From contig CAXHDG010000002.1 of assembly GCA_964015495.1 (NCBI GenBank), forward strand, positions 1,449 to 65,448: a stretch of 64,000 nt of DNA. The letters run 5' to 3'. Both the position numbers and the translations under genes were made by a program. How positions within the stretch are numbered: the first letter of the stretch is position 1; each line of letters starts with the position of its first letter. The notes under the pieces were generated by a model. The model was not told the origin of the DNA and did no database searches. It saw only the letters and a program-made list of their open reading frames with translations. Below are positions 1 through 64,000 of this stretch, piece by piece. The DNA comes from an uncultured Magnetococcales bacterium. GTDB taxonomy: Bacteria > Pseudomonadota > Alphaproteobacteria > UBA2136 > JAPKEQ01.

Positions 1-16
1 TAAACGATCAATAAGC

Positions 17-1540
17 ATGATTGCCCTTGTTGGGCTTTCTGCATGTGGCGCTGTCTCTGTTGAGCCTCATAAAATGGTAAGTGAAGCCACTCCGCGTGAC
101 CACAAATATGGTGGCGGTATTCTTGTGGCAGAGTCTCAAGTTATTGAATACACGCCGTCGCAAGCTTCATATAAAGATTGTGATAACACGCTTCCTTTGG
201 AAGTTGCGGTAGAGAGCACAACGTCCCGTTATGCTGAGCTGTATGAATCTGCAACAGAGCATTGCGGGCATGCTGAGGTTCTGTTTGATGGAAAGACTCC
301 TAAGGGGCAAAGAACAGCAGACCCTTCAATTCAAATCGCTTTTCAGGATTACAAAGGCGGGCCTCGCGATCAGAGTAAAAAAGAAAAGAATATTATTATT
401 GCGTTAGAGGGGGATGACCCTGTTCTACCAAGTGAGTTTACACTTAAGCCTGAAACGCAGGCAGCTAAGGTGCAAATTGCACGGCATGAGGCAGACAGCT
501 TTACAAAAACTGTAGAGTCTTGGCAGGAAAATCGTGAGCGGGCCCTTATTTTAAAAGAATCTGAAACATTGCTTGCAGGTGTGAGGGATATTGGCCGTAT
601 GAATGATACTGCTATTATTGCAGAGCATCAAAAAGAGATTCAACGCCTTCTTGCAAGAATGCGCGATCTTGAAAAAACAAAAGATATGAAACAGGCACGT
701 AATGAAGAAGCGCTTACTGCTTTAGATAAGACGCGCCTTCAAGCAGAGGGGCACCGCCGTCAACAAGAGCAAGAGCATAGCCATTTGCGTTCAAAGCTTG
801 AGGAGCAGGCGGCTAAAATTCTTGAACTTGAAAAGCGAAACCAATCATTAGATTACCAAATGGTTCGTAAGCAGGGCGTTTATGAACAGCAACTTGAGCG
901 CTTGAGCATGGACCTTAAGATTGCAGAAACTCTTGCAGAGAAGGGACGCCAAGAGCTTGTGCTTGAAGCTGCCTCTAAGATCGCGGAAGCGGAACGCCTT
1001 GCTTTTGCAGCAAAAATGCAGGAAAAAGCATCTATGGAGCGAGAGGCTGAACGCCTTCGTGATGAGGCAGATAGCTTGATGACAAGGGCTCATACGCTTT
1101 CAGGTGGCAGGCAGATTGTTATTCCAGGGCTTACCCCGCTTTCTAAGTCAGTATTTAACAGGGCTGAAACAAGAACTCTTTCTGGGACAACAGCGCTTAT
1201 TAATGAGTGGACGGATCTTCCGCTTACAGATAGGGACGGGCGCCTTCGCCTTGAAGATGTAGAACTTGCTATTTATGAGCAAGATAAGACAATCCCTGAA
1301 ATATTAGATAACGTTTTTGCTGCTATTAATATGAGAGCACCAGGTTGGCAGGCTCAGTTTGAGCTGCCTGACCATAAATTGTACATTTTAGAGGAGAAAT
1401 GGACAATTGCTGCAGAGTCTCGTCTTGATGAACTTCTTGGCTATATTGCAACACGCGTTGAAGCGGAGCATGGCCTTCAACTCTCTTTCCAGCAGTTTGA
1501 TGGGAGTCAGCTTCTACTTGTTGGAGCTTGGCAACAATAA
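17..1540 (+). CDS. Coiled-coil lipoprotein, function unknown. The CDS may extend upstream of the window: there is no in-frame stop before position 17, and the upstream in-frame codons read KRSIS directly before MIALVGLSAC.
   Basis: N-terminus MIALVGLSAC has a lipobox-like L-S-A-C. The central ~250 residues are rich in E/K/R/Q heptad-like repeats (coiled coil). It lies immediately upstream of the pilin gene. Confidence 0.45.
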   Translation: MIALVGLSACGAVSVEPHKMVSEATPRDHKYGGGILVAESQVIEYTPSQASYKDCDNTLPLEVAVESTTSRYAELYESATEHCGHAEVLFDGKTPKGQRTADPSIQIAFQDYKGGPRDQSKKEKNIIIALEGDDPVLPSEFTLKPETQAAKVQIARHEADSFTKTVESWQENRERALILKESETLLAGVRDIGRMNDTAIIAEHQKEIQRLLARMRDLEKTKDMKQARNEEALTALDKTRLQAEGHRRQQEQEHSHLRSKLEEQAAKILELEKRNQSLDYQMVRKQGVYEQQLERLSMDLKIAETLAEKGRQELVLEAASKIAEAERLAFAAKMQEKASMEREAERLRDEADSLMTRAHTLSGGRQIVIPGLTPLSKSVFNRAETRTLSGTTALINEWTDLPLTDRDGRLRLEDVELAIYEQDKTIPEILDNVFAAINMRAPGWQAQFELPDHKLYILEEKWTIAAESRLDELLGYIATRVEAEHGLQLSFQQFDGSQLLLVGAWQQ

Positions 1541-1619
1541 AATCTGTGGCGAAAATGCGTCACCTTCATTTAAAAGTACCTGTTTTTTAAATAAAAAAAA
1601 TAAAAAACACAATTCCCAC

Positions 1620-1648
1620 TTGATTTTTAGGTGAGCCACTCCAATACT
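1620..1648 (+). promoter_or_regulatory. Candidate sigma-70-type promoter for the pilin gene: TTGATT, 17-nt spacer, AATACT
   Basis: TTGATT at 1620-1625, a 17-nt spacer, then AATACT at 1643-1648, ~70 nt upstream of the pilin start codon. A GAGGA ribosome-binding site sits 8 nt before the ATG at 1716. Confidence 0.3.
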
Positions 1649-1715
1649 TTTACATGTAGGGAGAGCAAGGCCTTGAGGTTTGCGCTCGGTTTAGGTAAAA
1701 ACGAGGATATATAAA

Positions 1716-2075
1716 ATGATTTCTAAGAAAAACTTTTCAATGATGATGTTTGCAGGTTTTGCAGCAGTTCTATTTACGCTGATGCCTGAAATGGCAAATG
1801 CGGCAACAGGTGATGACGCTATGGGCGATATCGGTAACCTTATTACAGGTAACATTGGTACGCTTATTGGTCTCGGTATTGCACTGCTTGGCCTTTACAC
1901 ATGGCTTGTTCAGCAATCTAGCTGGGGTGTTATTATGATTATTGGCGGTGTTGCTGTGACAGCATTCCCAGGTCTGTTTAACTCTATGCAAGGTGGTTTT
2001 GCTGCACTGTTTGATGATACTGGTGCGACAGCTGATGGCGCGACTGACTTTACTGACGGCGCTGCTGGCTCTTAA
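1716..2075 (+). CDS. traA: Conjugative propilin (TraA/VirB2-like pilin subunit)
   Basis: 119 aa. Signal-like leader ending ...MANA/AT. Two hydrophobic segments (GTLIGLGIALLGLYTWLV and GVIMIIGGVAVTAFPGLF) separated by a short polar loop. Gly/Ala-rich acidic tail. First gene of a traL-traE-traK run, with a strong RBS. Confidence 0.6.
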   Translation: MISKKNFSMMMFAGFAAVLFTLMPEMANAATGDDAMGDIGNLITGNIGTLIGLGIALLGLYTWLVQQSSWGVIMIIGGVAVTAFPGLFNSMQGGFAALFDDTGATADGATDFTDGAAGS

Positions 2076-2092
2076 GTTTAAGCACTCTATAA

Positions 2093-2122
2093 AAGGCGGC
2101 ATATGCCGCCTTTTATTTTTGT
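2093..2122 (+). terminator. Rho-independent terminator or attenuator after the pilin gene
   Basis: GGCGGC-ATAT-GCCGCC hairpin (2095-2110) followed by TTTTATTTTTG. Confidence 0.6.
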
Positions 2123-2144
2123 CTTTTTGTGGTATATTTAAATT

Positions 2145-2414
2145 ATGACTTCAACAAGACCAGTGCCGCGTAATATTGATAAGCCAAACCGTATGGCAGA
2201 ATTTGTTGTCGCTTTTCTTTTAACGTACTATAGCCTTATGTTTTTATTCCATAAGCCTATTATTGCTTTTGGCGCAGGTGTTCTTGCCACATACATTATG
2301 TATAAATTTACAGCAAACAAGCCAGAAGGTATGGCCTTTCGTTGGTGGTACCGGTATTTTTCAATTGGTAAAATGGTTCCCAACCCTAAAAGAGCAAAAA
2401 AATTTGAAATTTAG
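2145..2414 (+). CDS. traL: F-type T4SS protein TraL
   Basis: 89-aa small membrane protein. N-terminal PRNIDKPNR resembles the TraL P-R-x-(I/L)-D-x-P-x-R motif. It has a central TM segment and C-terminal YKFTANKPEGMAFRWWY. It sits between the pilin gene and traE. Confidence 0.6.
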   Translation: MTSTRPVPRNIDKPNRMAEFVVAFLLTYYSLMFLFHKPIIAFGAGVLATYIMYKFTANKPEGMAFRWWYRYFSIGKMVPNPKRAKKFEI

Positions 2415-2469
2415 CCTGATATCGGCGAAACTGATTTTAATAATAAATAAAACTGGAAATCATTGATAC

Positions 2470-3108
2470 ATGGATTTTTTAGCCCGAGCTGGAAGCTCTT
2501 TGGAGAGAGCTCATAGATTAGCTGGTATTTTGCTGGGTGTTATCCTGGTATTGATTGCCATTCTCTTTTATTTTGTAAAAGCAAATTCTGAAATTAAGCT
2601 TGAATATCAACGCCTCAGAGATGAGCTTAAGGTTTATGTGGTGCCTGGTAGTATTTCTGGAATATATCAGCCAACGCAGCCTGATATGTTGCTGCGCGAA
2701 TTTTCATCTTTTGTTGTGCAAAGTTTAAGTACATATACATTTGCCAACCTTGAAATGCAGTATAAAGAGGCAAGAGGTTTTTTTGTTAAGGATTTGAGAA
2801 AGATCACAGACGGCAGTTTTAAATCTAAAATTCTTCAAGTGCGTAATGATGAACAAAGCTCCATTTTTATTGAGGATAGAGACTCCTTTAAAGTTGAAAC
2901 AGTTGGTGATAGCCGCAATTTGGACGATGTTGTTTATAAAGTGACCTTAAGGGGGCTTACGCAGTATATTATTGGTGGTACAGTTGTTGAGGCTGTACCC
3001 GTTCAAATTCAAATGAAGCTTTTGCCATCGTTTATTGGAAGAGACAATCCGTTTGGTTTTGTTTTAAAAGAATATAAAGCGCAAGAGATTAAGAATAAAA
3101 AATCGTGA
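2470..3108 (+). CDS. traE: F-type T4SS protein TraE (VirB8-like), copy 1
   Basis: 212 aa. N-terminal TM (ILLGVILVLIAILFYFV), a periplasmic domain, and a C-terminal NPFGFVL motif. In traL-traE-traK order. Confidence 0.6.
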   Translation: MDFLARAGSSLERAHRLAGILLGVILVLIAILFYFVKANSEIKLEYQRLRDELKVYVVPGSISGIYQPTQPDMLLREFSSFVVQSLSTYTFANLEMQYKEARGFFVKDLRKITDGSFKSKILQVRNDEQSSIFIEDRDSFKVETVGDSRNLDDVVYKVTLRGLTQYIIGGTVVEAVPVQIQMKLLPSFIGRDNPFGFVLKEYKAQEIKNKKS

Positions 3109-3734
3109 TAGCTCTTAAGTTTAGAGGAAAGAATTTTATACTTGGTGCCTTGACGCTTTCTGCTATTGCGCTTGGAACTTTCTCTGTTGTGCTTATTAAA
3201 CGTACTGAAGCTTTGCTTAAATCATTTGAAGATGTGCGCCGTGAAGGAAATGTTTATGTAAGTCCAGGCCCGTATGGTGGGATTTATCAGGTCAATGAGC
3301 GTTACCAGGATGTAAAATATTTTTCTAAATGGATCGTTCGTCAGCTTTATATGTATAGCGATGAGGGGTTAAGAAAGCAATATCTTCAGGTACAGCCTTT
3401 TTTGTCTCCAGAACTTCTTGTGACAGCTGATTATCATTATTTAAGCCTTATTCAAAGAGAGAATGGTGTTAATAGTCATGTTGCTATCAATCATTCTAAA
3501 ATTGAAGTGGATGAGGTTCCGGCCAAAGAAAGGCACAGACAGGGCGAAAAAGATTATTTTGTTATCATTTATGCTGATGTGCAAAAGGTGAGAAGCAAAG
3601 TTATGCAGCAACCCTCTTCTCTACAGATTACAATCCGTTTAAAACCTGTTACTATTACCAACAGTAATCCTTATGGGTTTATTATTTTGAATTATAAAGA
3701 ACAAAAACAAGCGAAAATGGAGTCCTCTACATGA
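3105..3734 (+). CDS. TraE paralog (second tandem copy)
   Basis: 209 aa, clearly paralogous to the preceding ORF: N-terminal TM, VYVSPGPYGGIYQ versus VYVVPGSISGIYQ, C-terminal NPYGFIILNYKEQ versus NPFGFVLKEYKAQ. Its start overlaps the stop of copy 1 by 4 nt. Confidence 0.55.
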   Translation: MIALKFRGKNFILGALTLSAIALGTFSVVLIKRTEALLKSFEDVRREGNVYVSPGPYGGIYQVNERYQDVKYFSKWIVRQLYMYSDEGLRKQYLQVQPFLSPELLVTADYHYLSLIQRENGVNSHVAINHSKIEVDEVPAKERHRQGEKDYFVIIYADVQKVRSKVMQQPSSLQITIRLKPVTITNSNPYGFIILNYKEQKQAKMESST

Positions 3735-4459
3735 TGCGTCTTATGCTAACTAAAACTTTGATTTTAAGTGCTTTTGTATTGGCATCTTTTTCGTCGTTTG
3801 CAGATGTAATAAAATGGTATGGCCCAACGCAAACAATGACGCTTGGTCTCTCTGATGTGGATATTTCACACGTAGAGTTCCCCGAAGAAATTACAAACAT
3901 CACAATTGAAAATAGTGATTATGTGGATGTTCTTGTTGTTGAGGGATACGCAAACAGAGCTTTTCGTATGCGCTCACTTTTGCCTAAAATGGCAACGCGT
4001 GCCTTTTTAACAGGTGGTAGCGGAAATACTTATATTGTTATTTTAACAACGGATGTGCCGTACCGTTCGTTTGTGCGCATTGAGGACGGTAACCGTTTGA
4101 ATGAAATTTCTCGTAAAGTTTCTAAAAAATTCAATACAACAGACTTGCTTCGTGCCATGTCTGAGGATAGTGAACTTCCTGGTGTAACGCGTGAAACGCA
4201 CGTGATTCCAAACTGGTTTAAGGGCGCAGGTCTTAGCTTTGAGCTGTCTGAGGTATGGCAAACGGCAACTCTTACTGGGCTTGTTGTTCATGTGAAAAAT
4301 GACTACCCTGTACCTAATGAAGTGAACTTGCCCGCGATCTCTCTTCCTAAGACAAGTGAGTGGGGAACTTTGCGTAAAGCAGCAATGGAAAATATGCGCC
4401 TTTCAGCAAAAGGAAAAGCCAATGACACAGGCATTCTTTATTTGATGTTTGCACGATAG
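3731..4459 (+). CDS. traK: F-type T4SS protein TraK (secretin/VirB9-like)
   Basis: 242 aa (F TraK is 242 aa). Cleavable signal peptide (LILSAFVLASFSSFA/DV). In the position that follows traE in F-like operons. 4-nt overlap with the upstream gene. Confidence 0.5.
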   Translation: MMRLMLTKTLILSAFVLASFSSFADVIKWYGPTQTMTLGLSDVDISHVEFPEEITNITIENSDYVDVLVVEGYANRAFRMRSLLPKMATRAFLTGGSGNTYIVILTTDVPYRSFVRIEDGNRLNEISRKVSKKFNTTDLLRAMSEDSELPGVTRETHVIPNWFKGAGLSFELSEVWQTATLTGLVVHVKNDYPVPNEVNLPAISLPKTSEWGTLRKAAMENMRLSAKGKANDTGILYLMFAR

Positions 4460-4505
4460 AAGAAAGTTGTGTATACCTTTTGTCTTGATTTAAGGACAAG
4501 GTGAA

Positions 4506-5243
4506 ATGAAATATATTCAAAAACCGATCATTTTCTTTCTGATTGCTTTAAGCATGATAGGGAAGAAAGCCGAAGCTTATGATAGTGCAGTTGCTTATCA
4601 GGCTTGGTATGTGCTCCATCAAATGGAAAAGCAGGCCGCGATTCCTAAGGGACTCCTTATGGCTATGAGTCTTGTAGAGACAGGCCAGGCAATGGAAGGC
4701 AGTATTCTTCCTTGGCCATATACCATTAATACGAATGGTAAAACTCTATATATGACAAGCAAAGATCTTCAGAAAAAATATCCGTATATGGAGCAAGCTG
4801 GTGTGCGATCTATTAGTGTTTCATGGAAAGATAGGTTAACGCATAAGTACTCTTTAAGTGAGTTTCGAGAGCGCATGAACGCGTTTCCTTCTGATACGCC
4901 ACTTAAGTTGAAAATTCATCCATTTAGTAAGCGTTATAAAACTAAAAATGAGGCAGCAAGTGTTGCGAGAAATTTGATTGCCCTAGGGCATACAAACTTT
5001 GATGCTGGCCTTTTGCAGGTCAACTGGATGTATCATGGTGAAAACTTTAATCAAGTAGATCATGTGTTCGACCCATCTAAAAATGTAAAATATGCTGTAA
5101 ATTACCTGAGAAAACACAAAAAAGATCGTGATTGGTGGCGTAGTGTTGGTAGATATCATTCTGGAACTGAAAAATACGCGAAGCGATATATTGAAAACGT
5201 GTGGGAAATGTACCAAAAGGTACATAGGCTACCGAGCGTTTAG
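4506..5243 (+). CDS. Lytic transglycosylase (SLT domain; VirB1/P19/Orf169-like T4SS cell-wall hydrolase)
   Basis: Signal peptide. LLMAMSLVETGQ looks like the catalytic Glu region. AGLLQVNW fits the SLT G-L-M-Q-(I/V) motif. It lies inside the T4SS operon. Confidence 0.6.
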   Translation: MKYIQKPIIFFLIALSMIGKKAEAYDSAVAYQAWYVLHQMEKQAAIPKGLLMAMSLVETGQAMEGSILPWPYTINTNGKTLYMTSKDLQKKYPYMEQAGVRSISVSWKDRLTHKYSLSEFRERMNAFPSDTPLKLKIHPFSKRYKTKNEAASVARNLIALGHTNFDAGLLQVNWMYHGENFNQVDHVFDPSKNVKYAVNYLRKHKKDRDWWRSVGRYHSGTEKYAKRYIENVWEMYQKVHRLPSV

Positions 5244-5251
5244 AGTTTTTT

Positions 5252-7000
5252 ATGCTGAACCTTTCAAAACAACAAGAGCAAGCAATACAGCACCAAGGGC
5301 ATAATCTTGTTCTGGGTTCTGCTGGTACTGGAAAAACGACTGTGCTCTGCAAAAGAGTCCAGCATCTTCTTGATCAGGGCATTGAAGCCCGCGACATTGC
5401 TGTCGTTCTTTTTACTTATAAAGCCTGTTCACATATTAAGCTTGCTCTTCAAGAGTGTTTTGGTGAGCGCGCAGAGCATGTTACCGTTGTCACACTCAGA
5501 GACTTGTGCCTTGAAACATTGAAAAATCTTGAGCTTGACGAGGCTATTGCTGATGGGCAAGACATGAGGCGTATTTTAAGATACGCAATGAAAGATATTG
5601 AATTTTCAGGCACAGTTAAAGAAGCTGAGCATATTATTCGCAAATTTTATGGTATGTCGCATGATCCTCAGGAAAATGAACGTCATGCTGATCTGTATTT
5701 TGCCTATAAAGGTTTCATGAAGCAGTATGACCTGATTGACCGTTTTGCTTTAATTCAGGAATCGTTAAGCCTTATTGAAAGTGGTGAAGCGATAAAGGTG
5801 CCTTATAAGCATATTTTAGTGCCTCATGCTCATGAGGCAACACCGGCGCAATTGCTCTGGCTATTTGCTCATAAAAATTCTGCAGAGCTTACGTTTTTTG
5901 CTGATGATAATCAGCAGCTATTTGCTCATGATGGCGCTGTTGGTGCAAATGTTATCAAAACAGTGACAGAAGAGCATGAATTTAAACTGTTCCGCCTTGA
6001 AACAAACTTTGTGCAAGAGCAAAACATTGGTCAGATGGCAGAAAACTTTGTAGCAGGTGCAAAGGGGTATGTTCACAAGAAGGTTCAGTTCTCTCGCACA
6101 GGAAAAGGGCAGTTTCAGGTGCGTCCGTATAAAACATATGCGGATGAGATTGCTGGACTTCTTAGTCTTGTGCATGAAACATTATCTGATGATAAGAAAA
6201 ATATAGCAATTTTGACGCGCCACGATAGAGAGGCGCAGCGCATAGAGCGTGTGTTAAAAGCTAAAGGTTATGGGGATATGCTTGCATCTAGAGCAACGCC
6301 TATTTGGGAATTTCCTGGTGCTATTATTGTGCTGGATATACTTGATCTATTGTTTGATCAGGCGAGTCCGCAACAACTTATGAATATTCTTACATCATTT
6401 GGCATTAGCCATTCTTTAGCCCAAATTTTATTTAGAGAAGGCATGGTTTCAGAAAAGTGGTTAGCTGAGGGGGCGCCTGTTCCTAAAGGATTAGACCTTC
6501 CTAAAAATGTTTTTTCTGAACTTCAAATGGTAAGGTCTAAGCTTACAAAGCCTTATGAAATTCTTAAAAACCAACAAGCACCTTCTAGAGATGTTTTTAA
6601 ATCTATTGTTTTTGATTTATTGCAAAACCTTGGGGAGGAACATGAGCGTGACGCGCTGATTGCAGCAGAATGTGTTTTAACATTTGAGGGAAGAGTGCGA
6701 GAGCTGCCTTCTGTTGCTAAGAAAATTTTTAGTGACTTCAGTAAATCAAAAAGGATTGTTGTTTCCCCTATTCATGTGAGCCAAGGGCTTTCCTTTGACG
6801 TTGTTATGATTCCTTTTGTATGCGCCGAACGTTTTCCATTTACAGGTTATACATCTTTAGGAAAAAATTTAAACCATGATCGCCGGCTTATGTATCAGGC
6901 CTTAACGCGCTCTAGGCAGCAAATTATTCTTTCTTGCCATGGGGAGGCTTCTCCTTTTGTTGATGAACTTAAGGCACTTTTTGCACAAATAAAGAGTTAA
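5252..7000 (+). CDS. Superfamily-1 DNA helicase (RecD/TraA/UvrD-like)
   Basis: Begins LSKQQEQAIQ... then Walker A GSAGTGKTTV. C-terminal PIHVSQGLSFDVVMIP resembles RecD motif V (TVHKSQGSEF), and YQALTRSRQQIIL resembles motif VI. No relaxase-like N-terminal domain. Confidence 0.55.
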   Translation: MLNLSKQQEQAIQHQGHNLVLGSAGTGKTTVLCKRVQHLLDQGIEARDIAVVLFTYKACSHIKLALQECFGERAEHVTVVTLRDLCLETLKNLELDEAIADGQDMRRILRYAMKDIEFSGTVKEAEHIIRKFYGMSHDPQENERHADLYFAYKGFMKQYDLIDRFALIQESLSLIESGEAIKVPYKHILVPHAHEATPAQLLWLFAHKNSAELTFFADDNQQLFAHDGAVGANVIKTVTEEHEFKLFRLETNFVQEQNIGQMAENFVAGAKGYVHKKVQFSRTGKGQFQVRPYKTYADEIAGLLSLVHETLSDDKKNIAILTRHDREAQRIERVLKAKGYGDMLASRATPIWEFPGAIIVLDILDLLFDQASPQQLMNILTSFGISHSLAQILFREGMVSEKWLAEGAPVPKGLDLPKNVFSELQMVRSKLTKPYEILKNQQAPSRDVFKSIVFDLLQNLGEEHERDALIAAECVLTFEGRVRELPSVAKKIFSDFSKSKRIVVSPIHVSQGLSFDVVMIPFVCAERFPFTGYTSLGKNLNHDRRLMYQALTRSRQQIILSCHGEASPFVDELKALFAQIKS

Positions 7001-7100
7001 GTTGCAAATTTCTGACACATCTACGCCTTTTAACGCTGCGCTGTTCAGTTTTTGTTTGGAAGGTTTCCATAATTCAGTACTCTTGTAAGGTGCAGAAAAA

Positions 7101-9224
7101 ATGGAGTGCATCATGGCCGCAAAAGTAGCGAAAAAAACTTTAAAGAAAATGCCGACTGCAAAGCAGATGGAAGCCTTGAAAAAGGATGATAAAAATTACG
7201 TTTCCGCTTTAGAGGATAGCGTCACATTTTTAGATGGCCGCCAACAGGCTATTTATGCCATTGCGCGCAAGTATCACCTTGATCGTGATGAGCTCTATCA
7301 AGAAGCCTACGAAACTCTTCTGACTTGTTTGAGGGATTTTACGCCAGTGTTTCAGCAAGCATCTGGCAAAATTATTTCTGTGCAATTTACAACATTCTTT
7401 GGGAGCCGCCTTGAAACGCGTGCCATGGAGCTTAGAAACCGCGACCCTGAATATCAGGCGCGTGCAGCTTATATTAATAATATGAGCGATGATGAAAAAG
7501 AAGCTTTTAGAAAAGATCCCCCACTTTTGGTTCAGCACCTCGATCATGAGCTTAATATGCATGATGGCCTTGAAAATGAGGTTTATGAATCTCGTGAAGG
7601 TAGTAAGACAGATGTGGCTATGAAAATTCTCCGTGATAGTTTCTTTGAGAAAAAAATTGAAGAGCTTGTTGAGAGAGAAACAGATGAGAAAAAACGTGCG
7701 GCGCTTATGTATGTTAAGGTTGGTGGCGTTTATAACTTCCAAGAGATTGCTTACCATTTTGGCGTAACAGATTCACGCGCAAGCCAAGTTATGAATGAGC
7801 TTATGGACGCTTTTTATATTCAGCGTATGATTGATGGTAGCATTGAAAGTGTTGCCCATGATTTTGAAAAACTTAAATTTAACGATAAGCGTGTTATTCG
7901 TCTTGTAAGCGAGGCGGTTAAAAACTCTGACGCTGAGCGTGGAAAGCTTATTGGAGAAACATTTAACGGTATTAAGGGCCTTGATAAGGCTCTGCAAGCG
8001 GCCTCTTCTGAGAAGGATCAGGCAAAAATTGAAGAGAAAAAGCCTGAAAAGAAAAGAGCAAGCCAGTACTCGCCACCTTCTTACGAGGATATTTTTACGG
8101 ACGAAGATGATGATAAATACCCCCTTGTCGGTGTTGAAGTGCGTTCTATTTCTGCCCTTAAATTTTTGGATATGCCATTTAGACCTCTAGAAATCGAAGA
8201 AAACTTTGATCAGTTTTTAGAAACATTTGATGCAAAAAATAATAGCCTTTACCCTGCCCTTGTAACAGAGGACGGCGTTGTGCTTGATGGAGAGTGGCGC
8301 TTGCGTGCTGCAAAGGAGCAGGGCGTTGATTCATATGTATGCATTACGCGTCGTGTGAGAGATCCTTTAGAGCAAAAAATCCTTCGTATTAAAATTAATC
8401 ATGCGATTTACCCGCCCAAGAAAATTGATTTGTACTACGCGATTGGTGTTCTTTCAGATGAGGGAATGTCTCAGCAAAAAATAGCAGATGCACTGGGTAC
8501 AAGTCGTACCAATGTTCTTGTTTATGTGAAAGTGCGTGATAAGGCTTCCCTTAAAATGCGCGCTTTGTATGAAGATGGCCTTATCCAAATTACAAATGCA
8601 AGCAACTGCGCAGACCTTGAGGAAGAAGAACAGGACCGTATTGCAGCGTTTATTCGCAAATACGGGATTGTTTGGTCTAAGGGCGCAAAGTTTAACGAGC
8701 TGTTTGCCGCGATACATAGCCGCAAAATTGACAGCCTTGAAGCGAAGCTAAGTAAAACGCTACCAGATCAAAAATCTGTAGAGGTTTCATCTTCAGCGCT
8801 TATGCCTCAGTCTGATAACAAGCTTGTATCTTCTTTGCAGAGTAGTATTAAGACATATGAGCAAAGCCTGAAAGATAACGAAGTTTGGGCGGCTCAGCGT
8901 GAGGGTGTAATTACAAACCTACGCGAAGAGCTAGATAAAGTGAAGGCTGATTCAGAAGGTCTTAAAAAAGAGCTAGATGCTGCAGAGCTTATGAAGTTTG
9001 GCAATCCTAAAGCAATTGAAGAAGAACTGGAAAACCTGAAACGCTTTTATGGTATTACTGAGCGTCTTTCTGGTGCGACGCATAGCCTTAAAAAAGCAAG
9101 TCGAGATATCAATAAGGTACCACTAAAGCGCAAGCAAGTTGTTGAGATTGATGAGCTTATGGACTCGCTAGAAGAAGCTCTCAATACATTTAGGGTAACT
9201 GTAGCAAGCCATAAAAAGGCATAA
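7101..9224 (+). CDS. Fusion protein: N-terminal sigma-70-family-like domain (regions 2 and 4), ParB/Srx-like N-terminal domain with HTH, and a C-terminal coiled coil
   Basis: Residues ~45-110 (QQAIYAIARKYHLDRDELYQEAYETLLTCLRDFTPVFQQASGKIISVQFTTFFGSRLETRAMELRNR) resemble sigma region 2. ALMYVKVGGVYNFQEIAYHFGVTDSRASQVMNELMDAF resembles region 4.2 (..VSESRVSQI..). Residues ~330-420 contain the ParB box-like LDGEWRLRAAKEQG (compare GHRR(L/W)RAA). An HTH follows (MSQQKIADALGTSRTNV). The last ~200 aa are E/K-rich coiled coil. Confidence 0.5.
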   Translation: MECIMAAKVAKKTLKKMPTAKQMEALKKDDKNYVSALEDSVTFLDGRQQAIYAIARKYHLDRDELYQEAYETLLTCLRDFTPVFQQASGKIISVQFTTFFGSRLETRAMELRNRDPEYQARAAYINNMSDDEKEAFRKDPPLLVQHLDHELNMHDGLENEVYESREGSKTDVAMKILRDSFFEKKIEELVERETDEKKRAALMYVKVGGVYNFQEIAYHFGVTDSRASQVMNELMDAFYIQRMIDGSIESVAHDFEKLKFNDKRVIRLVSEAVKNSDAERGKLIGETFNGIKGLDKALQAASSEKDQAKIEEKKPEKKRASQYSPPSYEDIFTDEDDDKYPLVGVEVRSISALKFLDMPFRPLEIEENFDQFLETFDAKNNSLYPALVTEDGVVLDGEWRLRAAKEQGVDSYVCITRRVRDPLEQKILRIKINHAIYPPKKIDLYYAIGVLSDEGMSQQKIADALGTSRTNVLVYVKVRDKASLKMRALYEDGLIQITNASNCADLEEEEQDRIAAFIRKYGIVWSKGAKFNELFAAIHSRKIDSLEAKLSKTLPDQKSVEVSSSALMPQSDNKLVSSLQSSIKTYEQSLKDNEVWAAQREGVITNLREELDKVKADSEGLKKELDAAELMKFGNPKAIEEELENLKRFYGITERLSGATHSLKKASRDINKVPLKRKQVVEIDELMDSLEEALNTFRVTVASHKKA

Positions 9225-9304
9225 AATAACAAAGTGTCAGTTGTTTAGGGGTTGTTTTCTCTTGTCTCAGGCCATAAACTTTAGGATGAGTGTAATTTAA
9301 GGGT

Positions 9305-11245
9305 ATGGCTATGTTCTCTAAGCTATTTTATGTGTTTGCCATTTTTATGGGTCTTTTCGCTTCTGTTGTAAGTTATGCGCAGGAGGAGATGGATCCTGCA
9401 AACCACACTGTTGTAGACCCTGTAAATAGCAGGGATACAACCACTTTTGTGCCAACATCAGCCTCATTAGATTCTACAACGTCTGCAAAATACGGTGTTC
9501 TTGGTAATATTGGTCGTTCTGTCACAGCTGGTGGTTCCACGCCGGCAGCTGGCTTTCAGTTGAATGATGGAGACTTGGATACTCTAACAGGTGGCAGCGT
9601 TGATGCTGCAAGGGAGAGAAACGAGCTTCTTGGCTGTAGTACTATGGACTACCATGCTTCTATGATTACTTCTTTGAATAATAATGAAACAGATATTGAA
9701 GAGTATGTGGATTCTCCTATGGGGACATTTATGCTTACAACGCTCCTTAATAGCCCTGCCATTGCAGCAACATTTAATAGTGTTGAGGCTTTTGGTGCTA
9801 AGCGTGTTCAGCTTATGCAAGACCGCTGTCAAGCTATGCAGTCAGATGCAACTGTTAGCGCTGAAGGTATGATGCGCTGGCAAGCTCTACAAGCTTGCGT
9901 TGCAGCCAATACGGAGGCGGCTGCCGGGGGAAGCACTGGTGTGTCTTCAATGAGCCGCAGGAGTGATAGTGAGGCGGTTGCTGTGGCTATGGCATACAGA
10001 GCTTGTCTTTATGGGTCTCAAGGTCAGGAAGATAGATTTGGTACTGACCCTATTGAAGCTTTTGGCGCTTCAGTTTCTCCAGGTTCTGTTGCTGCTTCAT
10101 TAGAAGGGGCAATGAAAGAGGATGTTTTAGAATTTGATGGTGATACGCCAAGTCTTTGGACAGGGACATTGTTCCATGCGCTTCGAAATACAGCGTTTTG
10201 TGAAATGGATGGCGCAGAAAGTGGAGATAGCCCAGATGTAGATACTACACTGGCTCATCACTGCTCAATTATGGCAATGATACCTAATGTAAGGTGGTGT
10301 GCGGGTTCTGAAATGATGGATCGTAGCTGCCTGAATGATAGTAAGGTTCGCCTCTCAAGGGCAACGTTTACGCCTCAGCAAGTGTTTGACCTTCTGTATG
10401 CGTTTACAGATAGGGAAGTAAGTTATAGAGATCAGTTTGCCAGGTCTCTGGTTGGGCGTGCCGGTGAGGGTGTTGCTATTGAAATTGCTAAAAAAGGTGA
10501 AACCCTTTATTCGCCAATGGTTTTAAGACCTGTAAGTGAGGCGATTGTTGGTGGAAGAGCCGATGAGGTTCGTCTCTTTACTGGCTGTCTTGCAAACGGC
10601 GCTACAGCTTTGGGTACTGCCGAAGATTTTAGTACATATATTACCCGTGCAATTGCCAACAGTACAAATTTAAGGGATGATTTACCTGTTTCATTTAACC
10701 CAAGTTTAACTTTAGTTGGTTTGCAGAGTGAGCTGGAAACTGCTATTCCTGTTCCAACAACTTTTGCTATGAATGATATATTGGATTTAACTCCTGGTGG
10801 TGAAGTGGGTGGCCAGCGTTCTGCCACTGTTAGCCCTGATGGATCAGGAGGTATGTATAATGTCGGTACATTTGGCTGGCTTGCCGCTAACGCAACGCGC
10901 TGTGTGATGAAACATCAAATGAGACTGACGTTGATGGATCATATTAGGATTGGCCAGCTTCCACAGGAAGAGCGCGTGGGTGCTTTGCTTGCTGTTCGTA
11001 TGAATATCGCTCAGCTTTCAACGGAGCTTTTATACAGGTTCCTAAAAGAGAAACTTATGTTTGCGCAACTGGATATGCAAAACGGAGGTTCGGTGAGCAG
11101 TCGTCGTGCCACGCCGCCGCATGTACTTGCATCTCTTGAAACCTTGGTAAAAATCATTGAGGGGCAGATTGAGACAATGCAGACATTGAAGTCAAGCCAG
11201 CATACAATGTCTGGACTTTTGAGTAATATTCGTTCTGTGCAATAG
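9305..11245 (+). CDS. Secreted cysteine-rich protein, tentatively TraH/TraN-like (mating-pair or pilus assembly component)
   Basis: Signal peptide (FAIFMGLFASVVSYA/QE). About 10 Cys in the mature part. Weak resemblance to the F TraH N-region (GCSTMDYH versus TraH GCGGIDAY; TAGGS versus ATGGS). Located between the T4SS blocks. Confidence 0.3.
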   Translation: MAMFSKLFYVFAIFMGLFASVVSYAQEEMDPANHTVVDPVNSRDTTTFVPTSASLDSTTSAKYGVLGNIGRSVTAGGSTPAAGFQLNDGDLDTLTGGSVDAARERNELLGCSTMDYHASMITSLNNNETDIEEYVDSPMGTFMLTTLLNSPAIAATFNSVEAFGAKRVQLMQDRCQAMQSDATVSAEGMMRWQALQACVAANTEAAAGGSTGVSSMSRRSDSEAVAVAMAYRACLYGSQGQEDRFGTDPIEAFGASVSPGSVAASLEGAMKEDVLEFDGDTPSLWTGTLFHALRNTAFCEMDGAESGDSPDVDTTLAHHCSIMAMIPNVRWCAGSEMMDRSCLNDSKVRLSRATFTPQQVFDLLYAFTDREVSYRDQFARSLVGRAGEGVAIEIAKKGETLYSPMVLRPVSEAIVGGRADEVRLFTGCLANGATALGTAEDFSTYITRAIANSTNLRDDLPVSFNPSLTLVGLQSELETAIPVPTTFAMNDILDLTPGGEVGGQRSATVSPDGSGGMYNVGTFGWLAANATRCVMKHQMRLTLMDHIRIGQLPQEERVGALLAVRMNIAQLSTELLYRFLKEKLMFAQLDMQNGGSVSSRRATPPHVLASLETLVKIIEGQIETMQTLKSSQHTMSGLLSNIRSVQ

Positions 11246-11300
11246 CCTTCTTATTGTCCTCCTGGAGGGGGAGGCGCTTGTTAGATGAGTTTTGCGTTTT

Positions 11301-11334
11301 AAAGGGGTTGTAGATTGCAATCCCTTTTTCTTTG
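11301..11334 (+). terminator. Probable rho-independent terminator
   Basis: GGGGTTG-tagatt-gCAATCCC imperfect hairpin (G-T wobbles) followed by TTTTTCTTTG, ~60 nt after the stop codon at 11245. Confidence 0.35.
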
Positions 11335-11423
11335 AGGTATTCTCATTGTGTAATTTTATGTTTTTAGCTTAAAAGAAGGCGCTTTTTGTGTACCGTTTTT
11401 CTTTGTTTATGGAGAAGTTTTAG

Positions 11424-12899
11424 ATGACTGATGGATATGAAGGACAGCAACCCTCAAGTGGTAAAGAAGGGGTACAGCTTGCTGTTGAGCGTTTTAATGA
11501 GCTTCCTTCTGCTGGTAAATATGCCTTAATTGGTGTTGGGTTGTTTTTTGTTTTTGTCATTCTTTTCCGTGGTGGTGGCGGGGCTGAGCCTACTCGCCCT
11601 GCTGTTAAGCAAGAAGTTTCGCGCGCAAGTATTCAAAATTTAGAGAATAAATCACCTGAAAACGGATCGCAGTTTACAACAGTTGATGCTGAAAGGGATT
11701 CGTTATATCGAGGATTTGTTTCGCAGCAGCAAATTGCTCTTTCTGGCTTGCGTGATGATGTAAAAACGCAAATGGACCAAAGAGATTCTCAGTTTTTAGA
11801 AATTCAAAACAGGGTGATTGAACAAACCAGTAAACTTGATGAGATGATTCGTACGTTTGAAGTTCAAATTCGCTCTATGCAAGAAGATAATGTGGAATTT
11901 AGAGAGCAAATGAGCCGCCTTGCCGAGGAAGCGCAGCGCCAAGGTGTGCGCCAAGGTATGGGAATGGGCGGTACACCTGAACGCCGTAGGCAGAGGGTAT
12001 CCCAAACCCCTTTAGGTAGTGGCGGTATGGCCGGAGGAGGAATCAATGGCCAGCCGCTTATCCCAGGAATTATTGGAGGGGCGACCGGCGGTAATGTTCG
12101 TATTGATCAGCACGGAAATGTAATTGGACCTGTGGTGCAGGAAGTGATCTATGAAGACCCTAACCCGTTTTTACCACCTTTAGGTTTTATTAAGGGTACG
12201 CTCCTTAACGGTGTTGATGCGCTTGCTGGTGCAGGTGTTGCAGCCCCTGCGCTTGTGCGTATGTCGGGGACGTATAAAACCGCTATGAACTCTACAGTAA
12301 GCTTAGATGGCTGCATGATGCTTGTAGAATTTGAAGGGGAGCTTTCAACGGAAAGAGCGCTTGGAAAGCCAAGCCAAATGACATGTGTTTATCCTGACCG
12401 TGGTGCTGTAACTTATGGTGTTACAGGGTATGTTGTTGATGCTAAAGATGGTATTGTTGGTGTGCCTGGTGTGTTTTATGAGGGTGATCCTAGTAAAATT
12501 GCTGCGGTATTTGCGGCAGAATTTCTTGCAGGTGTTGCCTCTCTTGTTGAAGAGAGCCAAATTACAAGAACATCAGACCTTGAAGGAAATGAGCAGACCA
12601 CTGTTACCGGAAGTCAGGTTCAGGCACAGCTTTCAAGTGGTGTAAATGATTCAGTTCAAACTTTGCGTGACTACCTCGTGGAGCGCCTAGACCGTGTTCA
12701 GTCCTTTATTAGACTGGATGCAACGCGAGATATTCACATTGTAATGCTTAGCGGTATTGAGCTTCGAGGGGCTGGTAGCCCATGGACATTGCTATTTGAA
12801 GGTGTTGCATTGGATGCTGCTAGAGCTAAAGCTGAAAATGCTGCTGCGCAGGCAAATGATAAGCAGGCTGCTGCCCAGTCACAAAACGTAAATTACTAA
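11424..12899 (+). CDS. traB: F-type T4SS protein TraB (VirB10-like)
   Basis: 491 aa (F TraB is 475 aa). N-terminal cytoplasmic segment, one TM (LIGVGLFFVFVILF), a coiled-coil region, a Gly/Pro-rich stretch, a C-terminal beta-rich TrbI/VirB10-like domain and a Q/A-rich tail. Followed by traV and traC. Confidence 0.6.
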   Translation: MTDGYEGQQPSSGKEGVQLAVERFNELPSAGKYALIGVGLFFVFVILFRGGGGAEPTRPAVKQEVSRASIQNLENKSPENGSQFTTVDAERDSLYRGFVSQQQIALSGLRDDVKTQMDQRDSQFLEIQNRVIEQTSKLDEMIRTFEVQIRSMQEDNVEFREQMSRLAEEAQRQGVRQGMGMGGTPERRRQRVSQTPLGSGGMAGGGINGQPLIPGIIGGATGGNVRIDQHGNVIGPVVQEVIYEDPNPFLPPLGFIKGTLLNGVDALAGAGVAAPALVRMSGTYKTAMNSTVSLDGCMMLVEFEGELSTERALGKPSQMTCVYPDRGAVTYGVTGYVVDAKDGIVGVPGVFYEGDPSKIAAVFAAEFLAGVASLVEESQITRTSDLEGNEQTTVTGSQVQAQLSSGVNDSVQTLRDYLVERLDRVQSFIRLDATRDIHIVMLSGIELRGAGSPWTLLFEGVALDAARAKAENAAAQANDKQAAAQSQNVNY

Positions 12900-12923
12900 A
12901 AATAATAAACAAGGTATAACACA

Positions 12924-13337
12924 ATGAAACAAATCAGAATTGTCGGTGCAATCCTTCTTGTGTCGGTTTCTATCTCTGGGTGTAAATATTACGGAAGCGC
13001 TGTTCCTCCAGAGTACCCCGTTTCAATGGATGATGCTTTGGATGTGGCAACGGATAGAAACACAACAATGGGCGGAATTCAAAGACCTATTGTACGTAAA
13101 CTAACTCGTCCTGCTATTGATCAGCCAACATATGTGCCAGAAAAAGAACTTGCAGTTGTTGCTCCCCCAAAAACGCTTCTTGTGTGGTCATACCCTCATG
13201 TAACGGAAGATAACACACGTGTGTTTGGTAATTGGGCGACTATCTTTATTAATGACAGGTACGAGTGGATTCCACCAAGCAATGAAGTTGCCGCAGAAGA
13301 AATGACATTTGGAGGGGGCTATGGGGCTTCTCGATAA
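12924..13337 (+). CDS. traV: F-type T4SS lipoprotein TraV (VirB7-like)
   Basis: 137 aa. Lipoprotein signal with lipobox ISGC. In the F-like traB-traV-traC order. Confidence 0.5.
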   Translation: MKQIRIVGAILLVSVSISGCKYYGSAVPPEYPVSMDDALDVATDRNTTMGGIQRPIVRKLTRPAIDQPTYVPEKELAVVAPPKTLLVWSYPHVTEDNTRVFGNWATIFINDRYEWIPPSNEVAAEEMTFGGGYGASR

Positions 13338-15918
13338 AGATGTTCATGCGCCAATACGTCCTAACCGTATCGGTGAACAGCTTCCCTATTTTGAGTACGA
13401 GGATAAGGCAAACTCTGATTACCATGGCTATTACCTTTTAAAGGATGGCTCTCTTGGTATTGCTTGGAAAGTTGCAATTCCACCTTCTTATTCTTATGAC
13501 CAAGGTTATATACAGACAAACAATGAATTTAGAACGTTTGTTGAAAGTGTGCCTATGGGGTATGAAGTACAGATTACTGTCACTTCACACAATAACCTTA
13601 CAGAAAAAATGAAAAGATACCTGTCTCTAGAGTCAGGGACTGAAAAAGGTAAAATTCTTAGACATTCACGCGCAGAAAAACTTCTAGATGCTGGGTTTAA
13701 TGGTTATCAAGTGAGTGATGCCAGTTTTACAATGCTCCGTGATACTTACATGGTGATTACATTAAGATCTCCAACCTTTATTGAGAATCTTGGTCTTCTT
13801 GCGACTGTTATGGAATCTTTGTTCCAGCTATTTGCAACACTCTTTAGTGTGGTAGGCCTTGATCTCTCTCAAATGCTTGATGGCTTCCTTACAAAAATGG
13901 TGAGAGAGAACATGGCTGAGTTTTCTGAATCAGTTATGTCGGCAGAATCTACCCTGAATGAAATGTTTAGCATTGGATCTGGTTCTCGAATGGATCCGGC
14001 AGAGCTTAAAGACCACTATTGGACAATGTATGCACCATCTTACAAAGAGCCTGGTCAAAAAATTTCTGTTGATCCTCATGTTGATTTAAATGATCAAATG
14101 TTCCCGCTCCCTATTGAGCAGGACTTTGACATGATTAAACTTGGGAGCGACTACCACGGCCTTGTGATGATGGCGATTATGCCAGATAGTGTTGGCCCTG
14201 ATTACTTGGGTGTAATTCGTCGTACGCTTATTACTCAGTACACATTCTTTGTAAACATTGCACAGGCTAACCAAATGCTAGAGCGAGCTGCACTTTCTGT
14301 ATCTTCTGCGCTGCGTAGCCGTGTGGCAACGATGTTCTCAAAAGAAGAAGCTGCTGCTTTTGCTGAAGAAGCCTCGCAGGTTAAATTCCGTATGTTTGAT
14401 GGACGTAAAATTCTCTACATTATGTGCGGTGTGATTGTGCATGGTAAATCTCGTAAAGAAGTTGAGAACAAAATGCTCCGCATGAACTCAACGTTTAAAA
14501 AACTTTCTGTTGTCCCTGATATGGAGCGTACAATGTCGCTTCAAGGTATTAGTTATAGTTTCCCGCTTGCATGGAGAAATAACTACACTAAACCTTTTGC
14601 AAGAACGCGCCGTGTTCTTTCGGATGATCTGACAGATCTTTTGCCATTCCACGGACACTGGGGCGGGCATGAATACCCACAAGCTGTTTATGTGAACAGA
14701 GATGGTGAGATTACATTCTTTGACCATACTTCGCCTGACTTTGTGAACTGGCACTACGCCATTACAGGTACATCTGGTTCTGGTAAATCTTTTGCAGTTG
14801 TTGATTTAACGCTTCAGCTATTTGCTGCTGGTGTTGAAAAACAGTTTCTTATGACCATTAAAGATGACTACGATCGTTTTGCGCAAACTATGGGTAAACT
14901 TATCATTATTGATCTTGATAATGTTTCGTCTTGTATTAACCCGTTTGCAGGCCCTATTACAAAACACCGCCTTCAGCAATGGTCTACAGCTCTTGAGCTT
15001 ATGATCCAAAAGGGTAGTGATGTTGAGGCAAGCATTATGGAAAGCCGCCTTACCGAGCAAATTGTGCAATATGCATATGAACTCGTTCCTGAAGGTGATG
15101 TTCTTCGCCCGACATGGATTAGAGAGGCTTACTTTAAATTCCCGTATGTGAGTGAAGAGCAGCGTGCAATTGGATTTAGCCATGCAGAGCTTGTTGGTTC
15201 TTACTGTGATGACGGTATTTATGGAAAACTATTTGATGGGTTCCCTTCTATTACAGAGGATGACAAACTGGTTGTCTTTAACCTGCAAAACGTATTAAGT
15301 GAAAAAATTTCGGATGTTATTATTAACGCGATTTTCACCATGCTTGATAACGTTATGTATATGGGTGATCGCGCAGCCAAGAAGCATTTGCTTGTGGATG
15401 AGATGATTACCATGATTACCTCTAAGGGTGGTGCGCAGGTTGCAAACCAGCTTAAGCGTGCCTTCCGTACATATCGTTCCCTTAACTGTATGTGTGGTAT
15501 TGCTTCTCAGAACGAGGAAGACCTCACAACAGAAGTTGGCCAGGCGATTATTGGTAACATTACAAAACGTATGGTTCTTAAACCACGTAAAGAGATGATA
15601 CCTCTTCTTATGGAAACTTTGGGGCTTCGAAGTGAGCGCCACCAGGCTAATATTGAATCTCTTGAAACAAAGCCTGGTTTTTATAGTGAATTTTACCTTA
15701 TGTCTCCTTCGGGCGAGGTTGTCTGTCGTTTGATTACAGATAAGCTAACCTATGCCTTGGCCACAACAACGCCAGAGGATGTATCTGAGATTAAGAGATT
15801 GAGGCAAGATAATGGTGGTGATTGGTGGAAAGCAACGCTACAATTTAGCCAAATTTACCCACATGGTGTACGTGCAGCAATTAAAGCCGCACGACAGCAA
15901 GAAGGAGACGCTGCATAA
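13309..15918 (+). CDS. traC: F-type T4SS ATPase TraC (VirB4 family)
   Basis: 869 aa (F TraC is 875 aa). Walker A ITGTSGSGKSF matches F TraC CGTSGAGKT. DLDNVSSCINPFAG matches F TraC ...RFNPFAN. Confidence 0.8.
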   Translation: MEGAMGLLDKDVHAPIRPNRIGEQLPYFEYEDKANSDYHGYYLLKDGSLGIAWKVAIPPSYSYDQGYIQTNNEFRTFVESVPMGYEVQITVTSHNNLTEKMKRYLSLESGTEKGKILRHSRAEKLLDAGFNGYQVSDASFTMLRDTYMVITLRSPTFIENLGLLATVMESLFQLFATLFSVVGLDLSQMLDGFLTKMVRENMAEFSESVMSAESTLNEMFSIGSGSRMDPAELKDHYWTMYAPSYKEPGQKISVDPHVDLNDQMFPLPIEQDFDMIKLGSDYHGLVMMAIMPDSVGPDYLGVIRRTLITQYTFFVNIAQANQMLERAALSVSSALRSRVATMFSKEEAAAFAEEASQVKFRMFDGRKILYIMCGVIVHGKSRKEVENKMLRMNSTFKKLSVVPDMERTMSLQGISYSFPLAWRNNYTKPFARTRRVLSDDLTDLLPFHGHWGGHEYPQAVYVNRDGEITFFDHTSPDFVNWHYAITGTSGSGKSFAVVDLTLQLFAAGVEKQFLMTIKDDYDRFAQTMGKLIIIDLDNVSSCINPFAGPITKHRLQQWSTALELMIQKGSDVEASIMESRLTEQIVQYAYELVPEGDVLRPTWIREAYFKFPYVSEEQRAIGFSHAELVGSYCDDGIYGKLFDGFPSITEDDKLVVFNLQNVLSEKISDVIINAIFTMLDNVMYMGDRAAKKHLLVDEMITMITSKGGAQVANQLKRAFRTYRSLNCMCGIASQNEEDLTTEVGQAIIGNITKRMVLKPRKEMIPLLMETLGLRSERHQANIESLETKPGFYSEFYLMSPSGEVVCRLITDKLTYALATTTPEDVSEIKRLRQDNGGDWWKATLQFSQIYPHGVRAAIKAARQQEGDAA

Positions 15919-15921
15919 GCT

Positions 15922-22993: not shown

Positions 22994-24485
22994 AAACTGT
23001 TCCCGCAAAGACAGCGCTTGCAAGAAGAATAACGCTAAGCAAGCGAACAACTGCAAGAAGTTTATGTTCTGCCCCTGGAATGATTGCCGCAAAACCAAAC
23101 AAGAAAACAGCCATAATAATTGCAGGAACAATGCTTTTAATAAGGCCTGGAATAAGGATGCGACTGCCTACAAGGGGCACGCGTTGTTTTTTTCTGAGTA
23201 GCATGATCTGAAGTCCTGCATTAATCCAACCACAGATACCTGTAGCAAGGGCAATGCCTACATGGGCAAAATGCTGCATGAGGACGATGTTTAAAATTAC
23301 ATTACAAACAAGAATAAAAATGCTGATATAAAACGGCGTTTTTGTATCTTCGGCTGCGTAAAAAGCTGTGAGCGTCACTTTACTGAGGATAAACGCAGGT
23401 AGGCCAATACTATAACCCATCATGGCAAGGGCGCTTTGCCTTACGGAGTCATCCCCAAAGGCACCATGACCAAACAGCGTGCCCATAAGGTCAAAAGCAA
23501 GAAAAAGAAGGCCAACCATAGCGGCGCTTCCGAGCATGAGGCCAAAAATAAGAGCATTGAAAAATGTTGTTTTTACTTCGCTCCAGTCTTCTCTTTTTAG
23601 GGCGCGGGAAAAATGGGGCAGAAGAACTGTAGCCATCGCAACGCCAATGAGAGAGAGTGGAAGCTGATAAAAACGATTGGCATAATTAAGGTATGAAATA
23701 GCGCTTTCACCAAGGTAGGACGCCAAGTGCATATCAATAATAAAACTGAGCTGCAAAACACCAACAGCCATGGCCGCAGGGCCAAGGCGCCTAAAGAAGG
23801 AGCCAAGTTCTTTATGCTTTTTTGACTTGGGTCTATGCAGTGTAAGTGGGGTTTTTTTTAGGGCATACGCCATGTAGCCAAACTGCAAAATACCAGCAAC
23901 AGGAAGGCCTATTGCGCCAGCCAGTGCTGGATCAATACCGCCATAAGGTAGAGTCATAAAGCTAGAAATAAGGGCTACGTTAAAAAGGATTGGCATAGAG
24001 GCATAAGCGCTAAACTTACCAATAGTGTTACACATGCTACCAATGAGGCTGGCAGCAGAAATAAAGATAATATACGGGAATGTGATGCGCCCCAGAAAAA
24101 CGGTCATACCCATAACGTCAGGCTGGCTCTTCATACCAGGTGCGATAACGGTGCCAATAATCCACGGCATAAACATCCAAGCAAGAACCGTAATAGCCAT
24201 AAGGCTTGCAATTAAAATAGCAAAGATAAGGCTTGCAAATTTACTCGCCTCTTCTACGCCTTCACCTTCATGAACGCGGGAAAAAACAGGAACAAAGGAT
24301 ACGTTGAATGCACCTTCCGCAAAAAGTCTACGAAGGAGGTTGGGGAGTGTAAGTGCAACAAAAAAGGCATCTGCCATGCCGCCAGTGCCAAGCTTTCCCG
24401 CTATGACCATATCCCTCACAAAACCAGAAATACGAGATGCAAATGTCCATAAGCTAACAACGAGAGAGGATTTAAGAAGAGACAT
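22932..24485 (-). CDS. murJ: Lipid II flippase MurJ (MviN)
   Basis: 517 aa. N-terminus SRISGFVRDMVIAGKLGTGGMADAFFVALTLPNLLRRLFAEGAFNVSFVPVF is the conserved MurJ signature. ~14 TM segments. Confidence 0.85.
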   Translation of the reverse strand: MSLLKSSLVVSLWTFASRISGFVRDMVIAGKLGTGGMADAFFVALTLPNLLRRLFAEGAFNVSFVPVFSRVHEGEGVEEASKFASLIFAILIASLMAITVLAWMFMPWIIGTVIAPGMKSQPDVMGMTVFLGRITFPYIIFISAASLIGSMCNTIGKFSAYASMPILFNVALISSFMTLPYGGIDPALAGAIGLPVAGILQFGYMAYALKKTPLTLHRPKSKKHKELGSFFRRLGPAAMAVGVLQLSFIIDMHLASYLGESAISYLNYANRFYQLPLSLIGVAMATVLLPHFSRALKREDWSEVKTTFFNALIFGLMLGSAAMVGLLFLAFDLMGTLFGHGAFGDDSVRQSALAMMGYSIGLPAFILSKVTLTAFYAAEDTKTPFYISIFILVCNVILNIVLMQHFAHVGIALATGICGWINAGLQIMLLRKKQRVPLVGSRILIPGLIKSIVPAIIMAVFLFGFAAIIPGAEHKLLAVVRLLSVILLASAVFAGTVFMTGLARPADIRAALSRRRS

Positions 24486-27071
24486 CTAGTTTTTTGCCAA
24501 TGCTTTGAGGTTATAAAGCATGTCGTGAGCTTGCTTTGGTGTCATTTCATCAAGCGAGAGAGCAAGAACTTGTGTTTCGAGCTCGTTTGAAGTTTGCTCT
24601 GGCTGCGTCTCAAAGAGTGGCAGGTCTACAGGTGAGAGGTTTTTACCTGTGCCTGATGATTTTTCCAGCTTGTTAAGAATGCGATCTGCGCGCTGAGTAA
24701 GCGTGCTTGGCATGCCAGCAAGTTTGGCCACATGAATGCCGTAGGAGCGTGGTGCTTGGCCTTCTACCACTTTATAGAGGAAGGTTATGGTGTTTTTCCA
24801 TTCTTTCACACTTACGGAATGGTTTTCAATGTTGGGGTATGTTTCGCTCAAGGCTGTAAGTTCGTGGTAGTGGGTTGCAAATAGCCCGCGCGCTTTAACG
24901 TTTGTCATAAGGTGTTCAACGCAGGCCCATGCAATAGAAAGGCCATCATAAGTGGCGGTACCGCGGCCAATTTCATCCAAAAGGATCAGGCTGCGATCTG
25001 TCGCATTGTTCATGATAGAGGCTGTCTCTACCATTTCTACCATAAAGGTGGATTGTCCGTGCGCAAGGTCATCTCCGCTACCCAATCTGGTAAAAATACG
25101 ATCTACCACACCAATATGCGCACTTTTTGCCGGAACATATAGGCCCATGTGTGCAAGGAGTGTAATGAGTGCATTTTGACGAAGGAATGTGGATTTACCA
25201 GCCATGTTAGGCCCTGTAACAAGCCAAAGTTTTCCGTCTGTAAGTTCTGTATCATTGCCGATAAAGTTTTTAACAGACTGTTCAACAACAACGTGGCGGC
25301 CATCTTTAATGTTAAAAGTGCGGCTATCGTCTATTACTGGGCAAGTGTAGTGATTATCGCGCGCAAGCACAGCACCTGAAGTGAGTGCATCAAGCGTTCC
25401 GAGTGCATTTGCAAGAAGGGATAGCTCGGATGTGTATGTAAGAATAATGTCAGAAATTTCTTCAAAAATTTCAAGCTCTCTGCGGCCTACTTCAGTTTCA
25501 GCGCCAGCAAGATCACGCTCAAGGGTCATAAGCTCCGGCACAGAAAAGCGCTGAGCATTGGTCGTGGTTTGGCGGTGAATATAATGCTCTGGCACTTTAT
25601 CTGTTTGCCCTTTGCTCACCTCAATAAAGTAGCCCCACACTTTATTATACTTAATTTTAAGGGTGGTGATACCTGTGAGCGTTTTTTGCTCTTCTTCTAG
25701 GTTTCGGATGAGCGTAAGGCCGTTTTCTGCAAGGTCCGTAAACTTATCAAGTTCTGTGCAGTAGCCTTTTTTCACAAAACCGCCATCGCGTGCTAGAAGA
25801 GGAAGCCCTTCTTCTTCAATTGCGGAAAAGAGTTTTTTTTGCAGGTTTTCAAAACCTGACATGTATTTTGTAATGGTGCTAAAGAGCTCTGCGGCTTCTG
25901 AGCCTTTAAGGGCGCTGGAAATTGCAGGCAGGTTAGCAAGTGTTTTCTGGAACATATCTAAATCGCGCGGGCCAGATCTGCCAAGGGATAATCTGGTGAG
26001 CGCGCGCGCAATGTCGCATGTGCTTTTGAGGTGTTCTTGAATATCGGTTAGGGCGTTGTTGTGAGCAATTAGCCACCCAATGGCGTTTTGGCGGGCTTTA
26101 ATTTGCGTAGCACTGCTGAGCGGGCTTTGTAGCCAGCCTGCAAGTGTCCTTGCCCCTGCTGCGCTTACAGTTTTGTTAATCGTATGGTAAACGCTCCCTT
26201 TTCGCTCGCCTTTTTGTGTGTACATAAGCTCAAGCGTGTCACGTGTTGGCGTATCCATTTTAAGACCGTCAGCAATGGCCTGTTTGGTGGGTGGGTTTAG
26301 TTTTGGTGGTGTACCGATGTTTGTACTGGTGGCGTAACCCACAAGGGCGCCAAGTGTTTTGGTATGATCTTTATTATCAATACCAAGCGAGAAGAGGGAC
26401 TGGGTATTATAAGCGGCTTTAAGGGCGTCTTCTGCCGCCATGTCATCAAAGTAAAAGTCATGAACCGTAAGCAAAAATTTAAAAGAATTTTGGAAAGGTT
26501 TAAGCTGGCCCTCCAGTTCTGCTGGAATAAGGACCTCAGATGGTGAGAGCTGAGAAAGTTCTGTGCTGAGCATGCCATCAGGTACAGATTTTACGCTGCA
26601 TTCCCCTGTGGAAATATCGGCGTAGGCCATATGAAGCTTGCTGGTGCCTGTTGAAAAAAGACTGACGATATAATTGCTTTCATCTGCTTTAAGCATAGCA
26701 TCTTCTGTGAGCGTGCCTTTGGTATAAAGGCGGGTTACTTCACGTTTAACAAGTGCTTTAGCGCCATCACGTTTTTTGGCTTCTGCTGGCGTTTCTGTTT
26801 GTTCGCAGAGGGCAACTTTGTAACCTTGTGCTACCAGTGTGGCAATGTAGCCTTCTGCCGCATGGAAAGGAACGCCGCACATGGGGATGCCCTCATCCCC
26901 CTCTTTGGAGGAACGTCTGCGCGTAAGGGTGATGCTGAGAACGGATGATGCAATCATCGCATCATCAAAAAACATTTCATAAAAATCACCCATGCGATAC
27001 ATCAAAAGTGTATCCGGGTTATCGGCTTTAATGGCCTTGTACTGCTGCATCATTGGGGTGTCTTTGCTCAT
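24486..27071 (-). CDS. mutS: DNA mismatch repair protein MutS
   Basis: 861 aa. N-terminal TPMMQQYKAIKADNPDTLLMYRMGDFYEMFFDDA. Walker A GPNMAGKSTFLRQ. C-terminal ...STFMVEM...DEIGRGT...FATHYHEL. Confidence 0.95.
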   Translation of the reverse strand: MSKDTPMMQQYKAIKADNPDTLLMYRMGDFYEMFFDDAMIASSVLSITLTRRRSSKEGDEGIPMCGVPFHAAEGYIATLVAQGYKVALCEQTETPAEAKKRDGAKALVKREVTRLYTKGTLTEDAMLKADESNYIVSLFSTGTSKLHMAYADISTGECSVKSVPDGMLSTELSQLSPSEVLIPAELEGQLKPFQNSFKFLLTVHDFYFDDMAAEDALKAAYNTQSLFSLGIDNKDHTKTLGALVGYATSTNIGTPPKLNPPTKQAIADGLKMDTPTRDTLELMYTQKGERKGSVYHTINKTVSAAGARTLAGWLQSPLSSATQIKARQNAIGWLIAHNNALTDIQEHLKSTCDIARALTRLSLGRSGPRDLDMFQKTLANLPAISSALKGSEAAELFSTITKYMSGFENLQKKLFSAIEEEGLPLLARDGGFVKKGYCTELDKFTDLAENGLTLIRNLEEEQKTLTGITTLKIKYNKVWGYFIEVSKGQTDKVPEHYIHRQTTTNAQRFSVPELMTLERDLAGAETEVGRRELEIFEEISDIILTYTSELSLLANALGTLDALTSGAVLARDNHYTCPVIDDSRTFNIKDGRHVVVEQSVKNFIGNDTELTDGKLWLVTGPNMAGKSTFLRQNALITLLAHMGLYVPAKSAHIGVVDRIFTRLGSGDDLAHGQSTFMVEMVETASIMNNATDRSLILLDEIGRGTATYDGLSIAWACVEHLMTNVKARGLFATHYHELTALSETYPNIENHSVSVKEWKNTITFLYKVVEGQAPRSYGIHVAKLAGMPSTLTQRADRILNKLEKSSGTGKNLSPVDLPLFETQPEQTSNELETQVLALSLDEMTPKQAHDMLYNLKALAKN

Positions 27072-27142
27072 GGAATTAAGTTAGCATTTTCGCACTTTTT
27101 TGACCATTAGTTTTAGCGCTTTATAAAAAAAAGGCGCTGCGT

Positions 27143-27175
27143 GCCAAAAAAGAACCCGTAGCATGTGCTACGGGT
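27143..27175 (-). terminator. Rho-independent terminator for the minus-strand gene 27204..27704
   Basis: CCCGTAG-catgtg-CTACGGG hairpin, followed on the minus strand by TTCTTTTTTGG. Confidence 0.5.
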
Positions 27176-27203
27176 CAAGTGATTGGGTGGTGTTTAGGGT
27201 TTT

Positions 27204-27704
27204 TTAGGGCATGATAAAAGATGCGCGATCACTCGAGAAAGACCCTCGAGCCGCATCTGATTGTGCGAGATAGGTCGCTGCGTTATCCGCAGTCTGCTTA
27301 TTATAACTGTTCAGAGATTTTTTCATCGTGCTTGCAAGGATATTTTGCTGCGCGGTTTCTTTCATGGCATTGAGGATGTCCATTTTCTCTGTAAATTTTT
27401 GTTGTAAAGCTTTTTCCCGCTCCGTGATGAGCACGCGTAGGGTGTTGCGCTCTTTAGAGGAGAGGTTGTTTAGGTATAGCTTTTGTCGCTCTTCGGCAAG
27501 GCCGTAGCGACGTTCAACGTATGCTGATTTTGCATCTGTTTTCATTTGCTCGATAAATGAGAGATGATCTAGGTGTGTTCCAGCCTGTGCAGTATTGTAG
27601 GTAAGCGCTGCTGTTGCCGCAGTTGTAATCGCAAGTGTTAAGTAAACTGATTTCATTTTACTGGAGTAATCCCTTCTCGTTCCACATCTCCTTATAGATG
27701 CCAC
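27204..27704 (-). CDS. Secreted/periplasmic helical protein, function unknown (possibly Spy/CpxP-like)
   Basis: 166 aa. Signal peptide (LTLAITTAATAALTYNTAQA). The remainder is helical and charged. Confidence 0.4.
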   Translation of the reverse strand: MASIRRCGTRRDYSSKMKSVYLTLAITTAATAALTYNTAQAGTHLDHLSFIEQMKTDAKSAYVERRYGLAEERQKLYLNNLSSKERNTLRVLITEREKALQQKFTEKMDILNAMKETAQQNILASTMKKSLNSYNKQTADNAATYLAQSDAARGSFSSDRASFIMP

Positions 27705-27745
27705 AAAAAGAGGGTGTATACATAAAACTGACAGTATTGATAATT

Positions 27746-28555
27746 TTAGTCGACAATTGTCAGTTGTTGTGGGTGGGTGATAGAAATCATAGGGCCATTG
27801 ATTGGGATAAGTTTCCCTCTAACTTTTACTTTTGAACCTTTTAGGTGCTTGAATTTATTTAGTGTTTGTTTGGGGAAATTGCGTTTGTATCTGTCGTTGA
27901 TTTGAATGGTGAAATCCTGACGCCAATTTTTTCCGAAGTTAATATAAAATTTATTACCGACCTGGTTGGCATGGCTGACAGTACCTTCCACGATTGTAAA
28001 CTCACCAATACGTTCCTCTAGGTCTCTGACGTTTGATGCATTGAATGTTCGCCACTTTTTATGAGACCATAGCCCTTTTTTGAGAACTTGCGCTTTTGCC
28101 TCTTCCGCAAGGAGGGTATCTACGTGCTTGGTATTTTCAGGAAAGCTATATACGTGGGCAAGGCCTTCTTCGACAAGGGCCTTATTAAGCCATAAGCCAT
28201 CTTTTGTATAAAGGTGGGCAAGCTCTCTACCAAACTTGTCAGTTTTTCTTTTGTCATACTCAAGACGAACCGCTGTTCTATCTGTAAGGCGCTCAAGGCG
28301 GGCTTTGGCTTTATAAGCAAAAGGTTCGGCTTTACCGTTTTTGTAATTAATCTCTGGCGTGTTAATGCCAAGGAGGCGCACTTTAAGCCCATTGTTGAGC
28401 AAAACAGTATCTCCATCAAAAACAGATCTGACATAGTGATAGCCTTTAGGGGCTGCCTGTGCTGCGGGCATGCCAGCCACAAAAATAAGTATAAGTAGTG
28501 AGAGAGTGGTTCTCATGCGATTCATAAGCTTGCAATCCTTTATTCTTAACGGCAT
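27746..28555 (-). CDS. Secreted thermonuclease (SNase/micrococcal-nuclease-like) with a C-terminal extension
   Basis: Signal peptide. SVFDGDTVLL...VRLLGINTPE matches the SNase motif (DGDT...R(L)xGIDAPE). A ~100-aa extra C-terminal domain. Confidence 0.7.
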   Translation of the reverse strand: MPLRIKDCKLMNRMRTTLSLLILIFVAGMPAAQAAPKGYHYVRSVFDGDTVLLNNGLKVRLLGINTPEINYKNGKAEPFAYKAKARLERLTDRTAVRLEYDKRKTDKFGRELAHLYTKDGLWLNKALVEEGLAHVYSFPENTKHVDTLLAEEAKAQVLKKGLWSHKKWRTFNASNVRDLEERIGEFTIVEGTVSHANQVGNKFYINFGKNWRQDFTIQINDRYKRNFPKQTLNKFKHLKGSKVKVRGKLIPINGPMISITHPQQLTIVD

Positions 28556-28588
28556 TATAAGGGGGTAAAACGAAGAAAGAAAGTTTAT

Positions 28589-29074
28589 ATGGCGCTAAGA
28601 GGGGAAACGTCTGCCGATAGAGCAAACGTTGCAACATTGATTGCACGCACGTACGGCACAGCTGCTGCTGAAATTATTGAGAAAACAGGCATTCTAAGAA
28701 CAGAAGATGCTTTTGGCGAGCCTTACGGTTATGTGTGGGAAGAAGAAGGGCACTTGAAAGCTTACGCACTTTGCTCACCTGTGGTTAATGGTGGGTCTGT
28801 TATTTTTATGGCACCGCTTGCGTTTGATTTTTTGGATGAAGATTTTGATTTTTCTGGATTCCTGCCTTCTGTATTTGAGGCTGCAGAGAAGCGTGGCGTG
28901 GAAGCGATTGTGATTGCAGGTGACGCGGAGCAAAACGTGGAAGCAGGCTTTAAGCGCGCAGCTGATATGGCTGTAACGTCTAATAAGACTATTCCTGGTG
29001 GGGAGCTTCTTGTGAAGCCGCTTGCAGGTAGTTTTGAGGGTAAGGTGGCGATTCAGCTGCCAGCAGCTTTATAG
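28589..29074 (+). CDS. Hypothetical protein
   Basis: 161-aa ORF with a coding-like composition. No motif recognised. Confidence 0.3.
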   Translation: MALRGETSADRANVATLIARTYGTAAAEIIEKTGILRTEDAFGEPYGYVWEEEGHLKAYALCSPVVNGGSVIFMAPLAFDFLDEDFDFSGFLPSVFEAAEKRGVEAIVIAGDAEQNVEAGFKRAADMAVTSNKTIPGGELLVKPLAGSFEGKVAIQLPAAL

Positions 29075-29099
29075 TTATTAAATAGCTATAACTTTGAAT

Positions 29100-29130
29100 T
29101 AAAAAAGCGCCCCGTTGGGGGCGCTTTTTA
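29100..29130. terminator. Bidirectional rho-independent terminator
   Basis: AAAAAAGCGCCCC-GTTG-GGGGCGCTTTTT between convergent genes. Confidence 0.7.
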
Positions 29131-29151
29131 GTAGGCATGACGCCGAGTGTA

Positions 29152-30465
29152 TTAGTAGCGGTATGTTTCTGGCTTGAATGGGCCTTCAACAGGGACATCA
29201 ATGTAGCCTGCTTGCTTGTCAGTCAGGACAGTTAGCTTTGCACCGAGCTTATCTAGGTGCAGACGTGCCACTTTTTCATCAAGGTGACGCGGGAGTACAT
29301 GTACGCCAAGGTCATATTTCTCAGAGTTATTCCAAAGCTCAATTTGTGCAACCACTTGGTTTGTGAAGCTGCAGCTCATGACAAAGCTTGGGTGGCCTGT
29401 AGCGCAGCCTAGGTTTACAAGGCGGCCTTCAGCAAGGAGTACAATGCTTTTACCGTTGTTCAGGTGAACCATGTGAACTTGTGGCTTTACTTCTGTCCAT
29501 TTAAAGTTGCGCAGGGCATCTACTTGGATTTCAGTATCAAAGTGACCAATGTTACATACAATAGCATGGTCTTTCATTTTCAGCATGTTGTCTGCTGTAA
29601 TCACGTCAACGTTACCAGTTGTTGTTACGAAGATATCAGCTGTTTCAACGATGCTTTCAAGTGTATTAACTTCATAACCTTCCATGGCAGCTTGTAGGGC
29701 GTTGATGGGGTCAATTTCAGTGACGATTACGCGTGAGCCTTGGCTTTTAAGTGCCTGTGCGCATCCTTTACCTACGTCGCCGTATCCGCAGACCACAGAA
29801 ATTTTACCAGCGATCATCACGTCTGTTGCGCGCTTGATGCCATCAAGTAGAGACTCGCGGCAACCGTATAGGTTATCGAATTTAGATTTTGTTACACTAT
29901 CGTTGACGTTGATAGCAGGAATTTTCAGCTCGTCTTTCTTCATCATTTGCAGAAGCATGTGAACACCCGTTGTGGTTTCTTCACTTACGCCTTTAATGTC
30001 GTCTAAAAGCTCTGGAAATTCTTTATGAATCAGAATTGTCATGTCGCTTCCATCATCAAGAAGGATGTTTGGTGTCCAGCCATTCGGGCCTTTTACAGTA
30101 TCTCTGATGCAGTCCCAGAACTCATCGTCAGTTTCACCTTTCCAAGCAAATGTTGGAATACCGGCAGCAACCATGGCCGCAGCAGCTTGGTCTTGCGTTG
30201 AAAAAATGTTGCAACTGCTCCAACGAATTTCAGCACCAAGGTCAACTAGCGTTTCCATAAGAACAGCGGTTTGGATGGTCATGTGCAGGCAACCTGCAAT
30301 GCGTGCGCCTTTAAGTGGAGCTTTGCCTGCGTACTCTTTACGCAGTGCCATAAGGCCAGGCATTTCTTGCTCAGCAAGAGTGATTTCCTTGCGGCCCCAT
30401 TCAGCGAGGCTTAAGTCTTTAATTTTGTAATCTGTAAATGTGTTTACTTCAGCAGCGTTTGTCAT
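29152..30465 (-). CDS. ahcY: Adenosylhomocysteinase (S-adenosyl-L-homocysteine hydrolase)
   Basis: 437 aa. [17 protein letters not shown]...[10 protein letters not shown]-terminus. NAD-binding [11 protein letters not shown]-terminal ...PETYRY. Confidence 0.95.
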
Positions 30466-30683
30466 TTGAAAATCCTATTTGTGTGGTTACCTTTTTCCAC
30501 TTTTGTCAGACTTTAAGTAGATAAACTACTCAGCAGCTGCCAAAAAAGAAAAAATCTATCCCAAAATAGGACTTTTGTCCTAGTGCCTTAGTTTTAAGGC
30601 TTTGGGATATGCTCTTAAACGCAAAAGGCCTACCTTAATACGTGAGTGTATTAAGCCAGACCTCCCTTTAAAAGGCAATCTTT

Positions 30684-33600
30684 TTAGGATTTTGCTGTAA
30701 GACCCCTTAGTTGACCAATAATACTATTGATGTGAGCAATGCCTACGCCATCCAAGCGTTTAAGCTCTGCCACCATTGAGAGGTAGTTCTCAAGGCGCTC
30801 TGATCTTTCAGATGCCCATTCTTTAAGAGCCGCATCTTGTCCGCAAGATTTGCTAAGAGCCATCACGCCACGCGTGCCTTGCCTTTGCGCTGTATAAATG
30901 GCTTCCATAAGAGAAAGAACAGCAACACGTTCCCAGTTATTCGTGATTGGGATAGCGCGTGTAAGATCTTGCAGTGCACCAAGCTTAAGTGTTTCGCCAA
31001 GTGCAAAATGAAGTTTAGTCACTTCTTCAGCTTTACAGCCTTCCTCAAGCAGGATTTTGCTGATGTCTGGCATGCTATTTAGGCTCGGCAGTTTACTGAA
31101 GATATCAGAGTCCTTTTTCGGCAGGCCTTTTTTCATCCATTCTTTGCAACGTCTCTCAATGACTTTGCCATGGGCGGGAGTCACTGGTTTTTGCAGAATG
31201 GTTTCAAGTTTTGTAAATGATCCTTTGTAAGTATCAATGATGTCTTGAATGCCGCTCTCAATTGTTGCGTTTCTAATGAGCCAGTAACTCACAGCTTCAA
31301 CAAGCTTTTTCACGGTACGTAGCATGTCACGTTGGTGCTCGGCAGAAACCTTATTATCAAGAAGCTCTGCTTGTTTGTACCAGCGCTCTGCTTCAAGGAG
31401 GCGAGAAGCAGCAATGTGTGCTTTGGTAACAGTTTCAACTGATGATCCTGTTTCGTTTACCATGCGGTAAGTGTATGTAAGCCCCATGCGGTTCACAAGC
31501 TCGTTAGAGAGAACCGTTGCTACGATTTCACGCTTGAGGCGGTGGCCGTTAATTTCGGCTGTGTATTTCTTGCGTAAGACTTCAGGGAAGTAACGGAAGA
31601 GATAGCTTTCTAGCGCTTTATCATCAATCATATTGGTACCGAGAAGAATACTAAAGATATCCATCTTTACATAAGCCATAAGAACAGAGAGCTCTGGGCG
31701 TGTAAGACCTTTTTTGTTATGAGCGCGTTCAGTAAACTCTTCATCAGATGGTAAGAATTCAAGGTCACGATCAAGGAAATCTTTCTTTTCAAGGTCACGT
31801 GTGAGGCGTGCATAAGTATCGAGAGATTCTATACTCACTTGCTCTGCAATTGTTAGAATTTGTGCTTGTAGGTAGTTGTCACGCAGAACGTGCTTAGCGA
31901 CAGCGTCAGTCATATCTTCTAGGAGTACTGAGCGTTTTTTATCGGTAATTTTACCTTGCTCACGCACAGTATTAAGAAGAATCTTAATGTTCACTTCGTT
32001 ATCTGAGCAATCTACCCCAGCGCTGTTATCAATCGCGTCTGTATTGATAAGGCCGCCGTTTCGTGCGAATTCAATACGTCCAAGCTGTGTGCTACCTAGG
32101 TTTCCACCCTCACCAAATACTTTGGCGCCAACTTCATCCCCGTTAATACGAATTTGGTCGTTTGCACGGTCACTTGCATCAGCGTTGGTTTCAGTTTTAC
32201 CTTTTATGAAGGTACCGATACCACCATTCCAAAGAAGATCAGTTTTCATGGTTAAAATAGCACGAATGATTTGATCAGGTGTTGCGCTATCTTTATTGAT
32301 ACCAAGAAGTTTCTTCATCTCTTTTGTAAGATCAATAGATTTATCGTGGCGCGAGAATACACCGCCTCCTTTAGAAATAAGTTTAGTGTTGTAGTCGCTC
32401 CACTGAGAGTGCGTTTCATGGAAAAGACGGTTACGCTCTTTCCACGTTTTGGCGGCATGCGGTGTTGGGTCAATAAAGATATGCATGTGGTTAAAGGCTG
32501 CGACAAGGCAAGTATGCTTAGAAAGCAGCATACCGTTCCCGAATACATCTCCGGCCATATCACCAATAGCAACGCAGGTGAAATCTTCAGTTTGAATATC
32601 TGTTCCCAACGTTCGGAAATGGTGTTTCACACATTCCCAAGCTCCACGGGCTGTAATCCCCATTTTTTTGTGGTCGTAACCATTAGAACCACCCGATGCA
32701 AAAGCATCTCCAAGCCAAAAGCCGTTGTTTTTAACAGACCAGTACTGGCTTGAGCTCTCCGCAATGCCATTGGCAATATCAGAGAAGGTTGCTGTGCCTT
32801 TATCAGCAGCAACAACAAGATAAGGGTCATCATCATCGTGACGTTTTACTTCTCTTGGTGGCACAACTTTACCATCAATGAGATTGTCTGTAATACTGAG
32901 CAGGTGCGTCACAAAGCTAGAGTAGCGCGTTTCAACAACTTTCATCAGTTCCCCTCGCTCTTTAGGGAGGTCATGTTTAATGATAAATCCACCTTTAGCG
33001 CCAAGCGGTACAATGACAGAGTTCTTTGTCATTTGTGTTTTCATTAGGCCAAGGATCTCTGTACGGAAATCTTCATGGCGATCTGACCAACGCAGACCTC
33101 CACGCGCAATTTTTCCGCCGCGTAGGTGTACACCTTCAAACAATGTGTCATATACAAAAATTTCAAACATTGGTGCTGGCGCTGGCATGCCAGGAACCTT
33201 TGTACTATCTAACTTAAAGCAAAGTGTATCTGTATCGTTTTTGCGCTGCCATGCGTTGGTACGAAGGATAGCTTGTGTAAGCCCCATAATACGGCGAAGA
33301 ACAGTGTCTTCATCCAGAATACTTACATGAGCAAGATCAGCTTCAATTGTTTTAATGAGAGCTTTCACTTTACTTTGGCGACCAGAGATATTTTCTGGCG
33401 TCATGCGCACGTCAAATAGATCAACAATCTTTTTCGCAATTTTTGCATGTTTAATAAGCGTGTTGCGTACATAGTCACTGCCATGACGGCCGCCAACTTG
33501 CTTTAGGTAAGCTACAAATGAACGCAAGATAACAATCTGGCGCACAGTCATGCCTGAAGCGACAATAAGGCCATTAAGCGTATCGCTTTCAAGTGTACCT

Positions 33601-35525
33601 TGCCATGCAGCTTCAAGAGCGCCTGTTAGAATTTTAAGAGATTCAGGATTCTCTAAATTTCCACCAATGCGGCTAGATACACCAAACTCATGCATCCAAA
33701 TAGGCGTAGCATCTTGGCCAACGCGTATGCGGTTTGGCTGTTCGTTGTTTACAAATAGGCCCATGTTATCAAGAATAGGCATAATGTCAGATAGGTTGAC
33801 GCGTTTAGAGTCTCTAAAAACTTTCATGCGTGCTTGGACATTGCTATCACATGGATGGATGCCTACGTGGAACTGCTTTCCTGCACGGACAGCTTCAATA
33901 TCTTTCACATCTTTAGCAGCGATGCTTGCAGGCGTGTTCTCTTTATAGCCTTCTCTAAAGGCTTCTTTATAGGAGATAAAGAGAGAGCTTCCTTTTTGGT
34001 CGCCGTATAGTTTCGCCATTTCAGAACGAAGAGAATCGTCCCAGCTTCTCACGGTTTCAATAATAAGGCGTTCAACAACGTTATCATCTGTATCAATTGT
34101 TGTTGTTTTGGTACGAATTTTAAAGAAGAGGCGTGTGAGCATAGATTCGCCATACGTTGTGGAATACTCAATATCCTCACCGTCGTACGCTTCTAGTAAA
34201 ATGCGAATGATTTTTTTGCGGATGCTGCTGTTCATACGGTCTCTTGGAATAAAGGCCATAACAGTTACAAGGCGTTCTCTGCATTCTCTGCGTGCAAACA
34301 TGCGCACTTTTTGGCGTTCGCTAAGATGTACAATACCGTTAGCAATACGCATAAGGTCTGGCAGTGTAATTTGGAAAAGCTCATCCTTAGGGTATGTTTC
34401 TAAAATGTTGGCAAGCGCTTTAAAGTTATGTGTATCAGAACCTTGATGGGCAGCTTCATCGAGAACCATTTGAATTTTTTGACGCACGATTGGAATTTCG
34501 CGAGCGGGCGTTGTGTAGGCCTTAGATGTAAAGAGCCCCATAAAGCGATGCTCTCCAACAAGAACACCTTTTTTATTATATTGTTTGATCCCGATGTAAT
34601 CCATATCCACACGGCGGTGAATAGGAGATTTAGCAAGCCCTTTTGTGATATTTACAATGTGGCTATCACGCATATTATGGGCAAGGTTAGGTGCAAGGTT
34701 TGCAAAAGCAACAGGTGTTTTTACTGAAGATTCTTCGTTAGACAAAATACCAAGGCCTGTCCCTTTGGTCATGCCAAGGTAATCATCATCTGTTTTGTGT
34801 GTAATATCGTAATGTCTGTACCCAAGAAAAACAAAATTTCCATCAATGAGCCATTTTAGGAATATGGTATCTTCCCTGTTTTCTGTGGTGAGTTTAAGTT
34901 TTTTAGCGTCATATTCGGCAATAATTTCTTGCAGTTTAGCCGTCATTTTAGGGAAATCACGAGAGACAGCGCGTGCTTGGTGCATCACGTTTTCAAGACT
35001 CGTTTTAATATCGCGGAGAAGTTTATCATCTTCAATGCGATCAAATTCAATATGAACAATAGATTCAGGCTGGAAGGTTTGATCTTTATTTGTACCCAGT
35101 CCAACGTCTTTAAAATCTTTAACTTCACCAGAAGGCGTACGTTTAGTTAGAAAAACCGGGTGGAAAGTATGGTGCACATCAAGTCCGCGACGATGAATCT
35201 CTGACCATACGCTATCAACGAGGAAAGGCTGATCCTGCATATGAACTTCAGCAACAGTATGTCTTGTGTATGGAGGGTTGTGAACACGTACAAAAACTTC
35301 GCCCTTCCATGCTGTATTAAATACGCTATATACGCTCTGAATGTGCCCAAGAATGGCTTCATCATTAAGGAAGTCATACTCCATAAGGGGGAGACCTTTA
35401 AAGTAGGTTCCAGCAAAGGTCGAAAGCTCTTTCTTACCTGTGATTTTGGATCTGCTGAGAATGGATTGGCAGTACTCAGTTAGTGCTTGTGGAGGTTTGA
35501 CTGTTTTCAGCGCGGTTTTGCCCAT
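30684..35525 (-). CDS. gdhB: NAD-specific glutamate dehydrogenase, large (~180 kDa) form
   Basis: 1613 aa. Catalytic core [39 protein letters not shown]. The overall length and domain order are typical of the Bac_GDH family. Confidence 0.9.
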   Translation of the reverse strand: [1613 protein letters not shown]

Positions 35526-35666
35526 TGGTGAGCTTCCTTGTTTTTATTATGTGCTTAGCCAGTATACGCGCTCATTGGAGGGCCTATGAAGCAAAATTAC
35601 CTATTTGGCTTAGGTTTCTTTGGTTATTCTCAGGTGGGTGTGTGTCGCGCAGGCCGATTTTAGGCG

Positions 35667-35987
35667 TTAGGCAAGCCTATCAATGGCGTCTTCCATCATT
35701 TCATCCGTCGTTTTCATCACTTCAAGGTTGGCTTTGTAGGCATGTTCAGCAACCTTCATATCCATAATGCCAAAAAGTGGGTCTGATGTATTTTGTGAGG
35801 AAAGGTAAGTTGAGCTATCAAGTGTAATGTCTTCATTAAAAGAAGCAGAAAGCTCATTGGCGCTAGCTGCAAAGCTATCTGTAGTAGCTTTTGCTGCCTC
35901 AGAAAAATCGCGAGAGGATTTTTGAACCCCTCCAGACGCTGTGTTAAGCGCATTAGCGAGGCCGGCTGATTTACTTACGATATCCAT
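35667..35987 (-). CDS. Hypothetical small Ser/Ala-rich protein (106 aa)
   Basis: First of three co-oriented small ORFs separated by 14 and 60 nt. No TM or signal peptide. Low-complexity S/A/T-rich. Confidence 0.35.
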   Translation of the reverse strand: MDIVSKSAGLANALNTASGGVQKSSRDFSEAAKATTDSFAASANELSASFNEDITLDSSTYLSSQNTSDPLFGIMDMKVAEHAYKANLEVMKTTDEMMEDAIDRLA

Positions 35988-36001
35988 AAATGTGCTCTCC
36001 C

Positions 36002-36301
36002 TTAAACCGAAATATTGACTGCAGAGCCTACAGAATCAAGAAGCGCTGTTGTAAGCGATGCTGACGCTGATAGGTTGTTCATGGCATCTGTAATGCTGGA
36101 AGCTGGATCTGTGAGCATTTCAGCGGCTACCATTGCTTCAAGTGAAACCATTTCACCGCTGGCATTTTCAAAAGATAGGCCTTCTGGAATTTGCGGCGCG
36201 TAAGCCTTACTAAAGGCTGCTGTCATGTTAGCTGTTTGGCTAAGCTCCTGTGCGCTGCTTCCCATAATGAGTGCATTTACGTTTGCTGTTATACTATTCA
36301 C
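36002..36301 (-). CDS. Hypothetical small Ser/Ala-rich protein (99 aa)
   Basis: Same operon as above. No recognisable domain. Confidence 0.35.
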   Translation of the reverse strand: MNSITANVNALIMGSSAQELSQTANMTAAFSKAYAPQIPEGLSFENASGEMVSLEAMVAAEMLTDPASSITDAMNNLSASASLTTALLDSVGSAVNISV

Positions 36302-36361
36302 AGAACTCCCCTGTTGTCTGTTTCTACTATACCTTATGGCTCTTACCTATAGAAAAAGCCT

Positions 36362-36727
36362 TTATATCCCTGCCGCCATGATACCAGTCATTTGAGCATG
36401 AGTTGTTAAAATATCGTTTTCTAGCTTAATAGATGCCTCGTATGAGTGGAATATTTGCGCGGGTTGTGTTGTATCTATTGCACCAATTTTCTTGAGTGCA
36501 TCATTTACCTGAATGCTTTCTGCGTCTGGTGTTAAAAAATCTGCAAGTAGAGGGGCAAGGCGATCAGTATCATTGATTGCACCAAACCCAAGTTGGTTTT
36601 CAAAGCCTGCAAACCCATTAGCAACATTCAAAGAATGAATATCAAACTGTGGATTTGAACTAAAAACGCCCATAGATGAAAGCTCCATAGAGCTCATGGG
36701 CATGGCCGGAGCTGCGCCGATCATCAT
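36362..36727 (-). CDS. Hypothetical small protein (121 aa) with a Met-rich N-terminus
   Basis: Same operon. N-terminus MMIGAAPAMPMSSMELSSM. Confidence 0.35.
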   Translation of the reverse strand: MMIGAAPAMPMSSMELSSMGVFSSNPQFDIHSLNVANGFAGFENQLGFGAINDTDRLAPLLADFLTPDAESIQVNDALKKIGAIDTTQPAQIFHSYEASIKLENDILTTHAQMTGIMAAGI

Positions 36728-36862
36728 TATTGACTTCCCCTTATGGTTTTTTATTATCTTCTATTTATGGTGTATACAATTAGTGTTTGTGCTGACATGG
36801 TTGCATTTATCTGTAGATTTCCCGTTGACAGGGTTTCATAAAATGCTGCAAATAGGAGTTAT

Positions 36863-37567
36863 ATGAGTGAAAAGACATACATTTTAGGGTTTGAAACAGC
36901 AGGAGATCAATTCTCTCTCGCTTTGTTACGCTTTGAAAATGAAAAGTATGACACTCTCTTCTCTCATCATGAAATGGCTTACCGCGGTCATGCGGAGCGT
37001 TTGTTACCCGTGCTTGAAAAAGCATTAAAGGAAGCTGGCATTACAAAAAATCAGCTTAGCCTTATTGTTACGGGCAAGGGGCCTGGTTCTTTTACAGGGG
37101 TGCGTGTGGGCCTAAGTGCGGCGCGCGGACTTGGTGATAGCCTGAAAATACCTGTTGCTGCTTTACCTGTATCAGAGGTGATTCTAAAAAGTGTTCAAGA
37201 GCAAACAGAAGCAAAGCGCTATACGGCGTGGCTCACAGCCCATGGTGAGGATGTTTATGTGCAGGCTTTAGAAGAGGGCACTTTATCTGAAATAAGCTGC
37301 ATGAAAAGGTCACAAGCTATTGACGAACTTCAAGGCGGGCAAGTTTTATGCGGAGATGGCATGCTTGAGCACCGTTCATCTGTGCCTGAAAGTGTTGTCT
37401 GTACATCTTTAAGTTATCCGCCTGTTGGCAGATACGTGAATGCTGAAAAACTGACCCGTTACGGCCATGAAGCCTTTTTAAAGGGTGGGGGGCAAGGGTT
37501 AAGCCCGCTGTATGTCAGGGCCCTTTCTTATCAAACAATTGCTGAGCGTGAAGCGCTTAAAAAGTAA
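36863..37567 (+). CDS. tsaB: tRNA threonylcarbamoyladenosine biosynthesis protein TsaB (YeaZ)
   Basis: 234 aa. ILGFETAGDQFSLAL N-terminus (inactive Kae1-like fold). Followed by rimI as in many bacteria. Confidence 0.8.
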   Translation: MSEKTYILGFETAGDQFSLALLRFENEKYDTLFSHHEMAYRGHAERLLPVLEKALKEAGITKNQLSLIVTGKGPGSFTGVRVGLSAARGLGDSLKIPVAALPVSEVILKSVQEQTEAKRYTAWLTAHGEDVYVQALEEGTLSEISCMKRSQAIDELQGGQVLCGDGMLEHRSSVPESVVCTSLSYPPVGRYVNAEKLTRYGHEAFLKGGGQGLSPLYVRALSYQTIAEREALKK

Positions 37568-38013
37568 TGATTCAAACATTAGCGCCATCACATACATCAG
37601 ATATTGCGGCTCTTGATGCGCTGTGCTTTCCAGAAGGGCCATTTTCTGAATCTATAGTTAAGCCTATGTTTAACCTTGAAGGCTTTATTGCTCTGGGTCA
37701 GTACGAGAATGAAAAGCTGATTTGCTGCCTACTTGGCCATACTGTACTTGATGAGGCCGAACTGTGGAGCATTGCAACTTGCCCAAATTACAGAGGAAAA
37801 GGCCATGCGCAAAACATATTTAAAGCTTTTGAAGACCAGGTTAAAAAAAGCAATGTAAAACGCGTGTTCTGGGAGGTGCGCCGTTCTAATAATGGTGCGC
37901 AAAATTTTTATAAAAAGCTTGGCGCAAAGCGTTTTGGGGAGCGAAAAGGCTTTTACACGAGTGAAGATAATTCACCAGCAGAAGACGCACTGCTGTATCG
38001 TCTTGATTTGTAA
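37567..38013 (+). CDS. rimI: Ribosomal-protein-alanine N-acetyltransferase RimI (GNAT)
   Basis: 148 aa. GNAT motif A (YRGKGHAQNIFKAFE). Start overlaps the tsaB stop. Confidence 0.75.
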   Translation: MIQTLAPSHTSDIAALDALCFPEGPFSESIVKPMFNLEGFIALGQYENEKLICCLLGHTVLDEAELWSIATCPNYRGKGHAQNIFKAFEDQVKKSNVKRVFWEVRRSNNGAQNFYKKLGAKRFGERKGFYTSEDNSPAEDALLYRLDL

Positions 38014-38113
38014 TATCATATAGTCCTTGATTTTTGTATGCACTCTTGGTAAATAAGAAGCATAAATTCAACCTATCCTATCTTTTTCTCTTGCCTTAAA
38101 GGGTTTCAACCTT

Positions 38114-39832
38114 ATGACATATTTTCTGAAAATTCGGACCGTTCAGTGCAACCCTGTTGTGGGGGACTTGAGTGGAAACTACGCCCGGGCTATGAAAGCC
38201 TTGAAAAAAGCAGAGGCGGACGGCATTGATATTGTTTTGTTCAGTGAGATGTTTATGACAGGCTACCCGCCTGAAGATCTTTTGCTGAAAGATTATTTTA
38301 TGAAGGATGCCATGAGCATCACGCGCCGTCTTGTGAAAGAAACGGCTGGCATGTCAGTGGCTTTTGTCATGGGTCTGCCTGTGCTGAAGGACGGCTACCG
38401 CTATAATGCTGCATGGTTTGTCCATGAGGGCGATATTCTGAGTGAATATTTCAAAACAGAACTGCCAAACTATGGCGTGTTTGATGAAAAGCGTGTGTTT
38501 GATTCATCGCCTTGTTTTGGTAATCACATTGTATTTAAGGGTGTAAAAATTGGCGTTGCTATTTGCGAAGATATTTGGCATGACCGTATCCCTTTGAAAT
38601 GGGGGAGACGCGAAATTGACCTTATGCTGAGCCCAAACGCTTCGCCTTATGCGCGCAGTAAGCCGAAGGATCGCCTCAAGGTAATTTGGAACGCGGCTAA
38701 AAATGCAGGTGCGCCAGTTGTTTACTGCAACCAAGCCGGCGGCCAAGATGAACTTGTTTTTGATGGTCGCAGCTGCGCGGTGAACCCCACAAGGGCTTTC
38801 CGTTATGCTGTTCAAGGTCTTTCAAAGGCTTGGGCAGATGATGAAACAGATTATCTGTTTGCAAAGGGTAAAATTCGCCCCGTTCAAAAACGCCCCATTA
38901 AACTTTGGTCTGAAGAGGCTGATGACTATATGGGCGCTGTTGTTGGTCTGCGTGACTATGTGGGTAAATCTGGCCTGCAAGGGGTATCTTTTGGTTCCTC
39001 TGGCGGTATTGATAGCGCACTTGTTGCGGCTATGGCTGTAGATGCAGTTGGGGCTGATAATGTTAACGCTCTCATGCTTCCATCGCCTTATTCCAGTGAA
39101 GGTTCGCTTGCTGATGCCATTCAGCTGGCTGCCAATTTGGGCATGCGTCATAATTACGCTGTTAAAATTGGTGGTGCTTATGAACAAATGCAAGGGCAAA
39201 TGTCTGAGCTTCTTAAGCAGGGCTGGGCATTGCCGTTTGGCGGTGTGGGGGATGAAAACCTTCAGCCGCGCCTGCGGATGAACTATATCAACGCCCTTGC
39301 TAATGAACTGTCTGAAAATGGCATTCCTACTATGGCGCTTTCAACTGGCAACAAAAGTGAACTGGCCATGGGCTATTTTACGGCAGGCGGTGACGGGTTT
39401 GGGTTTTATAATCCTATCAAAGACCTGTACAAGATGCGCGTCTATGGGCTCTCTAACTGGCGTAACAGCGCCGAGGCACATGAAATTTTTGGCACCGGTG
39501 GTGAGCGAATTCCGCAAGCCATTATTGACAAAGAGCCTTCTGCAGAGCTGAAACCTGACCAGCAAGATAGTGACTCTTTGCCGCCGTACCCTGTTCTGGA
39601 TGATGTTCTTGAACGGATTATGGAAAAGGGCGAAAACCCTGTCTGTGTTGCACGGGACCCAAAGCATGAATTTGATACTGTGAAATGGGTTTATACCCGC
39701 TTGATGGCAATGGAATTCAAGCGTCGCCTTGGCCCGCTTGGTCCTATTTTGTCTCGTTATGCATTTGACCGTGAGCGCCGCTTGCCGCGCGTGAATGGTT
39801 ATAATTGCTTTGATTATGTTCAATCTGCCTAA
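38114..39832 (+). CDS. nadE: Glutamine-dependent NAD+ synthetase (N-terminal nitrilase/CN-hydrolase domain plus NadE domain)
   Basis: 572 aa. CN-hydrolase domain with catalytic Cys (VAICEDIWH). PP-loop SGGIDSALVAAMA in the C-terminal half. Confidence 0.9.
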   Translation: MTYFLKIRTVQCNPVVGDLSGNYARAMKALKKAEADGIDIVLFSEMFMTGYPPEDLLLKDYFMKDAMSITRRLVKETAGMSVAFVMGLPVLKDGYRYNAAWFVHEGDILSEYFKTELPNYGVFDEKRVFDSSPCFGNHIVFKGVKIGVAICEDIWHDRIPLKWGRREIDLMLSPNASPYARSKPKDRLKVIWNAAKNAGAPVVYCNQAGGQDELVFDGRSCAVNPTRAFRYAVQGLSKAWADDETDYLFAKGKIRPVQKRPIKLWSEEADDYMGAVVGLRDYVGKSGLQGVSFGSSGGIDSALVAAMAVDAVGADNVNALMLPSPYSSEGSLADAIQLAANLGMRHNYAVKIGGAYEQMQGQMSELLKQGWALPFGGVGDENLQPRLRMNYINALANELSENGIPTMALSTGNKSELAMGYFTAGGDGFGFYNPIKDLYKMRVYGLSNWRNSAEAHEIFGTGGERIPQAIIDKEPSAELKPDQQDSDSLPPYPVLDDVLERIMEKGENPVCVARDPKHEFDTVKWVYTRLMAMEFKRRLGPLGPILSRYAFDRERRLPRVNGYNCFDYVQSA

Positions 39833-39837
39833 AAACG

Positions 39838-39872
39838 AAAAAAAATCCCCGCCATGTGGCGGGGATTTTTGT
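39838..39872. terminator. Bidirectional rho-independent terminator
   Basis: AAAAATCCCCGCC-ATGT-GGCGGGGATTTTT between convergent nadE and phoH. Confidence 0.75.
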
Positions 39873-39881
39873 ATGGGTAGC

Positions 39882-40916
39882 TTAAAGTGGACTGCCGTCT
39901 TCTTCTAGCTTCATATCAATCTGGCGATCACGTTCGTCGTAAGCTTGGACAATACGAGAGACAAGTGTTGAGCGCACAACGTCTGCTTCATTGAAGCGAA
40001 TCACTTCAATATCTCTTAGGCCTTCAAGTACGTTTACAGAATCACGCAAGCCGCTACGTTGCCCTTTGCGCAGGTCAACCTGAGACGGGTCACCTGTAAT
40101 CGCTGCGCGGGCATTGTCGCCGAGACGTGTGAGGAACATCTTCATTTGCATATCTGTTGCGTTTTGCGCTTCATCAAGCAGCACAAATGCATTGTTTAGT
40201 GTGCGGCCACGCATGTAAGCAAGTGGTGCAATTTCAATGACGTTCTTTTCAAGAAGCTCTTTAGAGCGATCTGGGCCAATGGTATCTTGAAGCACATCAA
40301 AAATTGGACGCAAATAAGGATCAATTTTTTCTTCAAGGCTACCTGGCAAAAATCCAAGGCTTTCACCAGCTTCTACCACAGGACGTGTAACAATAATTTT
40401 ATCAATTTGTTTAGCAGCTAAAAGGCTCACTGCGTAAGATGCGGCAAGGAAAGTTTTACCAGTACCAGCTGGGCCTACACCAAACACAAGGTGGCTTTGT
40501 TTAAGGGCGTTTACATAAACATGTTGCTGTACGCTTCTTGGGATAATCTTTTTAAGAGGCGTGGCAATGACAGCGTTTTCACCCATAAGGTCTGAAGGGC
40601 GGAGGCGGGAGTTGATGAGACCATCGCTAAAACGAAGGGCTGCTTCAACTTGCGGAGGGCCAACAGTAATGCCATTTTGCAGAAGTTCATAAAGGTCTTC
40701 GAGAACAATTTTAGCCTTATTAGCCTGATCTACATTTCCAAGAATGGCAATTTGGTTACCTTTGGTGACCACTTGGACAGCAAGGCGTTCTTCTATTTGT
40801 TGAAGGTGGGCATCATGCATGCCGCAAAGTTCCTGAAGAAGTCCGTTGTTATCAAACTCAAGCCTGAGTGATTCAGCTTTGCTTTTTTCTTTTTTTTCAG
40901 CATTTTCAGAAGTCAT
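39882..40916 (-). CDS. phoH: PhoH family ATPase (YbeZ-type)
   Basis: 344 aa. GPAGTGKTFLA, IAPLAYMRGRTL, LDEAQNAT, ITGDPSQVDL. Confidence 0.9.
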   Translation of the reverse strand: MTSENAEKKEKSKAESLRLEFDNNGLLQELCGMHDAHLQQIEERLAVQVVTKGNQIAILGNVDQANKAKIVLEDLYELLQNGITVGPPQVEAALRFSDGLINSRLRPSDLMGENAVIATPLKKIIPRSVQQHVYVNALKQSHLVFGVGPAGTGKTFLAASYAVSLLAAKQIDKIIVTRPVVEAGESLGFLPGSLEEKIDPYLRPIFDVLQDTIGPDRSKELLEKNVIEIAPLAYMRGRTLNNAFVLLDEAQNATDMQMKMFLTRLGDNARAAITGDPSQVDLRKGQRSGLRDSVNVLEGLRDIEVIRFNEADVVRSTLVSRIVQAYDERDRQIDMKLEEDGSPL

Positions 40917-41118
40917 ATGGTTTCCTATCCGCTCTGTTTCAAATCATTGAGAAGGGCGCTCTCTCCGATTGTGCTTTTTGATTTTGATATAGTAATTTTC
41001 ACACGAATCGTTGGCTCAATCAACCGTTCATTGCCATCTTGTGTGCGAGTGCTGTGTGTTTGTGCTGCGTGCATTTTCATTTTTTCTTATGTGTTAAGGG
41101 AAAAATGGGGGAGCAGTA

Positions 41119-43296
41119 CTACTTTGTTTGGCTGATAAAAGCGCCATCCCAGTCTTTTGCGGGCGGTGTTTTTTTATAAGACTTAATGCGATCAAGAAAA
41201 AGCTCTTTAAGGGTGTTATGCACTTTAAGAGATTTATAAAGCTTTTCTGCTTTTGCCCAATCTTTGTTTTGGTAGGCTTTAAAGCCTTCTGCGGCTGCTT
41301 TCTGATCGTGAAGCTGATCCTCGCTGACAGTTTCGTCTATGCCGATGAGTTCGTACAGGGCAACAGGTTCTGTTTTTCCTTTTACTGCTACAAGATCAAG
41401 GAAAAGAAACTCTGCTTCTGGCACAACATCTTTTGTGAATGAACTGGCAATTGTAATAACGCCATATTGCTTAGATTGCCCTTCAAGGCGAGAGGCAAGG
41501 TTGACGCTATCTCCCATAACTGTGTAATCAAAGCGCTGTTTTGAACCCATGTTTCCGACGCTACACATGCCTGTGTTTATACCAATACCAACGGCAAGGT
41601 TAGGCAAACCGCGTTCGGTAAGTTCTACGTTAAGCTCTTCAAGACGAAGCTCCATATCGCGGGCGCTTTTACAGGATAAGTAAGCGTGATTTGGCGTATC
41701 CAGTGGGGCATTCCAAAAGGCCATAATAGCATCGCCCATGTACTTATCAATGGTGCCTTCGCTGTTCATAATAATCTCTGTCATGGGCGTTAGGTAATCA
41801 TTTAAAAGGCCGCTGAGCTCTTCTGGTGTAAGTTTTTCAGAAATAGAGGTAAAGCTACGAATATCACTAAAGAGAATTGTCATGTTTTTTTGCTCACCGC
41901 CAAGCTGAAGGCCATCAGAGGATTCGCTAAGTTTTGTGACAAGTTCTGGTGAAAGGTAATGAGAGAAAGCATTACGAATTTGTTTTTTAGAAGCTTCTTC
42001 ACGCGCATATTTAATAAAGTTTTGCATCATAAACATGAAAACAAGAGTTGCCGTTGGCACGGTGGCATCAATTAAGTACCCATAATTTTTAAAAGCAATA
42101 ACACTCACGGAGATACTTGTAAAAAGCATACTTACGGCAACAATACCTGCCCAAATAGATCCAAAACGGTTAACCAGAACAATAAGCAGTATACCGCTAA
42201 TAAGAGTGAAAACCGTTGGGAACATTTCTGACCACCAAGGGCGTTGCAAAAATTCTCCACTGAGGATTGTTTCAAGGGTTTGTTTGTGGATGTCTACGCC
42301 GGGAACAACAGCGTCAAGCGGTGAGGATCGTAAATCAAAAAGCCCTGGTGCAGATGTACCGAGAAAGGCGAGTCCATTATCAAAATAGCCTTCTGGTAGA
42401 CGTTTATTCATAATATCGCTTGCTGAAATGTATTGGTCTCGGCTGTAGTGTTTAAAGCGTGTCCAAATACGCCCGCCCTTGTCGACAGGAATAATAATAG
42501 GTGTTCTGCCAAGCCTAAATCCTGTGAGACCAGCATTTTCCTCAACAAAAGCAAGGTAGGATTTTTGATCCATAGCCACGCGCAGAAGTTCAATAGAAAG
42601 ACTTGGATAAGCATGTCCTTTAAATTCAATAAATGCAGGAACTGAGCGTACGATACTATCTACTTCTGGCACCATATTGAAATGAGCAAGGCCATGTGAG
42701 CTATCCTCAATTTCGGAGATATTACGCGTTACATTTTCTGCGCTAGAGAGCCATTCCCCATAACTAGAAACACCAGATAAACTGACACGCGGCATCATGT
42801 CATCATTGTTGCGGGTTTGTTCTTCAAAGTTAAAGGCTATACCAGCAACCACATTGTAGTTTTGAATGGTTTTTGCAAAAACATCATCATGCTCTGGGAG
42901 GTTTTGAATGGTGCTCTTCTCATCTTTGGAAAGAGGCCAGTTTTTGCTCACAAACTCTGGTGATGTGCGGTCGGGTTCTGCAAATACCATATCAAAAGCC
43001 ATGCCAGAGAGACCGTAGGTTTCAAAGGAGGTTTTCACCAGTTCTGCAAGTACTGTGCGCGGCCATGGCCACTGGCCAATTTCTGAAAGGCTTTTTTCAT
43101 CAATATCAATTACATAAACCGGAAACTCATTATCTGTACGTGGCCATGTTTTTTGGTATTGGTCAAAAACCTTAAGCTGAATCACCTCAATAAGGCTGAT
43201 AGATGTCATTGAAATAGCAAGGCCCGCAAGAAGAATAAGCCAAGGTAAAAATGAAACGCTGGCAGAAAAAAGCTTCTGGAAAAGCCCTTTTACCAT
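41119..43296 (-). CDS. CHASE2-domain membrane adenylate/guanylate cyclase (class III)
   Basis: 725 aa. N-terminal TM, a ~300-aa periplasmic CHASE2-like domain, three TMs, then the cyclase domain (ILFSDIRSFTSISE...KYMGDAIMAFWNAP...NTGMCSVGNMGS...DYTVMGDSVNLASRLE). Followed by a TPR-like tail. Confidence 0.85.
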   Translation of the reverse strand: MVKGLFQKLFSASVSFLPWLILLAGLAISMTSISLIEVIQLKVFDQYQKTWPRTDNEFPVYVIDIDEKSLSEIGQWPWPRTVLAELVKTSFETYGLSGMAFDMVFAEPDRTSPEFVSKNWPLSKDEKSTIQNLPEHDDVFAKTIQNYNVVAGIAFNFEEQTRNNDDMMPRVSLSGVSSYGEWLSSAENVTRNISEIEDSSHGLAHFNMVPEVDSIVRSVPAFIEFKGHAYPSLSIELLRVAMDQKSYLAFVEENAGLTGFRLGRTPIIIPVDKGGRIWTRFKHYSRDQYISASDIMNKRLPEGYFDNGLAFLGTSAPGLFDLRSSPLDAVVPGVDIHKQTLETILSGEFLQRPWWSEMFPTVFTLISGILLIVLVNRFGSIWAGIVAVSMLFTSISVSVIAFKNYGYLIDATVPTATLVFMFMMQNFIKYAREEASKKQIRNAFSHYLSPELVTKLSESSDGLQLGGEQKNMTILFSDIRSFTSISEKLTPEELSGLLNDYLTPMTEIIMNSEGTIDKYMGDAIMAFWNAPLDTPNHAYLSCKSARDMELRLEELNVELTERGLPNLAVGIGINTGMCSVGNMGSKQRFDYTVMGDSVNLASRLEGQSKQYGVITIASSFTKDVVPEAEFLFLDLVAVKGKTEPVALYELIGIDETVSEDQLHDQKAAAEGFKAYQNKDWAKAEKLYKSLKVHNTLKELFLDRIKSYKKTPPAKDWDGAFISQTK

Positions 43297-44651
43297 GAAG
43301 TACCAAACTGTTTGGTGACATTAAAGAGTACTTTTTCATTTTCATACTCATAGTTTACAAGATTACTATCAGCTTCTGCGTGCTGATAGCTTGCAGAAAC
43401 AGTCCAGTTTCCTTTGAATTTTTTACCAAAAAGAGCAGAAAGTGTGCGGGAGGTATCCGCACGCACCACTGTGGGGCTTACAAGAATATCAACGCCTTTA
43501 TATTGACTCTTTTTCATTTTCCAGCCCGCATTAAAGAACATATCAGCCGGCAAAACGCGTGTGTACGTTAAATTAAAGCTCTTTTGTATATTGTCGTTAT
43601 AGAGAGTTTGGGTGTCCTCTCTGCGATGAATGGCTGAAAAATTAAAAATATCTTTAGGCGTAGCAGCTGCAAGAACCGTAAAACCAAACTCTCTTGCTTT
43701 ACCGTCTTTGTCTTCATAGGTTGTTGTTGTGCGACTGTTGGTGAAATCTCTGTTTTCTGCCTTTGCATAAGTGCTCACCTTTATTTTAGGATGCAGAATT
43801 TTTTCAGCTGAAGTTTGCAAGCTTGTGATCTCAAGGTAATCTTGATGAGCGAGCTTAATATCGCTGTAAGCCCCTTCAAATTTAAGTTTTGCGCCATGTT
43901 TAGGAAAACTATAAGACGGACCTGTTTTGTAGTTGAATACGGTCAAATCTAAGCCATCAATAGACATTTGCTCTGTTTTGTAGAAGCTAAAAGCACTATC
44001 CCATGTGTAGCCTTTTTGGTGGTTAAAGGTGTAGGAATGGTTGACGCTGGTACTGCTGAAAATGCTTTCATCGGCGTCTTCTCCGCTGCCATTTCCAACA
44101 GGCACAATCACATCAAATACTGAAACTGTACCACTGTTAGGCGCAGCAGATGCGTTTGAGTCTGAAGCATAGCCAAAAGAAAGAGAGCCTGTAAGTTTAT
44201 GACGCTTCCTAGCGGCGCCAATGCGTGTAAGCATGGCATTTACATTTTTCTGAACAGCTTCTGGCGGGCCCCCTTCTAAAACTTCGTTAAAGAGCTTTTC
44301 TGCACGTGTGAAATCTTTCATGTGCATATAGGTAAGGGCAAGATCAAGCTTTACGCGTGGTAGGTCTGGCTTATGGATAAGCATGCGTTCGTAGGCTGAA
44401 ACAGCTTCGTCTAGCAGCCCCATTTTTTTTGCAAGAGAGGCATATTCAAAATTAAGTTTTAAGTTTGAGGGGTCTTGTGCAATTTTTTGTAACAAAGCAT
44501 CAAGATGCTCTGCAGGAGAGATTTTCTTTTGCTCTGATTCAGTTTGCGGTTGTTGCTTTGGTTTTTCTTCCTGTGTAAAAGCTACCGTGCCCATAAGGCA
44601 CAGAGTCGAAACTATAAATGTGAGAGCGAGCTTTTGCCTCAAGAGGACCAT
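43290..44651 (-). CDS. TPR-containing outer-membrane beta-barrel protein (DUF560/Slam-like architecture)
   Basis: 453 aa. Signal peptide. N-terminal TPR repeats (EAVSAYERMLIHKPDLPRVKLDLALTYMHMKDFTRAEKLF). The C-terminal half has alternating beta-strand patterns and ends ...KQFGTSW (aromatic terminal residue). Confidence 0.45.
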   Translation of the reverse strand: MVLLRQKLALTFIVSTLCLMGTVAFTQEEKPKQQPQTESEQKKISPAEHLDALLQKIAQDPSNLKLNFEYASLAKKMGLLDEAVSAYERMLIHKPDLPRVKLDLALTYMHMKDFTRAEKLFNEVLEGGPPEAVQKNVNAMLTRIGAARKRHKLTGSLSFGYASDSNASAAPNSGTVSVFDVIVPVGNGSGEDADESIFSSTSVNHSYTFNHQKGYTWDSAFSFYKTEQMSIDGLDLTVFNYKTGPSYSFPKHGAKLKFEGAYSDIKLAHQDYLEITSLQTSAEKILHPKIKVSTYAKAENRDFTNSRTTTTYEDKDGKAREFGFTVLAAATPKDIFNFSAIHRREDTQTLYNDNIQKSFNLTYTRVLPADMFFNAGWKMKKSQYKGVDILVSPTVVRADTSRTLSALFGKKFKGNWTVSASYQHAEADSNLVNYEYENEKVLFNVTKQFGTSW

Positions 44652-45277
44652 TGATCACTATCATCCTTCATTGCTTCTTCAAGTGATTCTTCCCCAGAAT
44701 TCTTACGCAATCTCTCAATTTCATGGATAAGATCAATGCGCTCAACCATGGCACCAATAATGGTTGAAAGGCTTTCCATGTCTTCTTGGTGCTGAAGTGT
44801 AAAGGGGTGATAGATAGGCTTTCCGTCATCACCAACGCCGTCAATATGGTTAATAAGTTGAACAACGCCAATAACACGGCCATAAAAGTTTTTAAGCGGG
44901 AAAGCCAGCATGCTCATGGAACGGTAGTGGGTTTTATCATCAAATGAGCGGTTAAATGTAAAGGGGACACCGCCAGGAATATCATATAGATCGTCAATTA
45001 AAACAGATTCACCTGTTTGGGCAACGTAACCAGCAATTGATTTAAGATCAATGGGCATAGCGAAGTTTTGAGGATCAAGTTGTAGGGAATCATTTTGCAT
45101 TGTCATCGCTTGAAGTGTTTCAGGCTCTCCATCGTATGGGCGTACAATGAAGGTACTTCCAGCTTCTGAAAACGTATGACGCCTTGCCTTTGCAAGGATA
45201 AGATCCATAGCTTGAGTTGGTGTTAGCCTTCCAGCATTGTGCTGGAGGACTGCAATAAAATCATCAGCAATACTCAT
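44639..45277 (-). CDS. GAF domain protein
   Basis: 212 aa. GAF-like core (...FIVRPYDGEP...IAGYVAQTGESVLIDDLYDIPGG...). Cytoplasmic. Confidence 0.6.
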   Translation of the reverse strand: MSIADDFIAVLQHNAGRLTPTQAMDLILAKARRHTFSEAGSTFIVRPYDGEPETLQAMTMQNDSLQLDPQNFAMPIDLKSIAGYVAQTGESVLIDDLYDIPGGVPFTFNRSFDDKTHYRSMSMLAFPLKNFYGRVIGVVQLINHIDGVGDDGKPIYHPFTLQHQEDMESLSTIIGAMVERIDLIHEIERLRKNSGEESLEEAMKDDSDQWSS

Positions 45278-45380
45278 AGGAGTTAGACATCCACTCTTAT
45301 TTTTATAAAGTTCCTCCCTAGTGTATCGCCTCTACGTGTAGGTGTCACAGAAAACAACTTATCTTTGCAAGGGTTTTTAC

Positions 45381-47153
45381 CTATAACGGCCAGATGAGTG
45401 GCAAGAAAACCATAGCGAGAATAAAGAATATGATGTTAAGTGGAAGCCCCACCTTAAGGAAATCTATATATTTATAACCGCCAGGGCCATAAACCATTGT
45501 ATTTGTCTGATATCCGACAGGTGTTGCAAAACATGTGGATGCGGCAAAGGTTACAGCAATAAGAAATGGTTTAGGGTCTGCGCCAAAGGAATTAGCAACT
45601 TGCAAGGCAAGTGGGGCAATAAGAACAGCGGTCGCATTGTTAGACATAACAGCTGTAAGCACCATGGTGAGGATATAGATGCCGCCAAGCCCATAAATAG
45701 GGCCATAACTCCCAAGAGAAGCCATAACAATATCTACAAGAGAAGACACAGCTCCAGAGCTTTCCATGGCAGCGCCAAGTGGGATAAGCCCTGCAAGGAG
45801 AAGGATAACGCGAAGGTCTACAGCGTTATAAATTTCTTTTGCGGTAAGGCATCTTGTAAAGCCAACAGCAAGTGCCCCGCAAAGCGCGGCTGTAAGGATA
45901 GATACTGTTCCAATAGCTGCTGCCCCAACCACAGAGGCAAGAATAACAACAGAAAGGAAAGCCTTACTTGTTTTAAGCTTAAGAGTTGATAGGTCTTGCA
46001 GGTATGCAAATTCAGCATCATCTGCAAGGTGTAATAGGTCATTTTTATGCCCTTGCACAAGGAGAGTATCCCCCTCCTTAAAGGTAATATCACGAATACG
46101 TGTTTTAATAACGGAGCCACGGCGGCGCACACCAAGAACAGCAGCGTGATAACGCCAGTAGAAATCAAGTTGTGTAAGTGTTCTGCCTACAATGGGTGAA
46201 CCTGTGGGTACAATAACCTCAAGCAGACTAATATCATCAGATTCAAGGTGTGAGGCATTCAGGTGTCCTTTAGCCCAATCTTCAAGTTTAAGACGGCTTT
46301 CAGATTCTAATATGCGGTCAACATCTCCGCGGATAACAAGCAAATCCCCTTCATGGATGGTGCTGTTGTGCGCAGCCCAAACAACTTTACCATCGCGCAC
46401 CATTTCAATGATGCGGCCGCCAATCTCAGTGAGGGCATTATCTTGCCCGCGCTGTCCAATAAGAGGGGACCCTTTAAGAACGCGCATCTCTGTCATGTAA
46501 TCTTGCAGGCGGTAATCTTCAGAAAGGCTTTCAGTTTGTTCACGGTCTTTAAGCATGTATTTAGAAGCAAAAAGCATATAAACAATACCAACGGCAAAGC
46601 AAATAAGGCCAAATTTGGCAAATTCAAACATGCCAAAAGGTTCAAGTCCTGCACCGATAAGGAAAAGGTTCATAAGAAGATTGGTTGTTGTGCCAATAAG
46701 GGTACATACCCCGCCAAATTGCGCAGCAAATGAAAGCGGCATTAAAATACGGCTTGGACTAATGCCGCGTTCGTCTGAAAAGCGCATAGCAAGAGGCAAA
46801 AGAACAGCAACCGTAGCCGTATTGTTAATAAAGGCGCTTAAAGTACCGCAAGTTGCCATAAGAACAAGGTTAAGCCGTGTTTTACTTTTTCCAGCTACCG
46901 TATAAATTTTATTGGCAAGAAAGCGCACAACGCCTGTTCTTTGCAAGGCTGCTGACAAAATAAACATGCCAGCTACAGTAATTGTAGCAGGGTTAGAAAA
47001 CCCATTCAGAATCATATCTTCTTCTACAAGGCCAGTAAGGAGAAGGGCAACAAGAACCATCATGGCGACCATATCAACCGGAAATTTTTCGCTGACAAAG
47101 AGGATGATTGATCCAGCAACAATGAGTAGAACTGTTAGGATTTGGAAGTCCAT
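45381..47153 (-). CDS. SLC13/DASS-family anion permease with two central TrkA-C (RCK_C) domains
   Basis: 590 aa. N- and C-terminal transporter repeats (SNPATITVAGMFILSAAL... / ...MSNNATAVLIAPLAL). A central cytoplasmic region holds two RCK_C-like units (LKGSPLIGQ..., IVPTGSPIVGRTL). Confidence 0.75.
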   Translation of the reverse strand: MDFQILTVLLIVAGSIILFVSEKFPVDMVAMMVLVALLLTGLVEEDMILNGFSNPATITVAGMFILSAALQRTGVVRFLANKIYTVAGKSKTRLNLVLMATCGTLSAFINNTATVAVLLPLAMRFSDERGISPSRILMPLSFAAQFGGVCTLIGTTTNLLMNLFLIGAGLEPFGMFEFAKFGLICFAVGIVYMLFASKYMLKDREQTESLSEDYRLQDYMTEMRVLKGSPLIGQRGQDNALTEIGGRIIEMVRDGKVVWAAHNSTIHEGDLLVIRGDVDRILESESRLKLEDWAKGHLNASHLESDDISLLEVIVPTGSPIVGRTLTQLDFYWRYHAAVLGVRRRGSVIKTRIRDITFKEGDTLLVQGHKNDLLHLADDAEFAYLQDLSTLKLKTSKAFLSVVILASVVGAAAIGTVSILTAALCGALAVGFTRCLTAKEIYNAVDLRVILLLAGLIPLGAAMESSGAVSSLVDIVMASLGSYGPIYGLGGIYILTMVLTAVMSNNATAVLIAPLALQVANSFGADPKPFLIAVTFAASTCFATPVGYQTNTMVYGPGGYKYIDFLKVGLPLNIIFFILAMVFLPLIWPL

Positions 47154-47207
47154 TTTTTGTGCGATCCTTTTTTGTGGTCTTGCAACTGTGTAAAATACAC
47201 GTATTCT

Positions 47208-47747
47208 ATGGGCATGACAAATAAAGCTTCACGTACTCCAAACCATGTCCGCTTTAATAAGCACGCCGCACCTGTGCCTAAAAAGCGTAAAAAAGCAGCT
47301 AAAAAAGAAGAAGTTCTTTCACCGTATGTTTCAGATTTAAGTAAAACGCCAAGCCTAAAAAGGGCAGATAAGCTTAGGTTTAGAAAAACAATTTGGGTTT
47401 TTGCGGTTATTTTTATTTTGGCAGGGCTTGATCAATTGATGCCTTCTGTTCGTAAAACATTTGAATCCATTGTTTCTGAGTCTCCAGAGTTTATGCCAGA
47501 GGTTTCGGGCCTTGTGCAAAAGGCAGAAAATCTGCTGAAAAACTTAAACACAAAGCCAACAGCTATCCTTCTTATGGATACTGTGGGCTACGATATACCT
47601 AGCCATTTAGAAGACCCGTCTATTCATCTTGTATCAGGTATGGACCTTGAGATTGTTGAACTTAAAGGGCAGTGGGCTCAGGTTTCTTCACCTTCGGTAG
47701 ATTTTATGTTCTGGGTTGATAAAAATACACTTCTTCTCGAAAAATAG
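47208..47747 (+). CDS. Hypothetical membrane-anchored protein (start uncertain). The 47142 start given in the ORF track overlaps the transporter gene.
   Basis: Basic N-terminus, one TM (IWVFAVIFILAGL). C-terminal ...LEIVELKGQWAQVSS resembles a bacterial SH3-like segment. Confidence 0.35.
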   Translation: MGMTNKASRTPNHVRFNKHAAPVPKKRKKAAKKEEVLSPYVSDLSKTPSLKRADKLRFRKTIWVFAVIFILAGLDQLMPSVRKTFESIVSESPEFMPEVSGLVQKAENLLKNLNTKPTAILLMDTVGYDIPSHLEDPSIHLVSGMDLEIVELKGQWAQVSSPSVDFMFWVDKNTLLLEK

Positions 47748-47826
47748 AGCGTTTTTAGTCGCGTTTCATGCTGTGAATTAAAAATGTTTATTTGCAGAAA
47801 CGAAAACCTTTGCTACAGTAGGCGCC

Positions 47827-48126
47827 ATGGAAATTAAACATAACATGGCACCAGACACCCCAGTCCCTTTCAAGTTTCAGATTGATGCGGCTCAAAAAGT
47901 GGTACGTCTTTTTCTTCCGCCAATGCCAGGCAGACCTTCACCATACCTTAGAATTGGCCGCGATTTTGTGCGCATTTCTACAGGCGGAGAACACGGCTTT
48001 TTGCAGCTTTCTCCTGTTGAAGATGATGTGATTTCAACACTTCTAAATTACGGCACTGTGGATGTACACGAGACGACAACAGAAGGCCAAATTACACGCT
48101 CTTACCGGGCCGAAGTTGTGCGCTAA
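47827..48126 (+). CDS. Hypothetical protein (99 aa)
   Basis: ORF only. No motif recognised. Confidence 0.3.
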   Translation: MEIKHNMAPDTPVPFKFQIDAAQKVVRLFLPPMPGRPSPYLRIGRDFVRISTGGEHGFLQLSPVEDDVISTLLNYGTVDVHETTTEGQITRSYRAEVVR

Positions 48127-48130
48127 ACGC

Positions 48131-48940
48131 ATGATGTTTCGTGCTTATATATTCACTCTTTTTCTCCTAACGTCTTTAAATGCGTTTTCTTGGGCAGCAC
48201 CAACCGTTAATGTAAAAGAGGCCGATGCATCTTTTCCTTTTTCTTGCCTGGGGCGTACTTTTGAAAGCGATACGCCTATTAGTAATGTGCATGGGTGTGA
48301 TAAAACTTTTATAGCCTTTAGCACAGTGGGCAAGGCCATGTTACTTACTGTGCACCACGGGTGGATGGATACAGGTGAAAGTAAAACGCCGTACGTAAGC
48401 CATTTTTTAGAACTTCCTGATGGCCGTTTTTATCGTTTCAATGATATTGGATTTCTTTTCCATCCACGCCTTCGTCAATATTTTGATGAAATTTCAGGGC
48501 GTGTTGGTGGCTACAAGACAAATATCACACTAGAAAAATTTGCAGAGCCGCATCTTGATGCTTATGCGGATACATTTTGCCTGACTTACCATCTTAAGCA
48601 TCCGTTTGGCGGCAAATATGGATGGTGTCAAAAAGATACCATTATGAGCGGGCAAGGTTTTTACCTTGATGGCGCTATGGAATTTACGCGCGCCGCGTTG
48701 CTGGCTTATGACGCAACAATTGAACATAATATTGCTATGTCTCGCGGGCCTTTTCTTTCTAACGTAACGCTTACAGCAATTAACACAGATATAAACGGCT
48801 GGTGGTATTACGCCTTTGCCTTTGTAGGTGTTGCAAGCCCTTACGAGCCAGAACAGTATTTTGTTGTGAGGGTTTTCTTTGATGGACGAACAGAGATTCG
48901 CACGCTGAGAGAAAAACCTGAAAATCCTGACGCATTATAA
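48131..48940 (+). CDS. Hypothetical secreted protein. Start moved from 48062 to the internal MMFRAY Met.
   Basis: Signal peptide MMFRAYIFTLFLLTSLNAFSWA/AP. The 48062 start would overlap the previous ORF by 65 nt. Confidence 0.4.
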   Translation: MMFRAYIFTLFLLTSLNAFSWAAPTVNVKEADASFPFSCLGRTFESDTPISNVHGCDKTFIAFSTVGKAMLLTVHHGWMDTGESKTPYVSHFLELPDGRFYRFNDIGFLFHPRLRQYFDEISGRVGGYKTNITLEKFAEPHLDAYADTFCLTYHLKHPFGGKYGWCQKDTIMSGQGFYLDGAMEFTRAALLAYDATIEHNIAMSRGPFLSNVTLTAINTDINGWWYYAFAFVGVASPYEPEQYFVVRVFFDGRTEIRTLREKPENPDAL

Positions 48941-48972
48941 AAAAAAGAGCGCCGCCGGCGCTCTTTTTTATT
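48940..48972. terminator. Bidirectional rho-independent terminator
   Basis: AAAAAAAAGAGCGCC-gcc-GGCGCTCTTTTTTATT. Confidence 0.75.
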
Positions 48973-49978
48973 CTGCAGGTACGCCGCTACTTGTGGTGTA
49001 AATTAGCTTAAAGCGTTTTTCTGGTTCAATAATGCTTTGTGCAGTTTTGGCGGCAATAGCACTTTCTGCAAACCCTGTGAGAATAAGGTCTAGCTTACCG
49101 GGATACTCTGTAATATCTCCGGATCCAAGAATACCTGGTACTGTTGTTTGCATGGTTGCAGGTTCTACAACAATTTTCTTTTTAGCAATGCCAAGGCCCC
49201 ATTCAGCAAGTGGGCCGAGGGACGGCACAAGTCCAAAGAAACAAAGGAGGTTGTCAGCTTTTAAAATCTTATCTTCACCGCCGCGCTGAGATAGAACAAC
49301 TTCTTGAAGAGTGTTTTTTTCTCCGTTGAGTTCTTTGAGTTGGTATGGCGTATGAAGCGAAAGTTTTCCTGCCTTTTCAAGGTCTCTCATTTTCTGAACA
49401 GTCGCTTCCGCAGCTCTAAAGTCATCTCTGCGGTGGACAACATGAATGTGCTTGCAGATATCCCCAAGGGCAACAGCCCAGTCTACAGCGCTATCTCCGC
49501 CGCCTGCAATCACAACTGTTTTATCTTTGAATTGATTTTTTTTCTTCACAGCATAAAAAACAGCTGAGCCTTCAAAATCTGCAAGATTGCTAATTGGGGG
49601 TTTGCGCGGCGTAAATACGCCAGCGCCAGCAGCTACAACAATAACTTTCGCTTTAATTGTTGTCTCGCCAGCAGTTAGAGTGAAATTTCCTGCTTCCCCT
49701 TCAAGAGTTGTAACTTCATCACCAAGCACGTACTCGGGGTTAAATGGCTTAATCTGTTCTTCAAGCTTGTCAGAAAGATCGCCTGCTAGAATCATAGGGT
49801 AGGCTGGAATGTCATAAATTGGCTTTTCAGGGTAGAGCTCACTGCACTGGCCACCAATTTGTGGAAGGGAGTCAATAACAACGCAGTTATACCCAAGAAG
49901 ACCCATTTCAAAGACTGTAAACAGTCCGACAGGGCCGGCGCCAACAATGGCAACATCTTTTTCAATTACTCTATTCAT
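48968..49978 (-). CDS. Ferredoxin--NADP+ reductase (thioredoxin-reductase-like FNR type)
   Basis: 336 aa. FAD-binding VAIVGAGPVGLF...GGQ. Second dinucleotide-binding VIAGGGDSAVDWA. C-terminal GDIT.YPGKL. Confidence 0.85.
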   Translation of the reverse strand: MNRVIEKDVAIVGAGPVGLFTVFEMGLLGYNCVVIDSLPQIGGQCSELYPEKPIYDIPAYPMILAGDLSDKLEEQIKPFNPEYVLGDEVTTLEGEAGNFTLTAGETTIKAKVIVVAAGAGVFTPRKPPISNLADFEGSAVFYAVKKKNQFKDKTVVIAGGGDSAVDWAVALGDICKHIHVVHRRDDFRAAEATVQKMRDLEKAGKLSLHTPYQLKELNGEKNTLQEVVLSQRGGEDKILKADNLLCFFGLVPSLGPLAEWGLGIAKKKIVVEPATMQTTVPGILGSGDITEYPGKLDLILTGFAESAIAAKTAQSIIEPEKRFKLIYTTSSGVPAE

Positions 49979-49984
49979 AGTAAG

Positions 49985-51226
49985 TTATTTACGTGAATTT
50001 TCGTCCTTTGGCAAGGCAAGCAACCCTAATTTTTCATGGAGTTTCATGCGTGCATTTAGAATGCGGCTTTCGCGAATCATGCCAGGAATGTAAGGGTGTG
50101 AAATATCGCCCTCTGCTTTTGCTCCGCAGACAAAGTCAGCCAGTGCATCTAAAGGTTTTTCTGTAATGCTCGGTATAAGTGCTCTCAGGAATGTTTTAAG
50201 AACAGGTGAGAAACTGCCTCGCATAAGTTTAAGGAGAAGAAGCTCTGTGAGCCTTTCATTTTCTTGCAATTTAAGTGTGTTTCGTAGCTCTAATTGGCGC
50301 CCTTTAAGAGTTTCAATTTTAGCTTTTTGCGTATCTTGTGGCAGGTCATGGAACCTTGGTTGATCCAGTAAGTTTTGTGTCAGAGAGAAGTTTATGACGT
50401 TACAGAGGTTGTTGAGGGCCTTTGTATTGCCATTTATCGCATCTAAAACCCAATGAGCTATCATCTCAGCTTGTTTGGCCTGGTGAATATTTACAGGCGT
50501 TTCAGTATCTTTTTGATAACACCTTTTAAGGGCTTCTGTTGTTTTTCTTTCAATCAGGGCGCGCTGTTCAATAAGCATACCTGTTGGTTCTGCTTTCTCT
50601 ACAAACTTACGCAAGTGGTTTTGAATTGCGGGCGTGTTTTCTGGCTGGCCAAAGGCAAGTTTAGTGGCGGAAAAATCTGGTTTAATTGTATGAATGCTTT
50701 GCCAGTGATTTTGGATTGATACGAGGCAATTTCCAAGTGTGTTTCTGTCATTATTAGAAATCGGTTCCTGTGTTTTTCCTGTTAGGAGGGCAGGTTCTTT
50801 AAACAGAATATCTTGCAGCGTTGCTGTTTCACTAAGGTGATCAAGGCTTTGTACAATGAAAGGAATGTGATCGCTATTTTGCTCAAGAGGACGTGAAAGG
50901 TTGAGAGCTCTGTTTACAAATAAAGCTGAAATGCCGTCCAATATGTCTGCGTTGGTGGCGCTTTTATTTAGGCTCTGTAGAATAAACAAGACAATGCCAT
51001 TGGTAAGCGGTTTGGAAATATATTTTTCAAGCGTTGTTTGTAGCGTGAAGATGGCTGATTTAAAACCATAGACTTTATACTCAAACCTAATACTTTTGAG
51101 TGCTTTAGAGATTTCCTCTTGAGGAATGGCAGGCGCCTCTTGTTGTGAATCTTCTTCTTCGTAGCCAAGAATCCATGCAACTTGTTCATCGCTGCTTGGT
51201 GTTAAAATGCTTGCATCTTTAGACAT
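49985..51226 (-). CDS. Hypothetical soluble protein (413 aa)
   Basis: No TM or signal peptide. Acidic N-terminus. No motif recognised. Confidence 0.35.
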   Translation of the reverse strand: MSKDASILTPSSDEQVAWILGYEEEDSQQEAPAIPQEEISKALKSIRFEYKVYGFKSAIFTLQTTLEKYISKPLTNGIVLFILQSLNKSATNADILDGISALFVNRALNLSRPLEQNSDHIPFIVQSLDHLSETATLQDILFKEPALLTGKTQEPISNNDRNTLGNCLVSIQNHWQSIHTIKPDFSATKLAFGQPENTPAIQNHLRKFVEKAEPTGMLIEQRALIERKTTEALKRCYQKDTETPVNIHQAKQAEMIAHWVLDAINGNTKALNNLCNVINFSLTQNLLDQPRFHDLPQDTQKAKIETLKGRQLELRNTLKLQENERLTELLLLKLMRGSFSPVLKTFLRALIPSITEKPLDALADFVCGAKAEGDISHPYIPGMIRESRILNARMKLHEKLGLLALPKDENSRK

Positions 51227-51289
51227 AGTTTTCCGCTCTGTTACTCGTTTTTATTATGGTTACTTTAGCATATAAATATTCAATGTTCC

Positions 51290-52837
51290 TTGATTCTTTT
51301 GAGAAGCTATATGATGATAGCACCCATGAAGATTTTTAGGACACACCTTGCTGGAGAGCATGATACTGAAAAGCTTGCCCAAGTTTTGGCAAAGTTTACA
51401 GTTGCGGGAGACCGCTTTTACTTGAATGGTACCTTAGGTACTGGAAAAACAACGTTTAGCCGTGCTTTTGTGCAAGCGCTTGGAAGCGAGGATGCTTATG
51501 TGCCAAGCCCAACATTTACGCTTGTGCAAACTTACGATGATACGCGCCTTCCTGTTGCTCATGTGGATTGTTACCGTATTGAAAACCCAGAAGAGGAGCT
51601 TGAGGCTCTTAACCTCTCTCCGTTTTTTAGAGACGGTGTAACCCTTTTGGAGTGGGCGGATACAGTACAAACGTGCCTTCCGCCAGTTGAGGGTACGCAA
51701 GTCGCTATTGCAGAGCTTGATATCCCTGATGCGCTGACAATTAACATAAGCCATGTTGGGGACACAGCTAGAAATGTAGAGATGTTTGCCTCTGGCAGTT
51801 GGGCGTTTAGGCTTGAGCGTATTGGTGGTTTTCAAGGAGATGTGACCCACGATGAAGGGAATGAACATCGTTTTTCTAAGCAGGAATATCTCGGTAAGCA
51901 TAATTTTAGGGGGCATGTGCTTAAGCCTCTTTTTCAGGACTGCTCTTTAAGAAGTTACTACCGCTTTCAAACAGGCAGCGGTCCGCGTGTTCTTATGAAT
52001 GCGCCTCCAGGACTTGAAGACCTTGGCACGTTTGTGCGCCATGCAAAATCGCTTAAAATGCAAGGCGTCAATGTACCTGAAATTTATGATTATAACCTAG
52101 AACACGGTTACGCTATGATTGAGGATTTTGGTGATACGATTCTCCATGATGCTTTAAAATGCGCGCCTCACGATATGCAACTTTTGAACAAAGCTTTTGA
52201 TATGCTAACAGCTTTCCAAAATACAAATTTAACGGATATTCCAGAATATACAGAAGATGTTGCTTTTGCAGAAGCGAGCCGCTTTACAGATTGGTACCTG
52301 CCTTACGCTAAGGGGCACTCAACGCCAACAGGTGCTCGTAGAGAGTGGCGTACCCTTTGGTATGATCTTTACCCTCAAATTGCAGCTATGCCAAAGGTTC
52401 CTGTACATTGGGACTTTCATGTGGGCAATATGATGGTTTTAAAAAATGGCGAATTGGGGCTGATTGATTTTCAGGATGTAAAGCGCGGATCTTGCGCCTT
52501 TGACCTTGCCTGCCTTTTGGAAGATCGTTACGCCATATCTGAGGAAAATAAGCAAAACCTAAAAGACCGTTTAATCCAGCATTACAATTTGGATAAAGAT
52601 GCTTTTGAGGCGGCTTACGTGCTGGGCGGTTTGCACCGTATGTTTAAAGTGACAGGGCTTCTTATTCGTTTAAAAGAGCGTGATGGCAAAGCCGATGCTC
52701 TTGACCGTATGGGGGAGGTATGGCAAACCATTGCAAGGCTTTGCAAACATCCGGCTGCAGCACCTGTTCAAGACTATCTGAACCGCGTTTATCCCCTTTA
52801 CGAAGAAAAATACCTTAAAACACAAAAGGCATCTTAA
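51290..52837 (+). CDS. tsaE: Bifunctional protein: TsaE (YjeE) P-loop ATPase fused to an aminoglycoside-phosphotransferase-like sugar kinase (AmgK-like)
   Basis: N-terminus LNGTLGTGKTTFSRAF (TsaE Walker A). The C-terminal ~330 aa has the APH-fold Brenner motif HWDFHVGNMMV and LIDFQD. Confidence 0.8.
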   Translation: MILLRSYMMIAPMKIFRTHLAGEHDTEKLAQVLAKFTVAGDRFYLNGTLGTGKTTFSRAFVQALGSEDAYVPSPTFTLVQTYDDTRLPVAHVDCYRIENPEEELEALNLSPFFRDGVTLLEWADTVQTCLPPVEGTQVAIAELDIPDALTINISHVGDTARNVEMFASGSWAFRLERIGGFQGDVTHDEGNEHRFSKQEYLGKHNFRGHVLKPLFQDCSLRSYYRFQTGSGPRVLMNAPPGLEDLGTFVRHAKSLKMQGVNVPEIYDYNLEHGYAMIEDFGDTILHDALKCAPHDMQLLNKAFDMLTAFQNTNLTDIPEYTEDVAFAEASRFTDWYLPYAKGHSTPTGARREWRTLWYDLYPQIAAMPKVPVHWDFHVGNMMVLKNGELGLIDFQDVKRGSCAFDLACLLEDRYAISEENKQNLKDRLIQHYNLDKDAFEAAYVLGGLHRMFKVTGLLIRLKERDGKADALDRMGEVWQTIARLCKHPAAAPVQDYLNRVYPLYEEKYLKTQKAS

Positions 52838-52841
52838 ATTT

Positions 52842-53576
52842 ATGACACAAATTAAGCAGGCCATGATTCTTGCGGCAGGGAAAGGCACACGCCTTGGCCA
52901 CTTAACGCAAAATACGCCTAAGCCCCTTATTGAGGTTTGCGGAACGCCTGTGCTTATTCATGTGTTGAATCATTTAAAGGCCCATGGGGTTAAGAAAATT
53001 GCCATCAATACACATTACCTTGCAGAGCAAATAGAGCAGGCCGTTAAGGCGTGGTCAAAGGATATGGGCATAGATGTGTGTATCTACCATGAAGAAAAGC
53101 TTCTGAATACGGGCGGCGGTATATGTCAAGCGGTACCATTTTTTGAGAATAAGCCTTTCTTTTTAGTGAACGGAGATGCTGTTTGGACAGATGGTACTGC
53201 TTTATTTGAAGCACTTGAGAGCACGTTCCGTAAAAAGCATATGGAAGCACTGCTTGGTTTTATGGATTTAGATAAAACATCAGCGTTCCGTGCCTCAAAA
53301 GGTGACTATGAAATGGATGCTACAGGGCAAGTTCTTGGTAGAGGGACGTCTGGGGCTTCTTGGGTCTATATGTGCGCGGCAGTTTTAACGCCAGAGCTTT
53401 TTGCAGGCAGGTCTGCCAAGCCTTTTTCTCTTATTGAGCTTTATGATGAAGCCATGCACAAGGGCGGGCTATACGGCATGCCGTTTAGCGGTTTGTGGGC
53501 TGATATGGGCACGCCAGAAGGCCTTGCCTTTGCAGAAAATTTACTCTCTTCGTCTCAGCACAAGCAGTCGGCATAA
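52842..53576 (+). CDS. murU: Sugar-phosphate nucleotidyltransferase (MurU-like N-acetylmuramate-1-phosphate uridylyltransferase)
   Basis: 244 aa. ILAAGKGTRLGHLTQNTPKPL N-terminal nucleotidyltransferase signature. Paired with the AmgK-like kinase upstream. Confidence 0.7.
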   Translation: MTQIKQAMILAAGKGTRLGHLTQNTPKPLIEVCGTPVLIHVLNHLKAHGVKKIAINTHYLAEQIEQAVKAWSKDMGIDVCIYHEEKLLNTGGGICQAVPFFENKPFFLVNGDAVWTDGTALFEALESTFRKKHMEALLGFMDLDKTSAFRASKGDYEMDATGQVLGRGTSGASWVYMCAAVLTPELFAGRSAKPFSLIELYDEAMHKGGLYGMPFSGLWADMGTPEGLAFAENLLSSSQHKQSA

Positions 53577-53581
53577 GGCTT

Positions 53582-56440
53582 ATGGCACAATTTTTTTACA
53601 CGCCTCTTTCTTCTGACTTTTTTAATGTTTGCGCAGAAACGCTTTTGGCGCGCTATAACCCTCAAAATGATCCACTTGCTTTAACCCATGTGACTGTATG
53701 GGTGCCATCCTCTCGCATGGCGGACAGTCTTGCAGAAAGTTTGCTTAAGCAAGCAGGCGGCGGTGTGCTCTTACCAGATATCCGCCCCATGGGCACAGAA
53801 ACAGATGATGTGCTTTTGTTTGAGGAGAGCGTGCAAGAAGGCACAATGTCTGGTTTTGAGCGTTTAATGTTCCTGACGGATTACTGCATGAAACATATGC
53901 CACATGCTCAGTGGTCTAAAGCTCTTAACCTTGCCAAGCACCTAGATACTCTTTGGAAAAAAATGCTTCTTAGTGGGGTAGAAATGAACGCTCTTAAAGA
54001 AGCGATTCCAGAAGAGTGGGCAGAGAGGTGGGAAGATATTTCCCTTTACCTTTCTGGCCTTACGGAGGCATATCCTAACCACCTCAAACATCTCCATAAA
54101 AAAGATGAAACTCTCCATAAAATTGATGTGCTCAAAGCTTATACGGCGCAGTATCAAAAAAATGCCCTAACGCAAGATGTGTGGACGGTTGGCTTTAGCG
54201 ATACAATTGAACCTGCGCGTGACATGCTAAAAGCGCTCTCTCTTTGTGAAAGGTCGCATTTTATTATGCCTCTTGATGGGGCTGCATTTCCAAAGGTGTT
54301 TTCGCAAGAGCGCTTAGATCCAACTCATCCCCTTTATGGTCTTCAAGGTTTTATGGGCGAGTGGGAGCTTACATTGCAGCAGCTAGAAGAGCTTAAAAAA
54401 GTACACTGTAGTTATGTGCCTTTATTTGATGATGTGCCAAGCGTTCAGGATGTCAATGTACCTTTTATACTATGCGAAGCTGGCCACCTAGAAGGTGAAG
54501 CAGAAACCATTGCATGGATTATGGCAGAGAGGGCCATGTTGCCGCAAAAAACTTGCGCACTGGTAACGTCTGATTTGTCGCTGGCTTTTAGAGTGCAAAC
54601 AATACTTGAGCATTACGGGCTTTTTGTTGATAGAACAAACAGCTCTCCGTTTGTTTCAACGCCCCTTGGCGCACAAGCTCTGCAAATTTTAGAATGTATG
54701 CTCTCAGGGTATAAACCTGAAAAACTAGCGGGCATTTTACTTAATCCTGTTACAAACAGGGGCATGCATACGCATGTTGCAGGTAGCCTTGATGAAAAAA
54801 ATTTAAGGGGTATGCTGCGCGGACAAACTTCGCTCACATTTTGGAACAGCCTGATAGAAAGAGGTGAAATTTCAGAAGAAGCGGCATCGCAGCAATTTTC
54901 TTATCTCCTTTCTGCTTTTAGTGCTTTTAATAGTCAGGCGTCTCGTCCGTTAAGTGGGTGGCTTAAGGCGCACCTTGAGCTTCTTGTTGCCCTTGGGGAG
55001 GCGCCAGTTGGCCGCGCCTTTTTAACAAGAGAGGAAGAAGCGCTTAAAGCATGGCAGGTTATGATTGAGCAAACAGGGCATCTTACCTCCTCGCTTTCCT
55101 TTAAGGATTACGCCGAGCGCTTTGCTGTGTTGTTTGAAACGGTTTCTATTCCTAATCGTACAGAAGGCGCTCATCCGAGGCTTAAAATTTTAGGACCATT
55201 AGAAAGCCGTCTCCAGCGTTATGATTGCGTGATTCTTGGCGGCTTAAATGAAGGCACAACGCCGGGGCAAATTTCGCCAGATGTATGGCTCTCTTACGCG
55301 CAAAGAAAAGAGCTGAATTTGCCTCCAGTGGAAAGCTCTATTGGGCTAAGCGCGCATGATTTTTTAAGTCAGCTTTATGCAGATGAAGTTGTGCTGACGC
55401 GCCGCACTCAAAGCGAAGACGGTATTACCCTTCCCTCTCGTTTTTTGATGCGGCTTAAAAGTGCTGTTGGAGAAAGCGCTTATCAGGCTCTCCTTGCAAA
55501 AGGAAACGTCTATGTTAAAGCTTCTGAAAAACGAAGAATATCAGGTAAAGGGCATGTACTAACAAAAGCAGCGTGCATGACTGCGCTTAGCGATGCTTCG
55601 CCAAAGTTTTGGTCACCAAGTTATATAAAAGATATGATGGGATGCCCTTATAAGGCCTATTTGCGTAAGGGGGCTTCCTTAGATGCGCTTGAGCCTTATG
55701 GAAAATCTCCTGATGCAGCCCTTAGAGGGACGCTGATCCATGAGGTGCTCTCTACATTTTGTGAGGCGCACCCTGTTTTAAATAGAGACGAAGAAGAATT
55801 AGACCAACAGCGCCTTATTGATTTGGCAGCAGACCTTTTAGAAAAAAATGTACCCGCAGCAGTGCAGGCGGTATGGCAAACGCGTTTTGAAAAGCTAGCG
55901 CCAGATATTCTAAGGTTTTGGCATGAACGCCAAGATGCAGGCTGGCACCAAAGCGCCCTTGAGGAAAAGGTCTCATCAGATAAAACGGCTGTACCGCTTT
56001 TTGCGGTGCTTGACCGCGTAGATGTAAGCCCTTCGGGGGACTTAAGTATCCTTGATTACAAAACGGGAAGCCTGCCGATCAAAAAAGATATTTACACAGG
56101 TGCTCAGCCGCAATTGGTGCTTGAAGCACTTGCATGGATGAACGCGCACGCGCATACATCAGTTAAACAGCTTTTGTATTTACGCCTGCCTGCTGGTAGT
56201 AAAGATGGCGCAAAGGATATGGTTATTGCCCATGGGGCAGAAAAAATTGAACCGCTGATAGAACAGGCAGAAGAAGGTCTTTCAATGTTGAATGATTTAT
56301 ATAGGGGCGCAGATAAAGCATGGCCAGCTGTGGCGGGCGGGGTATCGGCTGTAAAACTTTCTGGTGCTTGTGAAAACTGTGATTATAGCGGGGTTTGCCG
56401 CGTGAGAGAATGGGTAAGCACAGGAGGGCATGATTCATGA
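53582..56440 (+). CDS. addB: Double-strand break repair protein AddB (alphaproteobacterial type)
   Basis: 952 aa. C-terminal PD-(D/E)XK nuclease motif LSILDYKTGS. Immediately upstream of addA with a 4-nt overlap. Confidence 0.8.
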   Translation: MAQFFYTPLSSDFFNVCAETLLARYNPQNDPLALTHVTVWVPSSRMADSLAESLLKQAGGGVLLPDIRPMGTETDDVLLFEESVQEGTMSGFERLMFLTDYCMKHMPHAQWSKALNLAKHLDTLWKKMLLSGVEMNALKEAIPEEWAERWEDISLYLSGLTEAYPNHLKHLHKKDETLHKIDVLKAYTAQYQKNALTQDVWTVGFSDTIEPARDMLKALSLCERSHFIMPLDGAAFPKVFSQERLDPTHPLYGLQGFMGEWELTLQQLEELKKVHCSYVPLFDDVPSVQDVNVPFILCEAGHLEGEAETIAWIMAERAMLPQKTCALVTSDLSLAFRVQTILEHYGLFVDRTNSSPFVSTPLGAQALQILECMLSGYKPEKLAGILLNPVTNRGMHTHVAGSLDEKNLRGMLRGQTSLTFWNSLIERGEISEEAASQQFSYLLSAFSAFNSQASRPLSGWLKAHLELLVALGEAPVGRAFLTREEEALKAWQVMIEQTGHLTSSLSFKDYAERFAVLFETVSIPNRTEGAHPRLKILGPLESRLQRYDCVILGGLNEGTTPGQISPDVWLSYAQRKELNLPPVESSIGLSAHDFLSQLYADEVVLTRRTQSEDGITLPSRFLMRLKSAVGESAYQALLAKGNVYVKASEKRRISGKGHVLTKAACMTALSDASPKFWSPSYIKDMMGCPYKAYLRKGASLDALEPYGKSPDAALRGTLIHEVLSTFCEAHPVLNRDEEELDQQRLIDLAADLLEKNVPAAVQAVWQTRFEKLAPDILRFWHERQDAGWHQSALEEKVSSDKTAVPLFAVLDRVDVSPSGDLSILDYKTGSLPIKKDIYTGAQPQLVLEALAWMNAHAHTSVKQLLYLRLPAGSKDGAKDMVIAHGAEKIEPLIEQAEEGLSMLNDLYRGADKAWPAVAGGVSAVKLSGACENCDYSGVCRVREWVSTGGHDS

Positions 56441-59400
56441 CATCTGTTCAAGAAAGAAGGCAAGCCGTTACAGCAGAGGCTACAGCAGCCCAAAGAAAAG
56501 CTTATGACCCAACACGTTCTGTTTGGCTTAGCGCTTCGGCAGGAACTGGTAAAACATATGTTTTGATTCGCCGTTTGCTGCGCCTTTTTTTACATGACTT
56601 GACCCTTAAACCTTCTGATATTTTAGCGCTAACCTTTACAAAAGCTGCCGCCCGTGAAATGGAAGAGCGTTTTGTAAGCGCCCTTGTAGACTGGAGTAGT
56701 CTAAGCGAGGAGGCGTTAAAAAAAGAGCTGTTTATTTTACTAGAACGTGCGCCATCACCAGAAGAATATACGAGAGCGCAGACCCTACTAACAGCCGTTC
56801 TTGATAGTGAACCTTCTATGACAATTACCACGCTGCATGCTTTTGCAGGACAGGTGATTTCTCGTTTTCCACTTGAGAGCGGTATTTTTCCGGGGAGTCA
56901 AATTTTGGATGATGAGGAGCAGCGCAGTCTGTTAGAGCAGGCGCTGCAAAGCACGTTTGAACTGCTCGGCACGCGTACAGAAACAGAAGAGCCGCACTGG
57001 GCTTTTGTATGCCTAGCAGAGCGTATGGCAGAATCTACGTTAAGGGATGTGTTTACTGATTTTATTCATAATGCCAGACGCTACAAAACTATGTTTGCAA
57101 GGGAGGGCGGCCTTGGTGGTGTGCTTGCTTCTTTAAAGGAAAACCTTGACCCTGCGCTTGAAAATGCAGAAAACTGGCGCACTCAGCGCGCCCAAGCGCA
57201 GGGCGAAACGCCTGTGAATAAAGCCGTGCTCATGCATATGTATGAAATGTTTGCAAAAAGCACTTCTTCCTTAGATCAGAAACAAGCCTCGAAGTTACGC
57301 GGGTTTTTAGAAGCATCTACGCCAGAAAGTCGCAGCGTCCTTTTTGAAGCATACAGCCGTGCATTTTTGACTGCAACAAAAGAACCTGTAAAGCGCTTTG
57401 TTACCAAAAAGGTAAAAGAAGGCTTTAGCACAGAAATGCTGGAGGTGATCGAGGCTGAGTCTGAACGTGTACAGCAGGTGTATGAGTTTTGCGCTGCTGG
57501 CGATACTTTTGCAGAGACGCAAGCGTATCTCATGATGGCTTCAATGGTGCTGAACAGTTATGAATCCCTTAAAAAGGCCCAATCGCAAATTGACCATGAT
57601 GATCTGATTGATGCGCTTGTGGAGCTGCTTTCTGATGAAAAAAATAGAGATTGGGTGCTCTACCGCCTTGATCAGCGCTATAAGCATATTATGGTGGATG
57701 AGGCGCAGGATACAGATAGTCGCCAGTGGCATATTGTAAAAGCTCTTCTCAGCGAATTTTTTACTGGAGATGGTCAGCACGAAACTGAAGAAGCTCCGCG
57801 CACGTTCTTTACTGTTGGGGATATGAAACAGAGTATTTACCGTTTTCGTGGTGCGGAGCCTGAAGTTTTCCTTGCTATGCGTGATTACCTGAAGCAAACC
57901 CAGCCTGAGCAAGACCCGACCGTGACCATGAAAACATCTTTCAGATCAGGAGCGGCCATACTGGGCAGCGTGGATATGTTGCTTGAAAATCCCCGTCACG
58001 CCGCTTATGCCGCAAGTGGGGGAGAGACCCATGGCGTACAGAGAATTGGTGCCCCAGGGCTTGTAGAAATTCATCCGCTCCTTGAAGCAGAAAAGGTTTC
58101 AGCTCCAGAAATGAATGGCTGGATTATGCCTGAGGCGCGTCCTAAACCTAGCAATAAGTACACACCTCTTGGCCGTTATGTGGCGCGTTGGATTGAAGAC
58201 CTTTTAAAGCGTGCGCCTGTGTTGCCCTCTACGGGTGCACCAGCGGTGGCAAAAGATATTTTAATCCTCCTTAAAAATAGAACCATGATGCCAGAGCTGA
58301 TTGCAGCCCTTGACGCTGCTGGCATTGCGCATGGCGGGGCGGATATGATGACGCTGAAGGATATTCAGTTTGTGCAGGATATGTTGGCTGTGCTCCGCGT
58401 GATTTTAAATCCTTTAGATCAGTTATCCCACCTCCATGTGCTGAAAAGCCCACTTTGGAGCATGACGGATGAAACGGTTGAAAGTTTACGTGGTGCGTTA
58501 AAAGATAAAAAATTCTGGTTTGCACTATCAGATGACCCACGTTTTATGGATTACGTAGAATGGGTAAATGTCTTGAAACAAAAAGTACCTTATGGCTGTG
58601 AGGCTGTGCTGCAAGAGGTAGTGCGTAGCCGTAGTGCCATTGGTGTATATGCAGCCAGACAAAATGTAACGTCTGATGTCATTGATGCTTATTGGGGCGA
58701 GCTTCTTAAGCTTGCACGCGCGGCAGATAAAAAATCTCTCGGCCTTGCGAGTTTTGTGCATGAGGCCATGAACCGTGCAACCAATGTAAAACGCGAAGAA
58801 AGCGGCGTAGAAGGTGTACGTTTTATGACGGTGCACGGCTCTAAAGGGCTTGAATCCCCTATTGTTATTTTACCTGATACCACCAGCGCCATTACTGTGA
58901 GTAAAGCCAAGGTGTTTTGGGAAAATAAAAACAAATTTGTACTGCTCAGACAGCCAACTGAAAGCAAAAGCGAACTTCAGAAAACGCTCGAATCAGAAGA
59001 GCTTGAGCGCAAGTATGCAGATGATATGAAACTTCTTTATGTGGCGATGACTCGTGCGGAAGATCAACTTATGATTTGCGGCGTTCCTGCGAAAGAAAAA
59101 AGCGCTGAAAGCTGGTATGGATGGATCGAAAATACACTTGAAGAGCAAGATGCCTTATGGACTAAAAATTCTGATGGTATTAAAACATATTACGTTTCAG
59201 CTGAAGAGCAGCCAGAGGTTCAAAAACAAAATCAGGAAGCGATCTGTCGTGAAGTCCGCCCTGTGCCAACGCCGCGCCATGAACGCATGCAGCCGCGACT
59301 AAAGCCATCTTCAGGAAAAGGTTTTGATGTGGATACATTGCTCAGTGAGGCGCCAAACCCTGCTGATTTTGCCAGAGGTGCATTTATTCATAAATGCCTC

Positions 59401-59835
59401 GAGCATATGCCGGGCATAAGTGAGACCGAGGGTTTCTTTTTAGATCGTCTTAAAGCGCAATATGCTCATTTACTGTCTGACAGTGTGATGAACAAGTCTG
59501 TGGACATGGTTAAATCTGTTTTAGGCGAATATCCAGAGTTTTTTGGTGAAGACTCAAAAGCAGAAGTGCCGTTTAGAGTCTCCCTTAAAGAAGGGCTTGT
59601 GAGCGGTATTATGGACCGTATGGTGATAAGCAAGGATACTATACAAATTATTGATTATAAAACAGCGTCTCACTTACCAGAAAAGGGTGAGCTTTTAGAG
59701 CGTTACCAAGGGCAGGTTTCTTTGTATAAGCGCGCCATGAAAGCCATGTACCCAGAAAGGGAGGTAATCGCGCATTTATTATGGATAACGCCGCAGGGTA
59801 TTCGTTTAGATAATGTTGACAATTTATCTAAATAG
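56437..59835 (+). CDS. addA: Double-strand break repair helicase-nuclease AddA
   Basis: 1132 aa. UvrD-like helicase motifs (SASAGTGKTYVL, ...VDEAQDT..., FMTVHGSKGLE, YVAMTRAEDQL). C-terminal nuclease motif IQIIDYKTAS. Confidence 0.9.
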   Translation: MTSVQERRQAVTAEATAAQRKAYDPTRSVWLSASAGTGKTYVLIRRLLRLFLHDLTLKPSDILALTFTKAAAREMEERFVSALVDWSSLSEEALKKELFILLERAPSPEEYTRAQTLLTAVLDSEPSMTITTLHAFAGQVISRFPLESGIFPGSQILDDEEQRSLLEQALQSTFELLGTRTETEEPHWAFVCLAERMAESTLRDVFTDFIHNARRYKTMFAREGGLGGVLASLKENLDPALENAENWRTQRAQAQGETPVNKAVLMHMYEMFAKSTSSLDQKQASKLRGFLEASTPESRSVLFEAYSRAFLTATKEPVKRFVTKKVKEGFSTEMLEVIEAESERVQQVYEFCAAGDTFAETQAYLMMASMVLNSYESLKKAQSQIDHDDLIDALVELLSDEKNRDWVLYRLDQRYKHIMVDEAQDTDSRQWHIVKALLSEFFTGDGQHETEEAPRTFFTVGDMKQSIYRFRGAEPEVFLAMRDYLKQTQPEQDPTVTMKTSFRSGAAILGSVDMLLENPRHAAYAASGGETHGVQRIGAPGLVEIHPLLEAEKVSAPEMNGWIMPEARPKPSNKYTPLGRYVARWIEDLLKRAPVLPSTGAPAVAKDILILLKNRTMMPELIAALDAAGIAHGGADMMTLKDIQFVQDMLAVLRVILNPLDQLSHLHVLKSPLWSMTDETVESLRGALKDKKFWFALSDDPRFMDYVEWVNVLKQKVPYGCEAVLQEVVRSRSAIGVYAARQNVTSDVIDAYWGELLKLARAADKKSLGLASFVHEAMNRATNVKREESGVEGVRFMTVHGSKGLESPIVILPDTTSAITVSKAKVFWENKNKFVLLRQPTESKSELQKTLESEELERKYADDMKLLYVAMTRAEDQLMICGVPAKEKSAESWYGWIENTLEEQDALWTKNSDGIKTYYVSAEEQPEVQKQNQEAICREVRPVPTPRHERMQPRLKPSSGKGFDVDTLLSEAPNPADFARGAFIHKCLEHMPGISETEGFFLDRLKAQYAHLLSDSVMNKSVDMVKSVLGEYPEFFGEDSKAEVPFRVSLKEGLVSGIMDRMVISKDTIQIIDYKTASHLPEKGELLERYQGQVSLYKRAMKAMYPEREVIAHLLWITPQGIRLDNVDNLSK

Positions 59836-59950
59836 GACTACATTTATACTATATTTGTTTTTATAAGTTTTTCACTGGTCATGATGCCATGAAACAGCTA
59901 TAAAAAAAGAGTAATTTATTCACATATTAAAGACCGAAGGGGATACAAAC

Positions 59951-60274
59951 ATGAGCGCAGTAGTACATGCAACAGATGCAACTTTTGATACAGATGTAAT
60001 TAAGTCAGAAACGCCTGTCGTTATTGATTTTTGGGCAGAATGGTGTGGCCCATGCAAGCAGCTTTCGCCAATCCTCGATGAAGTGGCAGCAGAGTTTGAT
60101 GGTAAAGTAAAAGTTGTTAAAATGGACATTGATGAAAACCCAGAAACACCTTCTAAGCTAGGTGTGCGCGGTATTCCTACAATGATGCTTTATAAAGGCG
60201 GCGAAATGGTTGATGCTAAAGTTGGCGCAATGCCAAAGGGTGATATCGTAAGCTGGATTGAAGCTCACTCATAA
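59951..60274 (+). CDS. trxA: Thioredoxin
   Basis: 107 aa. WAEWCGPCK active site. Confidence 0.95.
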   Translation: MSAVVHATDATFDTDVIKSETPVVIDFWAEWCGPCKQLSPILDEVAAEFDGKVKVVKMDIDENPETPSKLGVRGIPTMMLYKGGEMVDAKVGAMPKGDIVSWIEAHS

Positions 60275-60317
60275 AAAAGAGCCGTTAGGTTAAGCCACTT
60301 TATGGCGAAAAAACTTG

Positions 60318-60348
60318 AAATGCCCGCTTTATGCGGGCATTCTTTTTG
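60318..60348 (+). terminator. Rho-independent terminator after trxA
   Basis: AAATGCCCGC-tttat-GCGGGCATT followed by CTTTTTGG. Confidence 0.7.
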
Positions 60349-60388
60349 GGTGATGACTCAATAATAGAAGAATAGGAATAGACGCCAT

Positions 60389-61330
60389 ATGACGCAACAT
60401 ACATCATCTCATGAACTTGCACTTATCGGATATGCCTCGGGCTGGGGCGCAAGAGATAGCGGTTGTAGTGAAGGGCCTTTGTTCCTTAAAAATCACGCTT
60501 TTGATCGGGCGTTAAACCGTCATGGCATTTCTGCCAAATGGCAAAGCGTTATTGAGCCCAAAATTCCTTATTCAAAGGATATTGCTAAGAATTACAGAAC
60601 CTCTGATAGCCGTTATGATTTGGTTATGGATGTGCTTAAACGCCTCACCCTTCAAGTTGAATTAGCCTGTAATCATCATAAAACCCCTGTCGTCATTGGG
60701 GGAGATCATTCAAGCGCAGCAGCTACATGGAGCGCTATTACTTCTCAAATGAAAGCGCAGGAAAAATTTGGTCTAATTTGGCTCGATGCTCACATGGATG
60801 CACATACACCAGAAACGCGGCATGAAGGGAAATGGGGCGGACATTACCATGGCCAACCTCTTTCAGCTCTCTTAGGAGAGGGTGAGGAACCACTACCCTC
60901 TCTTGGTTCAGCAGGGACAAAGCTCAGCCCTGAGCATGTAACGCTTATTGGTATTCGCTCCTTTGAACCGGGGGAAGAGGTTTTTGTTAAACGTAAAGGC
61001 GTTAAGGTTTATACGATGGATGACGTGCGTGCTTTGGGCTTTGATACTTGTTTCAAACATGCGCTTAAACGCGCAACTATAGGCACGGCAGGTTATGGAA
61101 TTTCTGTTGATATGGATGGGTTTGACCCTGAATTTGCGCCTGCAGTCGGCACGCCAGAAAAAGATGGCCTGATGGCAGATGATGTTTTAAATGCGTTTCA
61201 ATCAATTCGCGGCGATAAATCCCTAAAAGGGCTTGAGCTTGTGGAGTTTAACCCGTATAACGATGAAGATTCTAAAACTTATGATCTTATGTTTCGTTTA
61301 CTGAAAACCTTGTATGGAGAGGACTCTTAA
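60389..61330 (+). CDS. rocF: Arginase-family ureohydrolase (arginase, given the adjacent ornithine aminotransferase)
   Basis: 313 aa. GGDHS, DAHMDAHT, SVDMDGFDP metal-binding motifs. Confidence 0.7.
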   Translation: MTQHTSSHELALIGYASGWGARDSGCSEGPLFLKNHAFDRALNRHGISAKWQSVIEPKIPYSKDIAKNYRTSDSRYDLVMDVLKRLTLQVELACNHHKTPVVIGGDHSSAAATWSAITSQMKAQEKFGLIWLDAHMDAHTPETRHEGKWGGHYHGQPLSALLGEGEEPLPSLGSAGTKLSPEHVTLIGIRSFEPGEEVFVKRKGVKVYTMDDVRALGFDTCFKHALKRATIGTAGYGISVDMDGFDPEFAPAVGTPEKDGLMADDVLNAFQSIRGDKSLKGLELVEFNPYNDEDSKTYDLMFRLLKTLYGEDS

Positions 61331-61333
61331 AGC

Positions 61334-62560
61334 ATGGTAGATACACAAAAAACTTGGATTGCACATGAGGAACAGGTTGTTGCTCATAACTATGCCCCCC
61401 TTGATGTTGTTTTGAGCAAAGGGAAGGGTGCAAAAGTTTGGGATATGGACGGTAAAGAATATCTCGATTTTATGAGCGCTTATAGTGCTGTAAACGCCGG
61501 CCACGGCAATCGCCGCTTGCTGAGCGTGTTTATGGAACAGGCCTCACGCCTTGTTATTACGTCTCGCGCATTTTATAACGACCAACTTGAGCCTTTTGCA
61601 CGCGCCCTTTGTGATGTAACAGGCCTTGATATGGTGCTGCCGATGAATACAGGTGCTGAAGCTGTGGAAACAGCTATTAAAGCCGCGCGCAAATGGGGGT
61701 ACCAGAAAAAAGGTGTTGAAGCTGGTAAGGCTGAAATTATCGTGAGTTCTGGTAACTTTCATGGCCGAACGACAACTATTGTTTCCTTTTCTGATGATTT
61801 GGAAGCAAAAGCTGAATACGGGCCTTATACACCTGGTTTTAAAACTGTACCCTTTGGCGATGCGCAGGCCCTGCGCGATGCAATTACACCCAATACGGTT
61901 GCTTTTCTGACTGAGCCTATGCAGGGCGAAGGCGGAATTATCCTTCCTCCAAAAGGTTGGCTCAAAGAAGTGCGTGATATTTGCACGCAGAACAATGTTC
62001 TTTTGGTGGTGGATGAAATTCAAACTGGTATGGGCCGTACGGGTAAAAACTTTGCCTTTGAGCATGAAATTGCTGGCGAAAAGCCTGACATGCTTCTACT
62101 TGCCAAAGCGCTGGGCGGCGGACTTTTCCCGCTCAGTGCTTGCGTTGGTAAAAAGGATGTTATGGAGGTGTTTACACCTGGTACGCACGGCTCTACATGG
62201 GGCGGTAACCCGCTTGCTTGCGCTATAGGTAAAGAGGCGATTGCCATTCTTGTTGAAGATAAGCTTGCTGAACGCAGTGACGAGCTCGGTACTTACCTTG
62301 TTCAACAGCTGGAAGCTATCAACACATCGCTGATTACTGAAATTCGCGGTGCTGGCCTTTGGGTTGGTGTGGACATTGATACATCTAAGGTGGCAGCTAA
62401 GGCTGTTGCTAAAGCGCTGCTTGAGAAAGGTATTCTTTGCAAAGAAACCCATGAAAAAACATTACGCCTTGCACCGCCACTGATCATTACGAAAGCTGAG
62501 ATTGATTGGGCTGTTGATCAGATAAAAGATGTACTGGCATTCTTTGATGCACAGGTATAA
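61334..62560 (+). CDS. rocD: Ornithine aminotransferase (class III PLP aminotransferase)
   Basis: 408 aa. VVAHNYAPLDVVLSKGKGAKVWDMDGKEYLDFMSAYSAVNAGH. PLP-lysine region DEIQTGMGRTGK. Confidence 0.85.
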   Translation: MVDTQKTWIAHEEQVVAHNYAPLDVVLSKGKGAKVWDMDGKEYLDFMSAYSAVNAGHGNRRLLSVFMEQASRLVITSRAFYNDQLEPFARALCDVTGLDMVLPMNTGAEAVETAIKAARKWGYQKKGVEAGKAEIIVSSGNFHGRTTTIVSFSDDLEAKAEYGPYTPGFKTVPFGDAQALRDAITPNTVAFLTEPMQGEGGIILPPKGWLKEVRDICTQNNVLLVVDEIQTGMGRTGKNFAFEHEIAGEKPDMLLLAKALGGGLFPLSACVGKKDVMEVFTPGTHGSTWGGNPLACAIGKEAIAILVEDKLAERSDELGTYLVQQLEAINTSLITEIRGAGLWVGVDIDTSKVAAKAVAKALLEKGILCKETHEKTLRLAPPLIITKAEIDWAVDQIKDVLAFFDAQV

Positions 62561-62708
62561 CTCTACTATAACTGGCTGCAAATAAGCTTGTGTTCAAGTG
62601 CTCGGTTTCATGTGTGTGTGATACACATCAACCTTTGCGCTTTTCACAAAAGTATTTTCGCTTAGTTCTAGCGAGTTACTAAGAATTAAAAAAAATCGAA
62701 AAAATGAA

Positions 62709-62737
62709 GGAGCCCCTATTGCGGGGCTCTTTTTTTG
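62709..62737 (+). terminator. Rho-independent terminator
   Basis: GAGCCCC-tattgc-GGGGCTC followed by TTTTTTTG. Confidence 0.6.
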
Positions 62738-62843
62738 CGTTTAGACTCATATCCTGTAGCGCATAAAAATTAACCTAAAATTCACTCAAGCGAACGGCTA
62801 AAACTAGAGCGAGTTTTAAGATAGTTTTTAAGGAGAACCTGCT

Positions 62844-64000: not shown

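What the first reader, a model, noticed from the sequence alone, without database searches (positions are those of the whole stretch)
7101..9224. Single ORF fusing a sigma-70-like domain to a ParB/Srx-like domain
The N-terminal ~250 aa carries segments resembling sigma-70 region 2 and region 4.2 (GVTDSRASQVMNELMDAF versus the canonical VSESRVSQI). The middle carries a ParB-box-like GEWRLRAAKEQG with a following HTH. The C-terminus is a long coiled coil. ParB N-domains are CTP-dependent DNA clamps or nucleases. This is a candidate element-specific regulator or partition factor for the T4SS island.
Basis: partly seen in the sequence, partly recalled or inferred. Interest (0 to 1): 0.75.

Follow-up and report, generated by a model that had tools for sequence, protein, structure and literature searches.

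The report
Sigma-like factor fused to ParB-like protein
A real, conserved 707-residue gene joins a very divergent sigma-factor-like module to a ParB-like DNA-binding module and a coiled-coil tail; it sits inside a chromosomal F-type secretion/pilus gene cluster of uncultured alphaproteobacteria and is probably that cluster's own transcription factor.

Summary
The ORF at 7101-9224 (+) is real and is not an assembly fusion. More than 120 full-length homologues (39-89% identity, 683-797 aa) from independent assemblies share the architecture. All 22 related loci with at least 12 kb of sequence keep the same neighbouring genes.

- **ParB part (about residues 330-555):** well supported. The family profile matches Spo0J at E 4e-7 and Foldseek matches Noc/ParB/KorB at 4e-6.
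- **C-terminus:** a long helical coiled coil.

The sigma-like module has no standalone relative among 1.84 billion representative proteins. Short conserved boxes (CTGWCAG, CCACAC) mark promoters next to the gene in every locus.

Best reading: a locus-dedicated, autoregulated transcription factor that couples RNA polymerase recruitment to ParB-type DNA anchoring. The closest working analogue is the BisD ParB-clamp activator of ICEclc.

No evidence was found for a mobile island, a ParA partner or a parS palindrome. In the window's own protein two pocket arginines are lost, so NTP binding is doubtful. This is a new variant of a known kind.

The parts
7101..9224 (+). Whole ORF, 707 aa: sigma-like module, helical spacer, ParB-like N-domain with HTH, and coiled coil
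7242..7520 (+). Sigma region-2-like domain (about residues 48-140). It contains DELYQEAYETLLTCLRDF (63-80), a family-specific beta-hairpin insert (83-93), and FTTFFGSRLETRAMELRNRD (96-115).
7518..7544 (+). Linker motif PPLLVQHLD (residues 140-148), of which L142-H146 and D148 are invariant, between the two sigma-like domains; function unknown
7641..7835 (+). Sigma region-4-like domain (about residues 181-245), with HTH FQEIAYHFGVTDSRASQVMNELMDAF (213-238, nt 7737-7814); most of its positions are invariant across the family
   Evidence: TIGR02937 alignment reaches model position 158 of 165. NF009175 sigma factor matches 184-240. Invariant columns.
7842..8036 (+). Four-helix segment (about residues 248-312) with no assignable family, followed by a low-confidence linker
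   Evidence: no Pfam or NCBIfam hit
8088..8360 (+). ParB/Srx-type N-domain (about residues 330-420), with Box II DGEWRLRAA at nt 8286-8312. D396, G397 and R400 are invariant.
   Evidence: Profile vs PDB: Spo0J 1vz0 at 4.4e-7 and 6sdk at 7.8e-7. Foldseek: Noc, ParB and KorB at 4e-6 to 1e-3. Column counts.
8361..8765 (+). ParB/KorB-type DNA-binding domain (about residues 421-555), with the HTH at nt 8466-8534. The ENxxR-equivalent stretch ILRIKINHA (nt 8379-8405) lacks the glutamate.
   Evidence: Pfam KorB 7.2e-4 and HTH_ParB
8817..9218 (+). C-terminal coiled coil or helical hairpin (residues 573-706), the presumed dimerisation module
   Evidence: AF2 helices 573-633, 636-672 and 677-706
7001..7075 (+). 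Upstream control region. It holds the conserved box GTTGCAAATTTCTGACAC (7001-7018), a degenerate inverted copy CTGTTCAGTTTTT (7041-7053), and a -10-like CCATAAT (7067-7073).
   Evidence: The box is found within 330 bp upstream of the gene in 22 of 22 loci.
9234..9279 (+). Control region of the next gene: box GTGTCAGTTG (9234-9243) and a -10-like GCCATAAAC (9271-9279)
   Evidence: Equivalent sites occur in L003, L007 and L012.
1716..15918 (+). Surrounding conserved F-type T4SS-like cluster, in this order:
- TrbC/VirB2 pilin 1716-2075
- small membrane ORF 2145-2414
- two TraE-like ORFs 2470-3734 (assignment inferred, no family hit)
- TraK-like ORF 3731-4459 (assignment inferred, no family hit)
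- SLT transglycosylase 4506-5243
- UvrD-like helicase 5252-7000
- this gene 7101-9224
- variable secreted protein 9305-11245
- TraB/TrbI 11424-12899
- lipoprotein 12924-13337
- TraC/VirB4 13309-15918
   Evidence: synteny; TraX next to the pilin gene in L033

Best explanation
The gene encodes a lineage-specific, dimeric transcription factor dedicated to the F-type T4SS-like cluster in which it sits.

Its N-terminal module is a highly divergent sigma-70-family unit with sigma-2 and sigma-4 domains, resembling ECF sigma factors. This module most likely binds RNA polymerase core and reads promoter elements. Its ParB-like N-domain plus HTH, held as a dimer by the C-terminal coiled coil, would anchor the protein on short conserved boxes (CTGWCAG, CCACAC) at the cluster's promoters. 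These include its own promoter, which implies autoregulation, and that of the variable genes just downstream. Promoter recognition and DNA tethering would then be combined in one polypeptide.

- **Shown:** the architecture, its conservation, the synteny, and the conserved boxes.
- **Inferred:** RNA polymerase binding, which module reads which box, whether the effect is activation or repression, and any nucleotide switch.
For: 1. The gene is real and conserved. 140 homologues were found; the 120 listed are nearly all full length, and the family alignment has 49% mean column identity.
3. The 'QE' of region 2.2 and most of the region-4.2 HTH are invariant. The N-terminal module is the most conserved part, at 60% against 49% mean column identity. 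This fits a conserved partner such as RNA polymerase.
4. The ParB fold plus HTH is supported.
5. The gene is always embedded at the same position in the T4SS-like cluster.
6. The box CTGACA/TGTCAG is strongly enriched in the cluster's intergenic DNA. 45 of 85 hits fall in 7% of the sequence (binomial p 2e-29), and it ranks first of 180 composition-matched 6-mers.
7. The box is present upstream of the gene in 22 of 22 loci, often as an inverted pair spaced 23-24 or 34-36 bp apart, a difference of one helical turn.
8. A second promoter with the same box sits downstream: CCACAC-N9-11-CTGACA-N17-CATTAT, 61 nt before a start codon.
9. No other DNA-binding regulator was detected in the cluster.
10. 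There is precedent. BisD is a ParB-like CTP clamp with an added activation domain that switches on ICEclc transfer promoters (PMC12409273).
Against: - The sigma assignment is remote. The window protein scores 28.5 bits against the TIGR02937 cutoff of 42.9.
- The N-terminal family profile finds no PDB sigma factor. It also finds no ordinary sigma factor among 1.84 billion representatives.
- hhalign against E. coli RpoE is not significant, at probability 0.2. Foldseek E-values are all 0.1 or higher.
- The conserved -35/-10-like elements (CTGACA-N17-CATTAT) are close to housekeeping sigma-70 consensus. They do not require a dedicated sigma factor.
- A box overlapping the -35 element is also the classic geometry of a repressor.
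- It is unknown which module binds which box.
- There is no experimental evidence of any kind, because all carriers are uncultured MAGs.
Confidence: 0.5

Rival explanations
1. KorB/VirB-type regulator. The ParB-like module is the working part: a DNA-binding, possibly sliding, repressor or anti-silencer of the T4SS operons. The sigma-like module no longer acts as an initiation factor. It would serve as an extra DNA-binding or polymerase-contacting accessory, for example to trap or exclude polymerase.
For: - The ParB fold is the best-supported part, and the KorB DNA-binding domain (PF08535) is hit.
- In the high-GC relatives the conserved box overlaps a -35-like hexamer. The promoters themselves look like the housekeeping type.
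- ParB-family regulators of transfer genes are established (KorB, VirB, BisD), as summarised in PMC12704722.
Against: - The sigma-like module is the most strongly conserved part of the protein. It keeps the region-2.2 QE pair and a region-4.2 HTH in which most positions are invariant, which is hard to explain for a vestige.
- In the window's low-GC clade the box lies about 40-50 bp upstream of the -10 element. That is an activator-like position.
Confidence: 0.25
2. DNA-processing or DNA-handling factor of the secretion machine. Together with the adjacent UvrD-like helicase it would bind, and perhaps nick or organise, the DNA substrate of the T4SS. This resembles the ParA/ParB homologues needed for DNA secretion by the gonococcal genetic island (from my own knowledge) or ParB-fold nucleases. 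The first reader's 'partition factor' idea is a milder form of this.
For: - The gene is always immediately downstream of a UvrD-like helicase, inside the T4SS gene order between TraK-like and TraB.
- No relaxase or coupling protein was recognised in the cluster, so the DNA-processing functions are unassigned.
- PhoH-like and PD-(D/E)XK genes end the cluster.
Against: - No ParA was found, and no parS- or oriT-like conserved palindrome within 10 kb on either side.
- The conserved boxes lie at promoter positions next to -10-like elements, not at a single origin-like site.
- A sigma-like module has no known role in DNA processing.
Confidence: 0.12
3. Nucleotide-gated ECF-type sigma factor. The ParB-like part would not be a DNA anchor. 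It would be a C-terminal regulatory extension, as in ECF41/ECF42-type sigma factors (from my own knowledge), sensing an NTP and releasing or blocking the sigma domains. This would replace an anti-sigma factor.
For: - No anti-sigma-like gene is adjacent.
- ParB folds fused to other domains bind CTP, ATP or GTP. A phage ParB-Sigma70 fusion with Box II GEHRVRA binds ATP (PMC12704722), and the window has GEWRLRA.
- GxxR is invariant in the family.
Against: - The ParB HTH recognition helix is strongly conserved, with R469, N471, Y475 and K477 invariant. That argues for real DNA binding.
- The window's lineage has lost two pocket arginines, R399W and R435A, yet keeps the whole protein.
Confidence: 0.1
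4. Artefact: two adjacent genes joined by a sequencing or assembly error, or a non-coding ORF.
For: None found.
Against: The same single ORF of 683-797 aa occurs in more than 120 clusters from independent projects. Nearly all cover 95-99% of the query. It also occurs in 32 genomes.
Confidence: 0.01

Closest known systems
BisD of ICEclc (Pseudomonas putida), a ParB-like CTP clamp carrying a transcription-activation domain (PMC12409273)
   Same: A ParB-like N-domain plus HTH is fused to a non-ParB module that drives transcription of conjugation/T4SS genes. It is an orphan with no ParA, is dimeric, and sits inside the transfer gene region.
   Different: - BisD has its ParB part at the N-terminus and a unique helical activation domain that works with BisC. 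Here the added module is sigma-like and N-terminal, and no BisC-like partner was seen.
- BisD keeps both GxxR and ENxxR and has 23-bp palindromic bisS sites. Here ENxxR lacks the glutamate and no long palindrome was found.
- No direct sequence comparison with BisD was run.
Phage ParB-CTPase-Sigma70 fusion uvig_297896_22 (Kaljevic et al., PNAS 2025, PMC12704722)
   Same: It has the same two domain types in one polypeptide. Box II is similar (GEHRVRA against GEWRLRA here). It shows that such fusions exist and can bind a nucleotide, in that case ATP.
   Different: - In the phage protein the ParB fold is N-terminal (Box II at residues 75-81). Here the sigma-like module comes first and ParB sits at 330-555, followed by a coiled coil.
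- The context is a gut phage rather than a chromosomal T4SS cluster.
- A pattern scan of IMG/VR found no relatives of the family.
KorB (RK2), VirB (Shigella) and Noc: ParB-family proteins repurposed for gene regulation or other non-partition roles
   Same: Shared ParB N-domain plus HTH fold (Foldseek hits to 8qa9/8qa8 KorB and 7nfu Noc). All regulate, or sit next to, conjugation or virulence genes without a partition role.
   Different: None of them carries a sigma-like module. They retain the CTP-pocket motifs and have defined palindromic sites. tblastn of the ParB part against 72,556 plasmids found nothing.
Group 4 (ECF) sigma factors, including those with C-terminal extensions
   Same: Two-domain sigma-2/sigma-4 layout without region 3. 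The best structural matches are ECF sigma factors. A conserved box at the gene's own promoter is typical of ECF autoregulation (from my own knowledge).
   Different: - It scores below the family thresholds.
- It has a beta-hairpin insert in sigma-2, a long linker carrying the conserved PPLLVQHLD motif, and a 460-residue DNA-binding extension.
- No canonical sigma factor is retrieved by the family profile.
Phage T4 late transcription: sliding clamp gp45 tethering sigma factor gp55 (from my own knowledge)
   Same: Conceptually, a promoter-recognition subunit is coupled to a DNA-encircling, sliding protein.
   Different: In T4 these are separate proteins with a PCNA-like clamp. Here it would be a covalent fusion to a ParB-type clamp. 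Clamp behaviour is unproven for this family.

Membership tests
Sigma-70 family (group 4 / ECF-like) | Sigma-2 domain fold (regions 2.1-2.4) | tested here: met
Sigma-70 family (group 4 / ECF-like) | Sigma-4 domain with the region-4.2 HTH | tested here: inconclusive
   The TIGR02937 alignment spans residues 48-235 to model positions 11-158 of 165, and NF009175 matches 184-240. However, the Pfam Sigma70_r4 best stretch in this protein lies in the ParB HTH at 443-472, and hhalign misregisters this region.
Sigma-70 family (group 4 / ECF-like) | Score above the curated family threshold, or significant profile match to known sigma factors | tested here: not met
   - 28.5 bits against the 42.9 cutoff.
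- Pfam Sigma70_r2 hits 1 of 42 members.
- The N-terminal profile finds no sigma factor in PDB or among 1.84e9 representatives.
- hhalign probability 0.2; Foldseek E 0.1 or higher.
Sigma-70 family (group 4 / ECF-like) | Binds RNA polymerase core and directs promoter-specific initiation | not testable with these tools
   Only indirect evidence: invariant Q67/E68 at the region-2.2 position, and very high conservation of the module.
Sigma-70 family (group 4 / ECF-like) | Cognate bipartite promoter, usually including its own promoter | tested here: inconclusive
   Conserved CTGACA-N17-CATTAT-type elements lie upstream of the gene and of a downstream operon. They resemble housekeeping promoters, and in the window's clade the box lies about 40-50 bp upstream of the -10 element.
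ParB/Srx superfamily (ParB-CTPase fold with HTH) | ParB N-domain fold followed by an HTH DNA-binding domain | tested here: met
   Profile vs PDB: Spo0J at 4.4e-7 and 7.8e-7 over positions 341-473. Foldseek: Noc, ParB and KorB at 4e-6 to 1e-3, probability 1.0. TIGR00180 hits 30 of 42 members, best 2.9e-10.
ParB/Srx superfamily (ParB-CTPase fold with HTH) | GxxR phosphate-binding motif (Box II, GERRxRA) | tested here: met
   D396, G397 and R400 are present in 42 of 42 members. The family consensus is DGERR. The window has DGEWR, with the first arginine replaced by W in 3 of 42.
ParB/Srx superfamily (ParB-CTPase fold with HTH) | ENxxR motif (catalytic and nucleotide-pocket residues) | tested here: not met
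   The position of the glutamate is L, I or V in the family. N433 is kept. R435 is present in 39 of 42 but is A in the window (alignment register).
Canonical ParABS partition system | Adjacent ParA ATPase, 16-bp palindromic parS, and a ParB C-terminal dimerisation domain | tested here: not met
   No ParA among neighbours. No palindrome with arms of 7 bp or more is shared between loci. The C-terminus is a long coiled coil, not ParB_C.
Canonical ParABS partition system | CTP binding/hydrolysis and clamp closure | not testable with these tools
   Nucleotide specificity of ParB folds cannot be predicted from sequence (PMC12704722, section headings).
BisD-type ParB-clamp transcription activator | ParB part with GxxR and ENxxR, a separate activation domain, partner BisC, and bisS palindromes | not tested
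   No direct sequence comparison with BisD was made. By architecture it works like this kind of protein but is not a member: domain order and the added module differ.

The most novel reading that the evidence does not exclude
A sigma factor that rides on a ParB-type clamp. In most family members, which keep GERR and R435, the dimer would close around DNA in an NTP-dependent way at or near the CTGWCAG boxes. It would then carry its covalently attached sigma module along the T4SS locus, delivering RNA polymerase to successive promoters. That would be a cellular, single-polypeptide counterpart of the phage T4 gp45-gp55 system, and a direct fusion of the BisD principle to the initiation factor itself. 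The window's own variant (W399, A435) would be a natural version that has lost the nucleotide switch.
Probability: 0.15. Interest if true: 0.9.

Novelty: new variant of a known kind. Interest (0 to 1): 0.6.

Why it matters
ParB-fold proteins have recently been recognised as nucleotide-switched DNA clamps reused for gene regulation (KorB, VirB, BisD). Sigma factors are the universal promoter-recognition subunits. A conserved natural fusion of the two has not been described in this order or context. It would show a new way of restricting transcription initiation to one locus, by tethering the initiation factor to the DNA it controls.

The family also offers a clean test system:
- The sigma-like module has no free-standing relatives.
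- The regulon appears to be one gene cluster.
- Natural variants exist with and without two arginines at positions predicted, by alignment to ParB, to line the nucleotide pocket.

It also points to an uncharacterised, apparently vertically kept F-type T4SS or pilus system in a widespread uncultured alphaproteobacterial clade. That system has no recognisable relaxase or coupling protein and has a hypervariable secreted-protein region under the same control elements.

Tried and rejected
- **Pfam on the single protein:** only sub-threshold HTH-type hits. The Sigma70_r4 best stretch fell in the ParB HTH, so it cannot be used as evidence for the sigma part.
- **N-terminal family profile against PDB sequences:** no sigma factor found.
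- **N-terminal profile against 1.84 billion representatives:** only family members or fragments.
- **hhalign of the N-terminal alignment against E. coli RpoE:** probability 0.2.
- **Search for RpoE homologues to build a diverse ECF profile:** returned only homologues at least 86% identical, so it was useless for that purpose and not used further.
- **Foldseek of the N-terminal model:** no hit at E 1e-3 or better, although sigma factors lead the list.
- **Whole-protein Foldseek:** sigma hits only at E 0.14-0.87.
- **Long direct or inverted repeats in 1-21.5 kb:** nothing convincing.
- **Perfect palindromes with arms of 7 bp or more shared between loci:** none, so a canonical parS was rejected.
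- **Relatives in IMG/VR viral contigs:** none.
- **Relatives in PLSDB plasmids by tblastn, either half of the protein:** none.
- **Defence-system models:** only generic UvrD/GajB similarity for the neighbouring helicase.
- **tRNA genes as island borders:** none.
- **Literature search for ECF-ParB fusions:** nothing.
- **Lineage:** I could not assign it beyond 'uncultured Alphaproteobacteria'. Record titles are inconsistent, for example 'Magnetococcales', 'Pseudomonadaceae' and 'Blastochloris viridis' MAGs.
- **Promoter logic:** I did not resolve which conserved box belongs to which DNA-binding module, nor whether the promoters are read by the housekeeping sigma factor.
Full report
**1. The observation**

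The window contains a single 707-codon ORF at 7101-9224 on the + strand.
- the region-4.2-like FQEIAYHFGVTDSRASQVMNELMDAF at residues 213-238;
- the Box-II-like DGEWRLRAA at 396-404;
- an HTH at 456-478.

An AlphaFold2 model built on a 42-sequence family alignment has mean pLDDT 79.6. It ends in three long helices (573-633, 636-672, 677-706), which form the coiled-coil tail.

A search of 5.8 billion proteins returned 140 homologues. The 120 listed are 683-797 aa long, with one partial sequence, and 39-100% identical. Nearly all cover 95-99% of the query, and they come from ENA, NCBI, JGI and Logan assemblies. Thirty-two species-representative genomes carry the gene. The fusion is therefore genuine and old. 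It is not a frameshift or an assembly join.

**2. What the three parts are**

*ParB part.* A profile of the family matches solved Spo0J/ParB chains at E 4.4e-7 and 7.8e-7 over positions 341-473. Foldseek of the full model gives Noc, ParB and KorB at E 4e-6 to 1e-3 with probability 1.0. NCBIfam TIGR00180 hits 30 of 42 members.

Column counts across the 42 members show:
- P385, G392, D396, G397, R400, A404, G408, R429 and N433 are invariant or nearly so. The GxxR motif is therefore kept, with family consensus DGERR.
- The glutamate of the ENxxR motif is replaced by L, I or V throughout the family.
- The window's own lineage (3 of 42 sequences) has both R399W and R435A.

Nucleotide binding is therefore possible for the family but doubtful for this particular protein. 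A recent survey stresses that specificity cannot be predicted from sequence (PMC12704722).

*Sigma part.* The evidence here is consistent but remote.

In favour:
- TIGR02937 (sigma70-ECF) matches residues 48-235 of the window protein at E 1e-6, but at 28.5 bits against a cutoff of 42.9.
- It hits 38 of 42 members, best E 1.5e-12.
- In Foldseek, 10 of the top 11 hits are sigma factors, though all at E 0.1 or higher.

Against:
- The N-terminal profile finds no sigma factor in PDB.
- hhalign against E. coli RpoE is not significant.
- A profile search of 1.84 billion representatives returns only 16 proteins, all family members or fragments.

I conclude that residues about 48-245 have a sigma-2 plus sigma-4 layout of the ECF kind. 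The module is very divergent and exists only within this fusion. It carries a beta-hairpin insert in sigma-2 (83-93) and a highly conserved linker motif, PPLLVQHLD (140-148). It is the most conserved part of the protein, at 60% against 49% mean column identity, and includes the QE pair at the region-2.2 position.

Residues 248-312 form a helical segment with no assignable family.

**3. Context**

The gene lies inside a T4SS-like cluster with these recognisable parts:
- a TrbC/VirB2 pilin, followed by a strong terminator-like hairpin;
- an SLT transglycosylase and a UvrD-like helicase;
- TraB/TrbI (NF010289 at 3.6e-14) and TraC/VirB4 (TIGR02746 at 3.9e-54);
- a lipoprotein;
- PhoH-like and PD-(D/E)XK genes at the end.

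A relative also has TraX next to the pilin gene.

In every related locus with enough flank the order is the same: upstream ORF, TraE-like, TraK-like, SLT, UvrD, this gene, a variable region, then TraB and TraC. This holds although the proteins are only 25-69% identical. The TraE-like and TraK-like labels are inferred from size, position and topology, since no family model hit those ORFs. The stretch between this gene and TraB varies from about 2 kb here to about 9 kb elsewhere and encodes poorly conserved proteins; the one in this window has an N-terminal signal-peptide-like sequence.

The rest of the window (21-64 kb) is housekeeping: MurJ, MutS, AdoHcy hydrolase, NAD-GDH, NadE and AddAB. There are no tRNA genes. 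No integrase, relaxase or coupling protein appeared among the ORFs scanned. Carrier contigs reach 1.35 Mb. I therefore see a chromosomal, clade-wide locus, not a demonstrable mobile island.

**4. Conserved cis elements**

Both HTH recognition helices are highly conserved across the family, so I searched the intergenic DNA of 22 loci for shared words. The half-site [C/G]TGTCAG, or CTGACA[C/G] on the other strand, stands out:
- 45 of its 85 occurrences fall in the 7% of sequence that is intergenic, with binomial p 2e-29.
- CTGACA ranks first among 180 composition-matched hexamers, at 36% intergenic against a median of 6%.
- All 22 loci have a copy within 330 bp upstream of the matched start of the gene.

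In the higher-GC relatives the arrangement is CCACACCCC-CTGTCAG-TTTT, then 23-24 or 34-36 bp (centre to centre), then CTGACAC, then 17-18 bp, then a TGc-TAnnnT or CATnnT element. The two spacings differ by one helical turn, which suggests a protein bound on one face of the DNA.

In the window's low-GC clade, GTTGCAAATTTCTGACAC (7001-7018) lies 40 bp upstream of a -10-like CATAAT in the relatives and 50 bp upstream in the window (7068-7073). The window also has a degenerate inverted copy at 7041-7053.

A further site lies just downstream of the gene. In the window this is GTGTCAGTTG at 9234-9243, ahead of the next ORF.

In eight relatives a well-conserved promoter-like unit, CCACAC-N9-11-CTGACA-N17-CATTAT, sits about 52-63 nt (mostly 61 nt) before the start codon of an operon about 4 kb downstream. 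CCACAC also recurs in other promoters of the cluster.

No long palindrome is shared among loci, so there is no canonical parS.

**5. Mechanism**

The most economical reading is a locus-dedicated, autoregulated transcription factor with three working parts:
- the sigma-like module contacts RNA polymerase and promoter DNA;
- the ParB-HTH part anchors the protein at the conserved boxes;
- the coiled coil makes it a dimer.

The architecture, conservation, synteny and boxes are shown. Polymerase binding, the assignment of boxes to modules, the sign of regulation and any nucleotide switch are inferred. I put this reading at about 0.5.

The main rival (0.25) is a KorB/VirB-like repressor or anti-silencer in which the sigma-like part is accessory. 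The -35/-10-like elements are close to housekeeping consensus, and one box overlaps the -35 element in some clades.

A DNA-processing role together with the adjacent UvrD helicase (0.12) and a nucleotide-gated sigma factor without DNA anchoring (0.1) remain possible.

**6. Comparison with what is known**

- **BisD of ICEclc** is the closest working analogue. It is a ParB-like CTP clamp with an extra activation domain. It loads at bisS sites, spreads over about 50 kb and activates 11 transfer promoters together with BisC (PMC12409273).
- **A ParB-Sigma70 domain combination** has been reported once, in a gut-phage protein that binds ATP (PMC12704722). That protein has the ParB fold first, with Box II at residues 75-81. 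The present family has no relatives in IMG/VR or in plasmids.
- **Literature searches** for ECF-ParB fusions found nothing.
- **Membership.** The protein is a member of the ParB/Srx superfamily by fold, though not of the ParABS partition family. It is only a probable, very divergent member of the sigma-70 family.

**7. Verdict**

It is a new variant of a known kind, namely ParB-fold regulators of transfer genes and sigma factors with large extensions. Interest is moderate to high, at 0.6. The most novel reading still open is a sigma factor carried on a ParB clamp, with probability about 0.15.

Noticed in passing
window 1716-20607, and loci L003-L033: A complete-looking but minimal F-type T4SS or pilus cluster is conserved in order across an uncultured alphaproteobacterial clade. 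Its parts are a VirB2-type pilin, TraE-like and TraK-like ORFs (inferred, no family hit), SLT, TraB, a lipoprotein and TraC, plus TraX in L033. No relaxase, coupling protein or VirB11 was recognised. Four genes (SLT, UvrD-like helicase, the sigma-ParB gene and variable genes) are inserted between the TraK-like gene and TraB.
   Followed up: partly
window 9305-11245; L033 12200-19658; L004-L008 about 12.2-20.8 kb: The region between the sigma-ParB gene and TraB is hypervariable in length (about 2 to 9 kb) and in sequence (23-30% identity or none). Here it encodes a protein with an N-terminal signal-peptide-like sequence and no family match. It lies directly behind a conserved TGTCAG box, so it may encode effectors or adhesins under the same control.
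   Followed up: partly
window 8295-8297 (W399) and 8403-8405 (A435): Two arginines conserved in 35 and 39 of 42 family members (R399 of GERR, and R435) are both replaced, by W and A. The W399 count is 3 of 42 and the A435 count is 3 of 42, and I take these to be the same three sequences, the window's lineage. This looks like a coupled loss in the putative nucleotide pocket.
   Followed up: partly
loci L011, L013, L016, L017, L020, L026, L028, L030 (intergenic regions listed): A second conserved box, CCACAC(C) or TTTCCCACA, recurs in most promoters of the cluster in the higher-GC relatives, sometimes next to CAAAAG. It could be the site of the second DNA-binding module. It was not analysed statistically.
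   Followed up: no
window 27728-27763 and 28237-28248: Outside the cluster, an inverted pair AAAACTGACAG / TTGTCAGTTGTT lies near the 3' end of a staphylococcal-nuclease-like gene and ahead of a 166-aa ORF. A CTTGTCAGTTTTT copy lies inside that nuclease gene. Both resemble the cluster boxes. Overall counts of the hexamer in the window are at chance level (28 seen, about 31 expected), so this may be coincidence.
   Followed up: no
window 2089-2116, 11301-11327, 19720-19747: Three strong terminator-like hairpins with 12-bp stems divide the cluster into units. They lie after the pilin gene, after the variable secreted protein, and after the PhoH-like gene.
   Followed up: no
window 2470-3108 and 3105-3734: Two adjacent, overlapping TraE-like paralogues, about 210 aa each with a single N-terminal membrane helix. 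tblastn maps both onto overlapping positions in most relatives, whereas L033 also has two genes.
   Followed up: no
window 18861-19712 and 39882-40916: There are two PhoH-like ATPase genes. A short one ends the T4SS-like cluster, followed by a PD-(D/E)XK nuclease gene at 19828-20607. A canonical one lies in the housekeeping region.
   Followed up: no
loci L001-L032 record titles: Carrier MAGs are deposited under inconsistent names, including 'Magnetococcales', 'Pseudomonadaceae', 'Pseudomonas fluorescens', 'Blastochloris viridis' and 'MarineProteo1'. They share this highly specific cluster, so they probably belong to one alphaproteobacterial lineage that is mislabelled in public records.
   Followed up: no

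Follow-up and report, generated by a model that had tools for sequence, protein, structure and literature searches.

A three-gene module beside tsaB

The DNA under study is a window of 64 kb, by which we mean the whole stretch that was analysed, and the locus of interest within it consists of three small genes, here referred to as A, B and C (Table 1). The initial annotation, made from the bare sequence, had described three co-oriented open reading frames (ORFs) of 106, 99 and 121 amino acids, with spacers of 14 and 60 nt, as an operon-like trio divergent from tsaB. This description was borne out by the ORF calls on the minus strand. The 60-nt spacer lies between A and B and the 14-nt spacer between B and C, the module is separated from the divergent tsaB by 135 nt, and another 141 nt separate C from the downstream gdh. 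Shine-Dalgarno sequences (GGAG or GGGG) are found 6-9 nt upstream of each of the three genes. A search of the region against Rfam matched no family, and no structured RNA was found in the intergenic regions.

Table 1. Positions of the module, its neighbours and the sequence features discussed in the text, numbered from the first nucleotide of the window
Feature	Positions	Strand	Description	Basis
gdh	30684-35525	(-)	NAD-specific glutamate dehydrogenase, 1613 aa, downstream of C	GDH domain series
Gene C	35667-35987	(-)	106 aa, ATG start	ORF and Shine-Dalgarno sequence
Predicted C-terminal D0 helix of C	35679-35792	(-)	Residues 66-103, motif DPLFGIMDMKVAEHAYKANLEVMKTTDEMMEDAID	hhalign, PF06429
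N-terminal helix of C	35868-35963	(-)	Residues 9-40	In-register hhalign with axial N-terminal D0 helix
Gene B	36002-36301	(-)	99 aa, GTG start	ORF and Shine-Dalgarno sequence
Gene A	36362-36727	(-)	121 aa, ATG start	ORF and Shine-Dalgarno sequence
Conserved C-terminal helix of A	36374-36478	(-)	Residues 84-118, Q.F.SYEASIKLENDILTTHAQM.GIM	Close-family HMM
Conserved upstream element	36761-36781	(-)	AATTGTATACACCATAAATAG	Alignment of upstream regions, seven lineages
tsaB	36863-37567	(+)	Divergent neighbour, conserved genomic anchor of the module	PF00814

The composition of the three proteins is unusual for the region. Ser, Ala, Thr and Asn together make up 33% of A, 49% of B and 42% of C, as compared with 22-24% in four neighbouring proteins, which confirms the low-complexity S/A/T/N-rich character that had been noted. 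All three are very acidic (pI 4.05 for A, 3.29 for B and 4.04 for C), and Cys and Trp are absent from them. Because the 19-residue Kyte-Doolittle mean nowhere exceeds 1.15 in the three proteins, we agree that they contain neither a transmembrane segment nor a signal peptide. The Met-rich N-terminus recorded for one protein, MMIGAAPAMPMSSMELSSM, is that of A.

A, B and C are real genes and not chance ORFs. They recur, as identical or near-identical proteins, in several independent metagenomes and metagenome-assembled genomes (MAGs). Substitution rates were calculated against L001, the most divergent close relative used for this comparison (65-70% protein identity), and gave a pN of 0.19, a pS of 0.72 and an omega of ~0.09 for C, and a pN of 0.22 with saturated pS for B. 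Both genes are constrained more tightly than the adjacent tsaB (0.16) and rimI (0.18), and B and C are thus under purifying selection. The possibility of random ORFs, raised at the outset, is set aside by these relatives in independent assemblies and by the selection on B and C.

The C-terminus of protein C resembles the D0 helix of flagellar axial proteins

Judged from profile comparisons, the last ~37 residues of C are the C-terminal D0 helix of a flagellar axial protein, with the proximal rod protein FlgC as the closest family. C matched the Pfam family PF06429 (Flg_bbr_C) over residues 75-103 with 23.1 bits (gathering cutoff 23.0, E 5e-5); the score of this single protein is barely at the threshold. 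The same family was matched by all five close relatives (5/5, best 2e-6) and by 29 of the 35 members of the wider C family described below (best 8e-10). No PF06429 match was obtained with reversed (n=3) or shuffled (n=7) C sequences. The C-terminal part of the FlgC model TIGR01395 was matched by 23/35 family members. C itself scored 20.2 bits against this model, over positions 93-134 only, which is below the equivalog cutoff of 102.1 bits, and the central domain of FlgC is absent.

Profile-profile alignment with hhalign gave the same picture. The C family aligned with residues 94-130 of E. coli FlgC at a probability of 81% (E 1.2e-5), with an orphan FlgC-like ORF from another locus (L023) at 96% (E 1.3e-9), and with a mini-profile of seven axial C-termini at 97% (score 45.3, E 6.5e-11, null 7.8 +/- 1.9). 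When the PDB was searched with the C-family profile, the significant matches were all axial proteins, aligned at their extreme C-terminus; FlgC ranked first (7bin_V, E 7e-5), followed by FlgE and FlgG, and FlgK and flagellin fell below significance (E ~0.07). PDB profile searches with the close-family alignments of A, B and C returned nothing meaningful. A tblastn search of 72,556 plasmids produced a single match, an annotated flgC. FlgC is the best match of C in Pfam/NCBIfam, in the PDB and among the plasmids.

In their C-terminal ~37 residues, C and FlgC carry the same motif, A-x-x-A/S-Y-x-A-N-h-x-h-h-x-T-x-x-x-M. FlgC is ~135-150 aa long, whereas C has 106 aa. Where FlgC has an inserted central domain of ~70 residues, C has only about 15-25 residues of low-complexity linker, rich in Ser, Thr and Asn. 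The N-terminal NIAN...GY motif of FlgC is lost from C, and C was never found in a flagellar operon. Size, a helix-pair plan and the lack of an inserted domain are features that C shares with FliE, the adaptor between rod and export gate (~104 aa, PF02049). C was nevertheless rejected as a FliE, with an hhalign probability of 0.2% against E. coli FliE, no PF02049 match and no FliE among the PDB matches. It was likewise rejected as a FlgB (0.2% against E. coli FlgB).

The earlier statement that the proteins carry no known motif therefore stands for A and B, for which no family was detectable, and has to be given up for C, which matches PF06429 and FlgC. A guess that they might be flagellar-rod-like was correct for one protein, C, with its FlgC-type axial C-terminus. 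Of the known families named at that time, neither FliE nor the phasins correspond to C; its match is to FlgC-type axial proteins.

N-terminal helix, linker and predicted structure

The N-terminal helix of C aligned in register with a mini-profile of the seven axial N-termini (hhalign score 19.0). A null distribution from column shuffling reached 7.5 +/- 1.6 with a maximum of 14.9, and none of the 200 shuffles attained 19.0; the reversed alignment, used as a control, scored 12.7. The close-family HMM of C also aligned with the FlgC-like ORF of L023 at both ends, pairing residues 9-33 with 9-33 and residues 70-101 with 107-138. PF00460 did not match C and was absent among the matches listed (25 of 33 Pfam families, E <= 1) for 35 members of the family, and the rod motif NIAN...GY is absent from the N-terminal helix of the family. 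The assignment of the N-terminal helix is accordingly less clear than that of the C-terminal one.

An AlphaFold2 (AF2) model of C (pLDDT 74, pTM 0.33) predicted two long helices, at residues 3-55 and 70-105, on either side of a low-confidence linker, and a short helix at 58-64. Fold searches with this model returned generic coiled coils only.

These comparisons show C to be a member of the flagellar axial-protein superfamily that is reduced to the polymerisation core. Under selection it has kept the two helices by which axial proteins polymerise around the type III export channel, and it has no domain that would specify a particular layer. To our knowledge, every characterised flagellar axial protein except FliE carries a family-specific domain between its D0 helices. 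This inserted domain gives the rod, hook or filament layer its identity.

Extent of the C family

An exhaustive HMMER scan of 1.84 billion representative proteins (E <= 1e-3) recovered 41 representatives of the C family, nearly all of them 97-125 aa long and matched over their full length, and 35 of the 41 align as a clear family. Its most conserved parts are the two end helices. The N-terminal helix has the consensus ...AL.TA..G..K.E..F..AA..V..SFA.AAN and is followed by the variable low-complexity linker, and the consensus of the C-terminal helix is ...D....IVDMK.AE.AYKANLKV.K.ADEM....LDILA. Word-indexed homolog searches with A, B and C retrieved only relatives of at least 65% identity, in three clusters each. 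A scan of genome contigs recovered the source species only, and a metagenome scan with a degenerate motif gave five loci, which mostly held a different, full-length FlgC-like gene.

The C family is thus rare and unnamed, and is so far known only from uncultured, mostly marine Alphaproteobacteria. The idea of a lineage-specific system holds as regards this narrow taxonomic range, and does not hold in the sense of something wholly new, given the FlgC-type family match of C. The source lineage is deep-branching; its sole GTDB species representative is the MAG ANT-120 from the Antarctic Peninsula, which is placed in order UBA1280 (RED 0.66) and has a size of 1.67 Mb, a completeness of 89.5% and a GC content of 43.9%. 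Nothing relevant emerged from literature searches on UBA1280, on PF06429 and on orphan paralogs of FlgC, and motility data are absent from the supplements of the MAG paper.

The partner proteins A and B

The two partner proteins of C are orphans that evolve fast and differ in presence between lineages. Both are strongly acidic and probably largely disordered. The relatives of A share 71-93% identity and a conserved length. The close-family HMM of A, with its conserved C-terminal helix, matched a 263-aa homolog in L012 at residues 227-260 (E 1.9e-6 among 2,539 ORFs), and this helix is all that the two proteins share. Aligned in register with the axial C-terminal helix, the helix of A gave a marginal score of 12.8 against a null maximum of 12.4. 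No family was matched by A in the profile libraries or in the PDB profile search.

B has relatives of 65-97% identity and a conserved core, PQIPEGLxF...GEMxSLExMVAA. It matched nothing in Pfam, NCBIfam, the PDB, PHROGs or PADLOC and resembled neither the N- nor the C-termini of axial proteins, and its AF2 model (pLDDT 52) is too low in confidence for use. Widened alignments of A and B likewise gave nothing meaningful against the PDB. Beyond the close relatives the homology of B is weak: the syntenic protein of L015 ranked first with an E of only 0.1, and the partner proteins of L012 and L014 were undetected in the close-family search. For this reason the label "B-like" for such partners is partly a positional call. 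A, B and C were rejected as paralogs of one another, as no relationship was detectable.

A degenerate flgB-flgC-fliE operon, with A, B and C as proximal-rod genes that have diverged beyond recognition, could explain why three small genes of about the expected sizes lie here in one orientation and why one of them has a rod-type C-terminus. This is largely refuted and the least probable of the explanations we considered. The C-family profile matches FlgC rather than FliE (0.2%) or FlgB, and even so C lacks the central domain of FlgC and reaches 20 bits where the TIGR01395 cutoff is 102 bits. Axial similarity is lacking in B and marginal in A, the two genes are dispensable in several lineages, and the three proteins are not detectable paralogs.

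Another view is suggested by the small, acidic and partly disordered nature of A, B and C, and by a VirB4/TrbI-type cluster ~17 kb away in the same window: the proteins could be substrates of a type IV secretion (T4SS)-like system, or phasin-like granule proteins. We regard both variants as extremely improbable. No T4SS gene occurs within 10 kb of the module in the related loci, and the three proteins end in hydrophobic or acidic tails (...DRLA, ...NISV, ...AAGI), whereas the tails of VirB/D4 substrates are typically positively charged. The phasin likeness also failed to materialise. A, B and C gave no match to PF09361 and relatives at E <= 10, the weak Phasin_2 matches came from reversed control sequences only, and C was rejected as a phasin. 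An origin of the locus in phages, defence systems or plasmids was rejected as well, with no match in PHROGs, PADLOC or viral contigs.

Genomic context across lineages

Ten lineages with a C-family gene were examined. The gene is divergent from tsaB-rimI in 8/10 of them (the window, L001, L012, L013, L014, L015, L016 and the P0041 contig), with gdh immediately downstream in six of these eight, and it is located elsewhere in the most distant members (L017 and L018). The window and L012 have all three genes, A being represented in L012 by the 263-aa homolog mentioned above. L001 and L015 have B and C, while C occurs alone in L013 and L016. A gene in the B position was found in L001, L012, L014 and L015, and the one in L014 encodes a Ser/Thr-rich protein of 131 aa. 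A is absent from L001-L003, L013, L015 and L016. The constant element is therefore C, accompanied by B in some lineages and by A in fewer, and the trio is not a conserved unit.

No flagellar or chemotaxis genes were found within 10 kb of C in the ten lineages, anywhere in the 64-kb window or in ~270 kb of related loci, except for one methyl-accepting chemotaxis protein (MCP) gene in L014. Type III secretion (T3SS) genes were found in none of the examined loci. This setting agrees with the main alternative, which we consider somewhat unlikely, namely that the carriers have no flagellum and that C is a repurposed relic, a leftover FlgC fragment with a non-flagellar job. It could, for example, serve its housekeeping neighbours as a coiled-coil scaffold or regulator in the cytoplasm, or belong to another apparatus as a subunit or substrate. 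C adjoins tsaB-rimI and gdh and never flagellar genes, its host genome is small and streamlined, and the strong purifying selection on C, from which it follows that C is not a decaying pseudogene, would agree with such a new task.

A relic would also have a parallel in the orphan FlgC-like genes that occur in non-flagellar contexts of other alphaproteobacteria. The ORF of L023 (143 aa) is one of these: like C, it is FlgC-derived, alphaproteobacterial and set in a non-flagellar neighbourhood, and no other sequence aligned better with the C family in hhalign (96%). Unlike C, it has retained both the NIAN motif and the central domain (69.7 bits against TIGR01395, alignment 8-136), and it lies in a different genomic context, with no tsaB adjacent to it. 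Against a relic, both polymerisation helices have been kept and are the most conserved parts of the family, a pattern that makes little sense unless C has an axial partner. The MCP in L014 also argues against it, as it implies that at least one carrier is probably motile. Moreover, the missing linkage to flagellar genes is weak evidence for a relic, because such genes are commonly scattered in alphaproteobacterial genomes.

Upstream element and transcription unit

Alignment of the upstream regions revealed a conserved element with the consensus ATTTGTGCnTnCnAnCATAAA, located ~35-45 nt ahead of the first gene of the module, whichever of A, B or C that is. Terminator-like hairpins follow C in L012, L013 and L016; none was detected after C within the window. 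From the conserved element and these terminators we infer that the module is a transcription unit of its own, outside the gdh operon, and gdh is probably a separate unit. The element matched none of the sigma54, sigma28 and CtrA consensus sequences tested, and none of these was found upstream of the module in the tsaB-linked loci. A perfect sigma54 promoter, TGGCACAGGTCTTGC, is present in L018, one of the distant members.

Such control of its own would suit a secreted checkpoint or decoy, in which C is a non-structural mimic of a rod subunit that reports the assembly state in a FlgM-like manner. The signal would come from the export of C, or from its association with a chaperone or regulator, a part that A or B might play. 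We find this distinctly unlikely. It would be in keeping with the fact that C retains only the recognition and assembly helices, with the conserved upstream element and, in several lineages, a terminator of its own, with small partner proteins that differ between lineages, and with the sigma54 promoter of L018. On the other side, A, B and C contain no regulator domain and show no similarity to FlgM, FlaF or FlbT, and none of the flagellar promoter classes tested fits the upstream element. In L014 the neighbour of C is a sigma54 activator of a generic kind, which was rejected as a flagellar equivalog.

Relation to known rod and needle proteins and possible role

Rod subunits have been described as sharing one common core unit with differing inserted domains, FliE and the injectisome protein SctI being small helical exceptions without such a domain, and FlgD caps the rod by means of an N-terminal hairpin that imitates a rod subunit (bioRxiv 10.1101/2020.12.05.413195). 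The hairpin of FlgD is a precedent for a D0-like hairpin that serves as a cap and not as a building block. C lacks the large C-terminal cap domain of FlgD, and no sequence similarity between the two was found.

Injectisome needle and inner-rod subunits are proteins of 80-100 aa with two helices that form a helical tube, the C-terminal helix lining the lumen. The likeness of C to these subunits (SctF/SctI: PrgI, MxiH, PrgJ) is architectural only. None of the needle and inner-rod families was matched by A, B or C, or found among the matches listed for the 35 family members (25 of 33 Pfam families) or in the PDB profile search, the sequence affinity of C is to the flagellar lineage, and no injectisome gene lies nearby. 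One could still imagine the C family as a self-sufficient, needle-like minimal axial subunit derived from FlgC that polymerises alone or together with A and B, and that would build a narrow tube, or a plug, at a type III export gate. We think this very unlikely. If true, the flagellar lineage would have its own counterpart of the injectisome needle or inner rod, and the carriers may have reduced or lost the motility function of the apparatus. Buchnera, for instance, keeps basal bodies while filaments are absent.

Our tentative preference, which we hold at a little short of an even chance, is that C is a flagellar export substrate that docks onto the growing rod or the export gate. Rod subunits in solved basal bodies are joined via their two helices, of which the C-terminal one lines the channel and the N-terminal one packs outside, and by analogy with this arrangement C would most likely be exported and docked likewise. 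Its export would go through a flagellar type III apparatus whose genes lie elsewhere in the genome, and it would attach through its D0 helices to the growing rod or the export gate. Once docked, it might provide an extra minimal rod or adaptor layer, or close the structure for a time as a cap or plug. Most simply, A and B would then be co-exported partners, or factors that prevent the polymerisation of C in the cytoplasm. In their acidity, their flexible N-termini and their lack of Cys and Trp, A and B resemble known export substrates. The case for A and B in export or chaperoning is one of composition and position. Counted against export and docking were the lack of flagellar linkage, the missing PF00460 motif, the Pfam score at the threshold and the moderate confidence of the AF2 model, as well as the small host genome (~1.7 Mb at 90% completeness) from an undescribed order.

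The module is not a categorically new system and represents a variant of the flagellar axial-protein family. What is new here is an unnamed, FlgC-derived axial family that consists of the D0 helices only and occupies a fixed non-flagellar locus with two orphan partners. The task of a bare FlgC-type core unit could be that of an additional layer of the rod, of an adaptor, of a cap or plug, or of a sensor that is secreted. In the C family, nature also provides an experiment on how little is required for export and assembly, and on the origin of needle-like subunits from rod proteins. C-family genes are currently annotated as "hypothetical" or mis-named as FlgC or FlgG, and the mis-naming may lead to wrong inferences of motility for MAGs of this deep-branching, undescribed alphaproteobacterial order.

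Regulatory signals upstream of the module

A conserved element with the consensus ATTTGTGCnTnCnAnCATAAA lies 35-45 nt 5' of the first gene of the A-B-C module in several lineages. It was found at positions equivalent to that in the window in five related loci (L001, L012, L013, L015 and L016), and the C proteins of the lineages carrying it are down to 36-38% identical to the window's C. The element did not fit sigma70 spacing and matched none of the sigma54, sigma28 and CtrA consensus sequences tested. It may act as an operator or serve as a promoter for another sigma factor. The only flagellar-style regulatory signal seen was a perfect sigma54 promoter in L018, 183 nt 5' of the gene for P0052, a distant orphan member of the C family.

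Coordinates of the features described
Feature	Location	Strand	Details
Conserved upstream element	window 36761-36781	-	ATTTGTGCnTnCnAnCATAAA
Sigma54 promoter	L018 about 9818-9832		TGGCACAGGTCTTGC
C-family gene (P0052)	L018 10001-10306		
FlgC-like ORF	L023 9671-10102	+	143 aa; TIGR01395 69.7 bits
Mini-protein	L021 714-974	+	~67 aa from internal Met; MDAIGSAMTGLQRATQQLNSSAQRISQGEIEAEPIVESKVAETAFKANLTTLETVFETQEAALDILA
Notable ORFs, type IV secretion-like block	window 4506-5243, 5252-7000, 7101-9224, 11424-12899, 13309-15918	+	
Second PhoH-like gene	window 18861-19712		
Split gdh call	L006 688-5548		362 + 1261 aa
Split gdh call	L014 10349-15056		613 + 950 aa
TsaE-kinase fusion	window 51290-52837	+	507-515 aa
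Nucleotidyltransferase and AddAB-like nucleases	window 53582-59835		
CHASE2-cyclase, TPR_Slam/SlipAM-like, GAF	window 41119-45277	-	725, 453 and 212 aa

FlgC-related proteins outside the window and their names

The FlgC-like ORF of L023, a marine scaffold of 61% GC, is full-length but divergent, falling under the TIGR01395 cutoff of 102 bits. It is an orphan there, with MATE, isochorismatase-like, MoeA-like, XdhC and VWA/CoxE-like genes as neighbours. FlgC-like ORFs were also noted in L020 and L022, and the window's family is thus not the sole group of orphan FlgC paralogs outside flagellar clusters. An even shorter mini-protein in L021 comprises hardly anything beyond the two helices, which suggests that FlgC-derived mini-proteins form a size series.

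Two database members of the family of about 100-aa proteins (P0020 and P0043) carry the name 'flagellar basal body rod protein FlgC' in JGI/IMG or 'FlgG' in the NCBI MAG annotation (MFT7144210.1, 101 aa). Both names go beyond what is supported by sequence, and they could lead to false motility calls for MAGs.

Other genes in the window and related contigs

At window positions 1-19000 (+), a divergent block looks like a type IV secretion system or a conjugative element. It encodes an SLT transglycosylase, a UvrD-type helicase, a TrbI/VirB10 protein, a VirB4/TraC-like ATPase and a protein of 707 aa whose matches to KorB and HTH domains are weak, lying under the Pfam cut-offs; large ORFs of 500-700 aa scattered through the block gave no Pfam match. 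The second PhoH-like gene and a PDDEXK nuclease gene follow it.

In two metagenome contigs, gene calling breaks the large NAD-glutamate dehydrogenase gene into two ORFs; the break could be real, or it could stem from a frameshift or from an error in assembly.

TsaE, the ATPase of the t6A pathway, is fused in the window to an aminoglycoside-phosphotransferase-type kinase domain, and the nucleotidyltransferase and nuclease genes come after this fusion. The TPR_Slam/SlipAM-like and GAF proteins both precede the CHASE2-guanylate/adenylate cyclase, and the pairing of SlipAM-like protein and cyclase is kept in the relative L001.

Follow-up and report, generated by a model that had tools for sequence, protein, structure and literature searches.

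The closest characterised analogue of the operon described here is NsrA-CyaK (also CyaD1/D2) of S. meliloti, which belongs to a plant-signal cAMP cascade and in which the cyclase depends on NsrA to perceive the signal (PMC7529298, PMC13001267). FecR domains turn up repeatedly as partners of CHASE2 sensors, as exemplified by NsrA, by a LysM-FecR/CHASE2 histidine kinase operon in Burkholderia and by a CHASE2 cyclase-PDE-FecR-TPR cluster in Campylobacterota (PMC5192318, PMC9239204). On the side of the outer membrane, a TbpB-type C-terminal barrel is the hallmark of Slam/T11SS cargo, and the T11SS cargos that are known reach the surface or the medium as whole proteins (PMC5449769, PMC8406197). The main texts of three T11SS cargo surveys (PMC12282271, PMC8406197, PMC5449769) contain no occurrence of the terms FecR, cyclase or CHASE2.

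An operon of GAF protein, outer-membrane protein and adenylate cyclase

The locus lies in a 64-kb stretch of DNA, hereafter the window, and consists of three intact open reading frames, all on the minus strand (44639-45277, 43290-44651 and 41119-43296). The end of the GAF gene overlaps the start of the gene for the outer-membrane protein (OMP) by 13 nt (44639..44651, minus strand; ATGGTCCTCTTGA), and the OMP stop overlaps the cyclase start by 7 nt (43290..43296, minus strand; ATGGTAA), exactly as claimed in the initial annotation. Purifying selection acts on each of the three genes, with dN/dS values of 0.02-0.07 against a 95%-identical relative. A CitMHS/TrkA_C anion-transporter gene identified by Pfam (45381..47153, minus strand) is located 103 nt upstream and stands in synteny with the GAF gene in most relatives that carry the latter; it possibly forms one transcription unit with the operon, although its membership is uncertain. 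The sole strong terminator follows PhoH at 39870-39841.

The middle gene (43290..44651, minus strand) encodes a Slam/T11SS-family OMP of 453 aa with a hydrophobic N-terminus and signal peptide, a periplasmic TPR domain (residues ~46-148), a DUF560 barrel (~151-453) and a C-terminal W, in agreement with the Slam/DUF560-like layout proposed at first. Pfam SlipAM/DUF560 (PF04575) matches with 31.9 bits (cut-off 22) over model positions 4-288 of 288 and TPR_19 with 38.1 bits, while TPR_Slam reaches 29.4 bits, below its cut-off of 35.2; NCBI names a 95%-identical protein "surface lipoprotein assembly modifier". The AlphaFold2 model (pLDDT 80) contains six helices in the TPR region and 14 long β-strands between residues 151 and 452, from which the barrel is predicted to be 14-stranded. 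Foldseek matched this model to BcsC, PgaA and PelBC, with 14-strand CymA, OmpG and FadL as the best barrel-only matches; no solved Slam structure was among its PDB matches. The subfamily comprises 764 representatives at E<=1e-30. Judging from its dN/dS of 0.074 against the 95%-identical relative, the OMP is still functional.

The last gene (41119..43296, minus strand) encodes a CHASE2-sensor class IIIb adenylate cyclase of 725 aa, for which Pfam bears out the initial call (CHASE2 164 bits, Guanylate_cyc 77 bits). A transmembrane segment at residues ~21-39 precedes the periplasmic CHASE2 domain, which is followed by a transmembrane cluster (~357-402) and the catalytic domain (~469-643). The catalytic residues are all present, i.e., the two metal-binding aspartates D478 and D522, the substrate-specifying pair K518/T592 and the transition-state residues N599 and R603. 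K518 and T592 align with the Lys/Thr of the adenylate cyclases CyaB (3r5g) and CyaC (1wc1); Glu and Gly occupy the specificity positions in the structure of Cya2 (2w01), a guanylate cyclase. The Lys/Thr pair thus indicates an ATP-specific enzyme, and the specificity residues that the initial annotation proposed to inspect are those of the adenylate type. The dN/dS of the gene against the same relative is 0.023.

The first gene (44639..45277, minus strand) encodes a stand-alone GAF protein of 212 aa (Pfam GAF, 32.6 bits, cut-off 22.4) with a long C-terminal helix followed by an acidic tail. A hydrophobic-segment scan detected neither a signal peptide nor a transmembrane segment in this protein, and its gene has a dN/dS of 0.023 against the 95%-identical relative. 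A profile built from 10 orthologues was compared with solved structures and matched PDE5 (6e-19) and CyaB2 (1ykd, 1e-18) best, followed by PDE2A, PDE10A and PDE6; 21 of 22 PDB matches were GAF-containing cNMP phosphodiesterases or cyclases or a GAF-HD-GYP enzyme. The AlphaFold2 model (pLDDT 90) gave the same picture in Foldseek, where the GAF domain of an HD-GYP protein (4mcw), PDE2/5/6/10, CyaB2 and cAMP-bound Lcd1 matched best and the top ~39 matches were again of the cNMP or GAF-HD-GYP kinds. Profile and fold therefore agree on the cNMP-type character suggested initially. The cNMP-binding GAFs of Anabaena CyaB2, Leptospira Lcd1 and PDE2/5/6/10 are the best matches in both searches. The FN..FD..(T)GY..S.L..P core is conserved, as is N...F of the NKFDE motif of cyclic-nucleotide-binding GAF domains. 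In the window protein the motif region reads N143-H144 ... F159 ... E165-D166, i.e., NH stands where the cNMP-binding GAFs have NK and the lysine is replaced by histidine. The N, H and F are invariant among the 10 orthologues, and N143 and F159 also in an alignment of 30 sequences. Whereas the GAFs of the PDE and CyaB2 type are regulatory modules fused to enzymes, the window protein consists of one domain followed by a C-terminal helix. Among multi-domain proteins, GAF-HD-GYP enzymes are its nearest relatives; this kinship and the NH of the motif count against a reading of cAMP by the GAF protein. By sequence and model, the protein probably belongs to the cyclic-nucleotide-binding GAF subfamily, with a cyclic nucleotide as its putative ligand.

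The co-occurrence of CHASE2 cyclases with TPR barrels extends well beyond the window. Wherever a related locus offers enough flank, the CHASE2 cyclase adjoins the OMP, and synteny of the genes was found in many relatives. With the predicted barrel, this means that neither of the two findings named in the initial annotation as refuting it was obtained. Adjacency in all such loci together with purifying selection argues that the arrangement is not due to chance. One might still regard the OMP as an ordinary T11SS for an unrelated cargo, linked to the cyclase by co-expression or shared ancestry and with no role in signaling, since the T11SS OMPs of marine bacteria frequently lack a cargo neighbor and are found together with metabolic genes (PMC12282271). 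However, the OMP-cyclase adjacency outlasts gene-order rearrangement, strand inversion (L012-L014, L036, L037) and divergence down to 30% identity, the genes of the window overlap at their stop and start codons, and the cargo co-linked in relatives (see below) bears a FecR domain, a known type of CHASE2 partner. We therefore consider such a mere neighborhood very unlikely.

The FecR-domain cargo of relatives and its loss in the window clade

About 14 related loci, whose OMPs are 30-42% identical to that of the window, carry an additional gene (L005-L014, L021, L022, L033, L034, L036). In every one of them a secreted cargo of ~900-1050 aa is encoded beside OMP and cyclase, by a gene of 2.7-3.2 kb placed between the two. 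The cargo consists of an N-terminal FecR domain, a low-complexity linker of 40-240 residues present in all members, a variable middle and a C-terminal TbpB-type barrel. Eight of nine members match PF01298 with their C-termini at E<=0.1 (best 2.6e-9), and a profile of this region matches the structures of TbpB (4.8e-10), NHBA, LbpB, a haemophore and fHbp. The protein is a cargo of the Slam type but not a lipoprotein; its signal peptide is of type I, and it lacks a lipobox. Between the window OMP and its cargo-bearing homologues, identity amounts to 40-50% in the TPR domain and 31-37% in the barrel. The full module, as read from these alphaproteobacterial loci, would thus comprise a cNMP-type GAF protein, a T11SS/Slam OMP, a Sec-secreted FecR cargo and a CHASE2 adenylate cyclase. 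The GAF gene is absent from the divergent relatives L012-L014 and L036, so not every form of the module includes it.

The initial annotation had remarked on the lack of an adjacent cargo gene, and tblastn together with a six-frame profile HMM search detected neither a cargo nor a FecR gene anywhere in the 64-kb window. This state is common to the whole window clade, whose OMPs are 65-95% identical and all lack an adjacent cargo gene. L004 and L016 have the same ATGGTAA junction as the window, and the 7-nt OMP/cyclase overlap recurs in the gene tables of L016 and L028. In a neighbor-joining tree of the cyclases the cargo-less clade is monophyletic (100/100), sister to L005/L021/L022 (91/100) and nested among cargo-bearing loci. 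This position and the common junction indicate that the cargo-less form is derived and arose by a single deletion; the ATGGTAA overlap is the scar of this event, conserved in the clade.

A cargo-like protein is nevertheless retained at a distance. In the closest well-assembled relative (JAYKCG010000001.1; 75%-identical OMP, 1.26-Mb contig), the cargo-less operon lies at 40-54 kb, and a cargo paralogue of FecR / FG-GAP / TbpB-barrel architecture (P0067) at ~404-407 kb, ~356 kb apart. The C-terminus of P0067 aligns with the barrel of the adjacent cargo at an hhalign probability of 100% (E 7e-43) and matches NHBA at 0.003. Both cargo profile HMMs match all such orphan proteins, while their TbpB_B_D Pfam scores fall below the curated cut-off. 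The FG-GAP repeats lie in the large, variable middle region of these paralogues. The unlinked paralogue refers to relatives at 75% OMP identity and, for the relative at 65%, to the same sequencing-run series. Most likely, the cargo of the window organism is likewise encoded outside the 64-kb window, as suggested by its relatives.

Could the three genes suffice without any cargo? The OMP would then be a surface receptor whose TPR domain contacts CHASE2 directly, the FecR protein having become dispensable in the window clade. The overlap of the OMP and cyclase genes, a cargo-less state that is stable across a clade of 65-95% OMP identity, purifying selection on the OMP, the TPR domain being its best-conserved part and the presence of TPR repeats and a barrel also in NsrA are all in line with such direct contact. 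However, every other lineage keeps the FecR cargo beside the OMP, and the clade itself retains an unlinked FecR/TbpB-barrel paralogue (relatives with 75%-identical OMPs). We also know of no DUF560 protein that acts as a receptor. Moreover, the recurrent partner of CHASE2 in unrelated systems is FecR and not TPR (PMC5192318, PMC9239204; L020). The FecR cargo of relatives, its derived deletion and the unlinked paralogue thus make a direct three-gene relay less likely than a cargo-mediated one, and we regard it as unlikely.

A putative cargo-mediated relay

The initial annotation had proposed a complete envelope-to-second-messenger relay. The domains, the operon and the OMP-to-CHASE2 precedent of NsrA-CyaK speak for a relay from the envelope to cAMP, but it is probably not complete with three genes, as the FecR cargo is missing. 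The window genes are a cut-down form of the four-gene module, and we lean towards a relay that would run through a FecR cargo encoded elsewhere, by a mechanism that we infer. The periplasmic TPR domain of the OMP would recognize the C-terminal barrel of the cargo, and the OMP would thread or display the C-terminal portion of the protein at the surface of the cell. The FecR domain at the N-terminus, on its flexible linker of 40-240 residues, could then engage the periplasmic CHASE2 domain, such that surface events would alter cAMP synthesis by the Lys/Thr-type, ATP-specific cyclase; this cAMP would in turn be sensed by the GAF protein. The window organism would supply the cargo from a gene beyond the 64-kb window. 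The export of whole T11SS cargos counts against this relay, as it would place the FecR domain outside the cell and away from CHASE2.

Alternatively, whole export might itself be the signal: the FecR cargo would regulate CHASE2 in the periplasm until the OMP exports it, and cAMP would report secretion or occupancy in a FlgM-like manner. The T11SS cargos characterised to date are either released or exposed in full at the surface (PMC8406197, PMC5449769), the type-I signal peptide without lipobox resembles that of soluble haemophilin-type cargos, and the cargo gene lies in tight linkage with those of OMP and cyclase. We nevertheless judge this version improbable, as the large variable middle and the FG-GAP repeats of the paralogues suggest a ligand-binding surface domain and not a plug, and as NsrA, the only characterised analogue, is a fixed OMP (PMC7529298).

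More tentatively, the cargo-mediated relay may be taken one step further, with the T11SS porin as one half of a two-protein receptor that spans the envelope. In this bolder and rather doubtful form, the cargo would stay lodged in or through the DUF560 barrel with its periplasmic FecR domain gating the cyclase, the GAF protein would be the cAMP effector and the unlinked paralogues would be exchangeable. If true, the cargo would not be released and would expose its variable sensor region at the surface, and the three-gene form would represent a "socket" for an exchangeable sensor encoded at an unlinked site. The four-gene module of the relatives and the unlinked cargo tie a secretion-type porin to cAMP signaling.

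Comparison with known systems

The FecR-CHASE2 pairs of Burkholderia and Campylobacterota resemble the relatives of the window in that the gene of a CHASE2 sensor is coupled to that of a secreted FecR protein, often accompanied by a TPR protein; locus L020 provides a plasmid example of this coupling. They differ in having neither a DUF560 barrel nor a TbpB-type barrel on the FecR protein, and in their outputs and accessory genes (histidine kinase, phosphodiesterase).

With the Slam/T11SS systems (Neisseria Slam1-TbpB/fHbp, Xenorhabdus HrpB-haemophilin and NilB-NilC), the window OMP shares the N-terminal TPR and 14-strand DUF560 barrel, and its relatives share the OMP-adjacent partner ending in a TbpB-type eight-stranded barrel. 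However, the cargo of the relatives begins with a FecR domain, an architecture unmentioned in the main texts of PMC12282271, PMC8406197 and PMC5449769. In contrast to the Slam lipoprotein systems, this cargo is not a lipoprotein, and the window itself has no adjacent cargo. The linkage differs as well, the cyclase and GAF genes taking the place that genes for TonB-dependent receptors or metal uptake have beside Slam/T11SS.

In the NsrA-CyaK system, too, the gene of an OMP β-barrel lies immediately upstream of, and overlaps, that of a CHASE2 class III cyclase. CyaK has the same CHASE2-cyclase architecture as the window cyclase at 30% identity. NsrA itself was rejected as a homologue of the window OMP because detectable similarity does not extend beyond the TPR repeats and the window OMP has no FecR domain (Pfam): Pfam DUF560 did not match NsrA, BLASTP between the two proteins gave nothing better than E=6, and hhalign aligned the TPR repeats alone at 14% probability. 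The likeness is thus one of systems, with FecR, TPR, outer-membrane barrel, CHASE2 and cyclase forming the same set in NsrA-CyaK and in the window-type module. In S. meliloti, a single polypeptide of 1219 aa unites FecR, TPR and barrel, whereas the window-type module distributes these functions over two proteins, the DUF560 OMP and a FecR cargo that ends in a TbpB-type barrel, and the window lacks a FecR gene locally. The proposed relay would parallel that of NsrA-CyaK with its components divided between two proteins, and where S. meliloti reads out cAMP through the CRP-type regulator Clr, the candidate in the window is the stand-alone GAF protein.

Gene organization and predicted products of the operon

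The operon consists of three intact, overlapping open reading frames on the minus strand. The first (44639-45277 (-)) encodes a 212-aa GAF protein (Pfam GAF, 32.6 bits) and the second (43290-44651 (-)) a 453-aa outer-membrane protein (OMP; TPR_19, 38 bits), whose SlipAM/DUF560 match covers the full model at 31.9 bits, the Pfam cut-off being 22 bits. The third (41119-43296 (-)) encodes a 725-aa cyclase (CHASE2, 164 bits; Guanylate_cyc, 77 bits). Every domain call of the initial annotation was thus matched in Pfam, and the ORF coordinates agree with the overlaps it had given, i.e., 13 nt between the GAF and OMP genes (ATGGTCCTCTTGA) and 7 nt between the OMP and cyclase genes (ATGGTAA).

The operon is followed by phoH after 202 nt. 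The sole strong terminator-like site, a hairpin of 13 pairs with a T-run, lies 3' of phoH (39841-39870 (-)), and no site of comparable strength was found in the window between the cyclase gene and phoH. Among the related loci compared (numbered L004-L037), L016 and L028 have a miaB-like gene between cyclase gene and phoH. At 103 nt upstream of the GAF gene lies a CitMHS/TrkA_C transporter gene (45381-47153 (-)), whose product is of the CitMHS/Na-sulfate-symporter type with two TrkA_C domains. It is kept upstream of the GAF gene in most GAF-bearing relatives (L005-L007, L009, L011, L016, L021, L022 and L028) and is not at this position in L008, L010 and the divergent loci; the transporter may be functionally connected with the GAF protein or cAMP. 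Divergent from it are three ORFs of 201, 99 and 292 aa without a Pfam match on record (47142-48940 (+)), conserved at the same position in L016 and L028.

In the AlphaFold2 model of the OMP (pLDDT 80), a signal peptide is followed by six TPR-domain helices (residues 46-148) and 14 long β-strands (151-452), in line with the β-barrel expected for the middle gene. Foldseek aligned it to the TPR-plus-barrel secretins BcsC, PgaA and PelBC and to the 14-strand barrels CymA, OmpG and FadL, with no solved Slam structure among the PDB matches. A TPR N-domain and a predicted 14-strand DUF560 barrel define the OMPs of Slam/type-11 secretion systems (T11SS; PMC5449769), a definition that the model fits. 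By these domain criteria the protein is assigned to the Slam/T11SS family, as its annotated layout had suggested, and a 95%-identical OMP is named 'surface lipoprotein assembly modifier' at NCBI.

The cyclase has a single TM segment at its N-terminus, followed by a periplasmic CHASE2 domain and a TM cluster at ~357-402; its class III catalytic domain contains the metal-binding residues D478 and D522. The residues from which the initial annotation proposed to read cAMP versus cGMP specificity are a Lys/Thr pair, K518 and T592, which align with the same pair in adenylate cyclases CyaB (3r5g) and CyaC (1wc1); N599 and R603 are also present. The structure of the guanylate cyclase Cya2 (2w01) has Glu/Gly at the positions aligned to K518/T592. 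The predicted product is cAMP.

For the GAF protein, a sequence scan found neither signal peptide nor TM segment. A profile of 10 orthologues returned cNMP-type GAF domains from the PDB throughout (PDE5, 6e-19; Anabaena CyaB2, 1e-18; PDE2A, PDE10A, PDE6 and Lcd1), the GAF of an HD-GYP enzyme being also among the matches. Fold comparison with the AlphaFold2 model (pLDDT 90) agrees, and both lines point to the cNMP type first assigned. NKFDE-like positions are found at N143-H144, F159 and E165-D166. The stand-alone ~200-aa form constitutes a family of ~55 clusters, whose nearest multi-domain relatives are GAF-HD-GYP proteins.

Related loci and their FecR-headed cargo

Scans of genome and metagenome collections together with contig look-ups yielded ~20 independent loci, which were annotated with profile HMMs; a metagenome scan for further OMP loci contributed seven. 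The window itself matches a metagenome scaffold with full identity, and its relatives are metagenome-assembled genomes of uncultured marine Alphaproteobacteria. An exhaustive profile search placed 764 cluster representatives in the OMP subfamily at E<=1e-30, which is thus not tiny. In every locus with sufficient flank the OMP gene adjoins a CHASE2 cyclase gene, so the synteny anticipated for the two genes is found in relatives. This adjacency persists despite changed gene order or strand in L012-L014, L036 and L037, an observation that speaks against the alternative that OMP and cyclase are merely co-located.

All loci outside the window's clade (which comprises the window, L004, L016/L017 and L018/L028/L029) carry an extra 2.7-3.2-kb gene adjoining the OMP and cyclase genes and, in those with a GAF gene, placed between them. 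Its product, named only 'FecR domain-containing protein' in databases, has 886-1055 aa and begins with a type-I signal peptide and a FecR domain (Pfam 1e-8 to 1e-9). A low-complexity, hydrophobic-poor linker of 40-240 residues starts at about residue 200; the remainder consists of a variable middle region and a C-terminal domain, which bears an invariant CxxC-x4-WGxW motif as well as a TbpB-type barrel. Eight of nine members match PF01298 with this barrel at E<=0.1 (best 2.6e-9), and its profile finds the solved structures of TbpB (4.8e-10), NHBA/GNA2132, LbpB, haemophore and fHbp. Since these are known Slam/T11SS substrates, the FecR protein bears the sequence hallmarks of a non-lipidated T11SS cargo.

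The CxxC-x4-WGxW motif directly precedes the barrel in all adjacent cargos and in the unlinked paralogues described below (alignments A2, A4 and A5; residues 743-754 of the L005 cargo) and might form a disulfide, bind a metal or serve in recognition. In two divergent, Rickettsiales-labelled loci the cargo gene is preceded by an additional short ORF, which encodes TPR repeats only and resembles the OMP N-domain (L013, 87-503; L014, 2235-2612). Locus L015 (SMNH02000020.1, 'Kordia sp. TARA_039_SRF') is filed under a Bacteroidota genus; its tblastn and BLASTP results are coordinate-for-coordinate identical to those of the proteobacterial L009 (UBA2136) across the GAF-OMP-cargo-cyclase region, and the contig is probably mis-binned or contaminating.

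Cargo loss in the window's clade and an unlinked paralogue

In the window, L004, L018/L028/L029 and L016/L017, the OMP gene runs directly into the cyclase gene. The OMPs of these relatives are 95%, 75% and 65% identical to that of the window, respectively. The ATGGTAA junction is common to the window, L004 and L016, and the gene tables of L028 and L029 give an equal 7-nt overlap. The window OMP lacks the adjacent cargo that is a feature of the Slam/T11SS family, an absence already remarked on at first annotation. We rejected the presence in the 64-kb window of a cargo or FecR gene that is hidden or degraded, as neither tblastn, for which two cargos served as queries, nor a six-frame hmmsearch with profiles of the cargo N- and C-termini returned anything below E 0.5.

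In a neighbor-joining tree of the cyclases the cargo-less clade is monophyletic (100/100), sister to the cargo-bearing L005/L021/L022 (91/100) and nested within a clade bearing both cargo and GAF genes. A single deletion of the cargo gene is thus the parsimonious history. Decay of the OMP into a relic after this loss is ruled out by a dN/dS of 0.074 against L004 and by intact ORFs across the clade; the corresponding values for GAF protein and cyclase are both 0.023. Compared with cargo-bearing homologues, the OMP is more conserved in its TPR domain (40-50% identity) than in its barrel (31-37%). In the cargo-less clade the OMPs are extended at the C-terminus by four residues, GTSW, SHSW or GTTW (43290-43301 in the window); the OMPs of cargo-bearing relatives terminate in ...W[RK][YF] (alignment A1). 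Judging from this alignment, the deletion made a new OMP C-terminus, which is still aromatic-ended.

A second class of FecR proteins (866-1700 aa) combines FecR, FG-GAP repeats and the C-terminal domain of the adjacent cargo. Its gene occupies a conserved position that is not linked to the operon (fadA, fadB, acyl-CoA dehydrogenase, [FecR protein], Q_salvage ... rpmH, rnpA, yidC). Its C-terminus is homologous to the adjacent-cargo barrel (hhalign probability 100%, E 7e-43) and matches NHBA directly at E 0.003, while TbpB_B_D Pfam matches are sub-threshold. The decisive case is contig JAYKCG010000001.1 (1,262,185 bp), where a cargo-less CitMHS-GAF-OMP-cyclase operon with a 75%-identical OMP lies at 40-54 kb; paralogue P0067 follows at ~404-407 kb. 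Furthermore, GCA_035092205.1 contains both L018 and paralogue P0033, and P0038 comes from the run series that yielded L016/L017 (OMP 65%), a connection at the level of the run series only. An unlinked paralogue seems to be present also in genomes that have an adjacent cargo (P0021 with P0027; P0022 with P0028), the members of each pair listing a longest contig of equal length (1,776,261 bp for P0021 and P0027). Therefore, going by relatives with OMPs of 75% and 65% identity, the window's clade appears to have lost one of its two cargos and kept the other.

P0021 and P0027, apparently from one genome with its operon in L033, share 91.6% identity in their N-terminal ~203 residues, which span signal peptide and FecR, and only ~31% in the C-terminal barrel. 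FecR-module gene conversion may have occurred in this lineage. We did not retain high same-genome FecR identity (92%) as an argument for a shared partner, as it is only ~51% at the N-termini of P0022 and P0028 and hence no general evidence.

Possible signalling route and comparison with known systems

The sequence data establish which parts are present and that they are linked; they also show the derived deletion, the purifying selection and an unlinked paralogue in close relatives. As a mechanism, we propose that the OMP would recognise and translocate the C-terminal barrel of the cargo, and that the flexible linker might let the FecR domain touch the periplasmic CHASE2 domain. Surface events would then alter cAMP synthesis, and the GAF protein would read cAMP. 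FecR-CHASE2 contact is suggested by genomic context: S. meliloti NsrA includes a FecR domain and is encoded next to cyaK, LysM-FecR proteins are paired with CHASE2 kinases in Burkholderia (PMC5192318), and CHASE2 cyclases cluster with FecR and TPR proteins in Campylobacterota (PMC9239204). On an Ensifer plasmid (L020, 6779-7752), genes for a 104-aa TPR and a 220-aa FecR protein are divergent from those of a CHASE2 cyclase and an MBL-fold hydrolase and adjoin an NHLP bacteriocin exporter and a cNMP-binding protein.

The main difficulty for this mechanism is topology, as known T11SS cargos pass out of the periplasm completely. In a tether model the FecR domain would be kept back; in a rival explanation favoured by this complete exit, export of the FecR cargo would itself be the regulatory event. 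A direct relay from TPR domain to CHASE2 without cargo is a further alternative for an operon whose OMP gene runs into the cyclase gene. The envelope-to-cAMP relay proposed in the initial annotation is partly supported. A relay complete with three genes is less likely: the probable missing part is the FecR cargo, which relatives encode elsewhere in the genome.

Full-text searches of freely accessible literature found no paper joining DUF560 with CHASE2, FecR or adenylate cyclase, and FecR, cyclase and CHASE2 are absent from the main texts of three T11SS surveys (PMC8406197, PMC12282271, PMC5449769). What appears to be new, on sequence grounds, is a T11SS-type OMP built into a CHASE2/cAMP module, the FecR-headed cargo architecture and the stand-alone cNMP-type GAF. 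The family joins DUF560 OMP, cargo, CHASE2 adenylate cyclase and GAF protein in one conserved module, with natural variants in which the cargo is adjacent or unlinked and the GAF present or absent. As the window is a reduced member of this family, its value is mainly that of a pointer to it. Testable hypotheses include FecR-CHASE2 docking, T11SS acting in signalling and, for small genomes of marine Alphaproteobacteria, a cAMP effector that is not of the CRP type; the locus also bears on marine and environmental T11SS, which are largely without known cargo or function.

The functionally closest system is NsrA-CyaK of S. meliloti, an outer-membrane protein with a CHASE2 adenylate cyclase. Membership of the window OMP in the NsrA family was rejected because the two are not detectably homologous, BLASTP and hhalign giving TPR similarity only. 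As judged from the pSymB sequence, NsrA unites FecR, TPR and barrel in one protein, and its gene shares a boundary with cyaK. Perception of the signal depends on NsrA (PMC7529298, PMC13001267). The locus bears on what CHASE2 senses and on how outer-membrane proteins such as NsrA signal to CHASE2.
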